Made by a program: the position numbers and the translations under genes. Below, piece after piece: positions 1-64,000 of a stretch of DNA of 64,000 nt. This stretch comes from Felixounavirus LF82P5. Below the pieces are notes generated by a model. That model was not told where the DNA came from and ran no database searches. It was given only the letters and a program-made list of their open reading frames with translations. Positions within the stretch are counted from its first letter, which is position 1; every line of letters begins with the position of its first letter. The stretch is from sequence record OZ035800.1. One strand, written 5' to 3'.

Positions 1-1024
1 GTCTAACTTAGATGCTAGATATTTTGTTAAAACTCAGTTATTAAACCAATCCTTAATGACTGTTTCTGTAGATAACCTTGAAAACCCTTCAGGTTTTAAT
101 CTTGGATATTCAGGTTTTGTCAGAAACAATCAGGTTGCTAGTGGACTGAGAGAATTGGCAATTCATGTTGCTCACTCTAATAAGACTGCTGCACATGCAA
201 GAGGAATCTCTTTTGTGTATGGCTCAAATGGACTGGCAACATTTACCTATGCCTATGACAAAAATGGTGACTATGCCGGAGAGGCACAGCTTTACACAAC
301 TGATTTTAAACCAACCCCTTCAGATATCGGTGCATACACTAAAGCTGAAACTGACCAGAAGATTGCACAGGCAGTAAGTGACTCTACAGACCTTAATAAA
401 ATCTACCCAGTTGGTATTGTAACGTGGTTTAACAGTAATGTTGACCCTAATACGGCACTTCCTGGTCTAACTTGGACGTACCTTAACAATGGTGTTGGTA
501 GAACTATCAGGATTGCAGCAGCAAACGGTTCAGATGTTGCTACAACAGGTGGTTCAGATTCTGTGACGCTAGCTGTTGGTAACTTACCATCACACACCCA
601 TAGTTTCTCTGCTACCACTTCATCTTTTGATTATGGTACGAAGAGCACTAATAGTACTGGTGGTCATACTCACTCTGTAAGTGGTACAACAAGTGCTGCT
701 GGTAACCACGCCCACCACTTAGGTCTGCTATTGGTTAATGGTGGTGATGCTCAGTATGGTTACACAACTGTTAGCAATAACAAGACGAGAACTCTTGACT
801 GGCTTGACAGAACTGATAACAAGTTCCCTAACACTAACACAACTGGTAACCATACACACACATGGTCTGGTACTACAAGTAACACTGGTGCTCACACCCA
901 CTCTGTAGGTATTGGTGCTCACACCCATACAGTTAGTGGTAACACTGGTGGTACAGGTTCTGGTTCAGCATTTAGTGTCACTAACCAGTTCTACAAGTTA
1001 ATGGCTTGGGTGAGAACTGCTTAA
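1..1024 (+). CDS. tail fibre protein, C-terminal part (5' end lies outside the window)
   Basis: Reading frame is open from window position 2 with no upstream stop; Gly/Ser/Thr-rich with seven or more HTHS/HTHT/HAHH (HxH) repeats, resembling metal-binding tips of T-even gp37/gp12 fibres. Confidence 0.5.
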   Translation, partial: SNLDARYFVKTQLLNQSLMTVSVDNLENPSGFNLGYSGFVRNNQVASGLRELAIHVAHSNKTAAHARGISFVYGSNGLATFTYAYDKNGDYAGEAQLYTTDFKPTPSDIGAYTKAETDQKIAQAVSDSTDLNKIYPVGIVTWFNSNVDPNTALPGLTWTYLNNGVGRTIRIAAANGSDVATTGGSDSVTLAVGNLPSHTHSFSATTSSFDYGTKSTNSTGGHTHSVSGTTSAAGNHAHHLGLLLVNGGDAQYGYTTVSNNKTRTLDWLDRTDNKFPNTNTTGNHTHTWSGTTSNTGAHTHSVGIGAHTHTVSGNTGGTGSGSAFSVTNQFYKLMAWVRTA

Positions 1025-1103
1025 TCCCTTGTTGACTGATTATTAAGATGGTGTTAATATTCTTTATGGGTATTCTCACCATCTTGGCTGATGAGGTGAT
1101 TAA

Positions 1104-1298
1104 ATGCCTACAATCCTAGCAATTCTTCTAAAAAATCTAGGTAGCTTCTTCTGGAAACTCATTTTATCCCTTCTAAGTGAATACATGATTGAGAAAGTGT
1201 TCTTTAAGCTTGCAAGATACCTTGCGAGTAAAACAGACACACCTATTGATGATGAGTTCGTAGATAACTTAGAAAAAGCTTTTAAGGGGGAGAAATAA
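1104..1298 (+). CDS. small membrane protein (holin-like?)
   Basis: ATG with GAGGTGA Shine-Dalgarno upstream; 64 aa with a hydrophobic N-terminal segment. Confidence 0.45.
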   Translation: MPTILAILLKNLGSFFWKLILSLLSEYMIEKVFFKLARYLASKTDTPIDDEFVDNLEKAFKGEK

Positions 1299-1670
1299 AT
1301 GAAGTGGCTAGAGGAAGCTTTTAAAAATAATATTGGTGCAATTGTAGTTGGTATTTTTAGTGTTATTGGGATGTATACCACTATGCAAGTTTCAAGTGGT
1401 AAGCAAGAAGTGTCTGTCACAACAAAGTTACAGCAGCTAGATAATTATTCCAAAAGTAACTATTCAGCTATTCGTGATTTACAGTCTGACATGAGACTGA
1501 TTCAGCTAGGGATGGAGAACCAGAAAGTTCAGTTAGAGAATGTTAAGGGTGAAAACGCAAAACTTACCAAAACTCTTGATAAATTCTCTGACAGTGTGAA
1601 TAATCTGGCTCAATCAGTATCAGCCCTCCAAGCTATTACTGAAAAGAACACAAAGAATACTGAAAAATAA
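1299..1670 (+). CDS. membrane-anchored coiled-coil protein
   Basis: GGGGAG Shine-Dalgarno; N-terminal TM helix (IGAIVVGIFSVIGMY) then heptad-like charged region; followed by a terminator. Confidence 0.5.
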   Translation: MKWLEEAFKNNIGAIVVGIFSVIGMYTTMQVSSGKQEVSVTTKLQQLDNYSKSNYSAIRDLQSDMRLIQLGMENQKVQLENVKGENAKLTKTLDKFSDSVNNLAQSVSALQAITEKNTKNTEK

Positions 1671-1675
1671 AGTTT

Positions 1676-1708
1676 AAGGCTCCTTTTTACGGGAGCCTTT
1701 TTTGTTTT
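1676..1708 (+). terminator. rho-independent terminator
   Basis: AAGGCTCC / GGAGCCTT stem with 8-nt loop followed by TTTTTTGTTTT. Confidence 0.7.
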
Positions 1709-2606
1709 ACTTACCTACTGACAGAGGTGCTTCAATCTTCCCTGCATGTTGGTAGTTGTTAATGCCACCAATAAAATCACTTGCAGTAAGATGTTTTAAG
1801 TCACTTAAAGTGTTAAGTGGTACACCAATCTCAAAAGTAGGTGCATGGAACTCTTCGTTGTTCATCAGTTCATAAACCTGCTTCATATGATTCTGATAAA
1901 TCTGAGTATCCCCAAAGACACCTATCAAGTATCGTGGAGTGTACCCAGTCATCTTACAAAGAACTTCCAGAATAAAACCATAAGACGCAATATTAAACGG
2001 AAGTCCTAAAAAGGTGTCTACAGAACGTTGATACCATTGTAAGTCAACTTCACCTTCGTTAGTGATATAAATCTGAAACAGAACATGACAAGGTGCTAAA
2101 GCCATCGAGTTGGCTGCAATATCTGCTGCATTCCAAGCATTAACAAGCATGTAACGGTCTGTGATATCACCTTTCATCTTCGTTACTAAGGTCTCTAACT
2201 GGTCTACAACACAACCATTATGACCTTCAAAGTTTCTCCACTGAACCCCGTAGATTCTCCCACCTGCATCCTCTAACCAGTCTTGCTCAGAAGAATAGTT
2301 AGAGCTTAACCAGCGTTTAAAGTCATCTGACCAGATAGTCCAGCGTTCTCCATCATTTTCACCCCAAGTGCGATAACGGAGTTCACCAAGTTTATTCTCA
2401 CCATTCAGGAACCATAAAGCTTCCCCAATAACTTGCCGTGTAAACACCTGTTTAGATGTTAAGAGTGGGAAACCAGTACGCATATCAAAACGAAACTGTG
2501 GTGGAGCAAATGCAGAGATAACATCTCCAGTTCGTGTAGTACGCAGTTCACCAACGGATAAAACATGGTTCAGGATATTTTTGTAACTTGAATCTGCTTG
2601 TGACAT
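1707..2606 (-). CDS. thyA: thymidylate synthase
   Basis: 299 aa; sequence resembles the ThyA family throughout; adjacent to DHFR as in the T4 td-frd pair. Confidence 0.85.
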   Translation of the reverse strand: MSQADSSYKNILNHVLSVGELRTTRTGDVISAFAPPQFRFDMRTGFPLLTSKQVFTRQVIGEALWFLNGENKLGELRYRTWGENDGERWTIWSDDFKRWLSSNYSSEQDWLEDAGGRIYGVQWRNFEGHNGCVVDQLETLVTKMKGDITDRYMLVNAWNAADIAANSMALAPCHVLFQIYITNEGEVDLQWYQRSVDTFLGLPFNIASYGFILEVLCKMTGYTPRYLIGVFGDTQIYQNHMKQVYELMNNEEFHAPTFEIGVPLNTLSDLKHLTASDFIGGINNYQHAGKIEAPLSVGK

Positions 2607-2607
2607 A

Positions 2608-3153
2608 TCAAAAGTGTCCTTTTACTTGTGGAACATAAATTTCAAAAGTTGCTTTACCATCCTCTGATGGTTTTGACTGTACCTTTGTAAATACACGGTT
2701 ATCATACAGCTTCTCAAAGAAGTTTTCAAAAGGTAAATGCACAGTAGCCTCTTCAGTAACTTTATGGAAGACTGTATGGAACACCACACCAGCATACGGT
2801 AAAGCATTGACAAGGACACCTGCACCACCAATTACAAAGACATCTTCATCAATAGAGCTATCAAGATACTTCAAAAATGCTCCAAAGGATTCTTTGCTGG
2901 CCTTAGCATACATTACACCATCTTTGCCAAAATCTATACCTAAGTATGGTACAGAATTTGTTAAGATTAGGTTTGCACGTTCTGGTAGAGGTTTACTACC
3001 CAGAGTCTTAAAAGTCTCATTACCCATGACTACTAAGTTATTTTTAGTGAGTCTCTTAAACTCTTGCATGTCCTGTTTATGTCGAGGCCACGGCATACCA
3101 GTCGGTGTACCAAATTCACCGTTTTCACCACTTGCAAATATTAGTTTAATCAT
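2608..3153 (-). CDS. folA: dihydrofolate reductase
   Basis: 181 aa; DHFR-like N-terminus (MIKLIFA...GxxGxMPW) and size; next to thyA. Confidence 0.8.
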   Translation of the reverse strand: MIKLIFASGENGEFGTPTGMPWPRHKQDMQEFKRLTKNNLVVMGNETFKTLGSKPLPERANLILTNSVPYLGIDFGKDGVMYAKASKESFGAFLKYLDSSIDEDVFVIGGAGVLVNALPYAGVVFHTVFHKVTEEATVHLPFENFFEKLYDNRVFTKVQSKPSEDGKATFEIYVPQVKGHF

Positions 3154-3410
3154 TTTGTAAACCCTTTCTTAATGAACCAGTTGATGACACTCTTCACAAC
3201 TTTACTACGATGGTAGATAAAATGTGGAGATGGTTGGTATGAACCATAAGCCCAGAAAGCGATAATTTCATTACACCCTGTGCATCGGGTACTTTCTTCA
3301 GCAATATGACCGTTGACTATTTCACTTACCTCACCTTGTAAGTCTGTACACCCGCAATGTGGACAACGGATAGGTGTTCCATCAGACTCATAGCAGTGTT
3401 CAATTTTCAT
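3150..3410 (-). CDS. zinc-ribbon protein
   Basis: 86 aa with CPHCGC...CTGC cysteine pairs; ATGA overlap with folA start. Confidence 0.45.
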   Translation of the reverse strand: MKIEHCYESDGTPIRCPHCGCTDLQGEVSEIVNGHIAEESTRCTGCNEIIAFWAYGSYQPSPHFIYHRSKVVKSVINWFIKKGFTK

Positions 3411-3926
3411 CTATTTAACCTCAAAAACTGGTTCAAGAACCAATATAAAGTCTACACAGTCATCTTCTTCATCCAGAATACCATCAAAGTTCTTAGGTAC
3501 AAAGTCGAAGAGGCTCATAGAATATCGGTCAGAAGTAACCCTGATAGTGTTCCCTATATTCTCTACAGTTAATATTGTACGGCTTTCTGTTACCTCACTT
3601 AGAAGATTACTCACAAAGTCATCTAAGAAGTGTTTCATCAGTGACTTGAAGCCTTTAGGGTAATCTGTACCAGAGTATGTTTCAATCTGAGGAACAAGCT
3701 TAACATTTATACTAGTCTTTGTTAAGAACGTTTTAGAGAACATGCTATCAGGTAGCTTACAAACAGTCTTTCCAGTACCTTCATGTTCAATCTCAACAAA
3801 ACCAGCTTCGTCGCCACATGTAACTATTTTAAAAGATGCTTCATTCTCATACTGTGAAGCCATAAACTTTTTAAGCATTTCTTTAAGGAAATCTGCATGA
3901 GCATCTTGTAAGTAGATATCAATCAT
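3411..3926 (-). CDS. hypothetical protein
   Basis: 171-aa ORF tightly packed in the minus-strand operon. Confidence 0.45.
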   Translation of the reverse strand: MIDIYLQDAHADFLKEMLKKFMASQYENEASFKIVTCGDEAGFVEIEHEGTGKTVCKLPDSMFSKTFLTKTSINVKLVPQIETYSGTDYPKGFKSLMKHFLDDFVSNLLSEVTESRTILTVENIGNTIRVTSDRYSMSLFDFVPKNFDGILDEEDDCVDFILVLEPVFEVK

Positions 3927-3939
3927 AGTTAATCACCTA

Positions 3940-4299
3940 TTATGGGAACAAGCACTTAATGTCATCGTTTTTGAAAACAAAACTTGTGTAGTTGTGGCCA
4001 TCAACATCCAACCAAACAGCCTGAACATCCACACCATCAAGATTGTGGTAAAGTTCTTTGATGAAGTGGTCTTTCACAATCTGGCTGCTAGTTGTTTCCA
4101 GCTTAATGTTCGAGATTGCTGAACCTACAGCCATATAGCCCATGACCCGTTTCTTCTCAGTATGCTTAATCTTACCATCTTTGTAAGCCATAATGAGATT
4201 GGAAAGAATTTTTACACCATAATACTTTTCAAGGTGAGTAGGTACACCATAAAAGCCTAATGCGAAGTTTTCAGAGTGGATAATGTTTTCACGTTTCAT
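3940..4299 (-). CDS. hypothetical protein
   Basis: 119-aa ORF, same orientation and packing as neighbours. Confidence 0.45.
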   Translation of the reverse strand: MKRENIIHSENFALGFYGVPTHLEKYYGVKILSNLIMAYKDGKIKHTEKKRVMGYMAVGSAISNIKLETTSSQIVKDHFIKELYHNLDGVDVQAVWLDVDGHNYTSFVFKNDDIKCLFP

Positions 4300-4300
4300 A

Positions 4301-4600
4301 TTAATCTGCCAACCTTAAATTGAAATTAACACCAAATTTTTCACATACTTCCAACATATACTCAAGGGAGACGTTACCAGTGAGATGGATTATGTTGGAT
4401 ACACGAGCCTGAGAGATACCACAAATTTTAGCAACTTGCTCTTGAGAAAGTCCTCTGGATTTAATCTCTCTCTTAAAACGATGTGCAACGAAGTCTCTCA
4501 TTTCGTCTACATCCATTGGACAAATATAACTCTCCATTTCAGCCTCTCTGTCAGCCTCCCAATCATCTTGTGGAGCATAAGGGTCAAAAACCTCATTCAT
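4301..4600 (-). CDS. helix-turn-helix DNA-binding protein (XRE-like)
   Basis: HTH signature LSQEQVAKICGISQARVSNI; start moved to internal ATG with GGAAG Shine-Dalgarno (track start 4630 is TTG). Confidence 0.5.
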   Translation of the reverse strand: MNEVFDPYAPQDDWEADREAEMESYICPMDVDEMRDFVAHRFKREIKSRGLSQEQVAKICGISQARVSNIIHLTGNVSLEYMLEVCEKFGVNFNLRLAD

Positions 4601-4805
4601 CTTTCTTCTTCCGTTTGCGTGAAGTGTCAATCAATGAATCTATGTTTGTAGCCCTAACCTTTTCACGTTCATCATTGAGATAATCATCAAGAGCCTTCTC
4701 AATCTGTGAATCATCTTGACAGATGACTGTAAAGACTGTAAAGCCATCTGTATCATCAATTATATTACCATAACCGCTTCTGGGATGTAACTTTTTAAGA
4801 GCCAT
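4593..4805 (-). CDS. hypothetical protein
   Basis: 70-aa ORF with ATG start and basic C-terminus. Confidence 0.4.
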   Translation of the reverse strand: MALKKLHPRSGYGNIIDDTDGFTVFTVICQDDSQIEKALDDYLNDEREKVRATNIDSLIDTSRKRKKKDE

Positions 4806-4806
4806 A

Positions 4807-5190
4807 TTAGATACCTGTACAGCTTCTGTTTTCTAAGAAATACTCAACACCATACATAGCTTTTTGCATCAAATCTTCTTTAAACTGAATACGATGATTG
4901 AGCATAGTTTGTACATCAATATCGTCATGGTGTTTCTCTTTAATATTTGCAGATTGTAGGAAATACTCTGCAAGAACACGATACTGATAGTCAGTTACCT
5001 TATCAGTCATCTCTGTCAAAGACTCTTCAGAGATTGGTTTAAGTAGCTCACCATTAGCCAGAGCAACACCTTTTACAATCTGGCAAGTGTCTTCTGGAAC
5101 ACCTGATAAGTCTACATTTGGAAGTTCTGTTGCATTGACTGGTAAATTCATTGCCATAACCATTGCAGCGGCTAATAAAATCTTTTTCAT
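4807..5190 (-). CDS. secreted protein of unknown function
   Basis: N-terminal signal peptide MKKILLAAAMVMAMNLPVNA; GAGGT Shine-Dalgarno. Confidence 0.55.
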   Translation of the reverse strand: MKKILLAAAMVMAMNLPVNATELPNVDLSGVPEDTCQIVKGVALANGELLKPISEESLTEMTDKVTDYQYRVLAEYFLQSANIKEKHHDDIDVQTMLNHRIQFKEDLMQKAMYGVEYFLENRSCTGI

Positions 5191-5389
5191 AATGACCTCA
5201 AAGTTATATTAAATTTTGTATTACATTGAGTATAAAAATAAGCTATAACACCTGACTTGTCAACAGATTTTATAGCTTATTTGGCAGATTTTTTATAAGG
5301 CTACTGCCATCCTTCCATACTTTACCGAACATCACCCTACTGAACCCGACCCTACCTCACCCGACCCAACCGAACCGTACCGAGCACAG

Positions 5390-5468
5390 CCTTATTAAAA
5401 GACCCTCTTTAAAGACCTTTTAAAAAGGTAAGTCTCATTTTAATGTAGCTGAGACTAACTACCCATAC
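5390..5468. repeat. repeated intergenic element, copy A
   Basis: About 79 bp: CCTTATTAAAAGACCCTCTTTAAAGACCTTTTAAAAAGG plus hairpin AGTCTCA-12 nt-TGAGACT; near-identical copy at 6788-6866. Confidence 0.6.
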
Positions 5469-5527
5469 CTCACCTTACCACGCCGAACAGCACCGGACTA
5501 TACCAGACCATGCCGAACATTGCCGAG

Positions 5528-5566
5528 CCTTATTAAAAGACCCTCTTTAAAGACCTTTTAAAAAGG
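5528..5566. repeat. repeated intergenic element, partial copy B
   Basis: 39-bp quasi-palindromic core identical to the start of copy A. Confidence 0.55.
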
Positions 5567-5585
5567 AGCCTCCGAAGAGGCTACC
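5555..5585 (-). terminator. rho-independent terminator (minus strand)
   Basis: On the minus strand AGCCTC-UUCG-GAGGCT hairpin followed by a U5 run, immediately downstream of the 5594..6034 stop. Confidence 0.55.
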
Positions 5586-5593
5586 TAGTCAAC

Positions 5594-6034
5594 TTAGAAA
5601 GGTTTTCTACGTTGCTTGTTAATGTTAGCTTTCATAGCAGCTAAATGGTTTTGCTGTTCAATTAGTCGTGAACGTTCTTGATGGCTAAGTACCATAGTGT
5701 TCACATTCTCAATCGCTTGAGTGGCTTGCTTTAAAGCACGACCAATCTTACCAGACATTTTACGTTTTGCAATAGTTGCTTGATGCTTAGGTTCAACCAC
5801 ACGATAACCAACACCCATTGAAGCAACCAGATAAATCTTCTCTTCTTTAAGAAGCTTCTCAATAAACTTCTCAAGTCGATTTAAGCGTGTAAGCGCATAA
5901 GCCTTCATTTCATCTTCGTACTTAACAATGTCACCTTGATAAGTTGGCTTCACAATACCTAAGAAGGTGTCCATCTCAGAATGTGATACAGTGTCACCGT
6001 AACTAAACTTTGCTGCTAATGCTTTTGTATTCAT
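5594..6034 (-). CDS. hypothetical protein
   Basis: 146-aa ORF with ATG start; flanked by repeat elements. Confidence 0.5.
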   Translation of the reverse strand: MNTKALAAKFSYGDTVSHSEMDTFLGIVKPTYQGDIVKYEDEMKAYALTRLNRLEKFIEKLLKEEKIYLVASMGVGYRVVEPKHQATIAKRKMSGKIGRALKQATQAIENVNTMVLSHQERSRLIEQQNHLAAMKANINKQRRKPF

Positions 6035-6036
6035 AA

Positions 6037-6642
<606 letters not shown>

Positions 6643-6787
6643 TTAGTTGATTGTTAAGTTGTTTGTAAAGAACCCTCAACAGAAGACTCTTTAGAAACTT
6701 GGTAGATTTTTAACGTGCATACTACCATCCACCCATACCGTGCCACACCACACCGGACCGTACCATTCCCAACCCTACTACACCAGA

Positions 6788-6866
6788 CCTTATTAAAAGA
6801 CCCTCTCCAAAGACCTTTTAAAAAGGTAAGTCTCATTTTAATGTAGCTGAGACTAACTACCCATAC
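6788..6866. repeat. repeated intergenic element, copy C
   Basis: Near-identical to 5390-5468 (one CC/TT difference); flanked by CA-rich tracts. Confidence 0.6.
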
Positions 6867-6994
6867 ATTACCGCACCATATTATACCCTACCCCACCATA
6901 CTTCACTGCACCGAGCCACGCATTACATCACTTAAAAACCCTTTTCAAAGACTCTTAAGTGATGCTGGTGAGTACCCGTTGGTTTATGATGCTC

Positions 6995-7022
6995 AGTATA
7001 CTCACCAAATTTCCTATGTCAA
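6995..7022 (-). promoter_or_regulatory. sigma70-like promoter (minus strand)
   Basis: Minus-strand TTGACA-16 nt-TATACT upstream of the 6037..6624 gene. Confidence 0.4.
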
Positions 7023-7178
7023 CAACTTTTATAAAAAAGTTCTGATAGCTATATGCGTCACGAAACAAAAGATTGTAAACAAGACACCCATTGCAAAAGA
7101 TGTGTCCAAAAGCTTACTTGCAACGTATGACAATACAAAGACAACCAGTATAAATAGAATGACTGTACTGAACATAGT

Positions 7179-8282
7179 TTACTCATAATCCCTAATAACT
7201 AGCCCTACAGGAAACTGTAAAGAACCTTTACGAGTCATCTTCTGGAACTGAACAGTTAAAGGTTTCCCGATAAACTCTTCAGGATGTTCAGCAAGATACT
7301 GTTTCTTCTCGTGTGTAGTTTTCCATGAAACATCTACAAAGACGTTAGGAAGAGTCTCTACAACGAACTTACCATGACCACGCTTATCGGTCTTTACACC
7401 AGTCACTTTAAACTCTTCAGTGTGCATCTTCTTGTGCTTAATCAAGAAGTATGAACGGTGACAACACTCATAGAAGGAGTCTTCAGAGATTGAACGGTAC
7501 ATTGCACCTTCAAACTTAGCTTCAACCCACTTATCATGAGCTTCATCAAACTCTTCCCAAGAATTTACACGACGAGATTTAACAGGAACAACTTTACAGC
7601 CGTCTCTAAAGTCATTCAATGGTGAAGTCTCAATAATATCTCTACGCTCAGGCCACGTTTTAGTACTGTCACAGATATCATACCAGTAGAACTTAAGTAA
7701 GTGTCTGTCAGGATTGTCTTCATTTTTAATCATAGAGACAATATCTTCTAAGTCCCACCCATGAGCATAAATCTCACCATCAAATTCATCAACATCTTTA
7801 TGGAGCCTCAACATTGCCATAATGTCAGGTATTAGCTCAGTAGGAATTTTATAAATAGTGTTCTCACGAGAATATGCTGTAAATACACTGCCAATGCTTA
7901 AGTGTCTTGAAATTCTACAACGTACACCATCAAGCTTCGGTTGGGCATCAGCAGGGAATTTCAAATACTTTGCATGGCTAACCTTTGCAGTATCATGAGC
8001 AAGCTGTACACCTACCTTCTCAGTATTCTGTGCAGACTCTTTTGTGTAAGCATAACCTTTGCGGTCAACTTGCTTTTTATACTTAGCAGCAACTTCAAAG
8101 AGGGCTTGCTGTTCAGCATTACGCTCATTCTTTTTACCGATGTTTTTAGGTTCTGCTGTATACTCTTCAAACATCATCTTGCCATTTTCTTTACCGTAGG
8201 TTGTAATAACTTTGTCACCTACAGCAACACATGACCAGACGTTAAAAGAGCCGTCTTTATTTTGTTTGTACAGAATTGTCAT
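7179..8282 (-). CDS. ATP-dependent DNA ligase
   Basis: 367 aa; adenylation motif I KLDGVRC; size like T7-type ligases. Confidence 0.75.
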   Translation of the reverse strand: MTILYKQNKDGSFNVWSCVAVGDKVITTYGKENGKMMFEEYTAEPKNIGKKNERNAEQQALFEVAAKYKKQVDRKGYAYTKESAQNTEKVGVQLAHDTAKVSHAKYLKFPADAQPKLDGVRCRISRHLSIGSVFTAYSRENTIYKIPTELIPDIMAMLRLHKDVDEFDGEIYAHGWDLEDIVSMIKNEDNPDRHLLKFYWYDICDSTKTWPERRDIIETSPLNDFRDGCKVVPVKSRRVNSWEEFDEAHDKWVEAKFEGAMYRSISEDSFYECCHRSYFLIKHKKMHTEEFKVTGVKTDKRGHGKFVVETLPNVFVDVSWKTTHEKKQYLAEHPEEFIGKPLTVQFQKMTRKGSLQFPVGLVIRDYE

Positions 8283-8485
8283 TTTCTCTTACCACCAATC
8301 TCTACGTCGATAACTTGAACATCGCCAGCAACATCAAACTTATGTATGATGCTTTCCACAGTATAAGTCCAACCATCAATGCGAACCATCTCACCTTCTC
8401 GTGGAACTATTGGATTACGTTGAGCTACAGTTGTAGTGGAGTGAACAACATCATAACGATAGATATAGTTTACTAGGACTTCCAT
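8279..8485 (-). CDS. hypothetical protein
   Basis: Start moved to internal ATG with GAGG Shine-Dalgarno; stop abuts the ligase start. Confidence 0.4.
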   Translation of the reverse strand: MEVLVNYIYRYDVVHSTTTVAQRNPIVPREGEMVRIDGWTYTVESIIHKFDVAGDVQVIDVEIGGKRK

Positions 8486-8495
8486 CGTGAAAACC

Positions 8496-8756
8496 TCACT
8501 CAATAACCGTAGTATGTGATTGTCCATTTTTGCCATAGCTGTAAGATGTTGTTGTTTGAGAGTTTGGACATCTGACAACAACAATATCTCTGCTTATAGC
8601 ATCACCATGTAACTTGTATACTCTGCAATCTTGCATCTCTGGTGGGAGGCTATAAGAAGCATTTTTATCTTCATAAGAAGGGTTGCAGCCAGATAGAAAA
8701 ATAACACCAAGCGCAATTACCACTTTCCACATAACACTACTCCTATTACTGTTCAC
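8496..8756 (-). CDS. putative lipoprotein
   Basis: Signal sequence with lipobox VIFLSGC. Confidence 0.45.
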   Translation of the reverse strand: MNSNRSSVMWKVVIALGVIFLSGCNPSYEDKNASYSLPPEMQDCRVYKLHGDAISRDIVVVRCPNSQTTTSYSYGKNGQSHTTVIE

Positions 8757-8901
8757 GATGTTCTACTTCTCTGTACGTTCGTCGATAGTATATAATAAGC
8801 TGTGCTAACTCGTTGCTTTTAACATCTGAACGTAGCAGTTGCCAATCAAAACCTTTACCGACTCTTCCATATAAACTAAACAGTTTTACTTTGCGTTTCA
8901 T
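8746..8901 (-). CDS. hypothetical small protein
   Basis: Track ORF trimmed to an internal Met to avoid overlap with the upstream gene. Confidence 0.3.
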   Translation of the reverse strand: MKRKVKLFSLYGRVGKGFDWQLLRSDVKSNELAQLIIYYRRTYREVEHREQ

Positions 8902-8917
8902 TTTGGTATACCAATAC

Positions 8918-9145
8918 TCAGAAGTCAATATTAATACGTTCGCCCTTAAGGACTCCAGTACGGTCTCTTGCAATCTTGCCGTCAACAATAAGGATATGTG
9001 CAGCCCTTAAAGAGTCACTATTAAAAGCTTTTACGAACTTACTAGGCATCACTACAATGGGCATCTCCTGAATCAACTCTGGAGTATAGCAATTGTCGTG
9101 AAGTTGCTGAATAACGTCTGCAAGTGTCATTTTTGATGTCTCCAA
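8918..9145 (-). CDS. hypothetical protein
   Basis: 75-aa ORF in operon context. Confidence 0.4.
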   Translation of the reverse strand: METSKMTLADVIQQLHDNCYTPELIQEMPIVVMPSKFVKAFNSDSLRAAHILIVDGKIARDRTGVLKGERINIDF

Positions 9146-9336
9146 TACTCAATGTCAATAAGTTCTTGTGCAATGCTTTTAAGGTTACCTTTCAAGAAAA
9201 CCTTCTCAGAACCTGAAAGAGATGAATTGTCAATTAACCTGTTCATTCTCTCAAACAACTTCTGCTTACGATTTTTGATAGTCTCCTTTGAAGCACCTTT
9301 CATCATTGCTGCATGGGTTCTTCCACGATGGCTCAT
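9127..9336 (-). CDS. hypothetical protein
   Basis: 69-aa basic ORF. Confidence 0.4.
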   Translation of the reverse strand: MSHRGRTHAAMMKGASKETIKNRKQKLFERMNRLIDNSSLSGSEKVFLKGNLKSIAQELIDIEYWRHQK

Positions 9337-9387
9337 AATCCCTCCTATACAAGATGTAGTATAAGGTACTCTTCCCTGAGCACCTTG

Positions 9388-9903
9388 TCAACTTAGTTTT
9401 GCAAACTCTCCGTGGAGTTTAATAGCAGCTTCACAGTAAGCTTTATGGGCTTCTTCTTCTGTTGTGTATGTTCCTATATGTATGGTCTTGCCATTATGGT
9501 TAATCTGGGCTATCCACTTACCAGACTTGCTTCTACTTGTGCCTTTTAAGTTTTTTGATGTTCTAGGTTGTCTCCTATTAGACATGTTCTGCTCTTTTGT
9601 GGCCTCTCTTAGATTGTCCCAAGCGTTATTCAAACCATCTCCATCTTTGTGGTCAATGTGTTTATCAGGCCACTTACCTGTCATCCAGAACCAAGCAATT
9701 CGGTGATTGCCTGTCCTGTATCCTAAAATCTGTGTGTGCATATACACACCAGACCTTGTGCGCTTAATTGCTCCGGCTTGGCTTCCAATAACCACCCTAC
9801 TACTATGTGGAGGTCTGCCAATCCATGTTAAGACCCCTGTTTCGGGGTCATAATCTAACCAAGACTTTAACTGTTCATGTGTGAATCCACAATCTCTCAT
9901 CAA
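9388..9903 (-). CDS. HNH homing endonuclease with AP2 DNA-binding domain
   Basis: HNH motif HIDHKDGDGLNNAWDNLREATKEQN; C-terminal AP2-like GKWIAQINHNGKTIHIGTYTTEEEA; 4-nt overlap with the polymerase gene. Confidence 0.8.
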   Translation of the reverse strand: MMRDCGFTHEQLKSWLDYDPETGVLTWIGRPPHSSRVVIGSQAGAIKRTRSGVYMHTQILGYRTGNHRIAWFWMTGKWPDKHIDHKDGDGLNNAWDNLREATKEQNMSNRRQPRTSKNLKGTSRSKSGKWIAQINHNGKTIHIGTYTTEEEAHKAYCEAAIKLHGEFAKLS

Positions 9904-12599
9904 TGCACCTCATACCAGCTCTTACCAACCTTACCTGTGCCAGTTACAAGCGTCTCACTCTTCAAACCTAAATTCTTAGATGCCTGACCATACATCCAGT
10001 CAGTTATGGCTTTAACTTCTTGAGTCATACTTTCTGGGCATTCCCAACTGTTTTCATCGTGGTATGCCAGCAAAAGCCTAGCACCGATTGCTGGTTTTCG
10101 TCCATTTAATTTTGTCAACCCTTCTTCACATGCTCTTCTACAAGCAAGGTTAATTGCCTCATTTTGAATCTGAGCCTCCGAACCCATAAGCAAATAATTC
10201 AATAACTTATGTGGAGATTTACACCACAACCAAGCTCCAGCAACCTTTACAAAACCCCCTTTAGAGATTGCAGCAGTCTTACCAAACACCTCTTCAAGTG
10301 CCTTTTTAGTTGCTTTGTAGTCAGCTTCCAAGTCATCTAGCAGCTTCTTAATTTTAGGCAAACGAATAAAGTAAGTCTGTTTAGTCAGCGCACCTTCCTG
10401 AGTAGTTGCAGCTTTAATCGTCTTAGCAAACTTCTCATCACCTGCACCGAACAGTAGTGCATAGATACCATTCTTAGCTTTCTTACGACCTTTGCTAATC
10501 TCATGAAGAAGATTCTCATCCTGAGTAGCTCGACAAGTCAAGATATCCTGCTCATCATTCAAGCTAAAGTAAATACTGTTCAGTGTATGTGCATCAGTCC
10601 CTGAATAGACAACGTACAGGTCATTCTCAGAGTCATAACGAAGGTACTTATCAATCTCTGGGTTGAGGTACTCATCAAAGTGTTTGCAGTAATAGCGTCC
10701 ATCTTCTTGACGAATAAACTCAATCTCTTCTTTACCTTGCGTTACCGCTTTGGTGAACTCTTTATCACCCATAAAGTTACAAAGAAGAACTAGCTGGGCT
10801 GAGTTCATATCTACAGAGACAACGTTAGTACCTTCCTCACAAATCCACACTGCCCTCATTGGTTCCCCATAGACAGCAGCACCAGACGGTACGTTTACAA
10901 TACCATATTGTGTCATACGTCCAGTTGAAGTACCAAATACCATTGCACCAGCACTAAGGCGACCATCTGGACGAATCTGGTTCAGCCAACCTTTCTCGTC
11001 ATCCTTTGAGTTCTCAATAGTTCTGCGTCGGTGCATCAAAGTATAGTACTTAGCAATCTTCTGTCCAAGCTCACCTTCAATCGTATCATAAGATGATTCA
11101 GTAAGTTTTGGTGAAGTACGGATTAAGCAAGGTTCAAGCAAATCTGTGTATTTCTTCACAGACCAGTTATGCTCGATGTACTGTACACCTTCATGTTCAA
11201 CATAACTCAAACCACACCGCTCAACCATTTCCTGCCACTTAGGATGCTTTGTAATCATCTTTTTATTGTCTTTGAAACGACAAACTTTGACAGGGCGACC
11301 ATCTGAGTCTTTCTTGTAGTTCCAGTCATCTGGAATCCAACCAACTGATTTCAAGTAGTCTTTAACAACTGCTACCTGAGTCATACGAGAAACTTCAAAC
11401 TCAATTGGTGTATATGGTGCATCAATCAAACCTGTGTAGCGACTTGACTCAAGTTCAAAGTGGTTAACAACATGACTGTTATAGTACTTCACAGTTTTGA
11501 CTGTTTTTACTGGCTTCCAGTCTTTGCATTTCTTACCAATCTTTGCGTTCAACTCATTGCAAATTGCACGAGCATCCTTCATTGCTACAAAACCTTCCTT
11601 GTACTCTTCACCAGTTACAGAGTTGGTTGGTGTATAGCAATTTCTCTTTTCAATGTTAAAAATCTTTGTAGTTGGTTTACCAAATGGCTTGATTTCGTAT
11701 GTCTGCATCTCACCGTTACGCACCTGCTGACGGTACTTTGTCTTAGGGTACTTGGTAATTCTCTTCAGTCCATCTGCATGACCAAATGTTTCAACATACT
11801 CATTCCAAGCTTTTGCAAACTCTTCTCCAGTCACTTTACCTTTGGTCTTAATAGTTGGTGGAAGGTGTGGTTCAACTTCTGAAGCAAGCTCATTAGTCAA
11901 CTTGTCAAGCTCCTTTACATGGAACTCCATAAGCTCCTTATCAGCTTTCCAACCATTGATAGCTTGTTGACTCATCCAGAAAGATGTTTCTTTAGCTCGC
12001 ATGTAGGTTTCATAAGTATCTACGCCACACTTCTTCAGCTTGAGATATTCATTATCCAGTGCACGTTTAGTTTTGGCGTTAATACGGATATCTTCTACAA
12101 CACGAGTGAAGATTTCTGCATTCCAAACACCCCAATGCTCAATCTCTGGCTTACGAACACCAACACGAGCACCCCATGCAGCCAAGCCATGAGCACCCTT
12201 ATAACCTTTTGGGGTTGGTCTATCCATCCACTGAACACGAGACTGGATAAGAGAATCCTGAAAGAAATTACTCCACGGTTTACACTTTGGATTATCAAAG
12301 TTCCACAAATCAGGTGCAATGTGATTGAAAACCCACCAGTCATAACCCAGACCATTATGGATGCAAAGTCGTTTTGCCTTTAACGCAAACTCAATACCTT
12401 CACGTAAACCGCCTTTGATGTACTTGGTGTATTTGTGACCGAGGATAGGCTCATCTGTAAAGACCCATACAGGTGGCTCTTCATCGTCAGATTTATAGTC
12501 TGCGAAAGCCATTACGTGCACTTTAGTGAACTCAAGGAGTAAACCATCAGTTTCTGTATCACCAACTAAATGTAAGTTTTTAAAATCTATGTTTTCCAT
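9900..12599 (-). CDS. DNA polymerase, family A, with 3'-5' exonuclease domain
   Basis: Exo I DTETDG; Pol A motif A DMNSAQLVLL, motif B RKKAKNGIYALLFGAG, motif C YHDE; start placed at ATG 12599 with GAGGGAG Shine-Dalgarno (track start 12629). Confidence 0.85.
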   Translation of the reverse strand: MENIDFKNLHLVGDTETDGLLLEFTKVHVMAFADYKSDDEEPPVWVFTDEPILGHKYTKYIKGGLREGIEFALKAKRLCIHNGLGYDWWVFNHIAPDLWNFDNPKCKPWSNFFQDSLIQSRVQWMDRPTPKGYKGAHGLAAWGARVGVRKPEIEHWGVWNAEIFTRVVEDIRINAKTKRALDNEYLKLKKCGVDTYETYMRAKETSFWMSQQAINGWKADKELMEFHVKELDKLTNELASEVEPHLPPTIKTKGKVTGEEFAKAWNEYVETFGHADGLKRITKYPKTKYRQQVRNGEMQTYEIKPFGKPTTKIFNIEKRNCYTPTNSVTGEEYKEGFVAMKDARAICNELNAKIGKKCKDWKPVKTVKTVKYYNSHVVNHFELESSRYTGLIDAPYTPIEFEVSRMTQVAVVKDYLKSVGWIPDDWNYKKDSDGRPVKVCRFKDNKKMITKHPKWQEMVERCGLSYVEHEGVQYIEHNWSVKKYTDLLEPCLIRTSPKLTESSYDTIEGELGQKIAKYYTLMHRRRTIENSKDDEKGWLNQIRPDGRLSAGAMVFGTSTGRMTQYGIVNVPSGAAVYGEPMRAVWICEEGTNVVSVDMNSAQLVLLCNFMGDKEFTKAVTQGKEEIEFIRQEDGRYYCKHFDEYLNPEIDKYLRYDSENDLYVVYSGTDAHTLNSIYFSLNDEQDILTCRATQDENLLHEISKGRKKAKNGIYALLFGAGDEKFAKTIKAATTQEGALTKQTYFIRLPKIKKLLDDLEADYKATKKALEEVFGKTAAISKGGFVKVAGAWLWCKSPHKLLNYLLMGSEAQIQNEAINLACRRACEEGLTKLNGRKPAIGARLLLAYHDENSWECPESMTQEVKAITDWMYGQASKNLGLKSETLVTGTGKVGKSWYEVH

Positions 12600-12658
12600 T
12601 TTTACTCCCTCTAAAATCATTAACCTCATACATTACTGCAAAAAATTATAAAAAGCAA

Positions 12659-12683
12659 GTTGACAATGTACTTGACAAGGTGT
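12659..12683 (+). promoter_or_regulatory. conserved tandem-TTGACA module (candidate early promoter or operator)
   Basis: GTTGACAATGTACTTGACAAGGTGT; 24 of 25 nt identical to 56049-56073; both sit in divergent intergenic regions. Confidence 0.45.
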
Positions 12684-12857
12684 TAATCTTTGCGAAGTGG
12701 GTTTTTACTTAAAAGGTTACTTAACAGTTTAACTATACAGATACTTTAAAACTCTTAAAAGATTATTTAATAGCTTTTTAAAAAGCTTTAAAGTATAACG
12801 TATAGAATACGTTAAGATAAAAGATTAAAACTTAATAGTTACTTAAAAGAGGCTTAC

Positions 12858-13280
12858 ATGCAGAAAATGTTTGTTCACCCAGACATAGCTGACTTTGTTA
12901 GAGCTTTGCAGAAGTTGGAAGAACTTGACATTGCTGCTCAACGGGAATATGCTCACCATCACAGGAGAATGGTTGATATACAACATGAAATAGAGTTGTC
13001 TGAAGACTATGAAGATGACTTAAAATGCTCTGTATTTGAGCATATGAAAGATGTTGCTACAGCGAGACGTAAAGCTAAAGACACAGTTGCTTTACTAGAT
13101 TCTCTTAAAAAGAGGTTGCAAAGTGGTACAGACCTGTGTAATCTAGCATCACTGATTAACGATGTTGAAACTTCTTGGGATAGGCACTATTATCCACGTT
13201 CTGAAAAGACACTTGACTTTTCTTCATCCGAAAACTTAAAATGTTCTAGAAAGAAACTTAACCAACTGAGAGAGAAATAA
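12858..13280 (+). CDS. hypothetical protein
   Basis: 140-aa ORF, first gene of the plus-strand block. Confidence 0.5.
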   Translation: MQKMFVHPDIADFVRALQKLEELDIAAQREYAHHHRRMVDIQHEIELSEDYEDDLKCSVFEHMKDVATARRKAKDTVALLDSLKKRLQSGTDLCNLASLINDVETSWDRHYYPRSEKTLDFSSSENLKCSRKKLNQLREK

Positions 13281-13281
13281 T

Positions 13282-14082
13282 ATGAATATCGATGTAGAAA
13301 AGATGCTTGAAGAGAAAGGTGTTGATGAAGCATTCTTAATCAATGCCGTAGAAAGCATGGCTATGATTCTTCGTGGTAATAACTACACAGAACAGTTTAT
13401 GCCTGCAAGCTATAACTTGCCTGAAGACAAGTCTGATAACGGTGCTTTTGCAGAACAGGTTAATATGATGTTGACAGACACTACACTTGCTCTGGCATCT
13501 ATTGCGGTTGGTGTTGATGCACTTGCTGAGTTCATTTTTTATGAAATGCAAAAGAATGACTATATCAGGATGTCAGACGAAGATAAGGAACTGTTGCTGA
13601 CTAAGGACACAGATTTCATTATTGATACGCTTATCTCATCAACGAGTGCTGTTATGGCTGCTCTTGAGAAGCGAATGGAAGAGAAGCTGTCACGATATGA
13701 AAAGCTTGATTGGGGTGTAGAGGAATTAAACCCACGAATCAAAGAGATTATCCAGCAAACCAAAGATTCTTTGGAAGAAGCTGTAAAAAATGATTCTGTA
13801 GCTGACATAGAACCACTTCAGGTGAAAGTTGCATTGATGATTCCAGCCATCTCTACGATGATGAATATCGTTGCACTAATCCAGCTTTCACAGATGATGG
13901 GCACAAGCATTGAGTTCATTGAGAGTATGACTGGTGGTGTTAGTATGCAAGCAATCAATGATGTTCTGGTGAGCATTGGTGCTTCAATCATTGAAGAGAA
14001 GCTTCGCATTAACTTTGGTGATGATTTTGTGAAGCAAATCTCAGCTATGGCTGAAAAAGAGTCTGCTGAGCAACTGCACTAA
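13282..14082 (+). CDS. hypothetical protein
   Basis: 266-aa acidic ORF, 1-nt spacing to the upstream gene. Confidence 0.5.
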   Translation: MNIDVEKMLEEKGVDEAFLINAVESMAMILRGNNYTEQFMPASYNLPEDKSDNGAFAEQVNMMLTDTTLALASIAVGVDALAEFIFYEMQKNDYIRMSDEDKELLLTKDTDFIIDTLISSTSAVMAALEKRMEEKLSRYEKLDWGVEELNPRIKEIIQQTKDSLEEAVKNDSVADIEPLQVKVALMIPAISTMMNIVALIQLSQMMGTSIEFIESMTGGVSMQAINDVLVSIGASIIEEKLRINFGDDFVKQISAMAEKESAEQLH

Positions 14083-14098
14083 GTCTTTATAAATCTTA

Positions 14099-14124
14099 CA
14101 AGCCTCCTTAGTTGGGGGCTTTTT
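14099..14124 (+). terminator. rho-independent terminator
   Basis: AGCCTCC-6 nt-GGGGGCT hairpin followed by TTTTT. Confidence 0.5.
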
Positions 14125-14143
14125 AGTAATTAAGGGAGATAAA

Positions 14144-14887
14144 ATGAGTAATATTATCGCATTTACTGGAAAGGCACGCTCTGGAAAAGACACCTCATGT
14201 TCTATTGTGAAGAACATCTTAGAGGATGAGTACGGCTACAATGTTGCTGTAATGGCCTTTGCAGACAACCTTAAACTGTCTGCATCAAAGATATTTGACC
14301 TGACTTGGAATGACCTGTATGGTGAAACTAAAGAGACTCCACAGGTATTTGACTTATCATATCCTGAACTGATGTTTAAAGTTACGGAAGCTATGGAGTT
14401 CACCTTCAGAGATGAACGTTACCATATGGACTTCAAGCTTATGTCAGAGTTAACCGGACGATTAATCATGGAGCTTAAGAAGGTTGCTAAACCTACCCTA
14501 TTAACACGTCTGGGATTTAGTAAAAAGTATAAATTCTCATCAAGACAAATTCAACAGATTTGGGGTACTGAAGTTGTCCGTAAAGTAATGGGCGACAAGT
14601 TCTGGTCTAAAGACCTTGAAAAAAGAATGGTTAGATTCCATGAAATGTGCTCACTTAGAAATCAATATGGTTTTGTCTTAATCAGTGATTTAAGATTTGA
14701 CTCTGAAGCTGAATGGCTGAGTAGATTTGCACACCAAACTATTGAAGTAAAAAGAGACAATGTGGACAAAGTTTCATCACATGTTTCAGAAAATGGGATT
14801 TCTACAAAATATGAGCGTGACATTATTCATAATAATGGTACTCTTGCAGACCTTGAGAACAAGCTAAGAGCCATCATTAAAGTTTAA
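14144..14887 (+). CDS. deoxynucleoside monophosphate kinase
   Basis: N-terminal P-loop FTGKARSGKDT, closely resembling the T4 gp1 dNMP kinase N-terminus (SGVKRSGKDT). Confidence 0.65.
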   Translation: MSNIIAFTGKARSGKDTSCSIVKNILEDEYGYNVAVMAFADNLKLSASKIFDLTWNDLYGETKETPQVFDLSYPELMFKVTEAMEFTFRDERYHMDFKLMSELTGRLIMELKKVAKPTLLTRLGFSKKYKFSSRQIQQIWGTEVVRKVMGDKFWSKDLEKRMVRFHEMCSLRNQYGFVLISDLRFDSEAEWLSRFAHQTIEVKRDNVDKVSSHVSENGISTKYERDIIHNNGTLADLENKLRAIIKV

Positions 14888-14895
14888 AAGAGAGA

Positions 14896-15096
14896 ATGAA
14901 GATGAGAGTAAAAGACAATTTTAAAGTTATTGACCACCGTTTAGTGGAACTCTCATCTCTTTCCAATGAGGTAATGATTGAACGTCTTAAGAGAGTTGAA
15001 TCACGAAGGAAAGAGATTGCAGATGAAATTCATGAACTGGACAAGATTGAAAATGGATTGAAGGCAGAACTACAACGAAGAGGTGCTAATGTCTAA
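14896..15096 (+). CDS. hypothetical coiled-coil protein
   Basis: 66-aa charged ORF. Confidence 0.4.
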   Translation: MKMRVKDNFKVIDHRLVELSSLSNEVMIERLKRVESRRKEIADEIHELDKIENGLKAELQRRGANV

Positions 15097-17074
15097 GGGT
15101 CGTAAATTGAAAGAGGCTGGTCAGTTTGTTGGTCATTGCGCATGTCCACGTTGTGGTTCATCAGATGCTGGTTCAATCTATCATCATGACGATGGTTCTT
15201 ATTCAATGACTTGCTTTAGTTGTAACAAAGGTTTCCCAGAGTGGGATTTTGATAAAGGACAAATCGTGAGCACTTATTCTACTGGTTCAGACAATAAAAA
15301 CCGTACTTTCCGTGGAATGGATTTAGACGATGTGAAAGAAAACCTTGAAGCAATGGACTTAAAGGACAGGAAGATTCCTGCAAAAGTTCTTGAGCGTTTG
15401 GGTATCAAGGTTGACATTGACAGTGATGGTGAAATTGACGCGCATTTCTACCCAACTTACAAACGCAATGAAGATGGCAAGCTAGAGCATGTTGGCTACC
15501 GTGTTCGTCACCGTTACCCAGAAGACCATCCAAAAGAGCACCTACGAGGTAAGTTAAAAGACTTTTCTGGTGGTGTTGGAGACATTAAAGGTGAACTGGC
15601 AATGTTCGGTTCATGGATTGCTCCAGAAGGTGGTAACCGTCTATTCATCTGGGAAGGTGAGATGGAATGTGCGACAGCAATCTATATGACTTCTCTTGCG
15701 ATTAAGGACAAATCTCGTCGTAAGAATTACTGTCACGTATCTGTTCCATCAGGTGCAAACATCAAGTCTATCAAGGATAACTATCAGTACATTACATCAT
15801 TTGATGAGATTTACTTGTGCTTTGATAACGATGAAGCAGGTGCTAAAGCCACTAAAGAGGCTGCTGGTATCCTACCTATTGAGAAGGTTCGTTTATTCCA
15901 GTATCCAGAAGGTGTAAAAGACCTTAACGAGTGGTGGACAAAGTTCTATAAAGAAAAAGATACAGTTCTGGAAGGATTTAAGCAGCGTATCTACAATGCA
16001 CCCCGTTACTGCCCTGCTGGTATCAAGAACTTCGCAGATGGTTTTGAGGCAATGAAGAATCGTGGTCAGATTCCATTGATTCCTTTCCCAGAATCTTTCG
16101 GAGATTTGAACAGACTGACTTATGGCGGTTATGGTTTAGGTGAGATTACAACTATTGCAGCACCATCTTCAGTAGGTAAGTCAGCTTACACTCGTGAGAT
16201 GATTTACTCAGCTTGGAAAGAAACTGATTATAATATCGGTGTAATTCCTGTAGAAGATACCTATGAAGAGTTGATGGAGATGCTCTGTGCAATCCACCTG
16301 AGCAAGCAGATTTCTGAGATTCCTTATGACGAACGTGATTGGGATGAATTGAAGAAGGCACACGCAGAACTGTCTAAAGGTCGTCGTATCCACATCGTTG
16401 ACCATCAAGGGGCAATTGACCAAGATAACTTGCTGGAGTTTGTTGACTATCTTGTTAACAGCTTAGACTGTAAGATTATTATTCTTGACCCTATCACGTT
16501 AGCCCTGTCACGTTCTGATACGGATGAAGAAGAAGTTTTGTCTGAGCTATTGCGTCGTTGCAAACGCTACCAGTATGCGCAGGTAAACGTATGTCACGTT
16601 CGTAAGAGTGCAGGCGGTCAGAAAGCTAACTCTGAAGGTGGAGATATCTCTGAAGAGGATATCAAAGGTTCTGGTGCGTATTTTCAGATTTCTATGAACA
16701 ACATTCTGTTAATGCGTAACAAGGTTGACCCAGACCCTGTTAAGAAAAACTTGACAAAAATCAAGTTAACTAAGTGTCGTCGTCATGGTAAGTCAACAGG
16801 TATTGCTGGTCATACTTGGTACAATCCAGATACAGGCCGTCTTATCAAAGCTTCTGGATGTGGTGTTGATATTGATGGTGCAGCAGAAAATATTCGCCAG
16901 CAGTTTGGTATTGGTGAAGCTGAAGACCATTACGATGACTCTTTGCCACATTATGAGGACGAAGTGTTTGACCGTGAGACTGGTGAAGTCTATACTGAAG
17001 AGCAGCGTCAAAGCTCAACGATTCCACCTGTATTAAGTGAGGATGCAGATGACTGCCCGTTCGAAACTGAGTGA
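15083..17074 (+). CDS. DNA primase/helicase (T7 gp4-like)
   Basis: N-terminal Cys4 zinc ribbon (CPRCGS...CFSCNKG), TOPRIM glutamate and DxD (CFDNDEAG), Walker A APSSVGKS. Confidence 0.85.
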   Translation: MLMSKGRKLKEAGQFVGHCACPRCGSSDAGSIYHHDDGSYSMTCFSCNKGFPEWDFDKGQIVSTYSTGSDNKNRTFRGMDLDDVKENLEAMDLKDRKIPAKVLERLGIKVDIDSDGEIDAHFYPTYKRNEDGKLEHVGYRVRHRYPEDHPKEHLRGKLKDFSGGVGDIKGELAMFGSWIAPEGGNRLFIWEGEMECATAIYMTSLAIKDKSRRKNYCHVSVPSGANIKSIKDNYQYITSFDEIYLCFDNDEAGAKATKEAAGILPIEKVRLFQYPEGVKDLNEWWTKFYKEKDTVLEGFKQRIYNAPRYCPAGIKNFADGFEAMKNRGQIPLIPFPESFGDLNRLTYGGYGLGEITTIAAPSSVGKSAYTREMIYSAWKETDYNIGVIPVEDTYEELMEMLCAIHLSKQISEIPYDERDWDELKKAHAELSKGRRIHIVDHQGAIDQDNLLEFVDYLVNSLDCKIIILDPITLALSRSDTDEEEVLSELLRRCKRYQYAQVNVCHVRKSAGGQKANSEGGDISEEDIKGSGAYFQISMNNILLMRNKVDPDPVKKNLTKIKLTKCRRHGKSTGIAGHTWYNPDTGRLIKASGCGVDIDGAAENIRQQFGIGEAEDHYDDSLPHYEDEVFDRETGEVYTEEQRQSSTIPPVLSEDADDCPFETE

Positions 17075-17330
17075 TAGCTATAAAAGAGAGGGGTTCACAC
17101 CCTTCTTTGAAGAAAAAAGTTTAAATAAATTTCATGAAGAGTGTTTGACAAAGATTGATAGGTTCTATAGAATGCTCCACATGAAATGCGATGGAGAAGT
17201 TGAAATAGAACAACAGTTCCATCAAAGTATGATTACAGTCATCATTACACTGCCTCAGCATAATATTGGTTGGCTGTTTATAATGAAAGAAAATGTGTTT
17301 GAATATCAAGTATATCGGAGAATATCATGA
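17037..17330 (+). CDS. hypothetical protein
   Basis: 97-aa ORF overlapping the primase-helicase 3' end; ATGA overlap with the next small ORF. Confidence 0.3.
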   Translation: MRMQMTARSKLSDSYKREGFTPFFEEKSLNKFHEECLTKIDRFYRMLHMKCDGEVEIEQQFHQSMITVIITLPQHNIGWLFIMKENVFEYQVYRRIS

Positions 17331-17476
17331 AACACTCTAAAGCATTTGAAAAAGTTTTTGGGGATTCCTTAAAAGCCACTGCTGGAAAACCAGCAAAATA
17401 CTATGAAGAAAAACGTGTAAGAACTGGAAAAACTGCACGTAAAGCAGCTTCTAAAGATAAGCACAACTTCCAGTAA
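17327..17476 (+). CDS. small basic protein
   Basis: 49-codon ORF (MKHSKAFEKVFGDSLK...) with GGAG Shine-Dalgarno; below the ORF-track size cutoff. Confidence 0.3.
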   Translation: MKHSKAFEKVFGDSLKATAGKPAKYYEEKRVRTGKTARKAASKDKHNFQ

Positions 17477-17548
17477 TTAGTATTTGACAATAGAGTATCA
17501 ACAAATTAGAATTGGTACTCTTCATAAATTGAGATAGAGGTTTAAATA

Positions 17549-18406
17549 ATGTCTAAAGTTGTTAAAATGAAAGCTCCGGTAGAGAAGTACAACGGTACTG
17601 AACGTCAAACTCTGCGTTACCTGCTGAAAGATGTCTGGTTTTATTACCTGAACACTTCACCACGTCCGGGTAAAGGTAAATCTATTGACAAGAAATTCCC
17701 AGGAAAAGATTGTAACTACAGCGTATCAATTCTGGCAGAAGACGGTAACAAACTCTTTAAAGAGTTTACTAAGTCTAAGAAGAACCCAGAAGGTTGGGAT
17801 AAAGTTACTACTGAAGCAGTTGATGCAGATGACTTCGAAGAGAAGTTTGGTTGCAAACCACCTTTTGAAGCAGACACTTACTACATCTTGAAAGTAAGTC
17901 GTGCAGCAGCTTATAAAGATGGTGCTGTATGGACAGCTAAACAGTCATTCCCTGTAATGCTGATTGAAGAAGTAAACGGTAAACGTGTAGCTGTTAAACA
18001 GCCGATGAAGAAAATCAAAGCTCAAGCATCTGATAAGCATGAAGATGATAAGAACTATGATGTAATTCATCCAGATATTGCAGTTGGTAACGGTTCTTTT
18101 GGTAGTGTGATTCTTTCTACTCACTTCTACACTTTTGAGAACAATGTTCTGACTAAACCTATTCAGGAACAGTTTATCATTGATACTCTTGTACCTTACA
18201 CTGGTGGTAACGGTGCTAATGGTGAACCTGAACTGGATGAAGATGAACTGGCTATGCTTGGTCTTGATGGTGTCGAAGATAACGGTGAAATCACTGAAGA
18301 AGACGCAACAGACCATAAATCTTCGAATGATTCTGATGATGGTGATGATGAAGATTTGCCAGACCCAGATGACGAAGAGGATGAAGACTTCGATACAGAA
18401 GACTAA
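17549..18406 (+). CDS. single-stranded DNA-binding protein (T7 gp2.5-like)
   Basis: 285 aa with a long acidic C-terminal tail (DDGDDEDLPDPDDEEDEDFDTED); sits between primase-helicase and exonuclease. Confidence 0.55.
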   Translation: MSKVVKMKAPVEKYNGTERQTLRYLLKDVWFYYLNTSPRPGKGKSIDKKFPGKDCNYSVSILAEDGNKLFKEFTKSKKNPEGWDKVTTEAVDADDFEEKFGCKPPFEADTYYILKVSRAAAYKDGAVWTAKQSFPVMLIEEVNGKRVAVKQPMKKIKAQASDKHEDDKNYDVIHPDIAVGNGSFGSVILSTHFYTFENNVLTKPIQEQFIIDTLVPYTGGNGANGEPELDEDELAMLGLDGVEDNGEITEEDATDHKSSNDSDDGDDEDLPDPDDEEDEDFDTED

Positions 18407-18421
18407 TCTCTAAAAGTTACT

Positions 18422-18452
18422 TTAAAGCCCTGTACTTAGTATGGGGCTTTTT
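18422..18452 (+). terminator. rho-independent terminator
   Basis: AAAGCCC-13 nt-GGGCTTT hairpin followed by a T run. Confidence 0.45.
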
Positions 18453-18468
18453 CATATGGAGAGCCATA

Positions 18469-19515
18469 ATGGAGAAGTACACATTAACAAAACTTCCCGA
18501 TTCAGTTACACATGTTTTTATTGACTCTGACAGCATTGCTTATAAAGGTGCTTGTGTAGTTGAGAAAGCAAAATATAAATACGTCAATAAACTCACAGCA
18601 GAAGAATCTGAACCATTTGACAATGCGAAAGATGCTGCAAGATGGTTAGCAGACCAGAGAATCCTTGTGGAAGAACTTGGCCTGACATTTGATGAAGATG
18701 AATGGGAAAGACAGACTTGGAAAGAAGCTAAGAGTGAAAAAGAAGCTATCATGGCTACTCAACAGGTGCTTCAGGAATGGCTTAAGATTGTTGGTAAAGA
18801 AAGAACTTGGGTAGGTTATTTAACAGAGAAAGGTGTGCATAAACATAAAGACATTAAAGGTCTTGAGCACCAATATCAAGGTAACCGTAAAGATGCTGTC
18901 ACACCAACACACTTAGTCGCTTGTCGTGAATACCTTCTGTCAAGACCAGAGTTCAAACTAATTCTTGATGGATTTGAAGCCGATTCTATCGTTATTGCTA
19001 AAGCTGAAAAGATGGGTAAAAAGGCTGCCTTGATGAGTATTGATAAAGACCTTCGCCAAGCTGAAGGGACTTACTGCATTGATATGACCTATGAAAAGTC
19101 GCCTTTGATTTTCATTGCTGACAACAACGTAGGTGAAATTTGGGATTGCCCAATAAAATCAACACCAAAAGCTAAGAAGACAGTTGGTGTAGGTTTTAAA
19201 TTCCTTTGTTATCAAGCTGTGGCTGGTGACAATGCTGATAATTATTTTGGTTTAAAGGGTGTTGGTAAGGCTACTGTAATGAAAGCCCTTGAAGGTAAAA
19301 ATACTTATAAAGAGTGTCTTGATGCTATCTATGAACTTTATGCTAAGAAAGAGTCATACACTTATGTATCATGGGATGGTCAAACAATTACCAGAACACC
19401 TTTAGAGTTAATGCAGCAACACTTTTTCTTAGCTTATCAGGAAAGAAACAAGAAAGACGATTTCACTTTTGATAAGTATGGGTGGACACCAAATGTTAAC
19501 TCAACAAACTCTTAA
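18469..19515 (+). CDS. 5'-3' exonuclease (T7 gp6 / FEN-like)
   Basis: Motifs SIDKDLRQ and QAVAGDNADNYFGLKGVG match the T7 gene 6 signatures (SCDKDFKT, KGDITDGYSGIAGWG). Confidence 0.7.
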   Translation: MEKYTLTKLPDSVTHVFIDSDSIAYKGACVVEKAKYKYVNKLTAEESEPFDNAKDAARWLADQRILVEELGLTFDEDEWERQTWKEAKSEKEAIMATQQVLQEWLKIVGKERTWVGYLTEKGVHKHKDIKGLEHQYQGNRKDAVTPTHLVACREYLLSRPEFKLILDGFEADSIVIAKAEKMGKKAALMSIDKDLRQAEGTYCIDMTYEKSPLIFIADNNVGEIWDCPIKSTPKAKKTVGVGFKFLCYQAVAGDNADNYFGLKGVGKATVMKALEGKNTYKECLDAIYELYAKKESYTYVSWDGQTITRTPLELMQQHFFLAYQERNKKDDFTFDKYGWTPNVNSTNS

Positions 19516-19993
19516 AGAATACCTGCACTATGACCCCGAAACAGGGGTCTTTACTTGGTTAGTTGGTAGAAGAGGTAAGGCCAAAGCTGGCTCAGTAGCA
19601 GGTCTTAAACACCATAGTGGTTATATCTATATAAAACTCTTCGGAAAAAGATATGCAGCACACAGACTGGCATTCTTGTATATGAAAGGCTACCTCCCAA
19701 AATTTGTTGACCACAAGAATGGTATCAGGCACGACAACTGGTTCGACAATTTGAGAGAGTGTAGCAGGTCAGACAACAACTGCAATGCAGTCAAAAGAAA
19801 AGATAATAAGTCTGGTGTGAAGGGTGTATATTACCACAAGCAAAGAGGTAGATGGGCTGCACAAGTCAAGCATAATAAAGTATGCTACCATCTAGGTTTA
19901 TTTGACTCTATCACTGAGGCTGAATCAGTTGTCAAAAAGAAAAGAGAAGAACTACATAAAGAGTTTTCAAATCACGGAGAAGCTTATGAATGA
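19469..19993 (+). CDS. HNH homing endonuclease with AP2 domain
   Basis: HNH motif VDHKNGIRHDNWFDNLRE...DNNCN; AP2-like GVKGVYYHKQRGRWAAQV; N-terminal YDPETGV motif shared with 9388..9903. Confidence 0.8.
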   Translation: MISMGGHQMLTQQTLKEYLHYDPETGVFTWLVGRRGKAKAGSVAGLKHHSGYIYIKLFGKRYAAHRLAFLYMKGYLPKFVDHKNGIRHDNWFDNLRECSRSDNNCNAVKRKDNKSGVKGVYYHKQRGRWAAQVKHNKVCYHLGLFDSITEAESVVKKKREELHKEFSNHGEAYE

Positions 19994-20487
19994 AGATTAA
20001 AGGATTTGGCAATTGCCCTACCTATGGTCATTGGGTGTCTTTATGTGGGGAAGTTGACCCCACTAAACATTTTGGCTTTGTCTATTTAGTGCACTGTAAG
20101 AAGACTGGACAATATTATATCGGAAAGAAACAGCTTAACAGTGTGACCAAAAGAAAAGTTGCTGGGAAGACTCGGAAGAAGGTAGTCACTAAGGAAAGTG
20201 ATTGGATGACTTATGAGACTTCTTCCGAGTATATTAAAAAAGATATTGAGAGCTTTGGAAAAGAATTTTTTGACTTTTACATTATTCAGACCTACTACAC
20301 AAAAGGTGGCCTAGTCTATGGTGAAGCAAACCTTCAACATAAATTCGATGTAATGACAAAAAGGATTGACTCGAAGCTCAGACTCTTCTACAATGCCAAT
20401 ATTGCAGCAATTAAGTTTATCACTAAAGAAACTTATGAAGATGCTGAAAAAAGAATCCATAAGGTAATGAAAGCAAATTGTGCTTGA
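19990..20487 (+). CDS. possible GIY-YIG-like nuclease
   Basis: FVYLVHCKKTGQYYIGKK fits the G-I-Y...Y-I-G spacing with an Arg about 10 aa later; weak. Confidence 0.35.
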   Translation: MKIKGFGNCPTYGHWVSLCGEVDPTKHFGFVYLVHCKKTGQYYIGKKQLNSVTKRKVAGKTRKKVVTKESDWMTYETSSEYIKKDIESFGKEFFDFYIIQTYYTKGGLVYGEANLQHKFDVMTKRIDSKLRLFYNANIAAIKFITKETYEDAEKRIHKVMKANCA

Positions 20488-20508
20488 TAACTATTGAGAG
20501 AGAATAAA

Positions 20509-20739
20509 ATGTTTAACAAAAGCAAAGCTGTGAGTCATGTAGCAAAAGTTGACAGCAAGATTGAAGAACTTGAGCGCATCCTTGCAAATGCTAGAGAGTC
20601 AATAATCAAAGAAGTTGAAGCTGTTGAATCTCAAATGCAGCACCTAATGCTTAAACGTCAAGAGCTACGTGAGCATCTAGAATATATTGAAACACGAGAG
20701 CTAAAAGTTAACAGATTTTTAAGGAGTCCAAATGTTTAA
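20509..20739 (+). CDS. hypothetical coiled-coil protein
   Basis: Track start 20494 is TTG; moved to ATG 20509 with GAGAG Shine-Dalgarno. Confidence 0.45.
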   Translation: MFNKSKAVSHVAKVDSKIEELERILANARESIIKEVEAVESQMQHLMLKRQELREHLEYIETRELKVNRFLRSPNV

Positions 20740-21487
20740 CTCAAGAGAAGCAGTAAAAAACTGGAATCTTCGTTGTGGAAACACTCAAAAGCAACCTTAC
20801 AGTTATGAGTATTGGGAATCTTTAAAATCCCAGTCTCTGTGTATGCTGGAAGAAGCAAAAGAGCTTGTAAAAGCAATTGAAGAGAAAGACCCCATTGAGA
20901 CACTGGATGCTCAGGCAGATTTGCAATATGTTCTTGATGGTCTGATTTATCTGTCACAACATGACCATAACGGTGCTATGAAAGCTGTTTGCCATAATAA
21001 TGACCTGAAGTACACAGATGACTATGAAGAAGCTTTAAAACGTCTTGCAGACATTGAAAAGCGTACTGGTCAAGAGTGTGTTATCAGAATGTCAGTAGTT
21101 GATGGTAAAGAGTGGTATGCGATTGTCCGTGCAGCCGATGGGAAGATTATGAAGCAATCAAATCTCCCTAAAGTACAGCTTGGTGAATACATTGTAGAAC
21201 TTGAAAGCCAAGAACTTTTTGTGGTAGTATCTGAGACATGCGTTATCTGCAAAGGTATTGTAGGTAGCTTAAAGGATTTGGGTGTAGATGGTTTTGTAGA
21301 AGTTAATCCAATTACCTCTAAAGCAGATAAAGATTTCTGTAAAGAGAATGGACTATGGATTGCAGATATTATCTACTATGATGGTGAGCAGTTCCATGTA
21401 ACCTCATACCCGAAACTGAATTATGATGCTAATAACCTGAAGTGTTGGTTAAAAGGGGTTGGTTATAATGGATTCACAGAACATTAA
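20732..21487 (+). CDS. MazG-like nucleotide pyrophosphohydrolase domain protein
   Basis: N-terminal EExxE...E.LD..ADL pattern (LEEAKELVKAIE...ETLDAQADLQYVLDGL). Confidence 0.35.
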   Translation: MFNSREAVKNWNLRCGNTQKQPYSYEYWESLKSQSLCMLEEAKELVKAIEEKDPIETLDAQADLQYVLDGLIYLSQHDHNGAMKAVCHNNDLKYTDDYEEALKRLADIEKRTGQECVIRMSVVDGKEWYAIVRAADGKIMKQSNLPKVQLGEYIVELESQELFVVVSETCVICKGIVGSLKDLGVDGFVEVNPITSKADKDFCKENGLWIADIIYYDGEQFHVTSYPKLNYDANNLKCWLKGVGYNGFTEH

Positions 21488-21791
21488 TAAAGAGGGTGTG
21501 GCTCAGAAGAGCCACTTCTCAAACTACAATATTTCTATGACGGTGTTTATGAATGACCCGTTACTAGAAAAATATGGTGAGACTCCAGATACACTTCTGG
21601 ACAATGAACAAGTTTTAAAAGCAGTCCTGTACAAATATGGGATTGATATTGAGAAAGAGTATTCTTTTGAAATCTGCCAACACAGAAATACTTTTGGGAA
21701 AGTTGTAATGGCTCCACTCTTCATGGGTGTAGAAAGGACTGACTATGGTTGGTTATATCTAAAAAGAAACTTGGAGAAATACCGTGTCTAA
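21459..21791 (+). CDS. hypothetical protein
   Basis: 110-aa ORF. Confidence 0.4.
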   Translation: MVIMDSQNINKEGVAQKSHFSNYNISMTVFMNDPLLEKYGETPDTLLDNEQVLKAVLYKYGIDIEKEYSFEICQHRNTFGKVVMAPLFMGVERTDYGWLYLKRNLEKYRV

Positions 21792-22119
21792 AACAAAAAA
21801 GCTATCTTATGATGACATTATCTCAGGTGCTAAGTTAGGTGTTGACAGTATCGGACAAGATATCAAGCACGGAGACACAGTCATGTACTGTGATGACCGA
21901 AGAGGAAGAAGTGCAATCTTGTTTGGAAGGATTGTTTGCAAGATGCGAGGTAATTACGTTGTTGCAGACATGGATGTGAACGTTACACAAAAACTTGAAA
22001 CAATTATGGATGATAATACATCATCATGGCTCCTGAATTGTATGCACACTTCTTCAGTCACAAAAGTAAGTGATAAGTTTTACGATATGTGGCAGAATGA
22101 GCAAATTTTCAAGATTTAA
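21784..22119 (+). CDS. hypothetical protein
   Basis: 111-aa ORF followed by a terminator. Confidence 0.45.
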   Translation: MSKTKKLSYDDIISGAKLGVDSIGQDIKHGDTVMYCDDRRGRSAILFGRIVCKMRGNYVVADMDVNVTQKLETIMDDNTSSWLLNCMHTSSVTKVSDKFYDMWQNEQIFKI

Positions 22120-22125
22120 ACTAGG

Positions 22126-22147
22126 GAGCCTCTTCGGAGGCTCTTTT
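22126..22147 (+). terminator. rho-independent terminator
   Basis: GAGCCTC-TTCG-GAGGCTC hairpin followed by TTTT. Confidence 0.65.
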
Positions 22148-22165
22148 CATCTGTAGGATTCGAAA

Positions 22166-24400
22166 ATGATTAAGACAATTAAAAAATCAAATGGTACAGT
22201 AGTAAGCTTTGACCCAGAAAGACTGAATAAGTGGGCATCATGGGCAGATAAACGTGGAATTATCTGGTCAGAAGTCACTATGGAAGCTATGAAACGTGTC
22301 TATGAAGGTTGCACTACAAAAGAGATGCACCAAGCCATGATTGATGTTTGTGTTGATAAACAAACTCAAGAGTACTCAGATATGGCTGGACGACTGCTTT
22401 TGGGTATTATCTACAAAGAAGCCTTTGGAGGCTTTACTAAGGTTCCTACGCTGATTACCTTCGTTAAAAATATGGAGAGAGCAGGACTTTGGGAGAAGAT
22501 GGATTATTCACAGGAAGAGCTTGAATACCTGCAAGGTTACATCGTGCACTCAAAAGATATCTCTTACGGTTATGCAGTCTTGAAACAGTTCAGAGACAAG
22601 TACGGCATCCGTGATATTAAAACGGGAAGACTGTTTGAGTCACCACAATTTATGTTTATGGGTATGGCTATGAAAGCCTTTGAGAAGCAACCAAAGCACC
22701 GTAGACTGCAAGATGTTATCAAGCTGTACACTTACCTATCTGACCTGAAGATTAACGCTCCTACGCCTTATTTAAACGGTTTAAGAGCCACCAAGTCAGG
22801 CTATGCGTCATGCTGTTTGATTAAGGCAAATGATACTGCTGAATCACTTGGTATTGCTGCAAAGGTTGCTTATGATATGACTACAAAGCAAGCTGGTATT
22901 GGTATGCTGATGGAGACTCGCACTATTGGTGATGGTATCCGTCAAAATACTATTGAGCACATGGGTAAACTACCTTATTACAAGCTTGTACGTTCATCTG
23001 TAGAGGCAAACAAACAGAAGAGTCGTGGTGGTTCAGCTAATAACTTCTACACTGCTCTAGACCCGCAGATTGAAGATTTACTGCGTTTGAAGCACCCTAC
23101 AACGGTTCCTTCTAAACGTATTAATGAGATGGACTACTCATTCGGCACAAACGATTATTTCTGGCAGTGTGTTCAGTATGATACAGATTGGTTGCTATTC
23201 TCTTACAAAGATGCACCAAAACTCTATGACATGTTCTACACAGCATCTGCTGATGAGTTTGCTATGGCAGTTGGTCATGCAGTACATTCAGGTGTTAAGC
23301 ACAGACGGGTAAAGGCTCGTGAAATTGCTAAGCTGTTTATTCAACAGCGTTATGCTACAGGTCGTGTGTATCCATTCTTCACTAACAATGCAAACACACA
23401 TACACCATTTAAAGAACCATTGAAGATGTCAAATCTTTGTATGGAAATTGTATTGCCAGTGTATGGTTTTGAGAAAGAGACAGACCTTTACAGATATGAT
23501 GCTGTGAAAGAGGATGGTGAGGTGGCTCTTTGCTTCCTAGCTAGTTTGGTTGCAGGGAGAATTTCAGAAGATGAATACGCTGACGTTGCTTATTATGCTC
23601 TTGCAATGGTTGACTCCGTTATTGACCTTATGGATTATCCGTATCCGTCGATGCGTAACCACGTTCAGAAGCGTCGTTCTGTTGGGATTGGCCTTACAAA
23701 TGTGGCTCATTACCTTGCGAAGAACTACGTGAACTACTCTTCACGAGCAGGTAAAACGAAACTTCATGAACTGGCAGAGATGCACTCTTACTATCTGCAT
23801 GAAGCCTCTCTGAGACTTGCTAAAGAGCGTGGCGTTCCAGAATACATGAAGTTCACTAAGTATCCTGAAGGCTGGGTTCCTCCAAAGACAGCTAACAAGA
23901 AGATTGATGAAAAGCATGATGCAAAACTACGATATGATTGGGATGACTTAGCACAACGTATCAAAGAAAATGGTGGAATCCGAAACTCTGTATTAGAAGC
24001 TTACATGCCTAATGAGAGTTCTTCACTGGCAACCAATACGACAAATGGCTTGTATCCAATTCGTGACTTTATTTTAACTAAAAAGTCTGCAACTGGTAAC
24101 GTACTGTTTATTGTTCCAGATTATGAAGAGTTGAAGTATGTATATGAAATTGCTTGGGGTATTGACACCTTTGATATGATTGATTGTTATGCAATTGTTC
24201 AAAAGTTCACTGGTCAAGCTATCTCTTCAGACTTCTATGTTGACTATGCAAAGTCTAAGAAGGTATCATTGGCTCAAGCTCTGAAGTACATGATTTATGC
24301 CAACTCGGTAGGTATGAAAACCATGTACTATCTGAACAGCCGTATCGGTGTAGGTAAATCTGCACTGCAAGATGCTTATTGCGAGGGTTGTGGTGTTTAG
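22166..24400 (+). CDS. nrdA: ribonucleoside-diphosphate reductase, large subunit
   Basis: 744 aa; class I RNR large-subunit-like sequence; followed by nrdB. Confidence 0.85.
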   Translation: MIKTIKKSNGTVVSFDPERLNKWASWADKRGIIWSEVTMEAMKRVYEGCTTKEMHQAMIDVCVDKQTQEYSDMAGRLLLGIIYKEAFGGFTKVPTLITFVKNMERAGLWEKMDYSQEELEYLQGYIVHSKDISYGYAVLKQFRDKYGIRDIKTGRLFESPQFMFMGMAMKAFEKQPKHRRLQDVIKLYTYLSDLKINAPTPYLNGLRATKSGYASCCLIKANDTAESLGIAAKVAYDMTTKQAGIGMLMETRTIGDGIRQNTIEHMGKLPYYKLVRSSVEANKQKSRGGSANNFYTALDPQIEDLLRLKHPTTVPSKRINEMDYSFGTNDYFWQCVQYDTDWLLFSYKDAPKLYDMFYTASADEFAMAVGHAVHSGVKHRRVKAREIAKLFIQQRYATGRVYPFFTNNANTHTPFKEPLKMSNLCMEIVLPVYGFEKETDLYRYDAVKEDGEVALCFLASLVAGRISEDEYADVAYYALAMVDSVIDLMDYPYPSMRNHVQKRRSVGIGLTNVAHYLAKNYVNYSSRAGKTKLHELAEMHSYYLHEASLRLAKERGVPEYMKFTKYPEGWVPPKTANKKIDEKHDAKLRYDWDDLAQRIKENGGIRNSVLEAYMPNESSSLATNTTNGLYPIRDFILTKKSATGNVLFIVPDYEELKYVYEIAWGIDTFDMIDCYAIVQKFTGQAISSDFYVDYAKSKKVSLAQALKYMIYANSVGMKTMYYLNSRIGVGKSALQDAYCEGCGV

Positions 24401-24455
24401 TTTTAACAACTATGAGGGTCGTAAAAGACCCTCTAAAAATAACTTTGGAGAGAGT

Positions 24456-24713
24456 ATGAAGGACTTAATAGCAAATCATGAGTGGCCAATTTATCTGCTC
24501 TACAAACCTCGGAAAACGTTGTACTATGTAAGTAGTACAGATATGATGATAAAACAAAATGATGACTCATGGGTCGATGGTGTGTCATACATCTCTACAG
24601 CAGATGGTAAAATCTATGCAAGACCATATGAGATGTTCAATGAAGAAAATTGGGAAGTTCTAGACCGAAAACAAGCCTTAGAAATGATAAAGAAAGGAGA
24701 AATCACACTATGA
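24456..24713 (+). CDS. hypothetical small protein between nrdA and nrdB
   Basis: Track ORF trimmed to ATG with GGAGAG Shine-Dalgarno; ATGA overlap with nrdB start. Confidence 0.4.
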   Translation: MKDLIANHEWPIYLLYKPRKTLYYVSSTDMMIKQNDDSWVDGVSYISTADGKIYARPYEMFNEENWEVLDRKQALEMIKKGEITL

Positions 24714-25783
24714 TTAACCAACACCCAATCTTTTTAGGTGGTGAGAGAAAGACATTTGACTCACTTAATAAACACTACCCAAAAATCTTTGAGCTTTATA
24801 AACAACAAAAAGCACAAGATTGGTCAGAAGATGAGTTCCCTTTTGAACAATCACGTCTTGATTTTGAGAGTGTCCCAGCATCAATGTCAGGTGTAATGCT
24901 TGAGATTCTTAAGTGGCAGTGGGAAGCAGATACCCAAGTTGCTAAGAGCTTGGCATTCGCCTTTGCACCATTCATCTCTGATGACATCTATGCAACTGCA
25001 ATTATGAAGCAGTCTGAGATTGAAAACCTACATGCTCTTACTTACTCAGAGATTGTAAGGCAATGTATTAAAAACCCTGAAACAATCTTAGATGAGATTA
25101 ACCAGAATGTTGCTGTGCAAGACCGATTAAAAACTGTGAATCGTGTTCTTGAAGAATTACTGGATGAAGGCATAAACTATCGTCTCAGTTATGTGCGTGA
25201 CTCACTTCTGGACAAAGACCCATTACACTTCCATAAAGTGATTCTAAAAGGTCTATTTGCAGTGACTGCACTTGAAGGTATTTCCTTCATGGCATCCTTT
25301 GCATGTACCTTTGCACTTGATGCTCAGGATAAATTTCAGGGTATTGCTCAAGCTGTCCAGAAAATTATGCTTGATGAAATCCTTCACACTAAAATTGATA
25401 TTGAAGTTTTAAAAGAAACTTTAAGAGATGATGAGTGGCAGAAAGCTTTTCAACAAATTCTTCCAGAGATTAAAGTAATCTTAGATGAAGTAGTTGAAAG
25501 TGAAGAGAAATGGTCGTATTATATCTTCTCCGAAGGACGTGCTGTAGTTGGCTTAAATACAAAGCTTCTTCATGAGTGGGTTTACTATAATGCTGCCCCA
25601 CTGTATGATATGTTTGGAATTCCCAGAGATTTTGTAGCTCCTAAAGAACCACCTTTGAAGTACATGATTAAGAAGATGGAAATTGATAAAGAGCAGAATG
25701 CTAATCAGGAGCAACAGAACGGTGCGTACCTGTTGAATACTGTTGTAGATGATTTGAATAGTGGATTTTTAGAGGTTCCTTAA
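24710..25783 (+). CDS. nrdB: ribonucleoside-diphosphate reductase, small subunit
   Basis: Start moved to ATG (MINQHPIF) with AGGAGA Shine-Dalgarno; class I R2-like sequence. Confidence 0.85.
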   Translation: MINQHPIFLGGERKTFDSLNKHYPKIFELYKQQKAQDWSEDEFPFEQSRLDFESVPASMSGVMLEILKWQWEADTQVAKSLAFAFAPFISDDIYATAIMKQSEIENLHALTYSEIVRQCIKNPETILDEINQNVAVQDRLKTVNRVLEELLDEGINYRLSYVRDSLLDKDPLHFHKVILKGLFAVTALEGISFMASFACTFALDAQDKFQGIAQAVQKIMLDEILHTKIDIEVLKETLRDDEWQKAFQQILPEIKVILDEVVESEEKWSYYIFSEGRAVVGLNTKLLHEWVYYNAAPLYDMFGIPRDFVAPKEPPLKYMIKKMEIDKEQNANQEQQNGAYLLNTVVDDLNSGFLEVP

Positions 25784-26025
25784 TGACTTATGTAATTTAC
25801 TCCAAAACTGGATGCCCTCAGTGTGAGACTGCAAAGAATTTTGCAAAAGCTCGTGGTATTGACCATGTTGTGAGAATGTTAGGGCAGGACTATGAACTAT
25901 CAGACCTGATGGATATTGCACAGATGCCAGTGCGTCAGATGCCATTCATCATGAAAACTGATGGGCAAAACCTAAAGCCTGTTGGAACGCTACAGAATTT
26001 TATGGCAGAGGTGAATAATGCTTAA
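25783..26025 (+). CDS. nrdH: glutaredoxin-like protein (NrdH/NrdC-like)
   Basis: 80 aa with CPQC redox motif near the N-terminus; sits between nrdB and nrdD. Confidence 0.7.
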   Translation: MTYVIYSKTGCPQCETAKNFAKARGIDHVVRMLGQDYELSDLMDIAQMPVRQMPFIMKTDGQNLKPVGTLQNFMAEVNNA

Positions 26026-26224
26026 ACGCCTTTGGGAAGGTTTGGTTGTTGATGCACCAGCTATTGTGATTGGTATGCTTATTGTTAACCTATTTACTGA
26101 CTTTGAACAAGGTTCATTGTTTGGAGCTATGTTACTATGGGTTATCTTCGAAATATTAGAGATACAGTTAGGTATCACTGAAAAACTAAGAGAACTCTTT
26201 TCGAAGTTTTCTAAAAAGATTTAA
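26018..26224 (+). CDS. small membrane protein
   Basis: 68 aa with two hydrophobic segments. Confidence 0.35.
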   Translation: MLKRLWEGLVVDAPAIVIGMLIVNLFTDFEQGSLFGAMLLWVIFEILEIQLGITEKLRELFSKFSKKI

Positions 26225-26231
26225 AATGAAA

Positions 26232-26253
26232 GGGTCTCTTCGGAGACCTTTTT
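26232..26253 (+). terminator. rho-independent terminator
   Basis: GGGTCTC-TTCG-GAGACC hairpin followed by TTTTT. Confidence 0.6.
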
Positions 26254-26272
26254 AGCATGTAAAGGGGCAATA

Positions 26273-28417
26273 ATGAACAAAGTACAGATTATTAAAAAGA
26301 ACGGCTCACTTGAAGAACCTGATATCAAAAAAGTTTTAGCAGCAGTCACAAAGTCAGCTAACAGAGTTGGTTATAAAGAGCTTCCACCAGATGTTACTCA
26401 AGCTCTTGAGTCAGCATTTATGAGGATTCTGGTAAAGTCCACTAAGCAGAATAATTTGCTAATTTCTGTAAATGATATTCACAGTATTGTTGAGGGTGCT
26501 TTGGCAGAAGTCAATCACGAGATTTATGAGTCTTACTCAACATATAGAAATTACCGTAAAGAAGTTGCTCAAAATTGGGATGAGCTTTACCAGAAGACCA
26601 AAGATACACTCTTCTTAGGTGACCGAGAAAACGCTAATTTTGACAGCAGTTTAATTTCTACAAAAGGTTCAATTATTCGTGGTTATCTGACTAAAGAAAT
26701 CTTTAAACAGTACCACTTAACACCAGAGGAACTTGAAGCCATTGAAAAAGGGTTTATCTATATCCATGATTTAAGAGACCTAATTTTTGGTGGTATCAAC
26801 TGTTGCCTGTTTGACATTGGTAAAGTCCTGAAAGGTGGCTTTGAAATGTCTGGCATCGAATATTGTGAACCGAAGTCTGTACTGTCAGCCTTACAGGTTA
26901 TTGGTGATGTAGTTCTTTCAGCAACTGCACAGCAATTTGGTGGCTTTACTTTAGCAGAGATTGATAAGGTACTCATACCGTATGCTAAGAAGTCTCTACG
27001 CTATCATGCTGAGAAAGCAGCATCTTATGGTATTCCTAAAGAACATTACCACAATTATGTCATGGAGCAGCTACAGATTGAACTGACTCAAGGTTTCCAG
27101 TCACTTGAAATGAAACTAAACACTGTACCTTGTAGTCGTGGGGATTTTGCATTTACAACTTTGACATTTGGTTTACTTGATTCAGATATGTCCAATGAAG
27201 ATAACCGACTGCAATATATGATTGCAAGTACTCTCCTAGATGTTCGTATTAATGGACAAGGTAAGAGCAAGAAACCTGTTGTATTCCCTAAACTGGTTTA
27301 TATTTATGACCAGAAGAGACATAATGAGAATATCTGTCAAGGCCACCTGTACAGTAAAGCTATTGAGTGTTGCTCTAAAGCAATGTACCCAGATTTCTTA
27401 AGTGTGTCTGGTCATGGTGCTGTAGCAGGGGCTTTTGAGCGTTCTGGCAAGGTAATTTCACCGATGGGTTGCAGAGCTTTCTTATCCCCATATCTTAACG
27501 AGAATGGAGAAGAGTTCTACGTTGGTCGTGCTAATATTGGTGCTGTATCTTTGAACTTACCAATGATTTACCAGTATTCTAAAGAGAATGGTTTAGATTT
27601 CTGGAAAGAGCTTGATAAGTACCTAGAGATGATTCGTAGTTTCCACAAGAAACGTTACGAAATGATTGCTAATATGCCAGCAAGTTCTAACCCTCTTGCA
27701 TTTACACAAGGTGGTCTGTACAAAGGAACTAAGAAGCCTACTGACAAGGTTGGTTGGGATATTGTGAAGTCCTTCACAGCTTCTTTTGGTGTTACTGCGC
27801 TTGATGAGCTATCTGTTCTTGCTGAAGGTAAACGACTTCATGAAGTTGGAAGCTGTAGTTTTGCATACGATGTTCTGGCATACATCAACATGAAAACTGA
27901 AGAGTTTAAAAATGAAGATGGCTTCTTATATGCCGTCTATGGTACTCCAGCAGAATCACTTTGCGGAACTCAGTTAAAACAGTTCAGAGATATGTTTGGC
28001 GTTATCAAAGGTGTTTCTGATAAGGAATACTTTACAAACAGTTTCCATATGAATGTTGCAGCAGACATCTCACCATTTAAGAAGCAGGACTTAGAAGAGC
28101 CATTCTTCCATATCTGTAGAGGTGGCAGAATCCAGTATGTCAGGGTAGCTAACCCAGAAAACTTACCAGCACTTAAAAGCTGTATTACCAGAGGGATGTT
28201 GAAAGGTTTCTATCAGGGACTTAACTTTGACTTAGCAATCTGTGAACATTGTGGTAACAGACCAAAATCAGATGTTGAAGAGTGTGAAGTTTGTCACTCA
28301 CATGATATCTCTGTGATTAACAGGGTGTGTGGTTATCTTGGATGGACTAAGATTAAAGGTGAATCACGAATGAATGATGCAAAAATCGCTGAGATTCGTG
28401 ACAGAGTTTCTATGTAA
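26273..28417 (+). CDS. nrdD: anaerobic ribonucleoside-triphosphate reductase
   Basis: 714 aa; C-terminal glycyl-radical motif RVCGYLG and zinc-ribbon cysteines CEHCGN...CEVCHSH. Confidence 0.85.
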   Translation: MNKVQIIKKNGSLEEPDIKKVLAAVTKSANRVGYKELPPDVTQALESAFMRILVKSTKQNNLLISVNDIHSIVEGALAEVNHEIYESYSTYRNYRKEVAQNWDELYQKTKDTLFLGDRENANFDSSLISTKGSIIRGYLTKEIFKQYHLTPEELEAIEKGFIYIHDLRDLIFGGINCCLFDIGKVLKGGFEMSGIEYCEPKSVLSALQVIGDVVLSATAQQFGGFTLAEIDKVLIPYAKKSLRYHAEKAASYGIPKEHYHNYVMEQLQIELTQGFQSLEMKLNTVPCSRGDFAFTTLTFGLLDSDMSNEDNRLQYMIASTLLDVRINGQGKSKKPVVFPKLVYIYDQKRHNENICQGHLYSKAIECCSKAMYPDFLSVSGHGAVAGAFERSGKVISPMGCRAFLSPYLNENGEEFYVGRANIGAVSLNLPMIYQYSKENGLDFWKELDKYLEMIRSFHKKRYEMIANMPASSNPLAFTQGGLYKGTKKPTDKVGWDIVKSFTASFGVTALDELSVLAEGKRLHEVGSCSFAYDVLAYINMKTEEFKNEDGFLYAVYGTPAESLCGTQLKQFRDMFGVIKGVSDKEYFTNSFHMNVAADISPFKKQDLEEPFFHICRGGRIQYVRVANPENLPALKSCITRGMLKGFYQGLNFDLAICEHCGNRPKSDVEECEVCHSHDISVINRVCGYLGWTKIKGESRMNDAKIAEIRDRVSM

Positions 28418-28571
28418 AACTTGACATGGTGGTGTGAGTCTTGATAGGCTTACATCACCTTTTTTATTGGATGTTAGATATGGCAGAGAGTATTATTGGG
28501 TTGTTCATAGGTTCTGTCTTACTAGGGTTCTTTTTAGGACTCTCTTATTGTGAATTAAGAGGCAAGTTAAA

Positions 28572-28772
28572 ATGTTTAAAATATCAAAAGCGTTGATATA
28601 CATTCTCCACATTCTAATCTTCTTATTTGGGGTTAGTGTTATGGTATGGGGTTTTTCAGACCCACAATGGAGTTTCGCATATCAGGGTCAGATGGATTTA
28701 TGGTCATGCTTCAAACCATTTTTAGGGTTAGTCATAGCATTCAGTGCATTGCCAACTAAGGTGAAATTATGA
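28572..28772 (+). CDS. small membrane protein
   Basis: 66 aa with two predicted TM helices. Confidence 0.4.
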   Translation: MFKISKALIYILHILIFLFGVSVMVWGFSDPQWSFAYQGQMDLWSCFKPFLGLVIAFSALPTKVKL

Positions 28773-29164
28773 TTAAGTTGAACAAAAAACAGTTAGAGTG
28801 GATTAAAGATTATGCCTCAGAGTGTGGCTCTTGCGAAAAGAATCACGTAAGATATTCAACATTCCATACGACCTTCACATTGTACCTCAGCGACAACGTT
28901 CTAAGTGATTCCGTAGAAGATGGTGTAGCGTTACCTAATGAATTGCTTGACAAATTAGCTGTAGTCTCTGGAACTTGGTCTGAAGAAGACGGTCATGAAT
29001 TATCTAACGATGTTGTCTTCTACACTCTTGAAAACATTATGAATCCAGAGTACATTATACTAATGACTTGTGCACAAGATTGTGTGCCATTACAAAACTT
29101 CATTAAAGAACACTGCGAAGAATTTATTACTAAACAGGTTCCTTGTCAGGTGGTGTTTGAATGA
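28769..29164 (+). CDS. hypothetical protein
   Basis: 131-aa Cys-rich ORF. Confidence 0.4.
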   Translation: MIKLNKKQLEWIKDYASECGSCEKNHVRYSTFHTTFTLYLSDNVLSDSVEDGVALPNELLDKLAVVSGTWSEEDGHELSNDVVFYTLENIMNPEYIILMTCAQDCVPLQNFIKEHCEEFITKQVPCQVVFE

Positions 29165-29460
29165 GTAAAACAATTCGAAGAAAAGGTTTAAAGAACGTTC
29201 ATGGACTCTATGAGTGGAGAAATGAGGTACGTAACAGAGAAAATGCTTCAGATGTCTACTTCCATTCTGATATGATGTCCAGAAAAGGTGGCTCTTACGA
29301 CTTCACAAGCCAGCCTTGTAGAGAGATTAAGAAGGCCACTAAACGTCTTACAAGAACACAAATAAGGCAGCTTTCTAAGACATCCTTCTTAGATGAAGAT
29401 TTTGATATTGATAGCAAGTCTCCAAAGAAAGCCGCTAAGAACACTTATATGTATTGGTGA
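29161..29460 (+). CDS. hypothetical protein
   Basis: 99-aa basic ORF. Confidence 0.4.
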   Translation: MSKTIRRKGLKNVHGLYEWRNEVRNRENASDVYFHSDMMSRKGGSYDFTSQPCREIKKATKRLTRTQIRQLSKTSFLDEDFDIDSKSPKKAAKNTYMYW

Positions 29461-29469
29461 GGTAACTAG

Positions 29470-29955
29470 ATGAATTACATGGAGATTCGACCATTTGACA
29501 CAGCTAATGGTGAAGGGGTTCGTGTAAGCCTCTTCGTAGCTGGTTGTAAGCATCACTGTGAAGGTTGCTTTAATAAGGAATCTTGGAAGTTTAATGCTGG
29601 TAAAGAGTTCACTTATGCAAACCTTTATGGCATCATTAAGTTAATGGATGATAATGCCATCAGTGGGCTGTCAATACTTGGTGGAGAACCTCTGGATGAT
29701 AGAAACATTCAAGAGGTTACCAACATATGCAAACGTATTAAAACCGTTTACCCAGAAAAATCTATCTGGCTCTGGACAGGTTTTCAGTTACATGAAAAAA
29801 TTCACCTTGATGTGATGAAATATGTTGACGTGGTGATTGATGGTAAGTATGATTCATCTAAACCAACAGTTAAACCGTATCGTGGTTCAGATAACCAAAA
29901 CCTCTGGAGAAAAGAGTACGGATGGCAAGGTGATTGTCAGTGGAGAGCAGAGTGA
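29470..29955 (+). CDS. nrdG: anaerobic ribonucleotide reductase activating protein (radical SAM)
   Basis: 161 aa; cysteine cluster CKHHCEGC near the N-terminus; downstream of nrdD. Confidence 0.8.
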   Translation: MNYMEIRPFDTANGEGVRVSLFVAGCKHHCEGCFNKESWKFNAGKEFTYANLYGIIKLMDDNAISGLSILGGEPLDDRNIQEVTNICKRIKTVYPEKSIWLWTGFQLHEKIHLDVMKYVDVVIDGKYDSSKPTVKPYRGSDNQNLWRKEYGWQGDCQWRAE

Positions 29956-30051
29956 TTATTCTGGCAAATGGACTAAGGTATAACTCCAATTGGTATCACT
30001 GAAGAAGAACTTCATAAGTTCTGTATTAAACTTTAATGAGAGAGACTAAAA

Positions 30052-30318
30052 ATGGGAATTTTAGGTAATATGAAAGCTGGATTCTTGAAGGCACTGGAAA
30101 AAGCAGCAGCAATTGTTTCTATGACTGGAAAGCAGGTCGGTGTAGATGCTTCAGCGGTTGCACAGGTTCTTGCAAGCCAAATTGAACAGCAGCCTTACAT
30201 CTACGTAGGACGTGGTAAAGGTGGTAAGAAACAAGCCCACCGCCAATCTGGTGCAGCAGCTATTAAACGAGCAGCTAAGAAAGCTCGTAACCGTAAACGT
30301 AACAAGAAGGTTAAATAA
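30052..30318 (+). CDS. hypothetical protein with basic C-terminus
   Basis: 88 aa ending in a Lys/Arg-rich tail. Confidence 0.4.
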   Translation: MGILGNMKAGFLKALEKAAAIVSMTGKQVGVDASAVAQVLASQIEQQPYIYVGRGKGGKKQAHRQSGAAAIKRAAKKARNRKRNKKVK

Positions 30319-30320
30319 CC

Positions 30321-30641
30321 ATGAGCAAAGTTTATAACACTCGTAAATTACAGATTTTCGTACTGTGCCAGTTTATGGCTAAAGAATACAACTTCTACTA
30401 TTGTGGTACAGGTTTTATTAGCGATGATGATGGCTCATACCTCCCATTCAAAGAAGCTGTAAAACTCTTTAATGAAGAGAAAAGCTCTAAGAAAGATATT
30501 GAAAAGGTTAAGCTAACCTACAGCAAGAAAGATAAGAAGATTATCTGCCTAGATAACTTTGTGAAAGTTACTAGAGAAGCAAAAGAGTTTATGGATGAGA
30601 GTGATATTTCATTCACAAGCATCTTGAAAGTAGCTCAGTAA
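30321..30641 (+). CDS. hypothetical protein
   Basis: 106-aa ORF. Confidence 0.4.
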   Translation: MSKVYNTRKLQIFVLCQFMAKEYNFYYCGTGFISDDDGSYLPFKEAVKLFNEEKSSKKDIEKVKLTYSKKDKKIICLDNFVKVTREAKEFMDESDISFTSILKVAQ

Positions 30642-30692
30642 ACAGATACTATAAGGGGACTGTAAAGGTTCCCTTTTTATTTTGGAGGTAAA

Positions 30693-31208
30693 ATGTATCT
30701 GTCAAACCTGAAACGTTCGGTTGCAATGTCAGTTCTAAGACTCAGCTTTGATGAGCGTCAAGAGTTTATAGACTCCCACAAATATGACCCTTCAAATTCT
30801 AATCACATGGTTCTTTGGAATCGTGATAACTTCCGTGAAAGAGCACTTGTCCGTTATTACCCACACTACACAATAGATAACCTGTATGAATGGTGTGTTG
30901 TGAAGAACACCATTGCAACACTGAACAATCTTTGCAGGTATACGGGTAAGCAAACATTTACATTAGGTCATCACAAACCTGTTACAAAAGGTGGTGAACA
31001 TCACTGTGCAAACTGGTTTATCCAAACTAAAACTGATAACCAGAAGCAAGGAGATAGCCTCCTAAGTATCCCTAAGATGACCTATGAAGAGCAAGAGAAA
31101 TATATCAAAAATAATATGCCAGATGTGCTTGACAACAACTATACAGATTTGGCAATATCTCTCCTGTTGAAGTTCGAGACAGTTTATAGGGCAACTTATA
31201 ATGGCTAA
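30693..31208 (+). CDS. HNH-like endonuclease
   Basis: TLGHHKPVTKGGEHHCANWFIQTKTDNQKQGD resembles HNH (His-His...Asn...Asn) nuclease motifs. Confidence 0.45.
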   Translation: MYLSNLKRSVAMSVLRLSFDERQEFIDSHKYDPSNSNHMVLWNRDNFRERALVRYYPHYTIDNLYEWCVVKNTIATLNNLCRYTGKQTFTLGHHKPVTKGGEHHCANWFIQTKTDNQKQGDSLLSIPKMTYEEQEKYIKNNMPDVLDNNYTDLAISLLLKFETVYRATYNG

Positions 31209-31479
31209 AGAAAAGTGGGAGATTTTACCATTAGTCAGTGAAGGAGGTAATGGTTGTGAAATGTACATGATACGTGGTCATGTTCCAGAGCCAATTGCAC
31301 TTGAGATGGTAAACAACTTTACAGATGGTTCTTACAAAGACTTAGGCGAACCAACTGTCAAGCAACAATGGGTTAAACCTGTACCAGACAGCACAGGTAA
31401 CTGTAGTGTACTTTATCACGTTGTAGACCCTGCAAAATGCAAATCTGCAATGGCAGTAACAAACGTAACTTTTGATTGA
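31201..31479 (+). CDS. hypothetical protein
   Basis: 92-aa ORF. Confidence 0.4.
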   Translation: MAKEKWEILPLVSEGGNGCEMYMIRGHVPEPIALEMVNNFTDGSYKDLGEPTVKQQWVKPVPDSTGNCSVLYHVVDPAKCKSAMAVTNVTFD

Positions 31480-31490
31480 GAGAGAAAACT

Positions 31491-32372
31491 ATGAAAACAT
31501 CTATCCGTGTTACAGTTCATTCACCAACTAAAGGAACTCATGAAGAAGAGTTTAACATCATCCAATTTCCTTCTGGTGAGATTGGTGGACACTTTTCTCC
31601 AGAGTTTGTTGATTTCACTGCTTATGCAGCATCATCCATCAACAATGTGATTATGATTGTAAAAGGTTATGATAAGGATACATTGTTTGCTGTGGCACTT
31701 GCTAAAGAAGCAATTGATGATTTAATTCCTCATGATTATGCTTTAAAGACTGTCATCTTTTACTACTTACCAAATGCACGTTATGACCGTCACATGTTTA
31801 AAGGCGACGCAGCAGCTTTAAAGGTTTTTGCTAAACAGGTAAATGCAATGGGATTTGGTGCAGTCTGTGCAGTTGACCCTCACAGTTACGTTCCAGATAA
31901 CCTGTTTAACTGCTTCCAGAGTATTCCTCAAAAGGAGATTGCAGTTCACTACGCAAATGACCCACTGATTGATTACTTAGTAGCCCCAGATGCAGGTGCT
32001 GCTAAGAAGATTGCAGAGACTGCTAAAGAGGTGGATAAACCATACATCACAATGTCTAAGGTGCGTAACCTTAAGACTGGTGAAATTACTGGTATGCGAA
32101 TCCTTGACGATGTTGATTTGACAGATAAAACTGTCATGATTCTGGATGATATTTGTGATGGAGGTCGAACCTTCATAGAAGCAGCCAAACATCTTCGTGA
32201 AGCAGGTGCAAAACGTGTGGAACTCTATGTAACTCATGGTATTTTCTCTAAAGATGTTGAAAACTTGCTTGACAATGGTATTGACCATATCTACACTACA
32301 AACTCTTTAGGGGAAGCTAAAGACCGTGGCTTAACACATTATAGCCAAGTTACTGTAGCAAACCTTGATTAA
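31491..32372 (+). CDS. prs: ribose-phosphate pyrophosphokinase (PRPP synthetase)
   Basis: PRTase-type motif MILDDICDGGRT and VDPHS-type element; start moved to ATG with GAGAGAG Shine-Dalgarno. Confidence 0.65.
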   Translation: MKTSIRVTVHSPTKGTHEEEFNIIQFPSGEIGGHFSPEFVDFTAYAASSINNVIMIVKGYDKDTLFAVALAKEAIDDLIPHDYALKTVIFYYLPNARYDRHMFKGDAAALKVFAKQVNAMGFGAVCAVDPHSYVPDNLFNCFQSIPQKEIAVHYANDPLIDYLVAPDAGAAKKIAETAKEVDKPYITMSKVRNLKTGEITGMRILDDVDLTDKTVMILDDICDGGRTFIEAAKHLREAGAKRVELYVTHGIFSKDVENLLDNGIDHIYTTNSLGEAKDRGLTHYSQVTVANLD

Positions 32373-32381
32373 AACTTTATA

Positions 32382-32402
32382 GGGGCTTCCAAGCCCCATT
32401 TT
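32382..32402 (+). terminator. hairpin (weak terminator)
   Basis: GGGGCTT-CC-AAGCCCC hairpin followed by ATTTTG. Confidence 0.35.
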
Positions 32403-32417
32403 GAGAGAGATTAAAAG

Positions 32418-34199
32418 ATGACTAAATCACTTTATGCAGTACCAGCAGGTTTAAATGCAGATGCTTACAAATCTGGTCATGTTTACCAGTATCCTAGCGC
32501 AACAGAGTACTTGATGTTCAATCTGACACCACGTAGCGACAAATGGTTTAACAGCCCCTTAGCAATTGACGGTGTAGTGGCTTTTGGTATTCAACGTTTT
32601 GTTAAAGATTACTTGATAGACCACTGGAATGCCACTTTCTTTGAACGTGATAAAAAAGAAGCAATTGACGAAATCTTAGAAGTCATGAATGGTGTTCTGG
32701 GCAAAGATGCTATCGGTCGAGAGCATTGGGAAGCACTCCACGATTTAGGTTATCTACCAGTTGAAGTATATGCTGTAGAAGAAGGTACAGTTGTCCCGAT
32801 GCGTGTCCCAATGATTGTCTTCCAGAACACTGTTTCAGGCTTCCATTGGGTAGCAGGTTATCTGGAAGATGCTTTCTCTGCTGAGATTTGGAAGGCTTGC
32901 ACCATTGCGACTATTGCATTGCACTACAAACGTATATGTAAGAAGTGGGCTGACCTTACTTGTGACAATGACCTACATTTACCTTATCAGTGTCACGACT
33001 TTGCTATGCGTGGTATGTCCGGCTTTACTGATGACGCATTTAACGCTGTAGGTCACTTAACCAGCTTTAAAGGAACCGATAGCTTCCCTGCTGTATACAC
33101 GGCTAAACGCATCTATGGACAGTCTTACCCAATCTCTGATATTGGTAGTTCTGTACCAGCCACTGAACACTCTGTAATGTGTGCAAACATTGCTTGGGAA
33201 GGTGGTAATGAGTTGATTGAAGAAGAAAGACGCTTTAAAGGTGAGTTACAAACCTTCCGTCGTTTCTTAACAGAAACTTACCCAACAGGTATTGCAAGCA
33301 TTGTTTCAGATACTTATAACTTCTGGAGAACTGTGTCAGAAATCTTACCAGCACTTCGTAAAGAAATTATGGAACGTGATGGCAAACTGGTAATTCGCCC
33401 TGACTCTGGAGACCCTGTACATATTGTCACAGGTTATAAAGCAATCCACTTAGAATGTGCTAAGAAGGCTTATTACGAGCACCTAAGCAAGCTGGAAGCC
33501 AGTGACACAATGTTGAATGCTGTTCTGAACATGAAGCTTGAGAACATCAACTATGGTATTGCTGGATGGCTACTGTCAGAAGGCTACGAGATGGTTGTTG
33601 ACAGAGAAGACTTTGAAGTTGCTGATACAGTGATGTTGAAAAATGCTTATATGGTTGGTTCTGCAAACGTTGTAACACGTCCTGTAGCTGAGATTGATGG
33701 AGCTATTAAGACACTGTACAACATCTTTGGGGGAACTATTAACTCTAAAGGCTTTAAAGTACTGGATGAGCATATTGGACTTATTTATGGCGACTCTATC
33801 ACGTTGGAACGTGCAAATGAAATACTGAAGCGTTTGTATGAAATGGGTTTTGCAAGCTCTAACGTAGTGTTTGGTGTAGGTTCTTACACTTACCAGTACA
33901 TGACTCGTGACACCTTTGCATTTGCTGTCAAAGCAACCCTTGCAAGCATTGGTGGTAAAGAGATTATGCTTGCAAAAGACCCTAAAACAGATAGTGGTGT
34001 TAAGAAGTCTGCTTTTGGTGGTGTAGCACCTATGTGGGATGGTGAAAATCTGAAAGCTGTAGATGGCTATGGGTTCCAGAGCTTTGCAGATGCACTTGAA
34101 CATCCAGCTTGTGCTTTACGTCTAGTCTTTAGTGACTCTGAGCAGTTCGGCTACACAACTCTTGGTGATATTCGAAATAATATTGACAAGCAGCTTTAA
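32418..34199 (+). CDS. nadV: nicotinamide/nicotinate phosphoribosyltransferase family protein (NadV-like)
   Basis: N-terminal DAYKSGH motif typical of the NAPRTase/NAMPT family; sits next to prs. Confidence 0.6.
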   Translation: MTKSLYAVPAGLNADAYKSGHVYQYPSATEYLMFNLTPRSDKWFNSPLAIDGVVAFGIQRFVKDYLIDHWNATFFERDKKEAIDEILEVMNGVLGKDAIGREHWEALHDLGYLPVEVYAVEEGTVVPMRVPMIVFQNTVSGFHWVAGYLEDAFSAEIWKACTIATIALHYKRICKKWADLTCDNDLHLPYQCHDFAMRGMSGFTDDAFNAVGHLTSFKGTDSFPAVYTAKRIYGQSYPISDIGSSVPATEHSVMCANIAWEGGNELIEEERRFKGELQTFRRFLTETYPTGIASIVSDTYNFWRTVSEILPALRKEIMERDGKLVIRPDSGDPVHIVTGYKAIHLECAKKAYYEHLSKLEASDTMLNAVLNMKLENINYGIAGWLLSEGYEMVVDREDFEVADTVMLKNAYMVGSANVVTRPVAEIDGAIKTLYNIFGGTINSKGFKVLDEHIGLIYGDSITLERANEILKRLYEMGFASSNVVFGVGSYTYQYMTRDTFAFAVKATLASIGGKEIMLAKDPKTDSGVKKSAFGGVAPMWDGENLKAVDGYGFQSFADALEHPACALRLVFSDSEQFGYTTLGDIRNNIDKQL

Positions 34200-34213
34200 A
34201 AGTATATGATAAG

Positions 34214-34235
34214 AGGCTCCTACGGGAGCCTTTTT
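34214..34235 (+). terminator. rho-independent terminator
   Basis: AGGCTCC-TACG-GGAGCCT hairpin followed by a T run. Confidence 0.6.
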
Positions 34236-34252
34236 AATTTCTGGAGAAAACT

Positions 34253-34588
34253 ATGAAAATCAAAGAGATGAACATCAACATTGTCTTAGAAGAACGTTGG
34301 GAGAACATCAAGAAGCCTGAAGATGGCCATAAGTTTCTTAACAAAATTTTAGTAGCAGCTAAAGAAGAACTGACTGGCAAGGTCGCAGCAGCAATTACAA
34401 TAAAGGTCTGTGTAAAAGGTCTTCCAGATAATCACCAATTTGCACTTGACGAGTTTAAAGAAAGCTTCTACAATCCAAACAAACAGATGCTTGAAAGTAA
34501 CTTTGCAGTATCTACAAGTATCGTCCATGACAGAAGCTTTATCCTTTACAAGAATATGAGAGGTGAGTCATGCAAGCATATTGGATAG
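34253..34588 (+). CDS. hypothetical protein
   Basis: 111-aa ORF. Confidence 0.45.
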   Translation: MKIKEMNINIVLEERWENIKKPEDGHKFLNKILVAAKEELTGKVAAAITIKVCVKGLPDNHQFALDEFKESFYNPNKQMLESNFAVSTSIVHDRSFILYKNMRGESCKHIG

Positions 34589-34746
34589 AAATTTTACTGT
34601 CACTTGGTGGCGTAGCAGTGTTTGTTTACCTTCTTTGTAAGTACTATGCAGAGCACAAAAAATGTGACTACTGTAATGGGGAAGGTTATACAAGAGCAGG
34701 TTGTTGCCCTATGTGTGGTGGTTCTGGTAAAATGTTTAACAAGTAA
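34570..34746 (+). CDS. small membrane-anchored zinc-ribbon protein
   Basis: 58-codon ORF (below track cutoff): hydrophobic helix then CDYCNGEGY...CPMCGGSG. Confidence 0.3.
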   Translation: MQAYWIEILLSLGGVAVFVYLLCKYYAEHKKCDYCNGEGYTRAGCCPMCGGSGKMFNK

Positions 34747-34774
34747 TTTAACAGTAAACTAAGAGGAAAGTATT

Positions 34775-37141
34775 ATGCGCATGGTAAACGACCACGCAGA
34801 AGTGATTAAGAGTTCAACTTCTTTAGAGACGTCTCAAGCACAGATTACAATGACACCTGAAATGTTCAGCCTTTTGAGTTCTGGTGTATATACCTTTAAA
34901 GAAAGGGCAGTGATTCGTGAACTGTCATGTAACGCAGTAGATGCTCAGAAAGAGGCTGGAAAAGAGAACATCCCGTTCCATGTGCATTTGCCTACTCGTT
35001 TTGAGCCTTACTTTGAAGTTCGTGATTTTGGAACTGGATTAACTCATGACAAAGTTATGAGCTTGTACCTAAACTACGGGGCTTCTACAAAGAATGACTC
35101 CAATGACTACATTGGTGCAATGGGTATCGGCTCAAAGTCACCATTTGCAATTGCTCAGTCATTCACAGTATCTAGCTATGTTGATGGTGTTGTTAATAAG
35201 TACTCTGTTTACCTTGAGAATGGTATCCCTCAAGTAACTAAGCTGACAACTAACCCAACAAAAGAACCTAATGGTTTAGCTGTACGTGTGGCAGTTGCTG
35301 ACCACCGTATCTCAAAGTTCTTTGAAGAGGCTGGTCACGTATACTCATACTTTGCTGTAAAACCAGAGAGTAATGTGGAGTATAATGATATATTAGCAGA
35401 TATGGATGTGATTGCTCGTGAAGAAGGTGTCTATGATGCCATGACTCATAAGCATAGCTGGCGTTCAAGCAGCAATAGAACAGAGTTTAACGTGGTTATG
35501 GGTAATATTGCCTACCCAGTTAATATGGAGGCATTACTTGGTGATGATTTCTTCAAAGTATTACCAGAATTTTTCCGCAGGAGCATAGACCTTGTAAACA
35601 TCTACATGCCTATTGGTTCAGTTGCTATTGCAGCTTCTCGTGAAGCATTGCAGATGAATGACACGACAAAAAATGTTATCATCGAGGCTACTAAAAAGAT
35701 AACTGAAGCAATTACAAAGGATGTTATCAAGAAAGTTAATAGTCAACCTACACTCATGGATGCTGCACAGGCTTATGCTGAGTTACGCTTAAACTCACGA
35801 GAGATGTTTAATGTTGTGTGTCCAAAGCTAGAGTGGGGAGGTGTTAAGCTTGATTCTCTGGAAGAAGAATTACTAAACATTCGTCGTGGAATTATCTACG
35901 CAGAAGACGGCTCAGTCATTTATGAACGTGACGGCAAAGGCAATATTAAGGTTGATAGGAACGGGAACAATATTCCTAAAGTAGATTATCTTTATGACCC
36001 AGTTGCTTATGTCAAATTCAACTCTTTAGAGAGTAAGATTCGTGCAACATCGCTTTCCTACACTCAAGAGGCAAGCATGTTCAATATCTTTGGCGCAATG
36101 CGTAAAAGCCAAATTGAACAGTTTTTGTTTGTTATAAATGACCGTCGCAATAAAAACGGTACTGAGAAGACTGTAGGACGCAATCAAATCTTGCGTGGTG
36201 CATGTCGAGACTATGCCAGTGAGTCTAGTCTGTTTCACAGATACAATGGTATTGTATTTGTATTCTCGACTGAAAAAGAGCTAGATGACTTAGTCAATCT
36301 ACACAAACTTGATAAAAGCTTGTTAAAGATTGTGAAGATGTCTGAGAAGGAACACCATTATCAGCGTAAAGAAGCTGTAAGAGGTGTTGTAAAACTCTGG
36401 AAAGCTGTTCCAGCAGAAGGTGTAGCTTCCTATAAAGAGGTTTCAGAGGACTTTGATACAATTGAAGAGCCTCAGCTTTACATTAAGGCAGTTGGTGATA
36501 CAGTTGATGGTAGATGTTTTTGCTCATCTCCAGAAGATGTAGCTAAGTCAGTTGCTAATGTTACAGGTAAGACAGTCTATGTTTTCCGAAAAGCAAATTG
36601 GAAAAAGATACCAGAAGATTGGATTGAAGTAGATGAGAAACTCTTGAACGACAGCTTAACTGATGTTCACTGGATTAACCATAACAGATATATGACGCGT
36701 ATCTATATGAATGGTGTCCTTGACCTTACAAGCAGTTGGATTATTGCCAGAAACTTTACGTTTAATAACAGGAAGATTTCTCGCGGGTATTGTTATTCAA
36801 GGGATACTATTAAGACAATCTTCTTAGAAGGGAATGAAGATGCTGTTGAGGCAATGTTTGGTAAGATTCAGTATGTGGCTGCACCGTTTGCATACACTTA
36901 CACTATCAGTGTTCTTCAGGATTTGAAGTCATGCCTTGATAATGACACAAAACTGTACAAAAAGATTAAGAAAGCAGGTGACCGCATGGTTATCAAGCTG
37001 ACAAACTATCTTTCAAAAAGAAAACAAGAAAACTTCTTGCTTTCACACTTAGATTGGAATAAAGTATCACCTATCGAAGTGAGTAAGTTTTTAGGCTTTG
37101 ATGTGAAGTGTGTTCCAGAAGGGACTACAATTTACGATTAA
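34775..37141 (+). CDS. rIIA: rIIA-like protein with GHKL-type ATPase domain
   Basis: 788 aa; Bergerat-fold motifs N-box ELSCNAVDA, G1 DFGTGL, G2 GAMGIGSKS at the N-terminus; followed by an rIIB-sized gene. Confidence 0.55.
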   Translation: MRMVNDHAEVIKSSTSLETSQAQITMTPEMFSLLSSGVYTFKERAVIRELSCNAVDAQKEAGKENIPFHVHLPTRFEPYFEVRDFGTGLTHDKVMSLYLNYGASTKNDSNDYIGAMGIGSKSPFAIAQSFTVSSYVDGVVNKYSVYLENGIPQVTKLTTNPTKEPNGLAVRVAVADHRISKFFEEAGHVYSYFAVKPESNVEYNDILADMDVIAREEGVYDAMTHKHSWRSSSNRTEFNVVMGNIAYPVNMEALLGDDFFKVLPEFFRRSIDLVNIYMPIGSVAIAASREALQMNDTTKNVIIEATKKITEAITKDVIKKVNSQPTLMDAAQAYAELRLNSREMFNVVCPKLEWGGVKLDSLEEELLNIRRGIIYAEDGSVIYERDGKGNIKVDRNGNNIPKVDYLYDPVAYVKFNSLESKIRATSLSYTQEASMFNIFGAMRKSQIEQFLFVINDRRNKNGTEKTVGRNQILRGACRDYASESSLFHRYNGIVFVFSTEKELDDLVNLHKLDKSLLKIVKMSEKEHHYQRKEAVRGVVKLWKAVPAEGVASYKEVSEDFDTIEEPQLYIKAVGDTVDGRCFCSSPEDVAKSVANVTGKTVYVFRKANWKKIPEDWIEVDEKLLNDSLTDVHWINHNRYMTRIYMNGVLDLTSSWIIARNFTFNNRKISRGYCYSRDTIKTIFLEGNEDAVEAMFGKIQYVAAPFAYTYTISVLQDLKSCLDNDTKLYKKIKKAGDRMVIKLTNYLSKRKQENFLLSHLDWNKVSPIEVSKFLGFDVKCVPEGTTIYD

Positions 37142-37220
37142 AGTGTTTGACAAGGGGCTTCAAAGCCCCTTAGAATAGCCTCACAAATTGATTGATTAAC
37201 TAACAAGAGAGAGTAATAAG

Positions 37221-38330
37221 ATGACTACTAAAACTAAAGCACAGATTGACGCAGAAATTTACAAACTGGTTAAAGAAGGTAAGCTGACCAAAACAGCTAT
37301 TGCACAGAAATTTAACACTTCAACCCGTTCAGTTGGTCGTGCTGTAGAGCGTCATGAAGCAACCTTAAAAGGGAAGAAGAAGGTGACTTCTACACCAGCT
37401 ACGAAGACTTTGAAGCAAGTTGCTAAGACTTTTAAAAAGAAAGCTGGCAAACCAGTTGAAAAGGTCGTTAAAGACGCTGTACAGAAAGCTCCAGTAAATA
37501 AACTGCACGAAGCTATGCAGAAAGATGACAAGATTGAGTACATGATTACTGGTGATTCTGTAATTATGACTTATGGTTCAGAATCTGAAATTGTTGAGTC
37601 TACTCATCCGAACTATCAAGAGATTGTAGTTCATGTTGTGAAAGGTGAGTTCAAGAAAGCATTTGAACTGATGAACATTCGTAAGTCTATCGAAAACTTC
37701 ACTCAGGGTGCTATCACAATCAAAGGCGACAAGCTATTCTACGGTGCTGTTGAGATGCGTTCTACTCTGGTTGACCGTATTCTTCACATGATGAAAACTG
37801 GCGATAAAGGTTTTGAACGACTTGTAATGTTCTTCGAAAAACTGATGGAAAACCCATCTAAAGATTCTGTAGAACAACTTTGGGGATTTGTATCTCACCT
37901 TGATGTTGAAATTGATGAAGAAGGCTACATCATTGGTTGGAAGAAAGTCTCTACTCGTGAAGGCAAGCTGGTTGACTCTCACACCTACAAAGTGCCTAAT
38001 GATTTGGGTAACATTGTAGAAATGCCACGTTGGATGGTTGATAATAACCGTAACGTAACTTGCTCTCAAGGTCTTCATGTTGGTGCTTGGGATTATGTTC
38101 GTTGCTTCTCAGGTGATACAATCCTGAAGGTTCGCGTACATCCACGAGATGTTGTATCTGTTCCAACTGATTACAACGATATGAAGATGCGTTCCTCTCG
38201 TTATGAAGTTGCAGCAATCGTTGATAATCAACGTAAAGTGCTGGAAGCATGGGACGGTAAGACTGAAGCTTTGCATGTCATCGTTGGCACTGCTGGTGAA
38301 CTCATCTCTCAACGTAAACGTGAAATCTAA
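37221..38330 (+). CDS. rIIB: rIIB-like protein
   Basis: 369 aa directly downstream of the rIIA-like gene; N-terminal HTH-like segment and Lys-rich linker; assignment by context. Confidence 0.45.
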   Translation: MTTKTKAQIDAEIYKLVKEGKLTKTAIAQKFNTSTRSVGRAVERHEATLKGKKKVTSTPATKTLKQVAKTFKKKAGKPVEKVVKDAVQKAPVNKLHEAMQKDDKIEYMITGDSVIMTYGSESEIVESTHPNYQEIVVHVVKGEFKKAFELMNIRKSIENFTQGAITIKGDKLFYGAVEMRSTLVDRILHMMKTGDKGFERLVMFFEKLMENPSKDSVEQLWGFVSHLDVEIDEEGYIIGWKKVSTREGKLVDSHTYKVPNDLGNIVEMPRWMVDNNRNVTCSQGLHVGAWDYVRCFSGDTILKVRVHPRDVVSVPTDYNDMKMRSSRYEVAAIVDNQRKVLEAWDGKTEALHVIVGTAGELISQRKREI

Positions 38331-38345
38331 TAAGTAATTTCTTAA

Positions 38346-38368
38346 AAGGCTGCTTCGGCGGCCTTTTT
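38346..38368 (+). terminator. rho-independent terminator
   Basis: GGCTGC-TTCG-GCGGCC hairpin followed by TTTTTT. Confidence 0.55.
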
Positions 38369-38370
38369 TA

Positions 38371-38398
38371 TTTGTATTTTGTGCAGAGTGCTGTATAA
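38371..38398 (+). promoter_or_regulatory. sigma70-like promoter
   Basis: Perfect -10 TATAAT with a weak -35; the spacer contains the TTGTGCAG motif also found in the 42540-42719 repeats. Confidence 0.4.
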
Positions 38399-38430
38399 TT
38401 GTTGTCACGATAAACTAAACAGGAGAACCA

Positions 38431-38979
38431 ATGAAGAAATTGATTCTAGGTTTGTGCTTAATGTTTACAGCACACTTATCTTATGCAGTTGACTGCCCAG
38501 AGCTATCAATTAGCCAAAAAGTGAACATGTTAAAAGCTTACCAGTATGGTGAGAATAACATGGGTAAAGGTTGGGGTATCACTCTAGCAGCTATAGCCTT
38601 ACAAGAGTCAGAGTTAGGTCTGAAGGTAGAAAATAAAAAGACCCATGACTATGGTATCTTCCAGAATCACTTGAAGACTGTTGTAAAGCGTAACAAAATT
38701 AGTCCTAATGTTGCTAAAAAGAAACTCTTAAAAGACTTTGACTATGCTGCGAAGGAAACTCACAAAGAGCTTGAGTTTTGGACAAAGGTGCATGGTCAGC
38801 CAAAGTCAAAGAAGACTTTACAAAAAGTTTTAGCATCATATAATGCTGGGTATTCGTACAGAATCCCTAAAGCTAAGAAATATTCTCAAGATGTCTATAA
38901 CAACATGAAAGTTATTGCTCAATGTGAATTTGCAACAAACATTTCTAAGGTAAACCATGAAAAAATTAAAAAAGTCTGA
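38431..38979 (+). CDS. secreted lytic transglycosylase-like protein
   Basis: Signal peptide MKKLILGLCLMFTAHLSYA; SLT-like catalytic segment ALQESELG...YGIFQN. Confidence 0.5.
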   Translation: MKKLILGLCLMFTAHLSYAVDCPELSISQKVNMLKAYQYGENNMGKGWGITLAAIALQESELGLKVENKKTHDYGIFQNHLKTVVKRNKISPNVAKKKLLKDFDYAAKETHKELEFWTKVHGQPKSKKTLQKVLASYNAGYSYRIPKAKKYSQDVYNNMKVIAQCEFATNISKVNHEKIKKV

Positions 38980-39652
38980 TGAAGTACTGTGTCATGCTTA
39001 CGACTTACATCCTCATGAGTTAGGTCTTGATTCCTGTGTATGGACTCCAGAACAGTGTAGGGATTTTGAAGACACTGCAAGAGAAGTTGTATGTTCACTC
39101 GAAGAGTTCCACACATCAGAACCAATTGTGAATGTTGTAGATAAAGAGACTGGACAAACTATAGGTGTAAGTCGTGATAGCTTAGTCATAGTCAATAAAG
39201 ACCTTGTAGAAAAAGGGAATCTCATCTTAGCAGATATTGATGGTGTTCTTACAAATTTTAATCACGAAGATTGTTCAACGGAATTGACTGACGGTTCATT
39301 CTCGCAGTACACTAATCTTCTTGACTCTGTAAGAGCAAAACCAACGTATGTTTTCAATATCATTGATGCAATTGCTAATCATGCTGCTGTTGGACTCTTG
39401 ACAGCGAGAGGTGAATCTCAGAGAATACCTACTGAGATGTTTTTAAGGCATAACACAGAGCATGACTACATGCTTTTTATGCGTGGTTTTGGGACTAACT
39501 CTATAAGCGCAGAAAGTTTGAAAGTGAGGATGATTCAGTCTTGCATTCTGCCTTACTTTAATATAGTATGTTTTATAGAAGACACAGAGAAGAATGTGCA
39601 GAAGGTGAACAGAATCCTTCCACACATTAAAACCATGTTAGTTAAACATTGA
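38957..39652 (+). CDS. HAD-superfamily phosphatase (5'-nucleotidase-like)
   Basis: HAD motif I LILADIDGVLTNF (DxDGxL). Confidence 0.4.
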   Translation: MKKLKKSDEVLCHAYDLHPHELGLDSCVWTPEQCRDFEDTAREVVCSLEEFHTSEPIVNVVDKETGQTIGVSRDSLVIVNKDLVEKGNLILADIDGVLTNFNHEDCSTELTDGSFSQYTNLLDSVRAKPTYVFNIIDAIANHAAVGLLTARGESQRIPTEMFLRHNTEHDYMLFMRGFGTNSISAESLKVRMIQSCILPYFNIVCFIEDTEKNVQKVNRILPHIKTMLVKH

Positions 39653-39662
39653 GAGAAAACTT

Positions 39663-40127
39663 ATGAACAATATCATTACGGTAGCACTGGACGATACGGT
39701 AAACAAATCTGCAATAGTTCGTAAAATGATTCAAGGTAACTTTGAAGGTAAAATTTTTCGTGCTGTTAATGTAAAAGCTGATGGCAGCATTCGTGAATAT
39801 CGTGCATTATTGAATGTTAAAAAACACGTAAAAGGTGCTGGTTCAACTACTGCACACAAAGAAAACCTGATGACTATCTATGATATGGGCAAGGCTTCAG
39901 AGTTAGGTGCTGAAGGTATCGTTAAAGAAGGTGCTCCGTATCGCTCTTTCAATCTGGAAACTACTCTTATGCTTTCCTTTACAAGTGGTTCTAAAACAAT
40001 CACTTATCTCTTTACTGATGCTGCAACGGTATCTGCTATTAAGGATAGCACTGTCAAAGCTGGCGTAGTTGCTGCTGCAAAAGCTTCTTCGATGGCTGCG
40101 AATATCCTTGCTAAAGTCCTCGGTTAA
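39663..40127 (+). CDS. hypothetical protein
   Basis: 154-aa Ala/Lys-rich ORF followed by a terminator. Confidence 0.45.
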   Translation: MNNIITVALDDTVNKSAIVRKMIQGNFEGKIFRAVNVKADGSIREYRALLNVKKHVKGAGSTTAHKENLMTIYDMGKASELGAEGIVKEGAPYRSFNLETTLMLSFTSGSKTITYLFTDAATVSAIKDSTVKAGVVAAAKASSMAANILAKVLG

Positions 40128-40138
40128 GGTTAAGATAC

Positions 40139-40160
40139 AGGCTCCTTCGGGAGCCTTTTT
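40139..40160 (+). terminator. rho-independent terminator
   Basis: AGGCTCC-TTCG-GGAGCCT hairpin followed by TTTTT. Confidence 0.65.
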
Positions 40161-40179
40161 CATTTTAGGAGATTGTTAA

Positions 40180-40527
40180 ATGACATTTAAAGAGTTCTGT
40201 CAAGCTACTTTCATAATTGTTTTCTTAGTTGGTGCAGGTGTCTGGGGAGGATACTCTTACAGAGACTATCAAGTTGCTGAAACTGAGCTAAATAATGAGA
40301 AACTAATAAGTGTTGCTAAAGATGCTTATCAGGAAGGTTTAGCCACACTCAGCACCAATTACAAAAATGATTTGAAAGATGTGCTTGCTAAGAATAAGCA
40401 TACAAAAGAGGTACTAACATATGAAAAAACTAAGCCAGAGTTTTATAATGTTTGTGTTACTGATAACTATGTCAGGGTGTTCAACGAACAAAGTGAGCAG
40501 TACATTCAAAAACTCCCAAGTAAGTGA
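40180..40527 (+). CDS. i-spanin-like protein
   Basis: 115 aa: N-terminal TM helix then charged periplasmic-type region; a lipoprotein ORF overlaps its 3' end in another frame. Confidence 0.35.
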   Translation: MTFKEFCQATFIIVFLVGAGVWGGYSYRDYQVAETELNNEKLISVAKDAYQEGLATLSTNYKNDLKDVLAKNKHTKEVLTYEKTKPEFYNVCVTDNYVRVFNEQSEQYIQKLPSK

Positions 40528-40690
40528 GGGTGATAAGTACACCCAAGAAGAATCACGGTATATCATCAAAGGCAACACAGGCAGCGATGTAGCAGCAGCC
40601 CTTGAGTTCTATCGTGACGGCTTTTACCAGTGCACAATCAAAGCTAACAACCTTATTGACATGATTTTATTAGGGAATAAGCAGCAATGA
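40421..40690 (+). CDS. o-spanin-like lipoprotein
   Basis: Signal plus lipobox LLITMSGC; ATG with AGAGG Shine-Dalgarno; overlaps 40180..40527 by about 107 nt. Confidence 0.35.
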   Translation: MKKLSQSFIMFVLLITMSGCSTNKVSSTFKNSQVSEGDKYTQEESRYIIKGNTGSDVAAALEFYRDGFYQCTIKANNLIDMILLGNKQQ

Positions 40691-40956
40691 CAGAGAATCA
40701 AGATACTTTTTACGTAGAAGGGTACTTACTGTTACCACGACCAAAAGAGACTTATATGCGAATTGATTTCTCACCAACCATTATGGATAATGTGATGTGC
40801 CATATCTTTATGCAAGGTGTCACAGCACAGCTTAAACATGTTGGTAAAGAGTGCAAAATAAAGGTTGACACTCATCCAGAAATCAAAGAGAATCACTACA
40901 CATGGTTCTTACCAGATTCTAAAGAAATCTTAGCAGTTCTTAAAACGAGGAAGTAA
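40687..40956 (+). CDS. hypothetical protein
   Basis: 89-aa ORF. Confidence 0.4.
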   Translation: MTENQDTFYVEGYLLLPRPKETYMRIDFSPTIMDNVMCHIFMQGVTAQLKHVGKECKIKVDTHPEIKENHYTWFLPDSKEILAVLKTRK

Positions 40957-40958
40957 CT

Positions 40959-41285
40959 ATGCAGATTAATGGAAGAGACTTTGTAGCCGTTTACTATGAG
41001 AAAGGTAAAGAAGTTGGCGTAGCACAAGTATCTTACGGCAATGGTAAGTGGCTATATGGAACAATCGCAGTAGTAGGAACAAGAAGTGATACAAAAACCT
41101 TTAAAGATTGTGTTGACCTTCTTGAAGAATCCATCCAGAATCATTGGTGTCTGATATGGATGACTGATAACGAAGTGATGGAGCGTTTCAAAAAGATTGA
41201 TATCAACATTGACAGTATTGAGCATGTTGATTTATATGAACTAACTGAGAAGGTAAACTATGAAAGTAATACTAGCCAGAGATAA
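40959..41285 (+). CDS. hypothetical protein
   Basis: 108-aa ORF. Confidence 0.4.
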   Translation: MQINGRDFVAVYYEKGKEVGVAQVSYGNGKWLYGTIAVVGTRSDTKTFKDCVDLLEESIQNHWCLIWMTDNEVMERFKKIDINIDSIEHVDLYELTEKVNYESNTSQR

Positions 41286-41487
41286 AAAGACACGAAAACT
41301 TATAAGGTCAGCAGTATTCATTGGACGAAATGAGGTCATCCCATTTACAGCAAATGATGTGATAGCTTACAGGAAGAACTTAGTATTCACTGACTGCTTA
41401 CGTGGCTTCATCTCTGAACCATTGGAAGACTTTAAAAGTCGTTGTGGTAAAGGTATCATCATTCAAGAGGCAATTATTCATGGCTGA
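41260..41487 (+). CDS. hypothetical protein
   Basis: 75-aa ORF. Confidence 0.35.
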   Translation: MKVILARDKKTRKLIRSAVFIGRNEVIPFTANDVIAYRKNLVFTDCLRGFISEPLEDFKSRCGKGIIIQEAIIHG

Positions 41488-41680
41488 CTTCTGTAAAGAC
41501 TGTTCTATCGAAATGTTCGGACGTGATACAGGTGACTTAAAAGGTCTTATCACTGAAGATGATTTTAAAGCTGGTTATGCAATGCCAGTAATCTGTGAAG
41601 GTTGTGGGTGCATCTGGGTAGACCATGAGGGGCAACGTGTAAAACCTTCAGAAGATAAAGAATCTTGGGAGAGATGCTAA
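41480..41680 (+). CDS. small zinc-binding protein
   Basis: Track ORF trimmed to internal ATG; cysteine pairs CKDC...CEGCGC. Confidence 0.35.
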   Translation: MADFCKDCSIEMFGRDTGDLKGLITEDDFKAGYAMPVICEGCGCIWVDHEGQRVKPSEDKESWERC

Positions 41681-42466
41681 ATGGGTATTGTAAAAATCAT
41701 CAATGGTGATATCTTTGCTGCATTTGATAAAGGTAAGTTTGACATCATTGGTCATGGTTGTAACTGCATGAACCTAATGGGCGCAGGTATCGCTGACAAG
41801 ATTTCTAAACTTTACCCAAAAGCATATGAGACCGATACAGAAGTTTATCTCTATGCAGGTGGTATAGGTCACAAACCCTGTGAGAATTTACTAGGTAATT
41901 TCTCTGTAGCACGCTTAAAACAAGGTCGTATAGCTAACCTTTACACTCAGCTTAAGACTGGTAAAGATGCCCGATACAGTGCTTTAGAGTCATCTTTGAA
42001 ACAGCTTAACAGATACTGTGAAGTTAATCAGTTGAAGAAAGTTGGTTTACCTATGATTGGTGCAGGTATCGGTGGACTTGACCCTCAAGCCATCACAGTT
42101 ATCATCAATCAGGTGATGAAGAGTGTAGATGTTTATCTGTATGTCTATGAAGGCGAGATGTACCACAAGTTACGCTCAGGTTGGAAGAACTACTGTGAAC
42201 CAGAATACTTTGCAGGTGTAGCAGTGTTCACAGATAACGCAGTTACCCTCTTCAGACGAAGAAAAGGTAAGATACATCAAAGTAACCCTCCGGTTGAAAA
42301 GATGTCTCTAAGTAACGCTCTAGTTACCCACCTGTCAAAGAGCAATCACAGAATTGCTGTAACATTTGGTAGTGATGCAGAAGCTTATATCTATGCAAGA
42401 ACTGATGAGGATATCGAGGCAATCTTCTCTTCACCAGAAGTTACCTTCTTAGACGCAAAGAACTAA
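41681..42466 (+). CDS. macro-domain protein (putative ADP-ribose-binding/hydrolase)
   Basis: N-terminal GDI...DII.HGCNCMNLMGAGIA and GLPMIGAGIGGL resemble macro-domain signatures (GDIT...VNAAN.LLGGGGV; FPAISTGVYG). Confidence 0.45.
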   Translation: MGIVKIINGDIFAAFDKGKFDIIGHGCNCMNLMGAGIADKISKLYPKAYETDTEVYLYAGGIGHKPCENLLGNFSVARLKQGRIANLYTQLKTGKDARYSALESSLKQLNRYCEVNQLKKVGLPMIGAGIGGLDPQAITVIINQVMKSVDVYLYVYEGEMYHKLRSGWKNYCEPEYFAGVAVFTDNAVTLFRRRKGKIHQSNPPVEKMSLSNALVTHLSKSNHRIAVTFGSDAEAYIYARTDEDIEAIFSSPEVTFLDAKN

Positions 42467-42539
42467 GAAACTCTGTAGGATATTCACAATAGCCTAAGCC
42501 TTTCTTATCTGGTAAATTTTTCAGGTAAGGAGGGCTTTT

Positions 42540-42561
42540 TCATTTTAGAATTGTGCAGGTA
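42540..42561 (+). repeat. iteron-like direct repeat R1
   Basis: TCATTTTAGAATTGTGCAGGTA; identical to R4. Confidence 0.6.
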
Positions 42562-42612
42562 GAGTTCTGTAGAGAAATCTGTAGAGAGAATTTTGAACTC
42601 CAAAGAGAAAAT

Positions 42613-42634
42613 TCATTTTCAAACTGTGCAGGTA
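42613..42634 (+). repeat. iteron-like direct repeat R2
   Basis: TCATTTTCAAACTGTGCAGGTA. Confidence 0.6.
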
Positions 42635-42651
42635 ATCTCCAAAGAGCTTTT

Positions 42652-42673
42652 TCATTTTCAAAACGTGCAGACC
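42652..42673 (+). repeat. iteron-like direct repeat R3
   Basis: TCATTTTCAAAACGTGCAGACC. Confidence 0.55.
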
Positions 42674-42696
42674 CCGCTCAGGTCGGGCAAGAAAAA

Positions 42697-42718
42697 TCAT
42701 TTTAGAATTGTGCAGGTA
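42697..42718 (+). repeat. iteron-like direct repeat R4
   Basis: TCATTTTAGAATTGTGCAGGTA. Confidence 0.6.
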
Positions 42719-42733
42719 GGTTTTTATAGACAG

Positions 42734-42772
42734 CCAGCCCAACCCCTCTCCCCCTCTTACTCCCCCTCTCCC
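42734..42772 (+). other. polypyrimidine (C-rich) tract
   Basis: CCAGCCCAACCCCTCTCCCCCTCTTACTCCCCCTCTCCCC, strongly out of character for a roughly 39% GC genome. Confidence 0.6.
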
Positions 42773-42894
42773 CAAAAGTCAAGAGAAAAATTTGTAGCGG
42801 ATTGAAAAATAATTCTTGATTTGCGTTCTGTTTTGTGGTAGTCGTGCGCACCCGTTTCATTACAGTTTTGCCAAAAATATTTTTAAAATTTTTA

Positions 42895-42986
42895 TTGACT
42901 CTTTGAACGTGGTTATCTAATATTTACATCAACGGGGAGGGAATGACCTTCCCCACTAAATAAAATCCTAAACTGGAGATTCAAAA
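42895..42986 (+). promoter_or_regulatory. promoter-hairpin-RBS cassette, copy 1
   Basis: TTGACT-17 nt-TAATAT, then GGGGAGGGAATGACCTTCCCC hairpin, then ...CCTAAACTGGAGATTCAAAA-ATG. Confidence 0.6.
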
Positions 42987-43175
42987 ATGGCATCAAGAAA
43001 AATTAAAGTTGGCGATGAGGTTAACATTAAGCACGAATACTCTTACAAAATGCTAACTATACGCTCTTATAAGGTTTATCAGGTGGAAGCTATCCACAAA
43101 GATAATACTTTTTCCTTAAAAGGGTATAGCGAACGTTTCCCTGCTGAACTCTTTGAGAAATGGAGCGCGAAATAA
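42987..43175 (+). CDS. hypothetical small protein
   Basis: 62-aa ORF driven by cassette copy 1. Confidence 0.5.
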   Translation: MASRKIKVGDEVNIKHEYSYKMLTIRSYKVYQVEAIHKDNTFSLKGYSERFPAELFEKWSAK

Positions 43176-43381
43176 TGCTTTACAGTCGCGAATTGATGGT
43201 TACAACTAACGTTAACACAAAGGCAAAACGTTTTTACATGCAAATCTGTGGCGTATGGTCCAGAATATCAGAAGCTGACTATTGCAACTATGTAGAAACA
43301 GCTATAAACTCTAATTGCTACCTTACAAGAAATACTAAAAAATTTACGAGACAGACAGCAATTTACTACTACGATAAATAA
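43175..43381 (+). CDS. hypothetical small protein
   Basis: Start at ATG overlapping the upstream stop (TAATG); 68 aa. Confidence 0.4.
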   Translation: MLYSRELMVTTNVNTKAKRFYMQICGVWSRISEADYCNYVETAINSNCYLTRNTKKFTRQTAIYYYDK

Positions 43382-43395
43382 AAAGTACTTTACAA

Positions 43396-43424
43396 GGGGC
43401 TTATAGTTCGATAAAGTAAGCCCC
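43396..43424 (+). other. intergenic hairpin upstream of conserved leader
   Basis: GGGGCTTA-13 nt-TAAGCCCC then the conserved leader ...CCTTAAACTAGGAGATTCAAAA-ATG; no T run. Confidence 0.4.
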
Positions 43425-43467
43425 AGATAAAGAGCTTTACACAATCCTTAAACTAGGAGATTCAAAA

Positions 43468-44010
43468 ATGAAATGCTATCACGGAACTACTCAAGAAAAT
43501 TTCCTCAACCTGATTAATAACGGTGATAAACCATCAGGCGCATGGAATTGTTCGGATATGGACGGCAATTTTTACGTGTATCCAGAAAATAAAATCTATG
43601 GCGACGATGAGGAAGAAATAGCATCAGAGGGCATTCAGCAAGCTCTAGGCAATGCCACTATCACCGCAGCTTTTCAGATGAAGACTCAAAATATTGTTAT
43701 CTTAGAACTCGATATTCCAGAGGATGAGCTAAATGATGATTATTCTTGTGATAATATGTCGAGTGTAGCAAGTTTTACAGAGTACTTTGATGTAAATTGG
43801 ATTAAAAAGGTCTATACAACAGAGTTTAACGCTATGTATTCACCTTTTTGTCTTCCTTCATTGGATAACCCAAATTTAAACTATCTTGATGAGTCTCTGG
43901 AGCTTCTTGCTAAAAGTGTTCAACAGTCGGACAGTATTCAGGTTTATTGTGACATCATGGATACACTGACAGGAAACATTGCAGAAGAGGATTTAAAGAG
44001 CTTTTTCTAA
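43468..44010 (+). CDS. hypothetical protein
   Basis: 180-aa acidic ORF with conserved leader and RBS. Confidence 0.5.
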   Translation: MKCYHGTTQENFLNLINNGDKPSGAWNCSDMDGNFYVYPENKIYGDDEEEIASEGIQQALGNATITAAFQMKTQNIVILELDIPEDELNDDYSCDNMSSVASFTEYFDVNWIKKVYTTEFNAMYSPFCLPSLDNPNLNYLDESLELLAKSVQQSDSIQVYCDIMDTLTGNIAEEDLKSFF

Positions 44011-44041
44011 AAACCTATGCAATCACCTTATAAACACTAAT

Positions 44042-44062
44042 CAGCCCCTTGTAGGGGCTTTT
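44042..44062 (+). terminator. hairpin (weak terminator)
   Basis: AGCCCC-TTGTA-GGGGCT followed by TTT. Confidence 0.35.
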
Positions 44063-44076
44063 AGAGGGCTTAAATC

Positions 44077-44310
44077 ATGCTTACAACCATTTACCTCATC
44101 CTTTCCATCTGTAATGGTCATTCATGTGATTTTAAAGGGCTTGAAGAGTTTACAGGAAGTAAAGAAAATGCTATTCAAGTTTGCCAGATAGCAAGACAAG
44201 ACTATCCCGCTAGTGATGATATACAATGTTACTTTAAGACAGAAGATGAAGACGGTATCTATTTTGACAGCGTAGATGGTCAGTATGAAATTATCATTGA
44301 AAAAGACTAG
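44077..44310 (+). CDS. hypothetical small protein
   Basis: 77-aa ORF. Confidence 0.45.
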   Translation: MLTTIYLILSICNGHSCDFKGLEEFTGSKENAIQVCQIARQDYPASDDIQCYFKTEDEDGIYFDSVDGQYEIIIEKD

Positions 44311-44401
44311 ACAAGCCTGATAAAAATCTGTAAATTGTCAATCAACGGGGAGGGAATGACCTTCCCCACTAAGTACAATCCTTAAACTAGGAGATTCAAA
44401 A
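44308..44401 (+). promoter_or_regulatory. promoter-hairpin-RBS cassette, copy 2
   Basis: TAGACA-17 nt-TAAATT, the same GGGGAGGGAATGACCTTCCCC hairpin, AGGAG RBS; -35 overlaps the upstream stop codon. Confidence 0.55.
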
Positions 44402-44743
44402 ATGGCTTATGTAACCGTAATTACCGATAAAGAAAATTCATCTTGGTCAACTCAAGTAAGTGATAAGATGTCACCTATGCAGTGCCTAAAATACTTTGAA
44501 CAGTGGAACAAAGGCGAGGACACAAGCCCCTTTCAAGTGATGCAGATTATCCATGTAGATAACGAAGGGAATAAAACGGTTTTAAATAGTGAGTACTACG
44601 CAAGCCGTTTTGAAACGAGAAGTAAAACAATGAAGCTTTTACGTGAATCCGGTTATGCCCATATCGCCGCGTTAATCTGGGATGACCTGCTAAAAAACCA
44701 ACGTATCAGCTATGTAAAACCTGAAAAAATATTCATCAGTTAA
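44402..44743 (+). CDS. hypothetical protein
   Basis: 113-aa ORF driven by cassette copy 2. Confidence 0.5.
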   Translation: MAYVTVITDKENSSWSTQVSDKMSPMQCLKYFEQWNKGEDTSPFQVMQIIHVDNEGNKTVLNSEYYASRFETRSKTMKLLRESGYAHIAALIWDDLLKNQRISYVKPEKIFIS

Positions 44744-44774
44744 TCAATAACTTACAAAAAACTTTTAAAAAAAT

Positions 44775-44796
44775 GTTGACAATACCCCTTGACATT
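44775..44796 (+). promoter_or_regulatory. tandem TTGACA module (third copy, divergent)
   Basis: GTTGACAATACCCCTTGACATT; same tandem -35-like architecture as 12659 and 56049. Confidence 0.35.
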
Positions 44797-44872
44797 GGTA
44801 ACTTTGTTCGAGGGGGTTTATCTAAAAGGGATTCACTTAAAAGATTCTTTATAGATAAGCTCAAAAAATTAC

Positions 44873-44966
44873 TTGCAATCAGCTATCAAAACAAGTAAAT
44901 TACTAATCAACGGGGAGGGAATGAACTTCCCCACTAAACAAAGCCCTTAAACTAGGAGATTCTAAA
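44873..44966 (+). promoter_or_regulatory. promoter-hairpin-RBS cassette, copy 3
   Basis: TTGCAA-17 nt-TAAATT, hairpin GGGGAGGGAATGAACTTCCCC, AGGAG RBS. Confidence 0.55.
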
Positions 44967-45497
44967 ATGAACAAGTTCAAAGCTATCAACTACATCCGTT
45001 CAAATGCTGTAATGTCTAAGCCTGTAAAAGATACATACGAATTTCGTTGTAATGGGGTACACTTTGCAACCATCACTAAGTCAGAAAACGGGGCTTATTA
45101 TGTACATCGTCGTAATGTTGCAACCGTTGTAGTCTCTCACTTTATGCAAGCTGTAGCGGAATTATTACCGTTATTCTTAGAGATTTACTTAAATGAGTGT
45201 AAAAACGTTCACAACCACGTTAAAAACCTTTTAAACGGTTATAAAATGGCTTATGAACGCTCTATCAAGTCACTAAACAAGTTTTACAATGCACCTGCAA
45301 ATACTGTTTCAATGGCTTATGATGTAAACGGTGAGTTAGTTAGTCTCTTTAAAGTGGAAGAGATTAAACTGTATAATTTACGTCCTAGTGGTTACTCTAA
45401 GACTCTTGGTGAAGGTTTAACGTTCAATATCAAGAACTTAGAAAAAACTTTAAAAGATATTGAAAAAGATATTGACGAGACACTTAAAAGTCTGTAA
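44967..45497 (+). CDS. hypothetical protein
   Basis: 176-aa ORF driven by cassette copy 3. Confidence 0.5.
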   Translation: MNKFKAINYIRSNAVMSKPVKDTYEFRCNGVHFATITKSENGAYYVHRRNVATVVVSHFMQAVAELLPLFLEIYLNECKNVHNHVKNLLNGYKMAYERSIKSLNKFYNAPANTVSMAYDVNGELVSLFKVEEIKLYNLRPSGYSKTLGEGLTFNIKNLEKTLKDIEKDIDETLKSL

Positions 45498-45563
45498 ATT
45501 GTCAATCAACGGGGAGGGAATGACCTTCCCCACTAAATAAAGTCCTAAACTGGAGTTATCAAG
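45472..45563 (+). promoter_or_regulatory. promoter-hairpin-RBS cassette, copy 4
   Basis: TTGACG-17 nt-TAAATT where TAA is the stop codon of the upstream gene; same hairpin; GGAG RBS. Confidence 0.6.
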
Positions 45564-45827
45564 ATGGAAAACGTAGAATTAACCACACTTTTACAAATTG
45601 CAACCGACAAAGAAAACGTAGCTTTATTTCACCGCATCGAAAGTGATTTGTTCAATGGTGAAATCATCAAAGAGTCTTACGAGGTTGTTGGATTCAAAGA
45701 TGGTAAAACATTTGGATTCTTTGACCTCGAAAAAGGCAACGCTGTTACAAAATATGATGTTTTATCTTGTGAGATTCTTACAAAATACAACGAAAAAAGG
45801 CTTGCAACATACGCTAATATGCAGTAA
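45564..45827 (+). CDS. hypothetical small protein
   Basis: 87-aa ORF driven by cassette copy 4. Confidence 0.5.
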   Translation: MENVELTTLLQIATDKENVALFHRIESDLFNGEIIKESYEVVGFKDGKTFGFFDLEKGNAVTKYDVLSCEILTKYNEKRLATYANMQ

Positions 45828-45893
45828 ATTACTAATCAACGGGAGGCGATAACCTCCCCACTAAATAAAACCCTTAAACTAGGAGATTCAAAA
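45802..45893 (+). promoter_or_regulatory. promoter-hairpin-RBS cassette, copy 5
   Basis: TTGCAA-17 nt-TAAATT (TAA is the upstream stop), variant hairpin GGGAGGCGATAACCTCCCC, AGGAG RBS. Confidence 0.55.
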
Positions 45894-46142
45894 ATGGCAA
45901 CTATCCGCGCTACTGTTAACGAGTTCGGTTTTTCCTCTCTGGATGTTAAATTTGACATTGCAGGCACTGATAACGCCTTTGAAATGGTGAAAGGTCTTAT
46001 CAGTCAGACCATCAAAGACTATAATCCTTCTGATGAGTTCTGGAAAGAAACAAAACAGGAAGTTCTCAAAGAGGGTTATTCTTATCACTATTGGGGTGAA
46101 AAAATTGTCTCTCTGTACTACGACAAAGAAGGCACTAACTAA
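45894..46142 (+). CDS. hypothetical small protein
   Basis: 82-aa ORF driven by cassette copy 5. Confidence 0.5.
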   Translation: MATIRATVNEFGFSSLDVKFDIAGTDNAFEMVKGLISQTIKDYNPSDEFWKETKQEVLKEGYSYHYWGEKIVSLYYDKEGTN

Positions 46143-46182
46143 ACGCCGCAGCGGGGCTAAATAGCCCCAGATACCTTTATAC

Positions 46183-46204
46183 AGCCCCTCATAGGGGCTT
46201 TTTT
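46183..46204 (+). terminator. rho-independent terminator
   Basis: AGCCCC-TCAT-AGGGGCT followed by TTTTTT; preceded by a second hairpin GGGGCT-AAAT-AGCCCC. Confidence 0.7.
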
Positions 46205-46205
46205 A

Positions 46206-47801
46206 CGTCTATCCAATCCTTATACAATCCCTTTCCCTTTCCTTTCCAGAATCTTATCAGACCTTAAAAACAATAACTCTATAGTCTACTCTATAACCCT
46301 TTATCAAATCAACTTAAATATAAGCCCATAACCCGAAAGGGAAGGGCAACCATTAAAACGCTCTATAAAGCTCTATAACAGCCTTATCAACCTAACTTAA
46401 GGGATTGCATTAACCTATCTTAAAAAGCTCTTTACAGGGCTTTATAGAGCCTTAAAAGAATCTTATAAGGGTGTAAGCTTTATCATCTCGTTAGCTATCT
46501 TGTGAATAACTAAAAAGGGCTATGAGATAGGAATCTATCGAATCCTATTGATAGTGTCTAAAAAGTATGTTATAGGGGCTATAAAGTTACTTTGAAGTAG
46601 CTTAAAAGTTACGTAAATGCTAGCCCCCTTAACATTCTCTTAACAAATTCTTAACAATCCCTACATAGTTATGCTTGTTAGCAACTTGTTAGCCCCTTGT
46701 TAAATCTCTGTTAAGACCACGTAAAAGCCTTGTAAGAGCCTTTGACATAGCCTTAAAAGCTCCTGTAAAGCCCTATAAAGAGCTTTCTTCATAGTTGGGG
46801 TGTAATTACTAGGAAGAGCCTTAAAAGAGCTTACAAGGAGCTATAGAGAGCTTTTAAGAGGTATGTTTAAAGAGTCACTAAGAGGGAAAGGGAACGATAA
46901 GAAAAGAGATAGTGACCATGTTAATAGCTTGTTAAAAAGATTAAATACTTGTTAGAAACTTGTTAATTATCTTAACAAAATAACTCTTTAAAATTAACTT
47001 GTTAGCTCTTGTTAGTCATCTGTTAAGCCTCTGTAAAGACTATTCAGCAACTGTTAAGAAACTGTTACAGCCTTGTTAGTTCTGTTAAGAATCTGTTAAG
47101 ACCTTTGAAGAGCTGTTAAGAAGATGTGAGAACTGTTAAGAGATTGTTAAGGATATTTTAAAATTTTGCAAAGTACTTGTAAGGGAGCTGTTAAGGGCTA
47201 CCAAGCAGATATACATCTTCTACAGATATTTTTGAGTTCCTTCAAAGACCCTAAAAAATGACTTGACAGTCCTATTTTATAAAAATTTTAAGATTCTGAA
47301 TAATTACCTATACAGTCTTTTAAAAATACAGGTAGAAACAGGTTTATAAGATACCTTGTTAGTACCGTGTTAGACCTTGTGAGATAAGGTCTGTAAAGAT
47401 ATTCCTGTTAAGTTTGTTAAAACAGTCTATATAGAGGCTTAGTAATACCTAGTGAACACCTATAGAGAGTGTCATAGCTTACATAGAGATTAAGAGGTGT
47501 ATAGGAGCTTCTAAGAGTGTGTAGAGAGATGGTTAAGATGATTGTATAGGTTGTTTAGAAGGCTTGTTAGAAGAGTGTTTAGATGGCTATTTAGAAGGGC
47601 TATACAGAGGGCTATTAAGACCACTAGATAGTTGCTAAGATACTATATAGTACTATATAACTATATAGAGAGTAAGATTAAGAAGGTTGTTAAGAAGGGT
47701 AGATATTTTGTTCACATATGATGGTGACCCAGAGGTTGGGACAACCGATAAAATTTTATAAAAATTAAAAAGCCCCCAATTAAGGAGGCTCTTAAGATAT
47801 T
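46206..47801. other. 1.6-kb repeat-dense region with no ORF of 60 codons or more
   Basis: No track ORF on either strand; dense short direct and inverted repeats (CTGTTAAG, CTTGTTAG, AGCCTTAAAAG, CTATAAAGAGC, TTTAGAAGG, ACTATATA). Confidence 0.6.
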
Positions 47802-48425
47802 TTAAATCAGTGTTTCCAGAACTGTCTTCAGTGATGACTTGGTTGTCTGATAAAAATGAGTAAATCCATTGTTGTTATCGAATATCTGCATCATGATATC
47901 ATCTCCCTTGATTGGGTACACTCGGATATCATAGTGAAAACCATTAAAGACACAAGAACCACTACAGAATGCACTAAAGTCAGCCACTGAGATGTACTCT
48001 TCATGACCTGTGATTTTTATACAGACACCCTTACTTGGTCTCTTAGGGTTGATATCTTCCATCACAGACATACTCTGTCCACCAAGAGATACCATAGTGA
48101 CCACTTTACGGTTCTTCTGTCTAAAGTACATCTTAACTTTCTGTAAAGTGTCTTCATAGAACGGATAAGACCTTTCTACAAAGATTCCTTCAAGTGGCTC
48201 TTTACCATTTTCAACTTCTCGGTTATGCCGTACTGCAAAGATAATTTGTTCGAACCAGTCAAGATTTTCTTCGGAGAGTGCTTCTCGAACATCACTCCAG
48301 TCAAGTACTAGGTAGTTACCTTCAACTTCTTTTAAGTTATCTTTTTCCATAGATATCACACCATTATCGTAAAACTTGATATTCTGGTACTGCGAATTTA
48401 TTACTATTGTTCTTGATGAGGTCAT
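47802..48425 (-). CDS. hypothetical protein
   Basis: 207-aa ORF, last gene of a compact minus-strand block. Confidence 0.45.
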   Translation of the reverse strand: MTSSRTIVINSQYQNIKFYDNGVISMEKDNLKEVEGNYLVLDWSDVREALSEENLDWFEQIIFAVRHNREVENGKEPLEGIFVERSYPFYEDTLQKVKMYFRQKNRKVVTMVSLGGQSMSVMEDINPKRPSKGVCIKITGHEEYISVADFSAFCSGSCVFNGFHYDIRVYPIKGDDIMMQIFDNNNGFTHFYQTTKSSLKTVLETLI

Positions 48426-48828
48426 CCTCTGAAACTAAAAATGTAATACCACATAAGTGTCTGTAACGACTATCATACTCGAATATCTTAAACAGATATT
48501 TACCATCATGATAAACCTGTTGCACTTCACCTTCTGCAACAATCTCGCCTGTAATAAAATTTTTTAGTTTATACACATTACCAACTTTAGGTACTGTTTT
48601 CATCTCAGGCTCTTTTAGTGCTACACCTATTTTTGCATCACCGAGTAAATGAGAACTCTCAAAAGCTACGTGTTTCATATAAGCTTCTGAACATTCCCAA
48701 ATAAAACAATGTACAAGAATCTTAGCAGCATGTCTTGAACAGTTCAACTTATCACAAATTTCTGTGTACATCTCATCTTTAGTGGAATTGTCAAGCATTG
48801 CTCTTTGCACTACTTCTTTAATTTTCAT
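48364..48828 (-). CDS. hypothetical protein
   Basis: 154-aa ORF. Confidence 0.45.
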   Translation of the reverse strand: MKIKEVVQRAMLDNSTKDEMYTEICDKLNCSRHAAKILVHCFIWECSEAYMKHVAFESSHLLGDAKIGVALKEPEMKTVPKVGNVYKLKNFITGEIVAEGEVQQVYHDGKYLFKIFEYDSRYRHLCGITFLVSEDDLIKNNSNKFAVPEYQVLR

Positions 48829-49246
48829 AAGCTCTCCGAATAACCCTATTAAGCATCTCTAAAGTCAGCTTTCCAGATTCTAAATGCGGCATAACAAGCT
48901 TTAAAGCTTTTTCAACATCATGCACAACATCTATTATACCTTCTGCATAGGCTTCCACAAGGATATCTTTTACGTTTTGTGGATTACCTTTTTGTGGTAT
49001 CACTAGGCACATATCAAACTCATTTGCTTGAGGATGGTTCTTACCACGCCAGTAACCATCTTTGTTAAAGCTGATGTAGTCACCGTGGTAAAAGTGTACA
49101 CCATTAGCTTTAAACTTCTCCAGCACAAGGCATTGAATTGGGTATTCAGTATTCCACTCCCTGACTCCTATAACCTTCACTGTTGCGATGTACTCCTGTG
49201 TTTTTGCATCTATGATGTCAAGTTCTTGACCAGCAATGATTTGCAT
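48818..49246 (-). CDS. hypothetical protein
   Basis: 142-aa ORF. Confidence 0.45.
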   Translation of the reverse strand: MQIIAGQELDIIDAKTQEYIATVKVIGVREWNTEYPIQCLVLEKFKANGVHFYHGDYISFNKDGYWRGKNHPQANEFDMCLVIPQKGNPQNVKDILVEAYAEGIIDVVHDVEKALKLVMPHLESGKLTLEMLNRVIRRAYEN

Positions 49247-49299
49247 ATTCGCTACCTTCTAAGTTTCTACAAAGGGGCTATCAAGTAACCCCTAAGTTA

Positions 49300-49524
49300 T
49301 TACTCAGACTTTTCAGTCTTCTTATCGGATTTCTTACTAGTCTTCTTCTCAGCCTTCTGCTCAGGTTCCTTCTCAGAAGTTGCCTTGATAACCATATCAA
49401 GAAGCTCTGATAAGTCACTCTTCAGCAAAGTAACAGGCTGCTCGTTGTAGAAGTTTTTGTCAAGATAAACTTTGAACTCTTCTATAGAAGGAAATCCAAA
49501 AATTGGTACAGGTGTCTTAATCAT
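49300..49524 (-). CDS. hypothetical protein
   Basis: 74 aa with Lys/Ser-rich C-terminus. Confidence 0.4.
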   Translation of the reverse strand: MIKTPVPIFGFPSIEEFKVYLDKNFYNEQPVTLLKSDLSELLDMVIKATSEKEPEQKAEKKTSKKSDKKTEKSE

Positions 49525-49600
49525 TACTTAGTCTCTCCATAGGCATCTTTTAAGATTGCCTTGTTAATCATTTCAGCGATTGCAAAACGAACACATACAG

Positions 49601-50134
49601 CTATAATTGTAGGTTGCATTCTTTACTTACCTCTTCAAGTTTAACCTCAGAATCCTTAAGTCGTTTCTTATAAACTCTGAACCTCATTAGTGAGATGATG
49701 ATACCAGCTAAAGGAACAACATACAAGTACCAGACATCATGCAACTTTGCAGTAATCTGTGTAATGGTCAAGTCTTGAGCTATACAACTGATTGCTGATA
49801 CTACCAGTAACATTGCTAAGAAGAACGCCAATACCATAACAATACTTAGGCATCCTCTGGCATGGTGTTCATGCTTAATACACTTGTTCTTTTCATCAAC
49901 AACCATGTTGTAGTCGTTTGTAAAGTCTCTGTAGAAAGCTTTCAAGTATTCTTGACTGTAGCCCTCAAAGCAACCTGTACCGTACCAATAATCACCACCA
50001 AAATGTGCTATGATACCGGTATCTCCATTCGGTTTGGTTACTCTAAGAGAAGTATGATGACCAGTCTTCTGGTAATCTATTTTGTATCTTTCTTCGTAAA
50101 TCATTTCCCAACCCCTCTCAATCGTTTGTTCCAC
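49601..50134 (-). CDS. membrane protein of unknown function
   Basis: 177 aa with two hydrophobic helices in the C-terminal half. Confidence 0.45.
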   Translation of the reverse strand: MEQTIERGWEMIYEERYKIDYQKTGHHTSLRVTKPNGDTGIIAHFGGDYWYGTGCFEGYSQEYLKAFYRDFTNDYNMVVDEKNKCIKHEHHARGCLSIVMVLAFFLAMLLVVSAISCIAQDLTITQITAKLHDVWYLYVVPLAGIIISLMRFRVYKKRLKDSEVKLEEVSKECNLQL

Positions 50135-50319
50135 TCAAGGTCAACAAGCCTTTGCAGGACTTTCCCTCTAGGTGTTACACCCTTTAAATCTGCATCGTAG
50201 CAACGGTAAAAGTCACCTTCAGCGTGTTTACCATAGCATTTTCTGATATTCTGGCTCCTACGATACTGCTCTAACAGGGACAGTTTGTAGTAGTTTTCAA
50301 CTGTAGTTAGTTTTTTCAT
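50101..50319 (-). CDS. hypothetical protein
   Basis: 72-aa ORF. Confidence 0.35.
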   Translation of the reverse strand: MKKLTTVENYYKLSLLEQYRRSQNIRKCYGKHAEGDFYRCYDADLKGVTPRGKVLQRLVDLEWNKRLRGVGK

Positions 50320-50861
50320 TCTTTCACCATAGCATTTCTGAACTGGCGTTGAGTCTCTCTTGTAATTTCGTTTGGAGTAAACCCTGCTTTTAGCATATCT
50401 CTGAAAAGAACTTCTAAATGGTTCCTCTCAATGATGTAAATGGCATTCTGAATAGCTGTTTTGCGCTCCTTCAGGTCACTACTAATCTCTTCGCACTTAC
50501 TGGTAAGTTCTGTGTCAACTTTCTTATAGACTGGCATAACATGTGCGTAGCAACCTTTATTAGTCTCCATGAAAAATTTAAAAGATTCTTCAGAGTCCTT
50601 TAGAGCAATCCCTATAAAGTTTTTGTAAGCACCTGTGAAAGATAAGGAATCAATCTCAGCAGTTGAGTATACAGTCCCTGCACACAGTCTTGCAGAAGTA
50701 CTGAATGTGTGGTTTGGTGTTGTGTCAAAGTCTAAGTTCTTCAGTGGTCGGAAATAAACTGTACCATTGTGTGAGATGTGTGTTACAACAGCCTCAACAC
50801 TCTTTGAAGGATTCTGTTTAACATACAAAATAATTTTATCGTGTTCTTTCACTTTAGCCAT
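50316..50861 (-). CDS. hypothetical protein
   Basis: 181-aa ORF. Confidence 0.45.
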   Translation of the reverse strand: MAKVKEHDKIILYVKQNPSKSVEAVVTHISHNGTVYFRPLKNLDFDTTPNHTFSTSARLCAGTVYSTAEIDSLSFTGAYKNFIGIALKDSEESFKFFMETNKGCYAHVMPVYKKVDTELTSKCEEISSDLKERKTAIQNAIYIIERNHLEVLFRDMLKAGFTPNEITRETQRQFRNAMVKE

Positions 50862-50933
50862 ATCTATTCTCCAGAAACTAAAAAGGGAACTACCTCTCGA
50901 TAGCTCCCATCATAATCAATATTGTATACTCGG

Positions 50934-51515
50934 TCAAGAGTATTTTTTAGGCAGCAATGCACTGCGCTTGTTGCTCTCTTCACTCAATAGTGCAATGAAA
51001 TCATCACTTTTACCTTTCCACGGGCTGAATGAAGGGATATGTTCACGGATAGCCTCGATAACCGTCTTAAGTGCCGTGTTCTTCATCCACCAATCAGAAT
51101 CTGCTGATGCCACCACGTAGTATCCACCGTCATCAGTTAAAATTGGCTCTGAAATACATGGTGAAATCAAAGTGGTGATAATTGAACCATTGTTCATGTA
51201 GTATGTGCGTTTCATAACCTTTTCAAGAAGCTTGTGAAGGTCGCCAAACAATGTTACAAGTTCTTTGTGGTCAATATCTTTTTCGAGGTTTGCTCGATAC
51301 TTCAATAGTGCAGCATCAACCTCTCTGTCATTGAACTTGAAATATTGAACCTCTTCAACAAGGCAAACACTGATATTGTTGACATTCATAGTCAACTTGC
51401 AAACTTTTACAGGAGAGTTGATATTTGGTTGAAAAAGTGCAATACAACCTTCAATATTTCCAAAATGTTGTACCAGTGTTACTTGTGGAGTAATATTCTG
51501 TTGCTCTTCGGACAT
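50934..51515 (-). CDS. hypothetical protein
   Basis: 193-aa ORF. Confidence 0.45.
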   Translation of the reverse strand: MSEEQQNITPQVTLVQHFGNIEGCIALFQPNINSPVKVCKLTMNVNNISVCLVEEVQYFKFNDREVDAALLKYRANLEKDIDHKELVTLFGDLHKLLEKVMKRTYYMNNGSIITTLISPCISEPILTDDGGYYVVASADSDWWMKNTALKTVIEAIREHIPSFSPWKGKSDDFIALLSEESNKRSALLPKKYS

Positions 51516-51859
51516 TACAGTTTCCTCATTAAATACTTTTTAAGTTGTGTGTTAGGTTTCTCAAAAACTTCTATAGAAGATATCTTGACAGATTCACCTC
51601 GCATACCAGTATGTTTGAATATGTAATACTCTAACATCCCTATGTACTTTGCTGGTAAGTCATGCTTGACATACACCGTTACAGAATCTTCAAATTCGAC
51701 AACCTTCGTACCATCTTTGTAGTTAAACTCTTTAGGATGGTTGTAGTTATCTATGTCGTACATTAAAAATAGTCTTTTACGTTGTAAGTCAAGCTTATTT
51801 GTTAAAGACTCTTTGATATCTGAGAAGTTTTTGTAAACTGTGACATGGAGCTTACTCAT
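51515..51859 (-). CDS. hypothetical protein
   Basis: 114-aa ORF; 1-nt overlap with neighbour. Confidence 0.45.
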   Translation of the reverse strand: MSKLHVTVYKNFSDIKESLTNKLDLQRKRLFLMYDIDNYNHPKEFNYKDGTKVVEFEDSVTVYVKHDLPAKYIGMLEYYIFKHTGMRGESVKISSIEVFEKPNTQLKKYLMRKL

Positions 51860-52145
51860 CGTTAAACTCTCTGACGAAGAAATAGTTGACTTTATTATTA
51901 CCTACCATAAGGTCAAAGCAGGTATTCTCAAAAGGTTTGTTGTAGGCATCATATGAAACGTATGGGTCAGATACTTGCTTAGTACTTAACTTCTTACTTG
52001 ATGGGTTTAAGAGGCCACCATACAGCTTCTTGATAGCCTCTTCTACAACAGACCAGATAATTTCGTCAGTAATTTCTTCGTACAGGTCAAGTTCACGCTC
52101 TAGTGAGAAGTCACAAATAGGGAAAACAACCTGTACTTTACTCAT
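51852..52145 (-). CDS. hypothetical protein
   Basis: 97-aa ORF. Confidence 0.45.
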   Translation of the reverse strand: MSKVQVVFPICDFSLERELDLYEEITDEIIWSVVEEAIKKLYGGLLNPSSKKLSTKQVSDPYVSYDAYNKPFENTCFDLMVGNNKVNYFFVREFNDE

Positions 52146-52534
52146 TAACGAATCACCTGTGAGACTTGAATTGCTTCAGTTACTGACAAGTCACCTACTT
52201 TCTCTTCTTTGATAAAAGTGAAGGTGAGTTCAACAGGCTCTTGCTCTTCTTGCTCAACTGGAATGCCATTAAGCTCATCGCGGATTGATTGAGTTGTCCA
52301 GTCTTCTCCACCATCTGGATAATGGATGGCGTAACGAGGAAACTCCATATCATACCAGCCAAATACAGGACAACCATCTTCATCATCTCGCATTCTGCGA
52401 AGGGTGCTACCTGAGCCTGTAAAGCGAAGACTAATATTCCCATTACACTCAAAAATCACTGCGTCGGCAAGTCCAGCATCTTCTCGACCATCATGTCCAA
52501 AAGTGTCAACTTTTACTTGAATCTCTTTATTCAT
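52145..52534 (-). CDS. hypothetical protein
   Basis: 129-aa acidic ORF. Confidence 0.45.
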   Translation of the reverse strand: MNKEIQVKVDTFGHDGREDAGLADAVIFECNGNISLRFTGSGSTLRRMRDDEDGCPVFGWYDMEFPRYAIHYPDGGEDWTTQSIRDELNGIPVEQEEQEPVELTFTFIKEEKVGDLSVTEAIQVSQVIR

Positions 52535-52925
52535 AAAAACCTCTCTCTGCTTGTTCGATTTTTGCTCTTAAAACTTCACAACGTTCTATGTGATATCTGG
52601 CCTCATGCTCATGTGTTGCCAAAGTCCTTTCAAGAACTGTTTTATAGTAACTCGCAAGCTGCTCTCTTGTCAAGGGGTGTTCTGAAATAATATCAAGGCC
52701 ACTTTCCCCTAGAGTATTAAACTGCCCGTGTTCATTTACATGGTAAGTCTCAAACTTGAACAGGCCGTTGTTAGCAGATTCAATAGGTGATAGTTCAGCC
52801 AACTCAACAGTGAACATTGTGTGTACCCTATCACCAATTGTAACAATGTTACTCCCAATGATTCTCACCATTGAGCCATTGCGAGTGTACTTAAAAGCCC
52901 CAACATCATCAGCCCAAAGTTTCAT
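52527..52925 (-). CDS. hypothetical protein
   Basis: 132-aa ORF. Confidence 0.45.
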   Translation of the reverse strand: MKLWADDVGAFKYTRNGSMVRIIGSNIVTIGDRVHTMFTVELAELSPIESANNGLFKFETYHVNEHGQFNTLGESGLDIISEHPLTREQLASYYKTVLERTLATHEHEARYHIERCEVLRAKIEQAERGFYE

Positions 52926-52943
52926 AGTTTTCTCCTTAGAAAA

Positions 52944-52967
52944 TAAAAAAGGCTCCCGAAGGAGCCT
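52944..52967 (-). terminator. rho-independent terminator (minus strand)
   Basis: On the minus strand AGGCTCC-UUCG-GGAGCCU hairpin followed by a U6 run, downstream of the endolysin stop. Confidence 0.6.
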
Positions 52968-52976
52968 ATGAAGATA

Positions 52977-53441
52977 TTACTTTGGGTATACACTGTCAAG
53001 ATAAATGTCAGCTTCCATTCTACGTCTGTTTTTCAGGCCGTTTGAAGTGACCTTCTTACCTTTGACTGTAACCTTGTTCCACCACTGCATAGCTTCTGCA
53101 CAACCGACCTTATTACCAGCATTGTGGCGCTTGATAAATGTGGAATCCTGCATAGCTGTGATACCGATGTTGTATGTTTCACTTACAAGTGCATCAAACT
53201 CGTTCTGAGAAGTTGGAACCTTGATGGCTTTATTCACTGCTGCAACGAATTTTTCAACATCTGCAAGAAGATACTGTTCAGCTTGTTCAGCAGTAATTTT
53301 CATACCCATCTTAACAGGTTTTCCGTCAATACGGATTGTTCCATAACCGATTGTTGGGATTCCGGCAGAGTCTTCGTAAGCCTCTAACTTCAGACCTTCA
53401 AAGAACTTAATAGCCTCTAAACCTTTTCTTGAGAGTTGCAT
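52977..53441 (-). CDS. endolysin, T4-lysozyme-like (GH24)
   Basis: 154 aa; GLKLEAYEDSAGIPTIGYG contains the Glu-8 aa-Asp-5 aa-Thr catalytic arrangement of T4 lysozyme. Confidence 0.7.
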   Translation of the reverse strand: MQLSRKGLEAIKFFEGLKLEAYEDSAGIPTIGYGTIRIDGKPVKMGMKITAEQAEQYLLADVEKFVAAVNKAIKVPTSQNEFDALVSETYNIGITAMQDSTFIKRHNAGNKVGCAEAMQWWNKVTVKGKKVTSNGLKNRRRMEADIYLDSVYPK

Positions 53442-54574
53442 TATGCCTCCCCTGCTGGATTAACTGTAACTGTTGCTGCGTTAGATGTTACAGAGCCACC
53501 TGCACCAGTAACTACACAGGTGTAGCTTCCTGAATCAGCAGCGGTTGCACCTTCTTTGGTGTAAGTTGCAGTAGTTGCATCGAGGATGTCTTCCTCACCT
53601 TTCTTCCACTGGTAACTTGTTGCACCTGTTGCCACAACATTCAGCGTTAAGGTATCACCTTCAGTGATTCCTTGATTGGTTGGCTGTTGAGTGATTACTG
53701 GAAGTGCGTTCACAGTTACTACAGCAGCATTAGATTCCACTGCACCACCTGCACCTGTTACAACGCAAGTGTATGAACCTGCATCTGCTGGCAGAGCACC
53801 AGACTTGCTATAGGTGGCATCTGTAGCCGAAGGAATGTCAGAGCCATCTTTCTTCCACTGATAACCTGTTGCACCTGTTGCAGTCACTTCCAAGTTGATG
53901 TTTCCACCCTCATTGATAGTCTGGCTAGAAGGTTGTTGTGTAATCACAGGTAGTGCGTTCACAGTCACTGTTGCTGCATCTGAGGTAACACTTGTTCCAC
54001 CCTCTCCAGATACAACACAAGTATAAGAACCAGCATCAGAAGGTGCTACAGACTGTTTTGTGTAGGTTGCAGATGTGGCGCTAGTGATATCCTCACCATC
54101 CTTTTTCCATTGATATCCAGTGGCATTAGTTGCAATAATGCTTAGGGTAAGTGTACCACCTTCATTTACTGTTTGATTGGTTGGTTGCTGAGTAATTGAT
54201 GGTGGCTTGATAGCGTCCTTCAACTTAGCATTCAACATTGAGAATGGTTTAACTCTTGCCAGCCATTCACAATAAACTGTATCAACGTCTTTACCATTGA
54301 TAATTGCATATTGTAAGTCCATGAAGAAGTCAGAAGTTCTCATTTGAGCACCAACGCTATAAAGCAACTCATCACTAAATGGAACTTTGTAGTCTGGTTT
54401 GTAGTCAAACTTCTCAACTTCTGCGATATCAGCTTCAGGCCAATATGAGCTATAGGTGAGTGGTAAAATAGCCTCTTGATATGTTCTAAAATCATATCTC
54501 TTACCAGCCTTTACATTTGCAATGAAGCCCTTCACAAACTCTTTGAAGTCTGGGTAAGTCTTTGCTTTAATCAT
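53441..54574 (-). CDS. protein with three tandem Ig-like domains
   Basis: N-terminal roughly 130-aa domain plus three repeats of about 80 aa (ITQQP...YQWKKDG...AGSYTCVV...VTVN). Confidence 0.55.
   Translation of the reverse strand: MIKAKTYPDFKEFVKGFIANVKAGKRYDFRTYQEAILPLTYSSYWPEADIAEVEKFDYKPDYKVPFSDELLYSVGAQMRTSDFFMDLQYAIINGKDVDTVYCEWLARVKPFSMLNAKLKDAIKPPSITQQPTNQTVNEGGTLTLSIIATNATGYQWKKDGEDITSATSATYTKQSVAPSDAGSYTCVVSGEGGTSVTSDAATVTVNALPVITQQPSSQTINEGGNINLEVTATGATGYQWKKDGSDIPSATDATYSKSGALPADAGSYTCVVTGAGGAVESNAAVVTVNALPVITQQPTNQGITEGDTLTLNVVATGATSYQWKKGEEDILDATTATYTKEGATAADSGSYTCVVTGAGGSVTSNAATVTVNPAGEA
53460..54200. repeat. tandem DNA repeats (three units of about 250 bp) encoding the Ig-like domains
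   Basis: Repeated blocks on the plus strand such as CACCTGCACCAGTAACTACACAGGTGTAGCTTCCTG / CACCTGCACCTGTTACAACGCAAGTGTATGAACCTG. Confidence 0.5.
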
Positions 54575-54942
54575 TTCTTTTTAGCCTCTAAATGTGCGTT
54601 TAGTCTAAAATAACCTTTGTGATGCGGAGATACATCACCAACAACAATACCTTTAACCTTATAACCTTTACCAATTACATACTGGATATCCATAAGGAAT
54701 CTTCCAAGACCAACAATATGGAACATTGGATATAATAGATTCTCAGAATCTGGAATATTGATTTCAGGTTTGTAGGTACGCTGTTCGCTTGTTGGTGTAA
54801 TATCTTCTTCAGGCCACTTACTGAGTCTCCATGTCAAAGGTGTTGGGATAACATCATTAAGGTTGTACCTTTCACCATTTTGCACGGAATTGATATAGGA
54901 TTGTAGGAAGCAATAAAAGTCTTTTGCACTCTTAGCTTTCAT
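54571..54942 (-). CDS. paralogue of the N-terminal domain of 53441..54574
   Basis: MKAKSAKDFYCFLQSYINSVQNGERY... aligns with MIKAKTYPDFKEFVKGFIANVKAGKRY...; shared ...FLMDIQYVI motif. Confidence 0.45.
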   Translation of the reverse strand: MKAKSAKDFYCFLQSYINSVQNGERYNLNDVIPTPLTWRLSKWPEEDITPTSEQRTYKPEINIPDSENLLYPMFHIVGLGRFLMDIQYVIGKGYKVKGIVVGDVSPHHKGYFRLNAHLEAKKK

Positions 54943-54989
54943 TAAATATCCTTATAAATAGTTAAAGGGGCATCAGCCCCTATTCACAC

Positions 54990-55580
54990 TTAAGCTTTGG
55001 TCTTAAGTAGGTTCTTAAGTTTTTTAAGATTCATACTCTCATCAAACTTAAAACCAAATCCATTGACATAATCAATGAACTCGGATTTCTTACTAAGTGA
55101 CAATGCGTAACTCATATCAAAGTTCTTACTTGTTTCTGCGTCTGGACTAGAGTTCACATCAAATGAAATTTCTGTAGGCTCTTGCTTACTTTTTCTCATA
55201 TTATCAACCAACAAACATGTATAGTTTGCTGGATAGAAGTTTACACTACCATCAACGTAGCTGTACTTATTATTATGGATAAGGTTGGAAAATACCTTAA
55301 GAAATGTTTCTGAGTCGTGGCAAACAAGTTTGAATTGGCTGCTCTCTCCAAGCGCAACTAATGAGTACGGACTTTCACTATCAAAGTCATAATTTGGATT
55401 CGATGCCGTCACTGTTACACGCATCAAGTTATTAGCAATAGTCTTCTGTTTAAAAGAATTTTGAACATAGTGAAGACCTCTATCACACTGATTGACTAGC
55501 TCTTTAAGTAGGTCATTTGCATATGGTGAATTAATTGATACAGAGCCATCACTATTGTAATTAAAACTTACTGTTAACAT
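54990..55580 (-). CDS. hypothetical protein
   Basis: 196-aa ORF. Confidence 0.45.
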   Translation of the reverse strand: MLTVSFNYNSDGSVSINSPYANDLLKELVNQCDRGLHYVQNSFKQKTIANNLMRVTVTASNPNYDFDSESPYSLVALGESSQFKLVCHDSETFLKVFSNLIHNNKYSYVDGSVNFYPANYTCLLVDNMRKSKQEPTEISFDVNSSPDAETSKNFDMSYALSLSKKSEFIDYVNGFGFKFDESMNLKKLKNLLKTKA

Positions 55581-55807
55581 TTTTCAGTTCTCCTGCGATT
55601 TATAATTTTGCTGCAATAGAGAAACGAAGTAAACTCACTGGAAGAAACCATCAAGTGTTGTTCACTAGATTGAGCCATTGCCCTGAAATACATTCCAGTC
55701 AAAGCATCATAGTGACTATTCTTTCCAATTGAGGTTATATAGCCATGACTCTTTGCAGTTTGATATAAATCTATAATATCTGCGATTTCTAATTGGGAAC
55801 TACACAT
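55574..55807 (-). CDS. hypothetical protein
   Basis: 77-aa ORF. Confidence 0.35.
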   Translation of the reverse strand: MCSSQLEIADIIDLYQTAKSHGYITSIGKNSHYDALTGMYFRAMAQSSEQHLMVSSSEFTSFLYCSKIINRRRTEKC

Positions 55808-55971
55808 AGATAATCCTCTTGTCTTCTGTAATTTTGAAAGAACAGGTACAGACCAATTTCAGAGGATGAATAGTAGATTAACTCTACCCTTTTTGATTCC
55901 TTACAGTGATTGGTATTCTTACCTTTCTTCGGTTTATTTGATTTTCTCATTAAGTCTCCTTTGTAGAACAA
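55789..55971 (-). CDS. hypothetical small basic protein
   Basis: 60-aa ORF, first gene of the minus-strand block. Confidence 0.3.
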   Translation of the reverse strand: MFYKGDLMRKSNKPKKGKNTNHCKESKRVELIYYSSSEIGLYLFFQNYRRQEDYLCVVPN

Positions 55972-56048
55972 GGCAGACCTACAGCTTTAAGTAAGATGGT
56001 ACAGTAATCCATACAACAAGTCAAGAACTATTGCAAGTTAAAAAAGTT

Positions 56049-56073
56049 GTTGACAAAGTACTTGACAAGGTGT
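56049..56073 (+). promoter_or_regulatory. conserved tandem-TTGACA module (second copy)
   Basis: GTTGACAAAGTACTTGACAAGGTGT; downstream shares ACTTAAAAGGTT with the 12659 copy; TATAAATA at about 56079. Confidence 0.45.
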
Positions 56074-56199
56074 AGGCTTATAAATACTTAGAAGATAACT
56101 TAAAAGGTTCCTCTAAAAAGGCTATTTAAACAGATATCTTTCTGGATATCTATCTTTTATCTTAAAAGCCTTTTAAGAGGTCTTATAAGAGGCATACCA

Positions 56200-56571
56200 A
56201 TGAAAAACAGAACAAACAAAGGCCAGTTTAAAAAAGGCCAGTCTGGAAACCCATCTGGAAGACCGAAAGGCTCTCGTAACAAAAGCTCACTCGTAAAAGC
56301 TCAACTGACCATTGATAATTCTGCTGAGTTTGCTGCAAAGTTGTTTGAGGCAATTGTTACAAGGGACGCTGCTAAGCTTGCAGAGTTCGGTTTAAACACA
56401 GATGACGTAACCATCAAGAGCATGATTGAGGTCGGTAAAACTATCTTTACTCACTCAGCAGGTGAGATGAAGGCACTTGCAGCAGACACTAAGAAGACTC
56501 CTGATAATGGTGGTCAACAACAGACAGATAACAAACCAACGTTCTCTGCTGTAGCGACTCTCAAAAAATAA
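56200..56571 (+). CDS. hypothetical protein with GNPSGRPKG motif
   Basis: 123 aa; N-terminal basic KGQFKKGQSGNPSGRPKGSRNK. Confidence 0.45.
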   Translation: MKNRTNKGQFKKGQSGNPSGRPKGSRNKSSLVKAQLTIDNSAEFAAKLFEAIVTRDAAKLAEFGLNTDDVTIKSMIEVGKTIFTHSAGEMKALAADTKKTPDNGGQQQTDNKPTFSAVATLKK

Positions 56572-56652
56572 TTTTAAAAGGTGTTGACAGACTCTACAAA
56601 GTTGCTCTAAAGTCTGTCACATCAAACAACAGATGAGAGAAGAGAGTAAAAT

Positions 56653-58068
56653 ATGAGCGAGTTATTTAAACATGCGCACCTTCATGCAGGTCGAACTGAA
56701 AATGGTGCTGTAAACCATACTTCATCAATGTCTGCTCTGGTAGACTTCTACAAAGCCGCTGGCTCAAGCCGTAGCAATGTAGAAATCTTACCAGACCTGT
56801 TCTACAAAGCTTTGCGTGAGGATGTTGATGTTGCAGTTCGTATTTTACTGCATATGCGAGATGTACGAGAAGGTATGGGTGAGCGTAAAGCTTTCCGAAC
56901 TGTTTTACTTCAAGCGATTGAAGATAAAGTTTTAGAGCCTACACAGGTTCTTCGCATTATGGACAAGATTGCAGAACTTGGTCGTTTTGATGACTTCAAA
57001 ATCTTCGTAGGTACTCGTTTCGAGACAGATGCCTTCAAACATTTAGAAGCAGCATTACTAGACCCTGCAACAGCAGGTTTAGCAGCTAAGTGGTTGCCAC
57101 GAGTAAAACCACGCCACAAACAGTTTGTAAAACGTTTCTGTAAGTTTGCAAACTTAAGTGAGAAGGAGTATCGCACACTGTTATCTGCACTGTCTGATAC
57201 GGTTGAGCAAAAAATCTCTGCGAATGAGTTTGGTAAGATTGACTACAGCAAGATTCCTTCACTCGCTGCTGCACGTTACCAAAAACTCTTTAACCGTAAA
57301 GATGGGGAACGTTACAAAGCTTACATCGAGTCACTCTCAAAAGGTGAGTCTAAGATTAACGCTGGTGCTGTTTACCCATACGATGTGATTAAATCTATTA
57401 AGTATGGTAATGCAGATGTTGCTAATGAGCAGTGGAAAGCACTTCCAAACTGGATGGCAGAAGGTGAAAACATCTTGTGTATGACTGATGTTTCAAGCTC
57501 AATGTCTTGGGTGAATCTTGGCTCAATTACTGCCCTTGATATTGGTGTATCACTTGCCTTATATGTAGCAGAACGCAATACAGGTTGCTTTAAAGATGAG
57601 TTAATGGTCTATTCAACAAACCCTCATTTCATTGAACTGAGTGGTGATTTACGAAACCGTCATCGTCAGGTAATGCGTCATGTTGAATATGGTTCAACTA
57701 ACTTACAAGCAGCTTTTGACCGTATTCTTGAGATAGGTAAGAGAAACAACTTGACTCAGAAAGATATGCCAAGTAAGCTTATCATCTTCTCCGATATGGA
57801 GTTCAATCAGGTTGATGGAGCTAACGGTCGTACAAACTTTGAAGCAATTCAGAGTAAGTACAAAAAAGCTGGATATGAGATGCCACAACTAGTATTCTGG
57901 TACTTAGCAAACCGTAATGGTACTTGCGAAGTGTCTGTTAAGGATAATGGTGTAGCAATGGTATCAGGGTTCTCTCCAGCCACTTTAAAAGCTCTGCTTG
58001 GTGGTGAGAAGTTTGACCCAATCAGCGTAATGCTCAAAGCAGTAATGATTGACCGTTACATCTGGTAA
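56653..58068 (+). CDS. vWA-domain protein with N-terminal helical domain (possibly Ro60/TROVE-like)
   Basis: 471 aa; MIDAS-type DxSxS (MTDVSSSMS) with downstream Thr and LIIFSDMEF; helical N-terminal half; directly upstream of the tRNA array. Confidence 0.45.
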   Translation: MSELFKHAHLHAGRTENGAVNHTSSMSALVDFYKAAGSSRSNVEILPDLFYKALREDVDVAVRILLHMRDVREGMGERKAFRTVLLQAIEDKVLEPTQVLRIMDKIAELGRFDDFKIFVGTRFETDAFKHLEAALLDPATAGLAAKWLPRVKPRHKQFVKRFCKFANLSEKEYRTLLSALSDTVEQKISANEFGKIDYSKIPSLAAARYQKLFNRKDGERYKAYIESLSKGESKINAGAVYPYDVIKSIKYGNADVANEQWKALPNWMAEGENILCMTDVSSSMSWVNLGSITALDIGVSLALYVAERNTGCFKDELMVYSTNPHFIELSGDLRNRHRQVMRHVEYGSTNLQAAFDRILEIGKRNNLTQKDMPSKLIIFSDMEFNQVDGANGRTNFEAIQSKYKKAGYEMPQLVFWYLANRNGTCEVSVKDNGVAMVSGFSPATLKALLGGEKFDPISVMLKAVMIDRYIW

Positions 58069-58086
58069 AAAGTTTTAAAAAGGGTA

Positions 58087-58115
58087 TTGACAATGTGTTT
58101 GATACCCTTTAATAT
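58087..58115 (+). promoter_or_regulatory. sigma70-like promoter for the tRNA array
   Basis: TTGACA-17 nt-TAATAT; the -35 is embedded in the inverted repeat AGGGTAT...ATACCCT. Confidence 0.55.
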
Positions 58116-58233
58116 GTTCTACATAGAAACGAAATGAGAGCTTTTCTAAGATACTGAAAAATATTTTAAAAAAGTTCTTGACAACCACTAAAAAATAATG
58201 TTAAAGTGGTTACATAGAGTTTGAAAAGTTTAT

Positions 58234-58310
58234 CTCTGTTTAGCTCAGCTTGGTAGAGCGTTCCGTTTGGGGCGGTAAGGCCGGAGGTTCAAGTCCTCCA
58301 ACAGAGACCA
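58234..58310 (+). tRNA. tRNA-Pro (anticodon TGG)
   Basis: Hand-folded cloverleaf: acceptor CTCTGTT/AACAGAG, D-stem GCTC/GAGC, anticodon loop TTTGGGG, T-arm GGAGG-TTCAAGT-CCTCC, encoded CCA. Confidence 0.6.
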
Positions 58311-58317
58311 AATTAAT

Positions 58318-58395
58318 GTTCCAGTAGACAAAATGGTAAAGTCACCACTCTTTCAAAGTGGATATTTGAGGGTTCAAATCCCTTCTGGAACGCCA
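58318..58395 (+). tRNA. tRNA-Glu (anticodon TTC)
   Basis: Acceptor GTTCCAG/CTGGAAC, anticodon stem CCACT/AGTGG, loop CTTTCAA, T-loop TTCAAAT, CCA. Confidence 0.65.
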
Positions 58396-58402
58396 GTTTT
58401 GA

Positions 58403-58475
58403 CAGAAGACCAATTGCAGCAAACTTAATCTTATTCATCTGACACGAAATCGGACAAAGAAGAGATTTGGTCTGG
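58403..58475 (+). ncRNA. stem-closed structured element E1 (candidate small RNA)
   Basis: 5' CAGAAGACCAATTGCAGCAA ... 3' TTTGGTCTGG; 7-bp closing stem AGACCAA/TTGGTCT. Confidence 0.35.
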
Positions 58476-58486
58476 TCATTAAGAAT

Positions 58487-58563
58487 TGCGGGTATAGAGA
58501 AAGGGCGTCTCACATGTCTCATTAGCATGGTATCGGCAGGTTCGACTCCTGCACCCGCCTCCA
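58487..58563 (+). tRNA. tRNA-Met (anticodon CAT)
   Basis: Anticodon stem CATGT/GCATG, loop CTCATTA, T-arm GCAGG-TTCGACT-CCTGC; U1-C72 mismatch in the acceptor stem. Confidence 0.55.
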
Positions 58564-58569
58564 ATTTTG

Positions 58570-58629
58570 CAGAAGACCGTATTCAGCAACAAAATACTTT
58601 TTGCGGATAAAAGAAAAAACACGGTCTGG
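58570..58629 (+). ncRNA. stem-closed structured element E2
   Basis: 5' CAGAAGACCGTATTCAGCAA ... 3' CACGGTCTGG; closing stem AGACCG/CGGTCT. Confidence 0.35.
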
Positions 58630-58640
58630 CAATGTATTAA

Positions 58641-58717
58641 GGTTAGGAAGCACATAAGGTATGTGCGGTCGCCTGTTAAGCGAATGGCACAGGGTTCGAA
58701 TCCCTGACTAACCGCCA
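58641..58717 (+). tRNA. tRNA-Asn (anticodon GTT)
   Basis: Acceptor GGTTAGG/ACTAACC, D-stem GCAC/GTGC, loop CTGTTAA, T-arm CAGGG-TTCGAAT-CCCTG, CCA. Confidence 0.6.
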
Positions 58718-58726
58718 AATTTAAAT

Positions 58727-58814
58727 GTGTCGTTATCCCGTAGATGGTAGCGGTGGGGACTGTAAATCCCTTGTCATTGAGACTCGGTAGGTTCGACTCC
58801 TACACGGCACACCA
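58727..58814 (+). tRNA. tRNA-Tyr (anticodon GTA), long variable arm
   Basis: Anticodon stem GGGGA/TCCCT, loop CTGTAAA, 14-nt variable arm, T-arm GTAGG-TTCGACT-CCTAC, CCA. Confidence 0.6.
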
Positions 58815-58820
58815 AATAAA

Positions 58821-58898
58821 GGTTATGTAGTTTAATCTGGTTAAAATACTCCCCTGTCACGGGAGATGATGAGGGTTCAAATCCCTTCGTAACCGCCA
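58821..58898 (+). tRNA. tRNA-Asp (anticodon GTC)
   Basis: Anticodon stem CTCCC/GGGAG, loop CTGTCAC, T-arm GAGGG-TTCAAAT-CCCTT, CCA. Confidence 0.65.
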
Positions 58899-58985
58899 AA
58901 TTATAATAAGTATTTCAAGATGATGTTTTGAGATGGCTATTTAGCCCCTCCCTTAAAGAGTTCTTACGAGTATTCTTTAAAGGAG

Positions 58986-59062
58986 CAGAAGACCAAATTC
59001 AGCAAGTACGTATGATATTTTCAAGCCAATTTAATTTTGAAAAAATTTAAAACTTGGTCTGG
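58986..59062 (+). ncRNA. stem-closed structured element E3
   Basis: 5' CAGAAGACCAAATTCAGCAA ... 3' ACTTGGTCTGG; 7-bp closing stem. Confidence 0.35.
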
Positions 59063-59075
59063 CTCAACAAATTTA

Positions 59076-59207
59076 CAGAAGACCGTTTACAGCAAAACTT
59101 AAACAATCTATTTCTCCGGTAAAGAAAAGGCGAAGGTTCGATTCCTTCACTCGGCAGATGTCGAGTTGGTGTAATGGTAGCACTTAAGATGATAAACAAC
59201 GGTCTGG
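59076..59207 (+). ncRNA. stem-closed element E4 with embedded permuted tRNA-like module (candidate Y-RNA-like RNA)
   Basis: 8-bp closing stem AGACCGTT/AACGGTCT; inner helix CTTAA/TTAAG; T-arm GAAGG-TTCGATT-CCTTC; acceptor-like helix ACTCGGC-AGAT-GTCGAGT capped by a 4-nt loop; D-arm GTGT-AATGGTA-GCAC. Confidence 0.4.
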
Positions 59208-59356
59208 TAATTATCTTTGTAGATAAGTTATTAAGCTTACCTGTGAGTATGCGACCACAAAGGGTGAAAGGGTAAATTCTAGATTTAAACCCAACAAGGC
59301 ACATCGCTACAGACCTTAAGCAAGTCTGGGTAGCTTATCTACAAAGATAATTTAAT

Positions 59357-59432
59357 GGAAGTGTAGCAGAATGGTGATGCGGCAGACTTTTAATCTGACA
59401 GGCGATGGGTTCGAATCCCTCCACTTCTACCA
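59357..59432 (+). tRNA. tRNA-Lys (anticodon TTT)
   Basis: Acceptor GGAAGTG/CACTTCT, anticodon stem CAGA/TCTG, loop CTTTTAA, weak T-stem, CCA. Confidence 0.5.
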
Positions 59433-59436
59433 ATAT

Positions 59437-59513
59437 GGTTCAGTCGCAGATAAGGTAATGCAGGGGTCTCATAAGCCCTATGAATGTGGGTTCGATTCCC
59501 ATCTGAACCTCCA
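59437..59513 (+). tRNA. tRNA-Met or tRNA-Ile2 (anticodon CAT)
   Basis: Acceptor GGTTCAG/CTGAACC, loop CTCATAA, T-arm GTGGG-TTCGATT-CCCAT, CCA. Confidence 0.55.
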
Positions 59514-59514
59514 A

Positions 59515-59590
59515 GCTGGTATAGTTAAGAAGGTTATAACACTCCCCTGATAAGGGAACATCGGTGGTTCGATTCCACCTACCAGTACCA
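59515..59590 (+). tRNA. tRNA-Ile (anticodon GAT)
   Basis: D-stem GTTA/TAAC, loop CTGATAA, T-arm GGTGG-TTCGATT-CCACC, CCA. Confidence 0.6.
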
Positions 59591-59605
59591 ATTTCAATAA
59601 AGTTG

Positions 59606-59634
59606 TTGACATTGAGATGTGACCACTTTATAGT
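59606..59634 (+). promoter_or_regulatory. internal sigma70-like promoter within the tRNA array
   Basis: TTGACA-17 nt-TATAGT. Confidence 0.5.
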
Positions 59635-59837
59635 AACCTTAGTTTTCGTTGCGTAGCGTCTATTTTGCAAATTTAAAATAAATGCAAACGACAATGTTTT
59701 TCTGGCAGTAGCTTGATAGGCTAAACACCAGTGAGGTCTTCCAATCCCTCATCAAAGAATTTGGCGTACTCGCCCACGGTATGATTAATAAGGTGGGCAT
59801 CTTTAAGGGCTTTCTAAGAGAGTCTTTAAAGATTAAT

Positions 59838-59914
59838 GCACCCTTAGTTCAATTGGATAGAGCAACGGTCTTCTAAATCGTTAGTTACAGGTTCGAATCC
59901 TGTAGGGTGTGCCA
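59838..59914 (+). tRNA. tRNA-Arg (anticodon TCT)
   Basis: Acceptor GCACCCT/AGGGTGT, D-stem GTTC/GAGC, loop CTTCTAA, T-arm ACAGG-TTCGAAT-CCTGT, CCA. Confidence 0.65.
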
Positions 59915-60062
59915 AATAGTTAGCAGATTGCTTAGACGACCTTATCGGGTCTCCGTGTAAGGAGGTGGTCTGTATCTCATGTTTTCCAGAACATGTAAAT
60001 AATCTGAGAAGGGGCTTTACAGTGTTGCGAAAATACGGTAAGCTTCGAATTATAGTTTTAAT

Positions 60063-60133
60063 AGGGGTGAGCTATGGCAGCAATAGAGTCTCCAAAATTC
60101 TTGATTAGAGTTCGAATCTCTACACCCCTGCCA
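60063..60133 (+). tRNA. tRNA-like sequence with degenerate anticodon arm (possible pseudogene)
   Basis: Good acceptor AGGGGTG/CACCCCT, D-stem CTAT/ATAG and T-arm TAGAG-TTCGAAT-CTCTA, but no pairable anticodon stem and only about 68 nt. Confidence 0.3.
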
Positions 60134-60147
60134 GAACAGGTGCTTGT

Positions 60148-60552
60148 ATGAAACTTTGTAGAAAATGTTCTCAAGAAAAGCCTTTAAGCTGCTTTCATAA
60201 AAGAGGTAATGGCTATCAGTCTGCTTGCAAAGATTGTAAAGCTAAGTACTCAGCAAAGAGATACAAAGAAGACCCTACTTATAAAGCAAAAAGAAAAGTT
60301 AGGGCGAAATATGACAAAAAGAGGAACAGAGAGTTCCTTAGTAGATATAAAAAGTTTTGCAAATGCAGAATATGTGGCGAATCTGAGCCAGTAGCTTTGG
60401 ATTTTCATCACTTAGACCCTAAAGAGAAAGATTTTGCTCCAAGCAATCTTAAGACTTACTCTAGAGGCACTATTAAGCGTGAAGTCCGTAAGTGTGTTGT
60501 GCTTTGTTCAAACTGTCATAGGAAAGTTCATGCAGGACTGTTAAGTATTTAA
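60148..60552 (+). CDS. HNH endonuclease embedded in the tRNA array
   Basis: 134 aa; Cys-rich zinc-binding N-terminus and HNH core DFHHLDPKEKDF...CSNCHRKVH. Confidence 0.7.
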   Translation: MKLCRKCSQEKPLSCFHKRGNGYQSACKDCKAKYSAKRYKEDPTYKAKRKVRAKYDKKRNREFLSRYKKFCKCRICGESEPVALDFHHLDPKEKDFAPSNLKTYSRGTIKREVRKCVVLCSNCHRKVHAGLLSI

Positions 60553-60565
60553 CAGTCTTATTAGG

Positions 60566-60655
60566 GGTAGGTAGCGGCTAATGGCAGCCAAACAGTCTTG
60601 AAAACTGTTGCCACTGTAGAGATACGGTGAGGGTTCGACTCCTTTACTTACCGCC
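60566..60655 (+). tRNA. tRNA-Ser (anticodon TGA), long variable arm
   Basis: Anticodon stem ACAGT/ACTGT, loop CTTGAAA, roughly 20-nt variable arm, T-arm GAGGG-TTCGACT-CCTTT. Confidence 0.6.
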
Positions 60656-60811
60656 TAATAAGATTTAAAGCCAAGCTTCATTCGGATGTTGCTTTGGTAT
60701 CCCTCGTGTATTGTCGTACACGCACAGTAAAGCACCTAGTAGGTGTCACGGAGAAGAGATAATATCAAGCTCTCCAAAGGTTCTAGTCACCGGATTAAAC
60801 AAGACTATGCA

Positions 60812-60832
60812 AAGACCAAATTAGGTCTTTTT
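60812..60832 (+). terminator. hairpin plus T run inside the tRNA array
   Basis: AGACC-AAATTA-GGTCT followed by TTTTT. Confidence 0.4.
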
Positions 60833-60911
60833 AGAGGGCTTCTAAGGTTATTACAGCTTGTTGTGGAACCTTGTTGCTTAGGTTCTTAGAAGTTCTCTAA
60901 AAAGATTTAAT

Positions 60912-60988
60912 GCACCTATAGCCCAATTGGTAGAGGCAGCAGACTTAGAATCTGCTCAGTGTGAGTTCGAATCTCTCTAGGTGTACCA
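60912..60988 (+). tRNA. tRNA with Leu-type anticodon TAG, short variable arm
   Basis: Acceptor GCACCTA/TAGGTGT, Leu-like D-arm GCC-CAATTGGTAGA-GGC, 6-bp anticodon stem AGCAGA/TCTGCT, loop CTTAGAA, 5-nt variable region. Confidence 0.45.
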
Positions 60989-60995
60989 AATTAAT

Positions 60996-61071
60996 GCAGG
61001 TGTAGCAAAATGGTTATGCGGCTGACTCTTAATCAGTAAGACGATGGGTTCAATTCCCTCCACCTGTACCA
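60996..61071 (+). tRNA. tRNA-Lys (anticodon CTT)
   Basis: Acceptor GCAGGTG/CACCTGT, loop CTCTTAA, same weak T-arm as the other Lys tRNA, CCA. Confidence 0.5.
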
Positions 61072-61077
61072 AACATT

Positions 61078-61153
61078 GGGGTCATAGTTTATATGGTTAA
61101 AATTCGAGTTTTGCAAACTTGGGAACTGAGTTCAATTCTCAGTGACTCCACCA
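61078..61153 (+). tRNA. tRNA-Ala (anticodon TGC)
   Basis: Anticodon stem CGAGT/ACTTG, loop TTTGCAA, T-arm CTGAG-TTCAATT-CTCAG, CCA. Confidence 0.55.
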
Positions 61154-61159
61154 ATTAGT

Positions 61160-61234
61160 GCATCCATAGTTTAAACGGGAAAATTACAGTCTTCCAAACT
61201 GAGGTTGAGGGTTCGATTCCCTCTGGATGCTCCA
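61160..61234 (+). tRNA. tRNA-Gly (anticodon TCC)
   Basis: Acceptor GCATCCA/TGGATGC, loop CTTCCAA, T-arm GAGGG-TTCGATT-CCCTC, CCA. Confidence 0.6.
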
Positions 61235-61241
61235 AATTAAT

Positions 61242-61317
61242 GCTCCTATCGTATAATTGGCTATTACGGTTGCCTTGTAAGCAACTTATCAGGGTTCGAA
61301 TCCTTGTGGGAGCACCA
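61242..61317 (+). tRNA. tRNA-Thr (anticodon TGT)
   Basis: Anticodon stem GTTGC/GCAAC, loop CTTGTAA, T-arm CAGGG-TTCGAAT-CCTTG, CCA. Confidence 0.65.
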
Positions 61318-61321
61318 ATTC

Positions 61322-61408
61322 AGAGGTCAAGTGAAAGACCGCTTTGAGTCAACTGAAGACCGTAACAAATCCCACGGAGTTGAGTTAGCGGCACAACTTC
61401 AGACCTCT
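61322..61408 (+). ncRNA. stem-closed structured element E5
   Basis: Perfect 7-bp closing stem AGAGGTC/GACCTCT enclosing about 73 nt with two AGACCG motifs and internal hairpins; no T-loop. Confidence 0.3.
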
Positions 61409-61413
61409 TTCAT

Positions 61414-61488
61414 ACTCGCTTAGTTTATATGGTAAAACATCACCCTTACAAGATGAAGAAAAAGGTTCAAGTCCTTTAGTGAGTACCA
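61414..61488 (+). tRNA. tRNA-Val (anticodon TAC)
   Basis: D-stem GTTT/AAAC, loop CTTACAA, T-arm AAAGG-TTCAAGT-CCTTT, CCA. Confidence 0.55.
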
Positions 61489-61489
61489 T

Positions 61490-61567
61490 GTTCCAGTATC
61501 CCAATTGGCAGAGGATGCAAGCTCAAACCTTGTACTAGTGACGGTTCGAATCCGTCTTGGAACACCA
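61490..61567 (+). tRNA. tRNA with Leu-type anticodon CAA, short variable arm
   Basis: Leu-like D-arm TCC-CAATTGGCAGA-GGA, anticodon stem GCAAG/CTTGT, loop CTCAAAC, T-arm GACGG-TTCGAAT-CCGTC, CCA. Confidence 0.45.
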
Positions 61568-61572
61568 ATTTT

Positions 61573-61648
61573 GCAGGATTAGTTCAAATGGATAGAGCAA
61601 CAGTCTACGAAGCTGTTAATAGGGGTTCGAATCCCTTATCCTGCGCCA
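61573..61648 (+). tRNA. tRNA-Arg (anticodon ACG)
   Basis: Acceptor GCAGGAT/ATCCTGC, loop CTACGAA, T-arm AGGGG-TTCGAAT-CCCTT, CCA. Confidence 0.6.
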
Positions 61649-61667
61649 ATTTAAAGAGGCTATTTAG

Positions 61668-62225
61668 ATGAGATATTTGAAGTATGCTTCATGGATTTTC
61701 TTAGCTTTGTTAGAGCCATTTGCAGCAATCTTAGCAGTTATCTTAGCACCTTTCGTAGTTCCATTCTACAGTGAGAAGAAAGGACATCTCCCTTTTGGAT
61801 TCAGATGGATGGAGACATATGACAACCAAATTGATGGTGATAAAGGTCATGTCGAACGATGGGCTAAGATTAGAAAGATTGGTAAGCTTGGTGTCTATAT
61901 GCAGAGAGTTGGTTGGCTCTGGAGAAACAAAGCTTATAACTTCTCTTACCATGTGTTAGGAAGAGATGTAAAAGATGTTACTAAGTGGAAAGGCAATATC
62001 AATGTAAGTTCTAACCCTGAAGATAATCAGACAGGTTATCTCCTAATGTGGAACAGTAATGCTTGGGGATTATTCGCTTTTGTACCATCAATTAAAATCT
62101 TTGGTAAACAATTCTACTGGAGAATTTATGTTGGGTGGAAACTTAAAAGTGTTGTCCCAGAAGAAAGGGCATTCTCAAGGGAAAGAGTTATGTTGGCATT
62201 CTTTATTCATCCACTAAGAAAATAA
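61668..62225 (+). CDS. membrane protein of unknown function embedded in the tRNA array
   Basis: 185 aa with AGAGG Shine-Dalgarno; hydrophobic N-terminus (WIFLALLEPFAAILAVILAPFVVPF). Confidence 0.5.
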   Translation: MRYLKYASWIFLALLEPFAAILAVILAPFVVPFYSEKKGHLPFGFRWMETYDNQIDGDKGHVERWAKIRKIGKLGVYMQRVGWLWRNKAYNFSYHVLGRDVKDVTKWKGNINVSSNPEDNQTGYLLMWNSNAWGLFAFVPSIKIFGKQFYWRIYVGWKLKSVVPEERAFSRERVMLAFFIHPLRK

Positions 62226-62233
62226 AGATTTAA

Positions 62234-62309
62234 AGGGGATTAGTTTACAAGGTTAAAACCTCGGTCTTTGAAATCGAAGAAGTTGGTTCAATTCCAACAT
62301 CCCCCGCCA
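62234..62309 (+). tRNA. tRNA-Gln (anticodon TTG)
   Basis: D-stem GTTT/AAAC, anticodon stem TCGGT/ATCGA, loop CTTTGAA, T-arm GTTGG-TTCAATT-CCAAC, CCA. Confidence 0.55.
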
Positions 62310-62311
62310 AT

Positions 62312-62390
62312 GCTCCATTACTCCAATTGGCAGAGAGGCCAGACTTAAAATCTGTGTTATGTATCGGTTCGAATCCGATATGGAGTACCA
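62312..62390 (+). tRNA. tRNA with Leu-type anticodon TAA, short variable arm
   Basis: Leu-like D-arm CTC-CAATTGGCAGA-GAG, anticodon stem CAGA/TCTG, loop CTTAAAA, T-arm ATCGG-TTCGAAT-CCGAT, CCA. Confidence 0.45.
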
Positions 62391-62395
62391 AATTT

Positions 62396-62471
62396 AGCGG
62401 TATAGCATAACTGGCAATGCAACAGTCTCTGAAGCTGTCTTATTAAGGTTCAAATCCTTATGCCGCTGCCA
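62396..62471 (+). tRNA. tRNA-Gln (anticodon CTG)
   Basis: D-stem GCAT/ATGC, anticodon stem ACAGT/GCTGT, loop CTCTGAA, T-arm TAAGG-TTCAAAT-CCTTA, CCA. Confidence 0.55.
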
Positions 62472-62502
62472 CTTCTAAGGGTTCTTACGAGAGTCCTTAA
62501 AT

Positions 62503-62578
62503 GTGGCCTTATCATAAATGGTAATGACCCATGCTGTGAACATGGTCTATACGGGTTCAAATCCCGTAGGTCACCCCA
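62503..62578 (+). tRNA. tRNA-His (anticodon GTG)
   Basis: Anticodon stem CCATG/CATGG, loop CTGTGAA, T-arm ACGGG-TTCAAAT-CCCGT, CCA. Confidence 0.6.
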
Positions 62579-62583
62579 ATTTA

Positions 62584-62658
62584 TAGTCCAAGTAGCTTAT
62601 ATGGTTAAAGCGCGTGTCTGAAAAACATGAGAAGAGGGTTCAAATCCCACTGGACTAC
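62584..62658 (+). tRNA. tRNA-Phe (anticodon GAA)
   Basis: Perfect acceptor TAGTCCA/TGGACTA, loop CTGAAAA, T-loop TTCAAAT; D-arm register uncertain. Confidence 0.45.
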
Positions 62659-62676
62659 CAATTTCAAAGGTGCTTA

Positions 62677-63411
62677 ATGAAAGAGATGACAGAACAAGGT
62701 AAGGAGATTTTTAATCTCTTAAAAACCGGTAGAGGGTTTTCTAATCCCCTTATTACTGGTGCAGCAGTTCTCGGTGGAACCGTAGCTGCCTCTACATCAC
62801 TTGTAAGCTCTATTAGCTCTGTATCAGACCCTACAGTAAAGGATAAGCTTGTTGCTGCTGGACTTACAACAGTTCTGCTTAACAGCTTTACCACGAGTCT
62901 GACAAGCACTACATCAACTACCAAAACACTAACAGATTACGGTCAAAAGTCCATTGATGAGTTTTCATCACGTATGCAGGTAGCAAAAGGTTACTCTAAT
63001 GTTATGGGTGCAGCAGGTGAACAAGTTGGCTGTACACCATTTAGTGGTATTATGGGTGTTGCTACAGAGTATGGTCAAAAAGCTATTGACACGATTAACA
63101 GTACACTAGATAGTGTTAACGATGTGTTAAGTGACTTACAAGATGCTATTGATAAGGGTCTTGATACTGTTTCTGATTTAGCTAACCAAGCTGTTAGTAA
63201 GATTAATGAAGGTATCTCAAAGATTACAGCTTATGCAGATGAAGTTGTGCAGATGATTGAAGAAGAAGCTGCCCTTATTGCAGAGTACCTTAAAACGAAT
63301 ATCAATGGGTTCTTAGCAGGTATCTTACCAGACTGGTTTGATGATGCCTGTAAAACTGGTGTAATTGACACTATTGCAACACCAGAAATGAAGAGCGCAT
63401 TACAGAAATAA
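62677..63411 (+). CDS. Ser/Thr-rich protein of unknown function
   Basis: Track ORF begins with GTG inside tRNA-Phe; start moved to ATG 62677 with AAAGG Shine-Dalgarno. Confidence 0.45.
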   Translation: MKEMTEQGKEIFNLLKTGRGFSNPLITGAAVLGGTVAASTSLVSSISSVSDPTVKDKLVAAGLTTVLLNSFTTSLTSTTSTTKTLTDYGQKSIDEFSSRMQVAKGYSNVMGAAGEQVGCTPFSGIMGVATEYGQKAIDTINSTLDSVNDVLSDLQDAIDKGLDTVSDLANQAVSKINEGISKITAYADEVVQMIEEEAALIAEYLKTNINGFLAGILPDWFDDACKTGVIDTIATPEMKSALQK

Positions 63412-63412
63412 T

Positions 63413-63505
63413 GGAAGATTAACCCTAAAAGGTAAGGGAGCAGTTTGCTAAACTGCCAGTAGCTGAGAAATCGGTGTACCAGTTCAAGTCTGGTATCTTC
63501 CTCCA
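63413..63505 (+). tRNA. tRNA-Ser (anticodon GCT), long variable arm
   Basis: Perfect acceptor GGAAGAT/ATCTTCC, anticodon stem GCAGT/ACTGC, loop TTGCTAA, 20-nt variable arm, T-arm ACCAG-TTCAAGT-CTGGT, CCA. Confidence 0.65.
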
Positions 63506-63509
63506 ATTT

Positions 63510-63585
63510 GAATCCGTGACAGAAATGGATATGTACCTGTCTGCAAAACAGGTTTATAAGGGTTCGAGTCCCTTCGGATTCTCCA
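63510..63585 (+). tRNA. tRNA-Cys (anticodon GCA)
   Basis: Perfect acceptor GAATCCG/CGGATTC, anticodon stem CCTGT/ACAGG, loop CTGCAAA, T-arm AAGGG-TTCGAGT-CCCTT, CCA. Confidence 0.65.
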
Positions 63586-63621
63586 AGTTATTTTACTCTC
63601 TCTCAATTAAAATAATAATAA

Positions 63622-63681
63622 TGCCCTGCTATAAGTATTCTTCCTTTCGCTACCGAAGAGTATTTTTAGACAGGGCTTTTT
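63622..63681 (+). terminator. large hairpin terminator closing the tRNA array
   Basis: GCCCTG...CAGGGC stem enclosing an imperfect inner hairpin, followed by TTTTTT. Confidence 0.5.
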
Positions 63682-63807
63682 TACAGAGTTATACTTTATA
63701 GGAAGACTTATACAGTATGTCTCTGACGTACATTGTGGTTTCTCCTTGACGGTCTCTGTGCCGTCTTTTTTAAGGGGAAACATGGTTAATTATTTGGAGA
63801 AAACATA

Positions 63808-64000
63808 ATGAGCGAGACCGTTTACAAAGAACTTTATGAAGCTAATAAAAAGCTAGAATTTATGCAGAACACTATCATGGCAATTGCAGATAGATTATCT
63901 GTAGCAACAGGTATTGATATTAAAGAAGCATCTATGGATGCACTTCTTGATGCTGTTGATGAAAAGTTCGAAGTTAAGAAAGAAGAGACTGCTACAGACT
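63808..64000 (+). CDS. hypothetical protein (3' end outside the window)
   Basis: ATG with GGAGA Shine-Dalgarno; frame open to the window end (MSETVYKELYEANKK...). Confidence 0.4.
   Translation, partial: MSETVYKELYEANKKLEFMQNTIMAIADRLSVATGIDIKEASMDALLDAVDEKFEVKKEETATD

What the first reader, a model, noticed from the sequence alone, without database searches (positions are those of the whole stretch)
42895..45893. Modular promoter, 5' hairpin and RBS cassettes driving an array of small ORFs
Five copies of a roughly 92-bp module: a sigma70-like promoter (TTGACT/TAGACA/TTGCAA/TTGACG-17 nt-TAATAT or TAAATT), then about 10 nt later a conserved hairpin GGGGAGGGAATGACCTTCCCC, then the leader ACTAAATAAA..CCTTAAACTAGGAGATTCAAAA and ATG. 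In three copies the TAA stop of the upstream ORF is the first triplet of the -10 TAAATT. The architecture recalls the promoter-early stem-loop (PeSL) shuffling cassettes described for T4-type phages, here with the stem-loop at the 5' end of each transcript. The small ORFs are all of unknown function.
Basis: partly seen in the sequence, partly recalled or inferred. Interest (0 to 1): 0.6.

Follow-up and report, generated by a model that had tools for sequence, protein, structure and literature searches.

The report
Repeated promoter-hairpin-RBS cassettes, Felix O1-like phage
A Felix O1-like phage places a near-identical ~95-base "promoter, RNA hairpin, ribosome-binding site" cassette in front of most small early genes of unknown function, and related phages have gained or lost these genes by recombination between cassettes, much like the PeSL cassettes known from T4-type phages.

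Summary
Five ~92-94-bp modules lie at 42895-45893, each with a sigma70-like -35, a 17-nt spacer, a TAAATT/TAATAT -10, ATCAAC, a G/C hairpin, ACTAAATAAA and an SD leader before ATG. The window is a Felixounavirus, and the modules sit in the small-ORF array between two intrinsic terminators. Across 143 unique copies from relatives, information peaks at an upstream A-tract, at TTG of the -35 and at T1/A2/T6 of the -10, while the spacer is uninformative. The hairpin starts 10 nt after the -10, keeps pairing in 96% of cells (G.U/G-C/A-U exchanges) and is never followed by a U-tract. A second cassette type (43382-43467) has its stem-loop between -35-like and -10-like boxes. Array content varies from 8 to about 19 ORFs between relatives. 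Two junctions are single chimeric cassettes, and paralogous cassettes evolve in concert. Mooglevirus has both types and Kolesnikvirus has related ones, but no T4-type phage shares the sequence. Best reading: PeSL-like early expression and recombination cassettes that arose independently in Ounavirinae. Promoter activity, start sites and the hairpin's role (5' stabiliser or attenuator) are inferred, not shown. I found no published description. This is a new member of a known kind, of moderate interest.

The parts
42496..42547 (+). Intrinsic terminator (counterpart of Felix O1 t13) that closes the upstream operon and marks the left edge of the array
   Evidence: 17-bp stem followed by a T-run. 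The sequence matches t13 in Table 2 of PMC3185647.
42880..42989 (+). Type 1 cassette M1: A/T-rich upstream tract, TTGACT-17-TAATAT, ACATCAAC, hairpin 42934-42954, leader, ATG at 42987
   Evidence: covariance model hit of 85 bits
42987..43381 (+). Two overlapping ORFans (62 aa at 42987-43175; 73 aa at 43160-43381)
   Evidence: phrog_15633 and phrog_5293, both of unknown function; no Pfam, PADLOC or PDB hit
43382..43470 (+). Type 2 cassette: TTTACA-17-TAAAGT with the stem-loop GGGGCTTA...TAAGCCCC (43396-43424) between the two boxes. As RNA it forms an extended imperfect hairpin spanning 43382-43439. The same leader follows, with ATG at 43468.
   Evidence: -24.3 kcal/mol, z = -5.5. Covariation in 88 unique copies. 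The loop keeps a TAnnnT hexamer at a fixed position across genera. The copy is a chimeric junction relative to phage XTG1.
43468..44010 (+). ORFan of 180 aa
   Evidence: phrog_3303, unknown function; no significant PDB match
44043..44063 (+). Internal terminator-like hairpin AGCCCCTTGTAGGGGCT followed by TTTT
   Evidence: (repeat family D19). Annotated as a terminator in phage Barry.
44077..44310 (+). ORFan of 77 aa; its TAG stop is the first triplet of the M2 -35 hexamer
44293..44404 (+). Type 1 cassette M2: TAGACA-17-TAAATT, hairpin 44347-44367, ATG at 44402
   Evidence: 95.6 bits
44402..44743 (+). ORFan of 113 aa
   Evidence: phrog_4318, unknown function
44773..44860 (+). Structured spacer with a weak promoter-like TTGACA-17-TAACTT and two hairpins; also a doubtful 41-codon ORF (44773-44898)
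   Evidence: -33.8 kcal/mol, z = -3.9. The ASO1A record annotates a promoter and a terminator at the equivalent place. ORF listed.
44858..44969 (+). Type 1 cassette M3: TTGCAA-17-TAAATT, hairpin 44912-44932, ATG at 44967
   Evidence: 92.5 bits
44967..45497 (+). ORFan of 176 aa. Its last 13 codons contain the M4 -35 hexamer and spacer, and its TAA stop is the start of the -10.
45457..45566 (+). Type 1 cassette M4: TTGACG-17-TAAATT, hairpin 45511-45531, ATG at 45564
   Evidence: 72.5 bits
45564..45827 (+). ORFan of 87 aa, absent from Felix O1; its TAA stop is the start of the M5 -10
45787..45896 (+). Type 1 cassette M5: TTGCAA-17-TAAATT, variant hairpin 45841-45859, ATG at 45894
   Evidence: 67 bits
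45894..46142 (+). Last ORFan of the array (82 aa)
   Evidence: phrog_4559, unknown function
46153..46205 (+). Type 2-like remnant (GGGGCTAAATAGCCCC-AGATA) followed by an intrinsic terminator (counterpart of Felix O1 t23); this is the right edge of the array
   Evidence: Table 2 of PMC3185647

Best explanation
The region is the hypervariable early-gene array of a Felix O1-like phage. Almost every small ORFan in it is preceded by a self-contained expression cassette that also acts as a patch of homology for recombination, making it an Ounavirinae analogue of the PeSLs of T4-type phages.

Proposed mechanism for the type 1 cassette. Host RNA polymerase with sigma70 binds an A-tract at about -45 to -40 (resembling a proximal UP subsite), a TTGACN/TTGCAA -35 and a TAAATT -10 spaced 17 nt apart. 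It starts transcription inside the invariant ATCAAC. The mRNA therefore begins 2-4 nt before an 8-bp G/C hairpin. An unstructured A-rich stretch follows, then a strong GGAG Shine-Dalgarno sequence 8 nt before AUG. At the 5' end the hairpin would shield the transcript from 5'-end-dependent decay by RppH and RNase E. In read-through transcripts from upstream cassettes the same hairpin sits between cistrons, where it could attenuate transcription or protect the upstream 3' end.

Because the cassettes are about 90% alike, homologous exchange between them deletes, inserts or replaces the genes they flank, and it also homogenises the cassettes themselves.

Shown here: the anatomy, the conservation pattern, structural conservation of the hairpin, the lack of a U-tract, the variability of the array, the chimeric junctions, concerted evolution, and distribution across the subfamily. 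Inferred: promoter activity, the position of the transcription start, and the hairpin's molecular role.
For: 1. Identity and context. The window is a Felixounavirus. The array lies between the counterparts of Felix O1 terminators t13 and t23.
2. Promoter signature. In 143 unique cassettes, detected without constraining the hairpin flanks, information peaks at the A-tract, at TTG of the -35 and at T1/A2/T6 of the -10. The 17-nt spacer carries about 0 bits, and at least six spacer families are unrelated.
3. Timing. Felix O1 RT-PCR shows array ORFs 16, 20, 21 and 22 peaking at 5 min and ORFs 14, 17, 19 and 23 at 25 min after infection (PMC3185647).
4. Hairpin. It always starts 10 nt after the -10. 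Pairing holds in 96% of cells in 97 distinct sequences. The wobble position reads G.U 74, G-C 14, A-U 6, and 0 of 500 shuffles reach the observed score. Genuine cassettes carry quite different stems at the same place: GGGAGGCGAUAACCUCCC, GGGGCAAG...GCCCC, GGGAAACAUCCC. The + sense folds better than the - sense.
5. Not a canonical terminator. None of the 143 copies has more than 3 T in the 10 nt after the stem, whereas true terminators in the same region have T-runs. A strong terminator placed after its own promoter would also defeat that promoter.
6. Plasticity. The array holds 8 ORFs here and about 10 to 19 in relatives. All eight ORFs belong to different PHROGs of unknown function.
7. Recombination. 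19 of 31 distinct homology breakpoints fall in cassettes, which occupy 19.8% of the array (p = 5e-7), and all 14 non-coding breakpoints do. The single Felix O1 cassette between F2 and F3 is M4 on the left and M5 on the right, with the crossover in GTAAATT. The window's type 2 cassette is a chimera of two XTG1 copies that lie 10 genes apart. "Empty" cassettes occur in relatives.
8. Concerted evolution. Leader and stem variants are genus-specific.
9. Breadth. The sequence occurs at 1,333 places in 245 phage records, all Felix O1-like. Both cassette types are present in Mooglevirus and related ones in Kolesnikvirus.
10. The architecture matches the published PeSL definition (PMC2839356).
Against: No transcription start site, promoter activity or RNA half-life has been measured for any phage of this group, as far as the searchable library shows.

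The hexamers match consensus at only 8-9 of 12 positions, and such matches are not enriched over shuffles in the region.

Many copies are orthologues or recent paralogues, and concerted evolution can mimic purifying selection. Covariation is modest (3 pairs with changes on both sides), and the alignment was fitted to the model's own structure.

Breakpoint enrichment is partly expected, because viable indels must break in intergenic DNA and cassettes make up 72% of that DNA.

In the type 2 cassette the stem-loop lies upstream of the predicted start, so it cannot be a 5' stabiliser there. By parsimony, the hairpins of both types might act on read-through RNA, as PeSL stem-loops do.

Hairpins of M1-type cassettes are weak in Mooglevirus-like lineages. 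Bas63 copies carry a C.U or U.U mismatch in mid-stem.
Confidence: 0.7

Rival explanations
1. The hairpin is mainly a terminator or attenuator (or a protector of the 3' end) for transcripts coming from the upstream gene, as demonstrated for PeSL stem-loops. The adjacent promoter simply restarts transcription, and the 5'-end position of the hairpin is incidental.
For: PeSL stem-loops reduced downstream lacZ expression about as much as rrnB T1. WebGeSTer called these hairpins terminators in the ASO1A record. The type 2 cassette's stem-loop is not in its own transcript, so it must act on read-through RNA or on DNA. The hairpin begins about 14 nt after the upstream stop codon in M4 and M5. M1-type hairpins, which follow a strong terminator, are the weakest in Mooglevirus-like lineages.
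Against: None of 143 unique copies has a U-tract, while genuine terminators nearby do. An efficient terminator at +4 to +24 would also abort transcripts from its own promoter. The hairpin sits at an invariant distance from the -10, whereas PeSL stem-loops occupy five different positions. M1 keeps a full-strength hairpin in Felixounavirus despite the terminator upstream.
Confidence: 0.3
2. The promoter-like hexamers are not used. The array is transcribed as one or a few long early transcripts from the first promoter, and the conserved hairpins with their A/U-rich flanks are RNA processing and stability sites, like the RNase III sites between the early genes of T7. Their similarity reflects duplication and gene conversion.
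For: Consensus matches are only 8-9 of 12 and are not enriched over shuffles. The type 2 cassette folds into a roughly 19-bp imperfect duplex with covariation, which resembles an RNase III substrate. ACUAAAUAAA is an A/U-rich single strand next to a stem, the kind of site RNase E cuts (general knowledge). Concerted evolution is evident.
Against: Conservation is highest at exactly the sigma70-critical positions (TTG; T1, A2, T6), with a fixed 17-nt spacing across at least six unrelated spacer families and an A-tract placed like a UP element. The loop of the type 2 hairpin keeps a TAnnnT hexamer 17 nt after TTTACA in five different versions across three genera. An RNA-only function would not predict either pattern. 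The type 1 stem (8 bp) is too short for RNase III.
Confidence: 0.12
3. The hairpin and its invariant flanks (ATCAAC...ACTAA) are the binding site of a phage or host regulator: a nut-like antitermination signal, a translational repressor site or the target of an endoribonuclease. This factor would control the early genes as a group.
For: ATCAAC, ACTAA and the 25-nt leader are more conserved than a bare promoter and SD would require. How Felix O1 times its transcription is unknown.
Against: Loop and stem sequences vary freely among genuine cassettes (AAUGA, GAUGA, CGAUAA, UAAUAA, GGAAAC, AAGAUAAA, AACA), which argues against sequence-specific recognition of the hairpin. No Rfam family matches the region. 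The conserved flanks can be explained by start-site and translation requirements plus homogenisation.
Confidence: 0.07
4. The elements work at the DNA level only, as miniature mobile or recombinogenic repeats (cruciform or site-specific recombination sites) with no role in gene expression.
For: Chimeric junctions, empty cassettes and tandem type 2 copies show that the elements recombine.
Against: Crossovers occur at different places (in the -10, the stem and the leader), so the exchange is homology-driven and not site-specific. The G.U to G-C to A-U changes and the better fold of the + sense point to an RNA structure. Every cassette ends in an SD and ATG at fixed spacing. No transposase or terminal inverted repeats are present.
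Confidence: 0.04

Closest known systems
PeSLs (promoter-early stem-loops) of T4-type phages RB49/phi1, T4/PST and KVP40/nt-1 (Arbiol et al. 2010, PMC2839356; Comeau et al. 2014, PMC4122927)
   Same: [quoted passage not shown] An AT-rich tract with a sigma70-like early promoter. A polyG/polyC stem-loop with G.T pairs. SD and start codon at the 3' end. Concentration in hyperplastic regions between unrelated ORFans. Recombination between copies creates indels with chimeric junctions. The type 2 cassette here has its stem-loop between the -35 and -10, which is the commonest PeSL subclass.
   Different: No sequence similarity and a different phage subfamily: no T4-type record matches. In type 1 the stem-loop has one fixed position, after the predicted start site, so it is transcribed from its own promoter; the nearest PeSL subclass places it just before the start. 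Promoter and terminator activities and mini-circles were shown experimentally for PeSLs, but nothing has been tested here. Here the leader itself is also a conserved module, shared by both cassette types.
5'-terminal stem-loop mRNA stabilisers (ompA and papA 5' UTRs; the leader of T7 gene 10). Emory 1992, Bouvet & Belasco 1992, Arnold 1998 and Bricker 1999, as listed in PMC3997798. The T7 example is from my own knowledge.
   Same: A stable hairpin within a few nucleotides of the predicted 5' end, followed by an unstructured A/U-rich spacer and a strong SD. The layout closely parallels the T7 phi10 promoter and gene 10 leader used in pET vectors.
   Different: The start site is predicted, not mapped, and no stabilisation has been measured. 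Here the element is repeated before many genes as a standard module instead of being specific to one gene.
RNase III processing hairpins between the early genes of phage T7 (from my own knowledge)
   Same: Structured intercistronic elements placed just upstream of each early gene's ribosome-binding site. The type 2 extended hairpin (about 19 bp with internal loops) is of comparable size.
   Different: The T7 sites do not contain promoters. The type 1 stem is only 8 bp long. No cleavage data exist.
Direct repeats and predicted regulatory features already recorded in Felix O1-like genomes
   Same: The 39-bp repeat (TTGACA-N17-TAAATTACACATCAAC) and the 57-bp repeat listed for Felix O1 are the promoter half of type 1 and the type 2 cassette. 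The ASO1A record annotates the same sites as 'promoter' and 'rho-independent terminator', and the Barry record as 'Repeat_01'.
   Different: Those records list isolated pieces. I found no paper that treats them as a cassette system, links them to array variability or compares them with PeSLs.

Membership tests
PeSL (promoter-early stem-loop cassette) | [quoted passage not shown] | tested here: met
   92-94 nt from the -35 to the ATG. Upstream stop codons lie in or just before the cassette.
PeSL (promoter-early stem-loop cassette) | [quoted passage not shown] | tested here: met
   Information profile of 143 unique copies: A-tract, TTG, 17-nt spacer, TAnnnT. Tested at the sequence level only.
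PeSL (promoter-early stem-loop cassette) | Promoter active with host RNA polymerase in vivo | not testable with these tools
   Only indirect support: array ORFs are expressed 5-25 min after infection in Felix O1.
PeSL (promoter-early stem-loop cassette) | Stable stem-loop, often polyG followed by polyC, with G.T pairs | tested here: met
   GGGGAGGG/CCTTCCCC folds at -15 kcal/mol; 96% of cells paired. The type 2 stem is also supported.
PeSL (promoter-early stem-loop cassette) | The stem-loop terminates or attenuates upstream transcription | not testable with these tools
   No U-tract in any of 143 copies. This argues against canonical intrinsic termination but does not exclude attenuation.
PeSL (promoter-early stem-loop cassette) | Located preferentially in hyperplastic regions, flanking dispensable ORFans | tested here: met
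   In this window the cassettes occur only in the array. Array content varies from 8 to about 19 ORFs. The ORFs belong to eight unrelated PHROGs of unknown function. Natural deletion variants show that the genes are dispensable.
PeSL (promoter-early stem-loop cassette) | Recombination between copies produces indels or replacements that leave a chimeric cassette | tested here: met
   Two junctions resolved to the base; breakpoint enrichment p = 5e-7; concerted evolution.
PeSL (promoter-early stem-loop cassette) | Excised cassette-plus-ORF mini-circles | not testable with these tools
   Requires inverse PCR on infected cells or virions.
PeSL (promoter-early stem-loop cassette) | Descent from, or sequence similarity to, the T4-type elements | tested here: not met
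   blastn of a cassette finds 245 records, all Felix O1-like, and no T4-type phage. This makes it an analogue, not a homologue.
5'-terminal stem-loop mRNA stabiliser | Hairpin within about 0-4 unpaired nt of the transcript's 5' end | tested here: inconclusive
   The hairpin starts 10 nt after the -10 in all copies. The usual distance from the -10 to the start site then predicts 2-4 unpaired nt, but no start site has been mapped.
5'-terminal stem-loop mRNA stabiliser | The hairpin lengthens mRNA half-life | not testable with these tools
   Requires rifampicin-chase experiments with and without the hairpin.
Intrinsic (rho-independent) terminator | G/C-rich hairpin immediately followed by a U-tract | tested here: not met
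   The 10 nt after the stem hold 1-3 T (mean 1.9) in 143 copies. The terminator scan does not call these hairpins, but it does call t13 and t23.
lambda-type nut site / sequence-specific RNA-protein hairpin | Conserved loop sequence recognised by the protein | tested here: not met
   At least seven different loops occur in genuine cassettes. No Rfam match.
RNase III processing site (T7 early type) | About 20 bp of largely double-stranded RNA | tested here: inconclusive
   Type 1 has 8 bp, which does not meet the criterion. Type 2 has about 19 bp with internal loops and covariation, which is compatible. No cleavage data.

The most novel reading that the evidence does not exclude
Ounavirinae independently evolved a two-class, subfamily-wide gene-cassette system. 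Its standardised 'plug-and-play' units (UP-like tract, sigma70 promoter, RNA hairpin, fixed leader and RBS) both express and mobilise early ORFans. One hairpin would serve two roles: a protective 5' cap on the cassette's own transcript, and a 3' protector or attenuator on read-through RNA. Exchange between cassettes, including between co-infecting phages, would be the main route by which these virulent phages gain and lose host-takeover or anti-defence genes. This would be convergent with T4 PeSLs and so point to a general design principle.
Probability: 0.3. Interest if true: 0.6.

Novelty: new member of a known kind. Interest (0 to 1): 0.45.

Why it matters
How Felix O1-type phages time and organise their transcription was stated as unknown in the genome paper, and these phages are widely used for Salmonella and E. 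coli typing, biocontrol and therapy. The cassettes give a concrete, testable map of likely early promoters and 5' UTRs for some 245 sequenced genomes. They explain why the small-gene array is the most variable part of otherwise collinear genomes. They show that the PeSL principle, in which regulatory cassettes double as recombination adaptors for ORFans, is not confined to T4-type phages. They also mark safe insertion and deletion points for phage engineering, and they offer a natural, compact promoter, hairpin and RBS part for E. coli and Salmonella.

Tried and rejected
1. Tetraloop variants. I first took GNRA and UUCG tetraloop hairpins from the IMG/VR pattern scan as evidence of selection on RNA structure. 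They turned out to lie in unrelated contigs, where the TAA of TTAATCAAC is the upstream stop codon and there is no promoter family or leader. About 20 chance hits are expected for an 18-nt pattern in a collection of that size (the collection size is my rough assumption). I withdrew this evidence.
2. Palindrome. TAAAG-NN-CTTTA in the type 2 cassette looked like a possible operator, but there is only one exact match in the window. The two half-sites are really the arms of an extended RNA stem.
3. Rfam. Nothing relevant in 42000-48000 at E up to 1.
4. ORF function. The eight ORFs hit PHROGs of unknown function and have no Pfam, PADLOC or meaningful PDB sequence match. I ran no further search on them.
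5. Hairpin role. I compared hairpin stability in M1-type cassettes (after a strong terminator) with internal cassettes to separate the 5'-stabiliser and attenuator models. The result is inconclusive (p = 0.91, n = 10 against 120, non-independent copies).
6. Literature. I searched for mapped start sites or any cassette description in Felix O1-like phages and found none.
7. Bas63 knockout data. The array is genes 98-111 (64.6-70.5 kb), at the edge of the reported non-essential block. The validated counter-defence genes (79, 80, 130) are not array ORFans, and I did not retrieve per-gene scores.
8. Consensus promoter scan. It shows no enrichment, so it was not used as evidence.

Full report
**What the window is.** The array region (42800-46200) is 100% identical to Felixounavirus LF82P5, and 252 phage records match it. 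The nrd gene block is 96-98% identical to LF82P5, Felix O1 and other relatives. In Felix O1 terms, the finding covers the small-gene array (roughly ORF14-23). That array lies at the end of the long rightward early/middle transcription unit, between terminator t13 (window 42496-42537 plus a T-run) and terminator t23 (46183-46199 plus TTTTTT).

**Checking the observation.**
- The five -35 hexamers start at 42895, 44308, 44873, 45472 and 45802. Each is followed by exactly 17 nt and then TAATAT (M1) or TAAATT (M2-M5).
- Ten nt further on, the last six being ATCAAC, comes the hairpin GGGGAGGGAATGACCTTCCCC. M3 has one substitution in it, and M5 has a shorter version (GGGAGGCGATAACCTCCCC).
- Then follow ACTAA-rich spacer, the leader CCT(T)AAACT(A)GGAG, eight nt, and ATG.
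- The hairpin core and the leader each occur 4 times at up to 3 mismatches, against 0.00 expected in shuffles. Neither occurs elsewhere in the 64 kb.
- The RNA folds are stable (-13.6 to -19.7 kcal/mol for the 63-65-nt leaders). They are better in the + sense because one stem position is a G.U pair.

Two details need adjusting. Only two solid ORFs stop in the TAA of the -10; the third is a 41-codon ORF with no SD. In M2 it is the -35 hexamer (TAGACA) that begins with the upstream TAG stop. A sixth copy of the leader, at 43446-43470, belongs to a different cassette type.

**Is the promoter part real?** The consensus score alone says little. The hexamers match at 8-9 of 12 positions, and the region has no more promoter-like sites than shuffles do (19 against 16.9). 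The comparative evidence is much stronger.

I collected copies from 55 IMG/VR loci and several GenBank genomes. I re-detected cassettes using only 'G/C hairpin upstream of the leader', which gave 143 unique cassettes. When these are stacked without gaps, information content peaks at four places: an A-tract at about -45 to -40, TTG of the -35, T1, A2 and T6 of the -10, and ATCAAC. The 17-nt spacer is near zero. At least six spacer families are unrelated in sequence. This is the pattern expected of promoters read by sigma70 holoenzyme, with something like a proximal UP subsite. A purely RNA-level or purely repeat-level element would not predict it.

Felix O1 RT-PCR places array ORFs 16, 20, 21 and 22 at peak expression 5 min after infection, and ORFs 14, 17, 19 and 23 at 25 min. 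That fits host-polymerase early transcription, but the data are coarse.

**The hairpin.** I built a covariance model from four copies. It recovered 238 hits, and the best 150 (97 distinct sequences) were aligned. On that alignment:
- 96% of cells form a standard pair.
- The wobble position reads G.U 74, G-C 14, A-U 6.
- The loop-closing pair reads G-C 74, U-A 3, C-G 1, U-G 1.
- No shuffle of 500 reaches the observed covariation score.

The sequences are closely related and the alignment was fitted to the model's structure, so this counts as moderate support.

More telling are the diverged relatives, Mooglevirus-like contigs and phage Michonne. They carry quite different stems at exactly the same position after ATCAAC: GGGGCAAGAUAAAGCCCC, GGGGUAAGCAAGCCCC, GGGAAACAUCCC and GGGGAGGGAAACUUCCCC. 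Loops vary freely, which argues against a sequence-specific protein site.

I withdrew one piece of evidence. The GNRA and UUCG tetraloop variants seen are in unrelated contigs and are generic intercistronic hairpins.

**What the hairpin is not.** None of the 143 unique copies has more than 3 T in the 10 nt after the stem (mean 1.9). The genuine terminators at the array's edges do have T-runs. So it is not a canonical intrinsic terminator, even though WebGeSTer called it one in the ASO1A record. Because it lies downstream of the predicted start of its own promoter, efficient termination there would also be self-defeating.

With the -10 ending 10 nt before the stem, the usual geometry puts the start at the C or A of ATCAAC. 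That leaves 2-4 unpaired nucleotides, which is the arrangement of known 5'-terminal stem-loop stabilisers such as ompA and papA (references listed in PMC3997798). It is also the arrangement of the T7 gene 10 leader (from my own knowledge).

A direct discriminating test compared hairpin stability in M1-type cassettes, which follow a strong terminator, with internal cassettes. It was inconclusive.

**A second cassette type.** The unit at 43382-43467 recurs 106 times in the loci collected up to that point. Its layout is TTTACA, 17 nt, then TAAAGT, with the stem GGGGCTTA...TAAGCCCC lying between the two boxes. AGATAAAGAGCTTTAC and the same leader follow.

As RNA it forms an extended imperfect hairpin (-24.3 kcal/mol, z = -5.5). 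The outer stem shows covariation: G-C 69 / U-A 9, U.G 80 / C-G 4 / U-A 4, and A-U 75 / G.U 12.

The loop is otherwise variable, yet it keeps a TAnnnT hexamer at the same position in five versions (TAAAGT, TATCTT, TATGAT, TAAGAT, TAGTAT) across three genera. [quoted passage not shown] In this type the stem is not part of the cassette's own transcript, so it must act on read-through RNA or at the DNA level. This keeps the attenuator reading alive for both types.

**The leader.** Both cassette types share CCU(U)AAACU(A)GGAG followed by 8 nt and AUG. Among 297 unique contexts only two forms exist: CCU-AAACU-GGAG (175) and CCUU-AAACU-AGGAG (122). There are no mixed forms. In effect, one U-A pair of a small helix that overlaps the SD (UCCU/AGGA) is present or absent on both sides together. 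This is suggestive of compensation, but the two sites are only 6 nt apart, so plain linkage is not excluded.

**Plasticity and recombination.** The eight ORFs fall into eight different PHROGs of unknown function. They have no Pfam, PADLOC or meaningful PDB match.

Gene-family maps show the array holding 8 ORFs here, about 10 in Felix O1 and 19 in LMP33. The differences are presence/absence or replacement within a conserved order.

Internal ends of long blastn alignments to the window's array form 31 distinct clusters. Nineteen lie in cassettes, which occupy 19.8% of the array (binomial p = 5e-7), and all 14 non-coding clusters do. Because cassettes make up 72% of the non-coding DNA, this enrichment alone is weak evidence for a cassette-driven mechanism. 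The junction structures are stronger evidence:
- The single Felix O1 cassette between the 176-aa and 82-aa genes equals the window's M4 up to ...TCTGTAAATT and M5 from ACTAATCAAC onward. The 87-aa gene is therefore gained or lost by an exchange inside the shared -10.
- The window's type 2 cassette equals the first type 2 copy of XTG1 on its left and the last copy on its right, which accounts for a 10-gene, roughly 3.6-kb difference.

Crossover points differ between events, so the process is homology-driven and not site-specific. 'Empty' cassettes, in which a leader and ATG are fused to the next cassette, occur in relatives, as do tandem type 2 copies.

Paralogous cassettes share genus-specific variants. 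Felixounavirus mostly has GGAGATTCAAAAATG and GGGGAGGGAATGACCTTCCCC. Mooglevirus mostly has GGAGAATCTAAAATG and GGGGAGGGAAACTTCCCC. This is concerted evolution.

**Breadth and relation to known systems.** A 112-nt cassette finds 1,333 places in 245 phage records. All are Felix O1-like, and none is a T4-type phage. Mooglevirus (Michonne, 65% identity in the flanking phosphatase gene) has about 7 type 1 and 10 type 2 cassettes in a 19-gene array. Kolesnikvirus (an Erwinia phage, 43% identity) has type 2-like units with compensated stems (GGUG...CACC), units with the stem-loop between TTGCAA and the -10, and its own leader.

The architecture meets the published definition of PeSLs in every feature that can be tested from sequence, but with no sequence relationship. 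I therefore file it as an independent member of that kind of system and not as a homologue.

Earlier work recorded only fragments: two direct repeats in the Felix O1 paper and 'promoter', 'terminator' or 'repeat' features in individual records. I found no paper that describes the system or links it to PeSLs. The library covers open-access papers only, so an earlier description elsewhere cannot be excluded.

**Verdict.** Still to be shown experimentally are promoter firing, the start-site position, and whether the hairpin stabilises its own transcript, attenuates read-through, or does both. The finding is of moderate interest: a known principle, newly documented in a second and practically important phage lineage, with clear experiments to settle it.

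Noticed in passing
window 42540-42714: Four copies of TCATTTT-NN-AA-NN-GTGCA (4 found against 0.07 expected) lie between the t13-like terminator and the first promoter of the array. The same fourfold motif (TTTTCATTTT-N6-TGTGCATAG) occupies the equivalent place in the distantly related Erwinia phage vEam_W_25 (L063, about 9810-10000). It is conserved across genera and may be a regulator-binding array upstream of the first early promoter.
   Followed up: partly
window 42735-42775: A C-rich polypyrimidine tract (CCAGCCCAACCCCTCTCCCCCTCTTACTCCCCCTCTCCCC) in the same gene-free stretch. The Erwinia phage has a shorter counterpart (CGCCCACCCTCCCCTCTACC).
   Followed up: no
window 46200-47800: A 1.6-kb gene-free stretch between convergent gene blocks. 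It holds 27 of the window's 92 YTGTTAR sites within 46640-47693, often 10-11 nt apart, along with AAAGCTCTATAA-type repeats and long imperfect inverted repeats. It looks like an iteron array and could be a replication origin or another protein-binding region. Relatives also have a large gap here.
   Followed up: partly
window 44773-44900: The unusually long spacer before module 3 folds strongly (-33.8 kcal/mol, z = -3.9) into a C4...G4 hairpin and a long A/U-rich hairpin. It contains a weak TTGACA-17-TAACTT, which the ASO1A record annotates as promoter plus terminator. This may be a third kind of cassette, or a decayed one.
   Followed up: partly
window 42965-42982 and the other leaders; 297 unique contexts in the related loci: The shared leader exists in only two forms, CCU-AAACU-GGAG and CCUU-AAACU-AGGAG, with no mixed forms. 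This amounts to co-deletion of one U-A pair in a small helix that overlaps the Shine-Dalgarno sequence.
   Followed up: partly
L062 (Citrobacter phage Michonne) about 7500-7521; one IMG/VR Felixounavirus locus: 'Empty' cassettes, in which a leader and ATG run straight into the next cassette. These look like scars of gene loss between cassettes.
   Followed up: partly
window 22166-28417 compared with 42800-46200: The window is 100% identical to Felixounavirus LF82P5 across the array but only 98.0% identical across the nrd genes. Either the source phage is a mosaic relative of LF82P5 or divergence is uneven along the genome.
   Followed up: no
L065 (Bas63 / JohannRWettstein), array genes 98-111: Bas63 type 1 hairpins read GGGG(C/U)GGGAAUGACCUUCCCC, which puts a C.U or U.U mismatch in mid-stem. 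This is an exception to the otherwise well-kept pairing.
   Followed up: no
L005/L010/L044, L031/L055, L036 (unrelated viral contigs): Intercistronic G/C hairpins with GNRA or UUCG tetraloops sit 5 nt after a TAA stop codon and 18-35 nt before the next start codon. They share no context with the Felix O1 cassette, but they show the same 'stop, hairpin, RBS' layout in other phage groups.
   Followed up: partly

Follow-up and report, generated by a model that had tools for sequence, protein, structure and literature searches.

The non-coding interval 46206-47801 of the window (the whole stretch of Felixounavirus LF82P5 DNA that was analysed, 64,000 nucleotides of record OZ035800.1) probably represents the merged ends of the phage genome, consisting of a left sub-terminal flank, a terminal repeat, and a right sub-terminal flank. 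It is read as a collapsed genome-end region because the record ends and terminal repeats of related phages map to positions 46623 and 47202. A preliminary description, made from the sequence without database searches, had listed a DNA-end or packaging region among several candidates, and this candidate is supported by the homologous positions, which are record ends or belong to an annotated direct terminal repeat in Felixounavirus genomes and in Erwinia phage M7. The location of the genome ends is already known in relatives, and the detailed architecture of the end region appears to be undescribed; the genome papers of Felix O1 and wV8 contain no discussion of the homologue of 46206-47801.

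Genome ends of related phages

The GenBank records of Pr103Blw, Ro111lw, ZX4221, and CRP22, four Felixounavirus records from at least three separate submissions, have a first base homologous to 46623. The first three all open with GCCCCCTTAACA, and the start of CRP22 was placed from BLAST coordinates (query 474 = record base 1). The records of Pr103Blw and CRP22 close with GTTAAGGGCTACC, the last base being homologous to 47202, and that of NJ12 ends 7 bp past 47202. In Pr103Blw a “short direct terminal repeat” of 581 bp is annotated (PhageTerm); it is identical at both record ends and aligns to 46623-47202. Erwinia phage M7, which belongs to another genus, has an exact terminal repeat of 444 bp with boundaries homologous within 2 bp (the left one 2 bp leftward of 46623 and the right one at +2 from 47202), and both of its virion 5' ends begin with TTAG. 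PhageTerm analyses in this group gave terminal repeats of 581 bp (PMC8303462) and 613 bp (PMC6454146), and short terminal repeats were reported for Kolesnikvirus (PMC11984208). Among relatives the terminal repeat measures 569, 580, 591, 601-603, 613, and up to 658 bp, in 11-bp steps. The boundaries are fixed and sequence-defined across independent isolates; the boxes that contain them recur unchanged in the window, and their conservation extends to Suspvirus, Mooglevirus, and Kolesnikvirus. The ends of the present phage were placed by homology only.

Headful packaging from a pac site inside the interval, with the fixed record ends as artefacts of assembly or of PhageTerm, is very unlikely. “Pac-dependent headful packaging” was indeed assigned to Felixounavirus SEP1 from PhageTerm (PMC13431587), the TerL of Moogle was said to resemble headful terminases (PMC4319497), TerL bears T4-type terminase domains, and several records, e.g., PHB11, Z31, and BPS17W1, open elsewhere within the interval. 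However, the first base shared by the four Felixounavirus records and the last base shared by two of them, together with the exact repeat and homologous boundaries of M7, argue against this mechanism, as do the short direct terminal repeats in three papers (PMC8303462, PMC6454146, PMC11984208) and the comparison of pulsed-field size with sequence length for Felix O1, which pointed to short terminal repeats only (PMC3185647). The boundary boxes, conserved on either side, are consistent with cutting at two defined positions. The TerL gene is located just beyond the end of the window, and the ASO1A TerL contains Terminase_6N and Terminase_6C domains. Published statements on TerL and packaging conflict (PMC4319497 versus PMC11984208).

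Organization of the probable genome-end region

The features proposed for the region and its borders are as follows (strand given where the feature is oriented).

46183-46205, + strand: terminator-like hairpin and T-run closing the rightward block of small genes (stem 46183-46199, 7 pairs)
46206-46622: putative left sub-terminal flank, non-coding and unique; predicted to lie just inside the right-end repeat copy in virion DNA
46608-46636: left boundary box, GTTACGTAAATGCTA followed by GCCCCCTTAACA; the left physical genome end maps to 46623 (±2) by homology
46623-47202: putative direct terminal repeat of 580 bp, single in the collapsed assembly and expected at both ends of virion DNA
46629-46656, - strand: three inverted TGTTAAG-type units (CTTAACA, 11-bp spacing) immediately inside the predicted left end
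46673-46715, + strand: four forward units, CTTGTTAG, CTTGTTAG, CTTGTTAA, and CTGTTAAG, at a spacing of exactly 11 bp
46874-46916: purine-rich, non-repetitive centre of the terminal repeat, bounded by a 7-bp inverted repeat (GTCACTA / TAGTGAC)
46916-47202, + strand: main array of 15 forward TGTTAR units, ending at the right boundary
47188-47217: right boundary box, CTGTTAAGGGCTACC followed by AAGCAGATATACA; repeat end at 47202 by homology
47203-47764: putative right sub-terminal flank, non-coding and unique; predicted to lie just inside the left-end repeat copy in virion DNA
47552-47669, + strand: 5.5 copies of a period-12 unit of the TGTTTAGAAGGC type, then three ACTATATAG units (Tandem Repeats Finder)
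47768-47793, - strand: terminator-like hairpin closing the leftward gene block (stem 47793-47768, 10 pairs, T-run)

In the left flank, the units of ~11.6 bp are of the CTCTATAAAG, CCTTAAAAG, and CTTTACAG types (periodicity peak 11.6 bp), and the + strand is C-rich (GC skew -0.17), while the right flank is G-rich on the same strand (GC skew +0.30) with a peak period of 11.7 bp. Within the terminal repeat, the centre shows a local GC skew of +0.58, and the spacings in the main array are 9-11, 20-22, 31, 39, and 44 bp. The stretch at 46629-46656 pairs with 47083-47101 as a 19-nt inverted repeat with 95% complementarity, and a +/- pair of this kind, ~470-490 bp apart, is present in many Felix-like contigs of IMG/VR.

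The left boundary box is conserved in Felix O1 and SUSP2. At the right boundary, Felix O1, SUSP2, and Mordin share GGGCTACCAAGCAGATATACA without change; Rouille and M7 have GCGGCCACTAAGTAGATATACA at this place. The TGTTAAGGGCTA of the right box corresponds, in inverted orientation, to the TAGCCCCCTTAACA found at the left boundary. Both repeat boundaries sit in inverted copies of TGTTAAGGG(GG)CTA. The predicted cuts are not at mirror-image distances from the inverted motif, which, like the 2-bp and 7-bp offsets of M7 and NJ12, counts against the genome-end reading.

Repeat units and phasing

The interval had been described as saturated with short repeats, and both the motif counts and an 11-bp periodicity proved to be far above those of shuffled sequences. 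The exact counts in 46206-47801 are nine for CTGTTAAG, eight for CTTGTTAG, three each for AGCCTTAA and CTATAAAG, and five for TATAGAG. The “about 20” copies first ascribed to CTGTTAAG and CTTGTTAG thus correspond to 17 exact copies, or to 25 at the level of the core, and TTTAGAAGG, first listed as occurring three times, has two exact copies and one variant. The TGTTAR core occurs 25 times on the + strand versus 1.9 ± 1.35 (maximum 8) in 1000 dinucleotide-preserving shuffles of the region. The 64-kb window contains 135 TGTTAR sites, 29 of which are within 46629-47693. Self-match at lag 11 is 0.394, compared with 0.286 ± 0.009 (maximum 0.315) in shuffles, and echoes appear at lags 21-22 and 32. 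With Tandem Repeats Finder, 47018-47151 came out as 12.9 copies of a period-11 unit (consensus ATCTGTTAAGA); period 11 was also assigned to 46674-46702 and period 12 to 47554-47620, and several shorter arrays had periods of 10 or 11. The period is 10.4 bp in the terminal repeat and 11.6-11.7 bp in the flanks. The whole 1.6 kb amounts to about 145 units of ~11 bp, with cores of 6-8 bp and a spacing of 10-12 bp.

Bending by A-tracts was considered as the source of the periodicity and was rejected. In a wedge model, whose parameters are good for relative comparison only, the mean bend is 17 degrees in the interval versus 16.3 elsewhere, and no top-ranking peak of intrinsic curvature falls in the interval. 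Since curvature is not elevated, the periodicity is attributed to the phasing of motifs.

Phased direct repeats beside AT-rich segments are also a hallmark of iteron origins (lambda ori, P1 oriR, and plasmid iterons), where they likewise lie in conserved non-coding DNA. If the interval were or contained a replication origin, the repeats would be iterons and the AT-rich segments at ~47150-47170 and 47265-47330 would be the unwinding element; we consider this unlikely. The many phased repeats, the transcriptional quiet, and the high conservation of this non-coding DNA would suit an origin. The cumulative GC skew also has a local turning point in the interval, but the turn coincides with a switch in gene orientation and is therefore uninformative. 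Unit size, number, and extent differ greatly from those of iteron origins (about 145 units with 6-8-bp cores over 1.6 kb versus typically 3-7 iterons of 17-22 bp), and the interval here would coincide with physical DNA ends. A search for host-factor sites in the interval gave one DnaA-box-like match and no IHF consensus. The flanking genes all fall into PHROG families of unknown function and contain no recognisable initiator domain. With no 17-22-bp iterons and no identifiable adjacent initiator gene, the replication origin named among the early candidates gained no positive support, and the location, boundaries, and conservation of the interval are already accounted for by genome ends.

Two motif searches gave side observations. 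The CTTAAAAG motifs that form a second cluster at 12.7 kb belong to an ordinary divergent promoter region. A scan of viral contigs with TGTTAAGANNNTGTTAAGA returned Felix-like and M7 contigs, many single chance matches, and an unrelated contig of 81 kb in which 11-bp units are perfectly repeated in tandem; the scan is uninformative for the function here.

Conservation and selection

The window is 99.8% identical to Felixounavirus LF82P5. The interval was found in 256-269 phage records, and comparison across related phages revealed both its conservation and the homologous record ends described above. Within Felixounavirus it is 86-97.5% identical, on par with the flanking 207-aa gene; in Suspvirus and Mooglevirus the identity is 74-83.5%, compared with 67-76% for the flanking genes. 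The right flank (94-97.5% within Felixounavirus) is the best conserved part; for the left flank the figures are 86-94% within the genus and 81% in Suspvirus and Mooglevirus. A misassembled or highly variable junk region absent from related genomes, the outcome that would have undermined the preliminary description, is contradicted by the presence of the interval at 85-94% identity in more than 200 related genomes.

Conservation is concentrated in the repeat cores. The TGTTAR core columns are 97.5% conserved versus 90.5% for the other columns of the repeat, and 78% versus 47% of the respective columns are invariant (p about 1e-10). The corresponding region of Erwinia phage Rouille is globally unalignable (40%), yet it contains 12 copies of TGTTAAGA with the same 10/11/20-bp spacings at the same place, and the main array at 46916-47202 aligns in register with this TGTTAAGA array. 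Among relatives, indels of at least 8 bp are mostly 10-12 or 20-24 bp in length. The alignments indicate that the interval is under purifying selection, with the cores selectively conserved over the spacers.

Absence of genes and bracketing terminators

The absence of ORFs of 60 codons or more in 46206-47801, noticed at the outset, extends to shorter reading frames: no ORF of at least 40 aa overlaps 46165-47801 on either strand, and the longest ORF with a start codon in the interval is 37 aa. The longest stop-free run is 49 codons, compared with ~65 in dinucleotide shuffles, and 3-base periodicity is absent from the interval. Twelve ORFs of 20-37 aa were examined as genes and none is credible; the 30-32-aa “genes” annotated at the homologous place in M7 are probably artefacts.

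Genes on the + strand stop at 46142 and those on the - strand at 47802, with a terminator-like hairpin after each block. A rho-independent terminator is annotated in ASO1A at the position homologous to 46183-46205, and terminators are annotated in ASO1A and Mordin at the position homologous to 47768-47793. Because both gene blocks read toward the ends and halt at terminators, the terminal region appears to be insulated from transcription.

If the interval encoded a long non-coding RNA or several small RNAs, high conservation without coding capacity would be explained, and the right flank gives RNA folding z-scores of -3.3 (+ strand) and -2.6 (- strand). Such modest scores are expected from the many inverted repeats at the DNA level, with the terminator hairpin included. 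An RNA is extremely improbable in view of the inward-pointing terminators on both sides, and the 11-bp unit indels and strand-symmetric layout point to an element acting at the DNA level. Sigma-70-like promoter sites are not enriched in the interval (10 versus 8.3 ± 2.8 expected), the TTGACA at 47263 lacks an acceptable -10 element at 16-18 bp, and the interval matched no Rfam family (best E-value 0.15). The long non-coding transcript that had been suggested is accordingly disfavoured.

Proposed end formation and packaging

The likely role of the region is concatemer processing and packaging by means of a phased array of protein-binding sites. The genome packaged by a Felix O1-type myovirus would be linear and non-permuted and would carry a short direct terminal repeat. 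The cores TGTTAAG and TTGTTAG and their degenerate relatives are placed about one helical turn apart. A DNA-binding protein could assemble on them cooperatively as an oligomer; the most plausible candidate is the terminase component responsible for recognition. One strand-specific nuclease might then nick opposite strands at both boundaries of the single repeat in the concatemer; the inverted TGTTAAGGG(GG)CTA copies at the boundaries are the arrangement expected for such a nuclease. Fill-in synthesis from the recessed 3' ends would provide each daughter genome with a full repeat, as in the classical T7-type model. The arrays would presumably serve packaging rather than another end-related task. 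Around the cut positions the repeats are phased and oriented, with three inverted units inside the left boundary and 15 forward units up to the right one, at spacings that are mostly multiples of 10-11 bp. The multi-site protein-binding locus proposed earlier agrees with the phased, selectively conserved TGTTAR cores; the binding protein itself is one that we infer.

No small terminase is annotated or recognisable in this phage group. Two candidate binders can be named as guesses only: a 123-aa DUF5681 protein (56200-56571) and a 66-aa ORF upstream of TerL. The former has no named homologue among 60 relatives, no PDB relative, and no NCBIfam match, and AlphaFold models it as two long helices with low confidence (pLDDT 68). 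The sole match of the 66-aa ORF is a PHROG family of unknown function.

The arrays might instead form a telomere-like cap, in which the phased sites are not terminase signals but are covered, at both ends of the DNA, by a protein of the phage or virion. The coat would protect against RecBCD or other nucleases, or pace the ejection and entry of the DNA. The terminal repeat of phage T5 contains a repeat-rich injection-stop region and may offer an analogy. We give this possibility a minor but appreciable chance. Going inward from either virion end, the first element would be an array whose CTTAACA units point the same way with respect to that end. Strand composition has mirror symmetry around the repeat, both here and in Erwinia phage Rouille, and the flanks are conserved as much as the repeat or more. 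The window contains no Chi sites, and Bas63, a Felixounavirus, is without a RecBCD inhibitor according to the PhageMaP paper (bioRxiv 10.1101/2024.10.10.617714). However, the end-binding protein is a postulate, and terminase recognition explains the boundary boxes and the arrays abutting the cuts at least as well. The two roles are compatible and not mutually exclusive.

A broader and equally tentative reading, to which we would assign a small share of the probability, is that the whole 1.6 kb constitutes a sequence-encoded phage “telomere”, with units mirror-symmetric about the repeat and coated by one dedicated polymerising protein. With no greater confidence, this protein could mark the concatemer junction, direct the nicking of opposite strands at the inverted TGTTAAGGGCTA boxes, and cap the ends once the DNA has been ejected. 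The target of selection would then be the number and phase of the units and not their exact sequence, which would explain length changes quantised in 11 bp. If true, the large group of myoviruses would possess a defined and conserved end-forming cis-element.

The assignment of the interval to genome ends has practical consequences, since Felix O1-type phages are widely used in typing, biocontrol, and therapy of Salmonella and E. coli. Most of their records are opened arbitrarily (often at rIIA), and the 1.6 kb is left unannotated or given spurious small ORFs. It can be annotated as a genome-end region with exact boundary boxes, which also supplies an orientation rule for assemblies. For genome engineers, 46206-47801 is a conserved cis-element and an unsafe insertion site. 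The oriented TGTTAAG arrays, inverted boundary boxes, and natural 11-bp length variants are sequence handles that make this a tractable system for the recognition and duplication of short terminal repeats, a step that is poorly understood even in T7.

Comparison with known systems

As a kind of element, a T7-like genome end is known. Dunn and Studier are said to have named the T7 arrays beside the left and right repeats SRL and SRR in 1983. Our check of the T7 sequence (NC_001604) showed a 160-bp terminal repeat with three CCTAAAG motifs inside and, next to it, about 12 copies recurring with a period of 13 bp. Positions at the repeat boundary of T7 are important for fitness (bioRxiv 10.1101/2024.10.10.617714). 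The likeness extends to a non-permuted linear genome with a terminal repeat of a few hundred bp, to a non-coding repeat and two unique flanks in which a short motif is reiterated near one helical turn, and to the T7 unit CCTAAAGAC, which resembles CCTTAAAAGAGC and CTGTAAAGAC of the present region. Felix O1-type phages differ in being myoviruses of 84-90 kb with an unrelated gene set. Their repeat is 3.6 times longer (444-658 bp) with flanks of 420-560 bp, the period is 10.4-11.7 bp instead of 13 bp, and TGTTAAG is the dominant core. The genes to either side read toward the ends, whereas the early promoters of T7 read inward from the left end, and a role of a phage RNA polymerase is without support here. 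A further difference is that the length of the repeat is quantised in 11-bp steps among Felix O1-type relatives.

Phased repeats also serve as terminase sites in the R sites of lambda cosB, the pacL and pacR boxes of SPP1, and the pac hexamers of P1. Copies of a short asymmetric motif, helical phasing, opposite orientations flanking the cut, and conservation above that of the spacers are common to these sites and the present arrays. Packaging in those systems yields cohesive ends or permuted, headful genomes and relies on 3-8 sites within 100-250 bp, whereas the region described here would have two cuts 580 bp apart and comprises about 145 units over 1.6 kb.

Non-coding status and periodic repeats

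In BLAST searches, the repeat-dense interval (46206–47801) together with the DNA around it matched Felixounavirus LF82P5 (OZ035761.1) at 99.8% identity. Over the full length, identity is 85–94% with approximately 200 further Felix O1-type myoviruses, which infect Escherichia, Salmonella, or Shigella, and ~75% with Suspvirus and Mooglevirus; Erwinia Kolesnikvirus phages gave short local matches only. The 27-tRNA cluster typical of the group is present in the window.

The preliminary description had noted an absence of ORFs of at least 60 codons and an abundance of short repeats, and both observations were confirmed. No ORF of at least 40 aa overlaps 46165–47801; ORFs that have a start codon reach at most 37 aa, and the longest stop-free run (49 codons) is shorter than in shuffled sequences. 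Fourier analysis detected no 3-base periodicity in the interval. The flanking gene blocks end next to terminator-like hairpins, which are annotated as terminators in the ASO1A and Mordin records.

Ends of the flanking gene blocks
46142, + strand: block end, terminator-like hairpin next
47802, − strand: block end, terminator-like hairpin next

A non-coding RNA encoded by the interval, as had been suggested, is unlikely. Several Felixounavirus records place "hypothetical proteins" within the interval, and the Erwinia phage M7 record (L031, 636–845) has gp001 (32 aa) and gp002 (30 aa) in the homologous right sub-terminal flank. These tiny genes are probably annotation artefacts because of the unit structure and the lack of a coding signal.

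The previously listed repeats were found. The TGTTAR core of the ~11-bp units occurs 25 times on the + strand of the interval, compared with 1.9 ± 1.35 in 1000 dinucleotide shuffles. Self-similarity at a lag of 11 was 0.394 (0.286 ± 0.009 in shuffles), with echoes at lags of 21–22 and 32. The Fourier period is 10.4 bp in the central part and 11.6–11.7 bp in both flanks. Tandem Repeats Finder detected several short period-10/11 arrays in addition to the following two.

Tandem arrays in the interval
47018–47151: period-11 array, 12.9 copies, unit ATCTGTTAAGA
47554–47620: period-12 array

Genome ends of related phages

Among the functions proposed for the interval was a DNA-end region, and comparison across related phages supported this. 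Sensitive BLAST searches revealed several database records that begin or end in the interval at recurring positions, and an annotated terminal repeat also falls there. Pr103Blw (MW481326) carries a 581-bp "short direct terminal repeat" that is identical at both record ends, aligns to 46623–47202, and was attributed to PhageTerm (PMC8303462); the Ro111lw repeat is 613 bp by PhageTerm (PMC6454146). The Ro111lw, ZX4221, and Pr103Blw records share the first bases GCCCCCTTAACA, and base 1 of the CRP22 record is the homologous start position (query 474). Both Pr103Blw and CRP22 end with ...GTTAAGGGCTACC, and the NJ12 record ends 7 bp beyond. The terminal duplication of MET-P1-301 has limits ~10–20 bp inside both boundaries, and the end of a Felix-like metagenomic contig of 81.6 kb lies ~15 bp within the left boundary. 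An exact terminal repeat of 444 bp is present in the record of Erwinia phage M7 (HQ728263), which belongs to another genus. The M7 boundaries, CTATGG/TTAGCCAC... and ...GCGGCCACTAA/GTAGATATACA, correspond by homology, to within 2 bp, to those of the window, AATGCTA/GCCCCC... and ...GGGCTACC/AAGCAGATATACA. Short terminal repeats were also reported for Korean Kolesnikvirus isolates (PMC11984208) and suspected for Felix O1 from its pulsed-field size (PMC3185647). Headful packaging has been claimed in one paper (PMC13431587), but the exact ends shared by several records argue against it.

As judged from the deposited records, the ends of related genomes map to the interval. Since these ends and terminal repeats lie at homologous positions, the 1.6-kb interval appears to be a collapsed genome-end region with the following parts.

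Parts of the genome-end region
46206–46622: left sub-terminal flank
46623–47202: terminal repeat
47203–47764: right sub-terminal flank

Virion DNA would begin with the left-end repeat copy followed by the right flank, and would finish with the left flank followed by the right-end repeat copy. Transcription of the gene blocks on either side runs outward, toward the ends.

At its left end, the repeat opens with three CTTAACA units (inverted TGTTAAG) followed by four forward units, each set at 11-bp spacing. The middle contains CCTTAAAAG, CTGTAAAG, and CTATAAAG units; it also has a unique, purine-rich core delimited by GTCACTA/TAGTGAC. Next come 15 forward TGTTAR units, spaced mostly by multiples of 10–11 bp, which reach the right boundary. 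The boundary sequences, left TAGCCCCCTTAACA and right TGTTAAGGGCTA, are mutually inverted, and both virion 5' ends of M7 start with TTAG. Strand composition is mirror-symmetric: on the + strand, the left flank is C-rich and the right flank G-rich, as in Erwinia phage Rouille. A polypyrimidine run in the left flank, CCCTTTCCCTTTCCTTTCC (46229–46247), is the reverse complement of GGGAAAGGGAA (46885–46895), which sits in the purine-rich repeat centre ~640 bp away.

Conservation and length variation

Conservation was measured on an alignment of 26 relatives. Within Felixounavirus, identity to the window is 94–97.5% in the right flank, 89–95% in the terminal repeat, and 86–94% in the left flank; a neighbouring 207-aa gene shows 83–97%. 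In Suspvirus and Mooglevirus, the non-coding interval (74–83.5%) is better kept than the flanking genes (67–76%). Repeat columns in TGTTAR cores are 97.5% conserved and 78% invariant, compared with 90.5% and 47% for the rest (Mann–Whitney p ~1e-10). Rouille has the same architecture, with ~1.47 kb of ORF-free DNA between convergent blocks. Global alignment of this stretch with the window gave only 40% identity; it holds 12 copies of TGTTAAGA and 16 of GTTAAGA, its autocorrelation peaks at 11 bp, and its array is in register with that of the window just ahead of the right boundary.

Indels of at least 8 bp among relatives are mostly 10–12 or 20–24 bp. The box-to-box repeat lengths form a series (569, 579–582, 591, 601–603, 613–614, 623, 633–638, and 658 bp) with which the published 581 and 613 bp agree. 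The alignments show that selection acts on the motif cores, on their phase, and on the boundary boxes, and the interval is functional sequence, not filler. The sole sizeable window-specific indel in the left flank is a ~20–27-bp stretch at 46521–46547 that is missing from most relatives (column conservation 0; 27-bp indel event).

Beside the left flank, an 82-aa gene (45894–46142, + strand) occurs among close relatives in two allele classes with ~93% or ~68% nucleotide identity, and the adjoining non-coding DNA is ~90% identical in both. The alleles point to mosaic exchange at the very edge of the terminal region.

Comparison with known systems

Direct examination of the phage T7 record (L034) revealed a 160-bp terminal repeat with three internal CCTAAAG motifs; the adjacent unique DNA has ~12 CCTAAAG units at a 13-bp period on the left and a looser set on the right. 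The Felix O1-type region shows this kind of architecture at greater size, with a repeat of 444–658 bp, flanks of 420–560 bp, and a period of 10.4–11.7 bp, and it belongs to a myovirus unrelated to T7 whose flanking genes are transcribed outward. The interval is a real, functional cis-element, most likely a T7-style genome end, which is a known kind of element and not categorically new. T7 units ACCTAAAGAC and CATAAAGAC (L034 161–400) resemble Felix-type flank units CCTTAAAAGAGC, CTATAAAGAGC, and CTGTAAAGAC (window 46340–46860 and 47030–47040); the phages are unrelated, and the resemblance could be a chance product of AT-rich DNA or stem from a host factor common to both.

Phased repeats also surround the cut sites of lambda cosB, SPP1 pac, and P1 pac, although these systems yield cohesive or permuted ends. 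No positive support was obtained for the interval as a replication origin, another early suggestion: the units of iteron origins are of another size and number, and the host-factor sites of such origins are absent from the interval. Elevated intrinsic curvature was not predicted for it.

An unrelated 81-kb contig (IMGVR_UViG_3300042863_002604) contains perfect tandem 11-bp arrays of GAACTTGTTAA (6–12 copies) at three intergenic places (L083 ~10300–10400, L098 ~5000–5080, and L135 ~8600–8730), with near-identical copies in L063 and L090. The unit includes the CTTGTTAA core of the Felix-type arrays, which may be a coincidence.

The short terminal repeats of Felix O1-type phages and their location are already known from a few GenBank entries and genome reports. 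None of the papers examined describes how the units are built, that TGTTAAG cores are selectively conserved across genera, that the boundary boxes are inverted, that length varies in 11-bp steps, or that conservation of the unique flanks is gene-like. The interval is of practical value for annotation and engineering of Felix O1-type phages and is a possible model for terminal-repeat recognition and duplication.

Possible mechanism and candidate proteins

The phased, oriented cores are predicted binding sites of an oligomeric protein marking the concatemer junction; the part of the terminase responsible for recognition is the most plausible candidate. Alternatively, the arrays may act much as telomeres do, protecting the ends or controlling ejection, and this could coexist with the packaging role. 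In T7, positions at the terminal-repeat boundary are reported to matter for fitness (bioRxiv 10.1101/2024.10.10.617714), in keeping with the boundary boxes being the critical element. One strand-specific nuclease might nick the two inverted boxes on opposite strands; if the top strand were nicked at the left boundary and the bottom strand at the right, 5' overhangs would be left, and fill-in by DNA polymerase would give each genome a complete repeat. Such nicking and fill-in has classically been proposed for T7-type ends. The nicking step is tentative here because the reported cut positions are not exactly mirror-symmetric about the box and differ by 2–7 bp between records.

No small terminase is annotated in the phage group, and the TerL gene lies just past the window end. 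Only guesses can be offered for the binding protein: a DUF5681 protein and a 66-aa ORF lying upstream of TerL.

Candidate gene
56200–56571, + strand: DUF5681 protein (PF18932), 123 aa, invariant N-terminal basic arm KG..GNP.GRPKG

This gene opens a rightward block in which a Ro60-like gene and then the tRNA cluster precede TerL. None of 60 homologues has a functional name, and AlphaFold yielded a low-confidence model; the protein is a possible DNA-binding or small-terminase protein. Directly upstream of the 27 tRNA genes (58234–63585) is the gene for a 471-aa protein with DUF2828 and DUF7788 (56653–58068, + strand; PHROG label "RNA-binding protein"), whose Bas63 homologue is reported to be Ro60-like and to counter the ppl defence system (PhageMaP paper, bioRxiv 10.1101/2024.10.10.617714).

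Other features of the window

The region at 12630–12857 was considered as a second repeat array and rejected, as it resembles an ordinary control region: it is a divergent promoter region between a 909-aa leftward gene and a rightward block, with tandem TTGACA boxes and three copies of CTTAAAAG. GATC does not occur in the 64-kb window (~225 expected from base composition), and CTAG, TCGA, GGCC, CCGG, GCGC, and CGCG are 3–9-fold under-represented, which points to restriction or Dam sites being strongly avoided.
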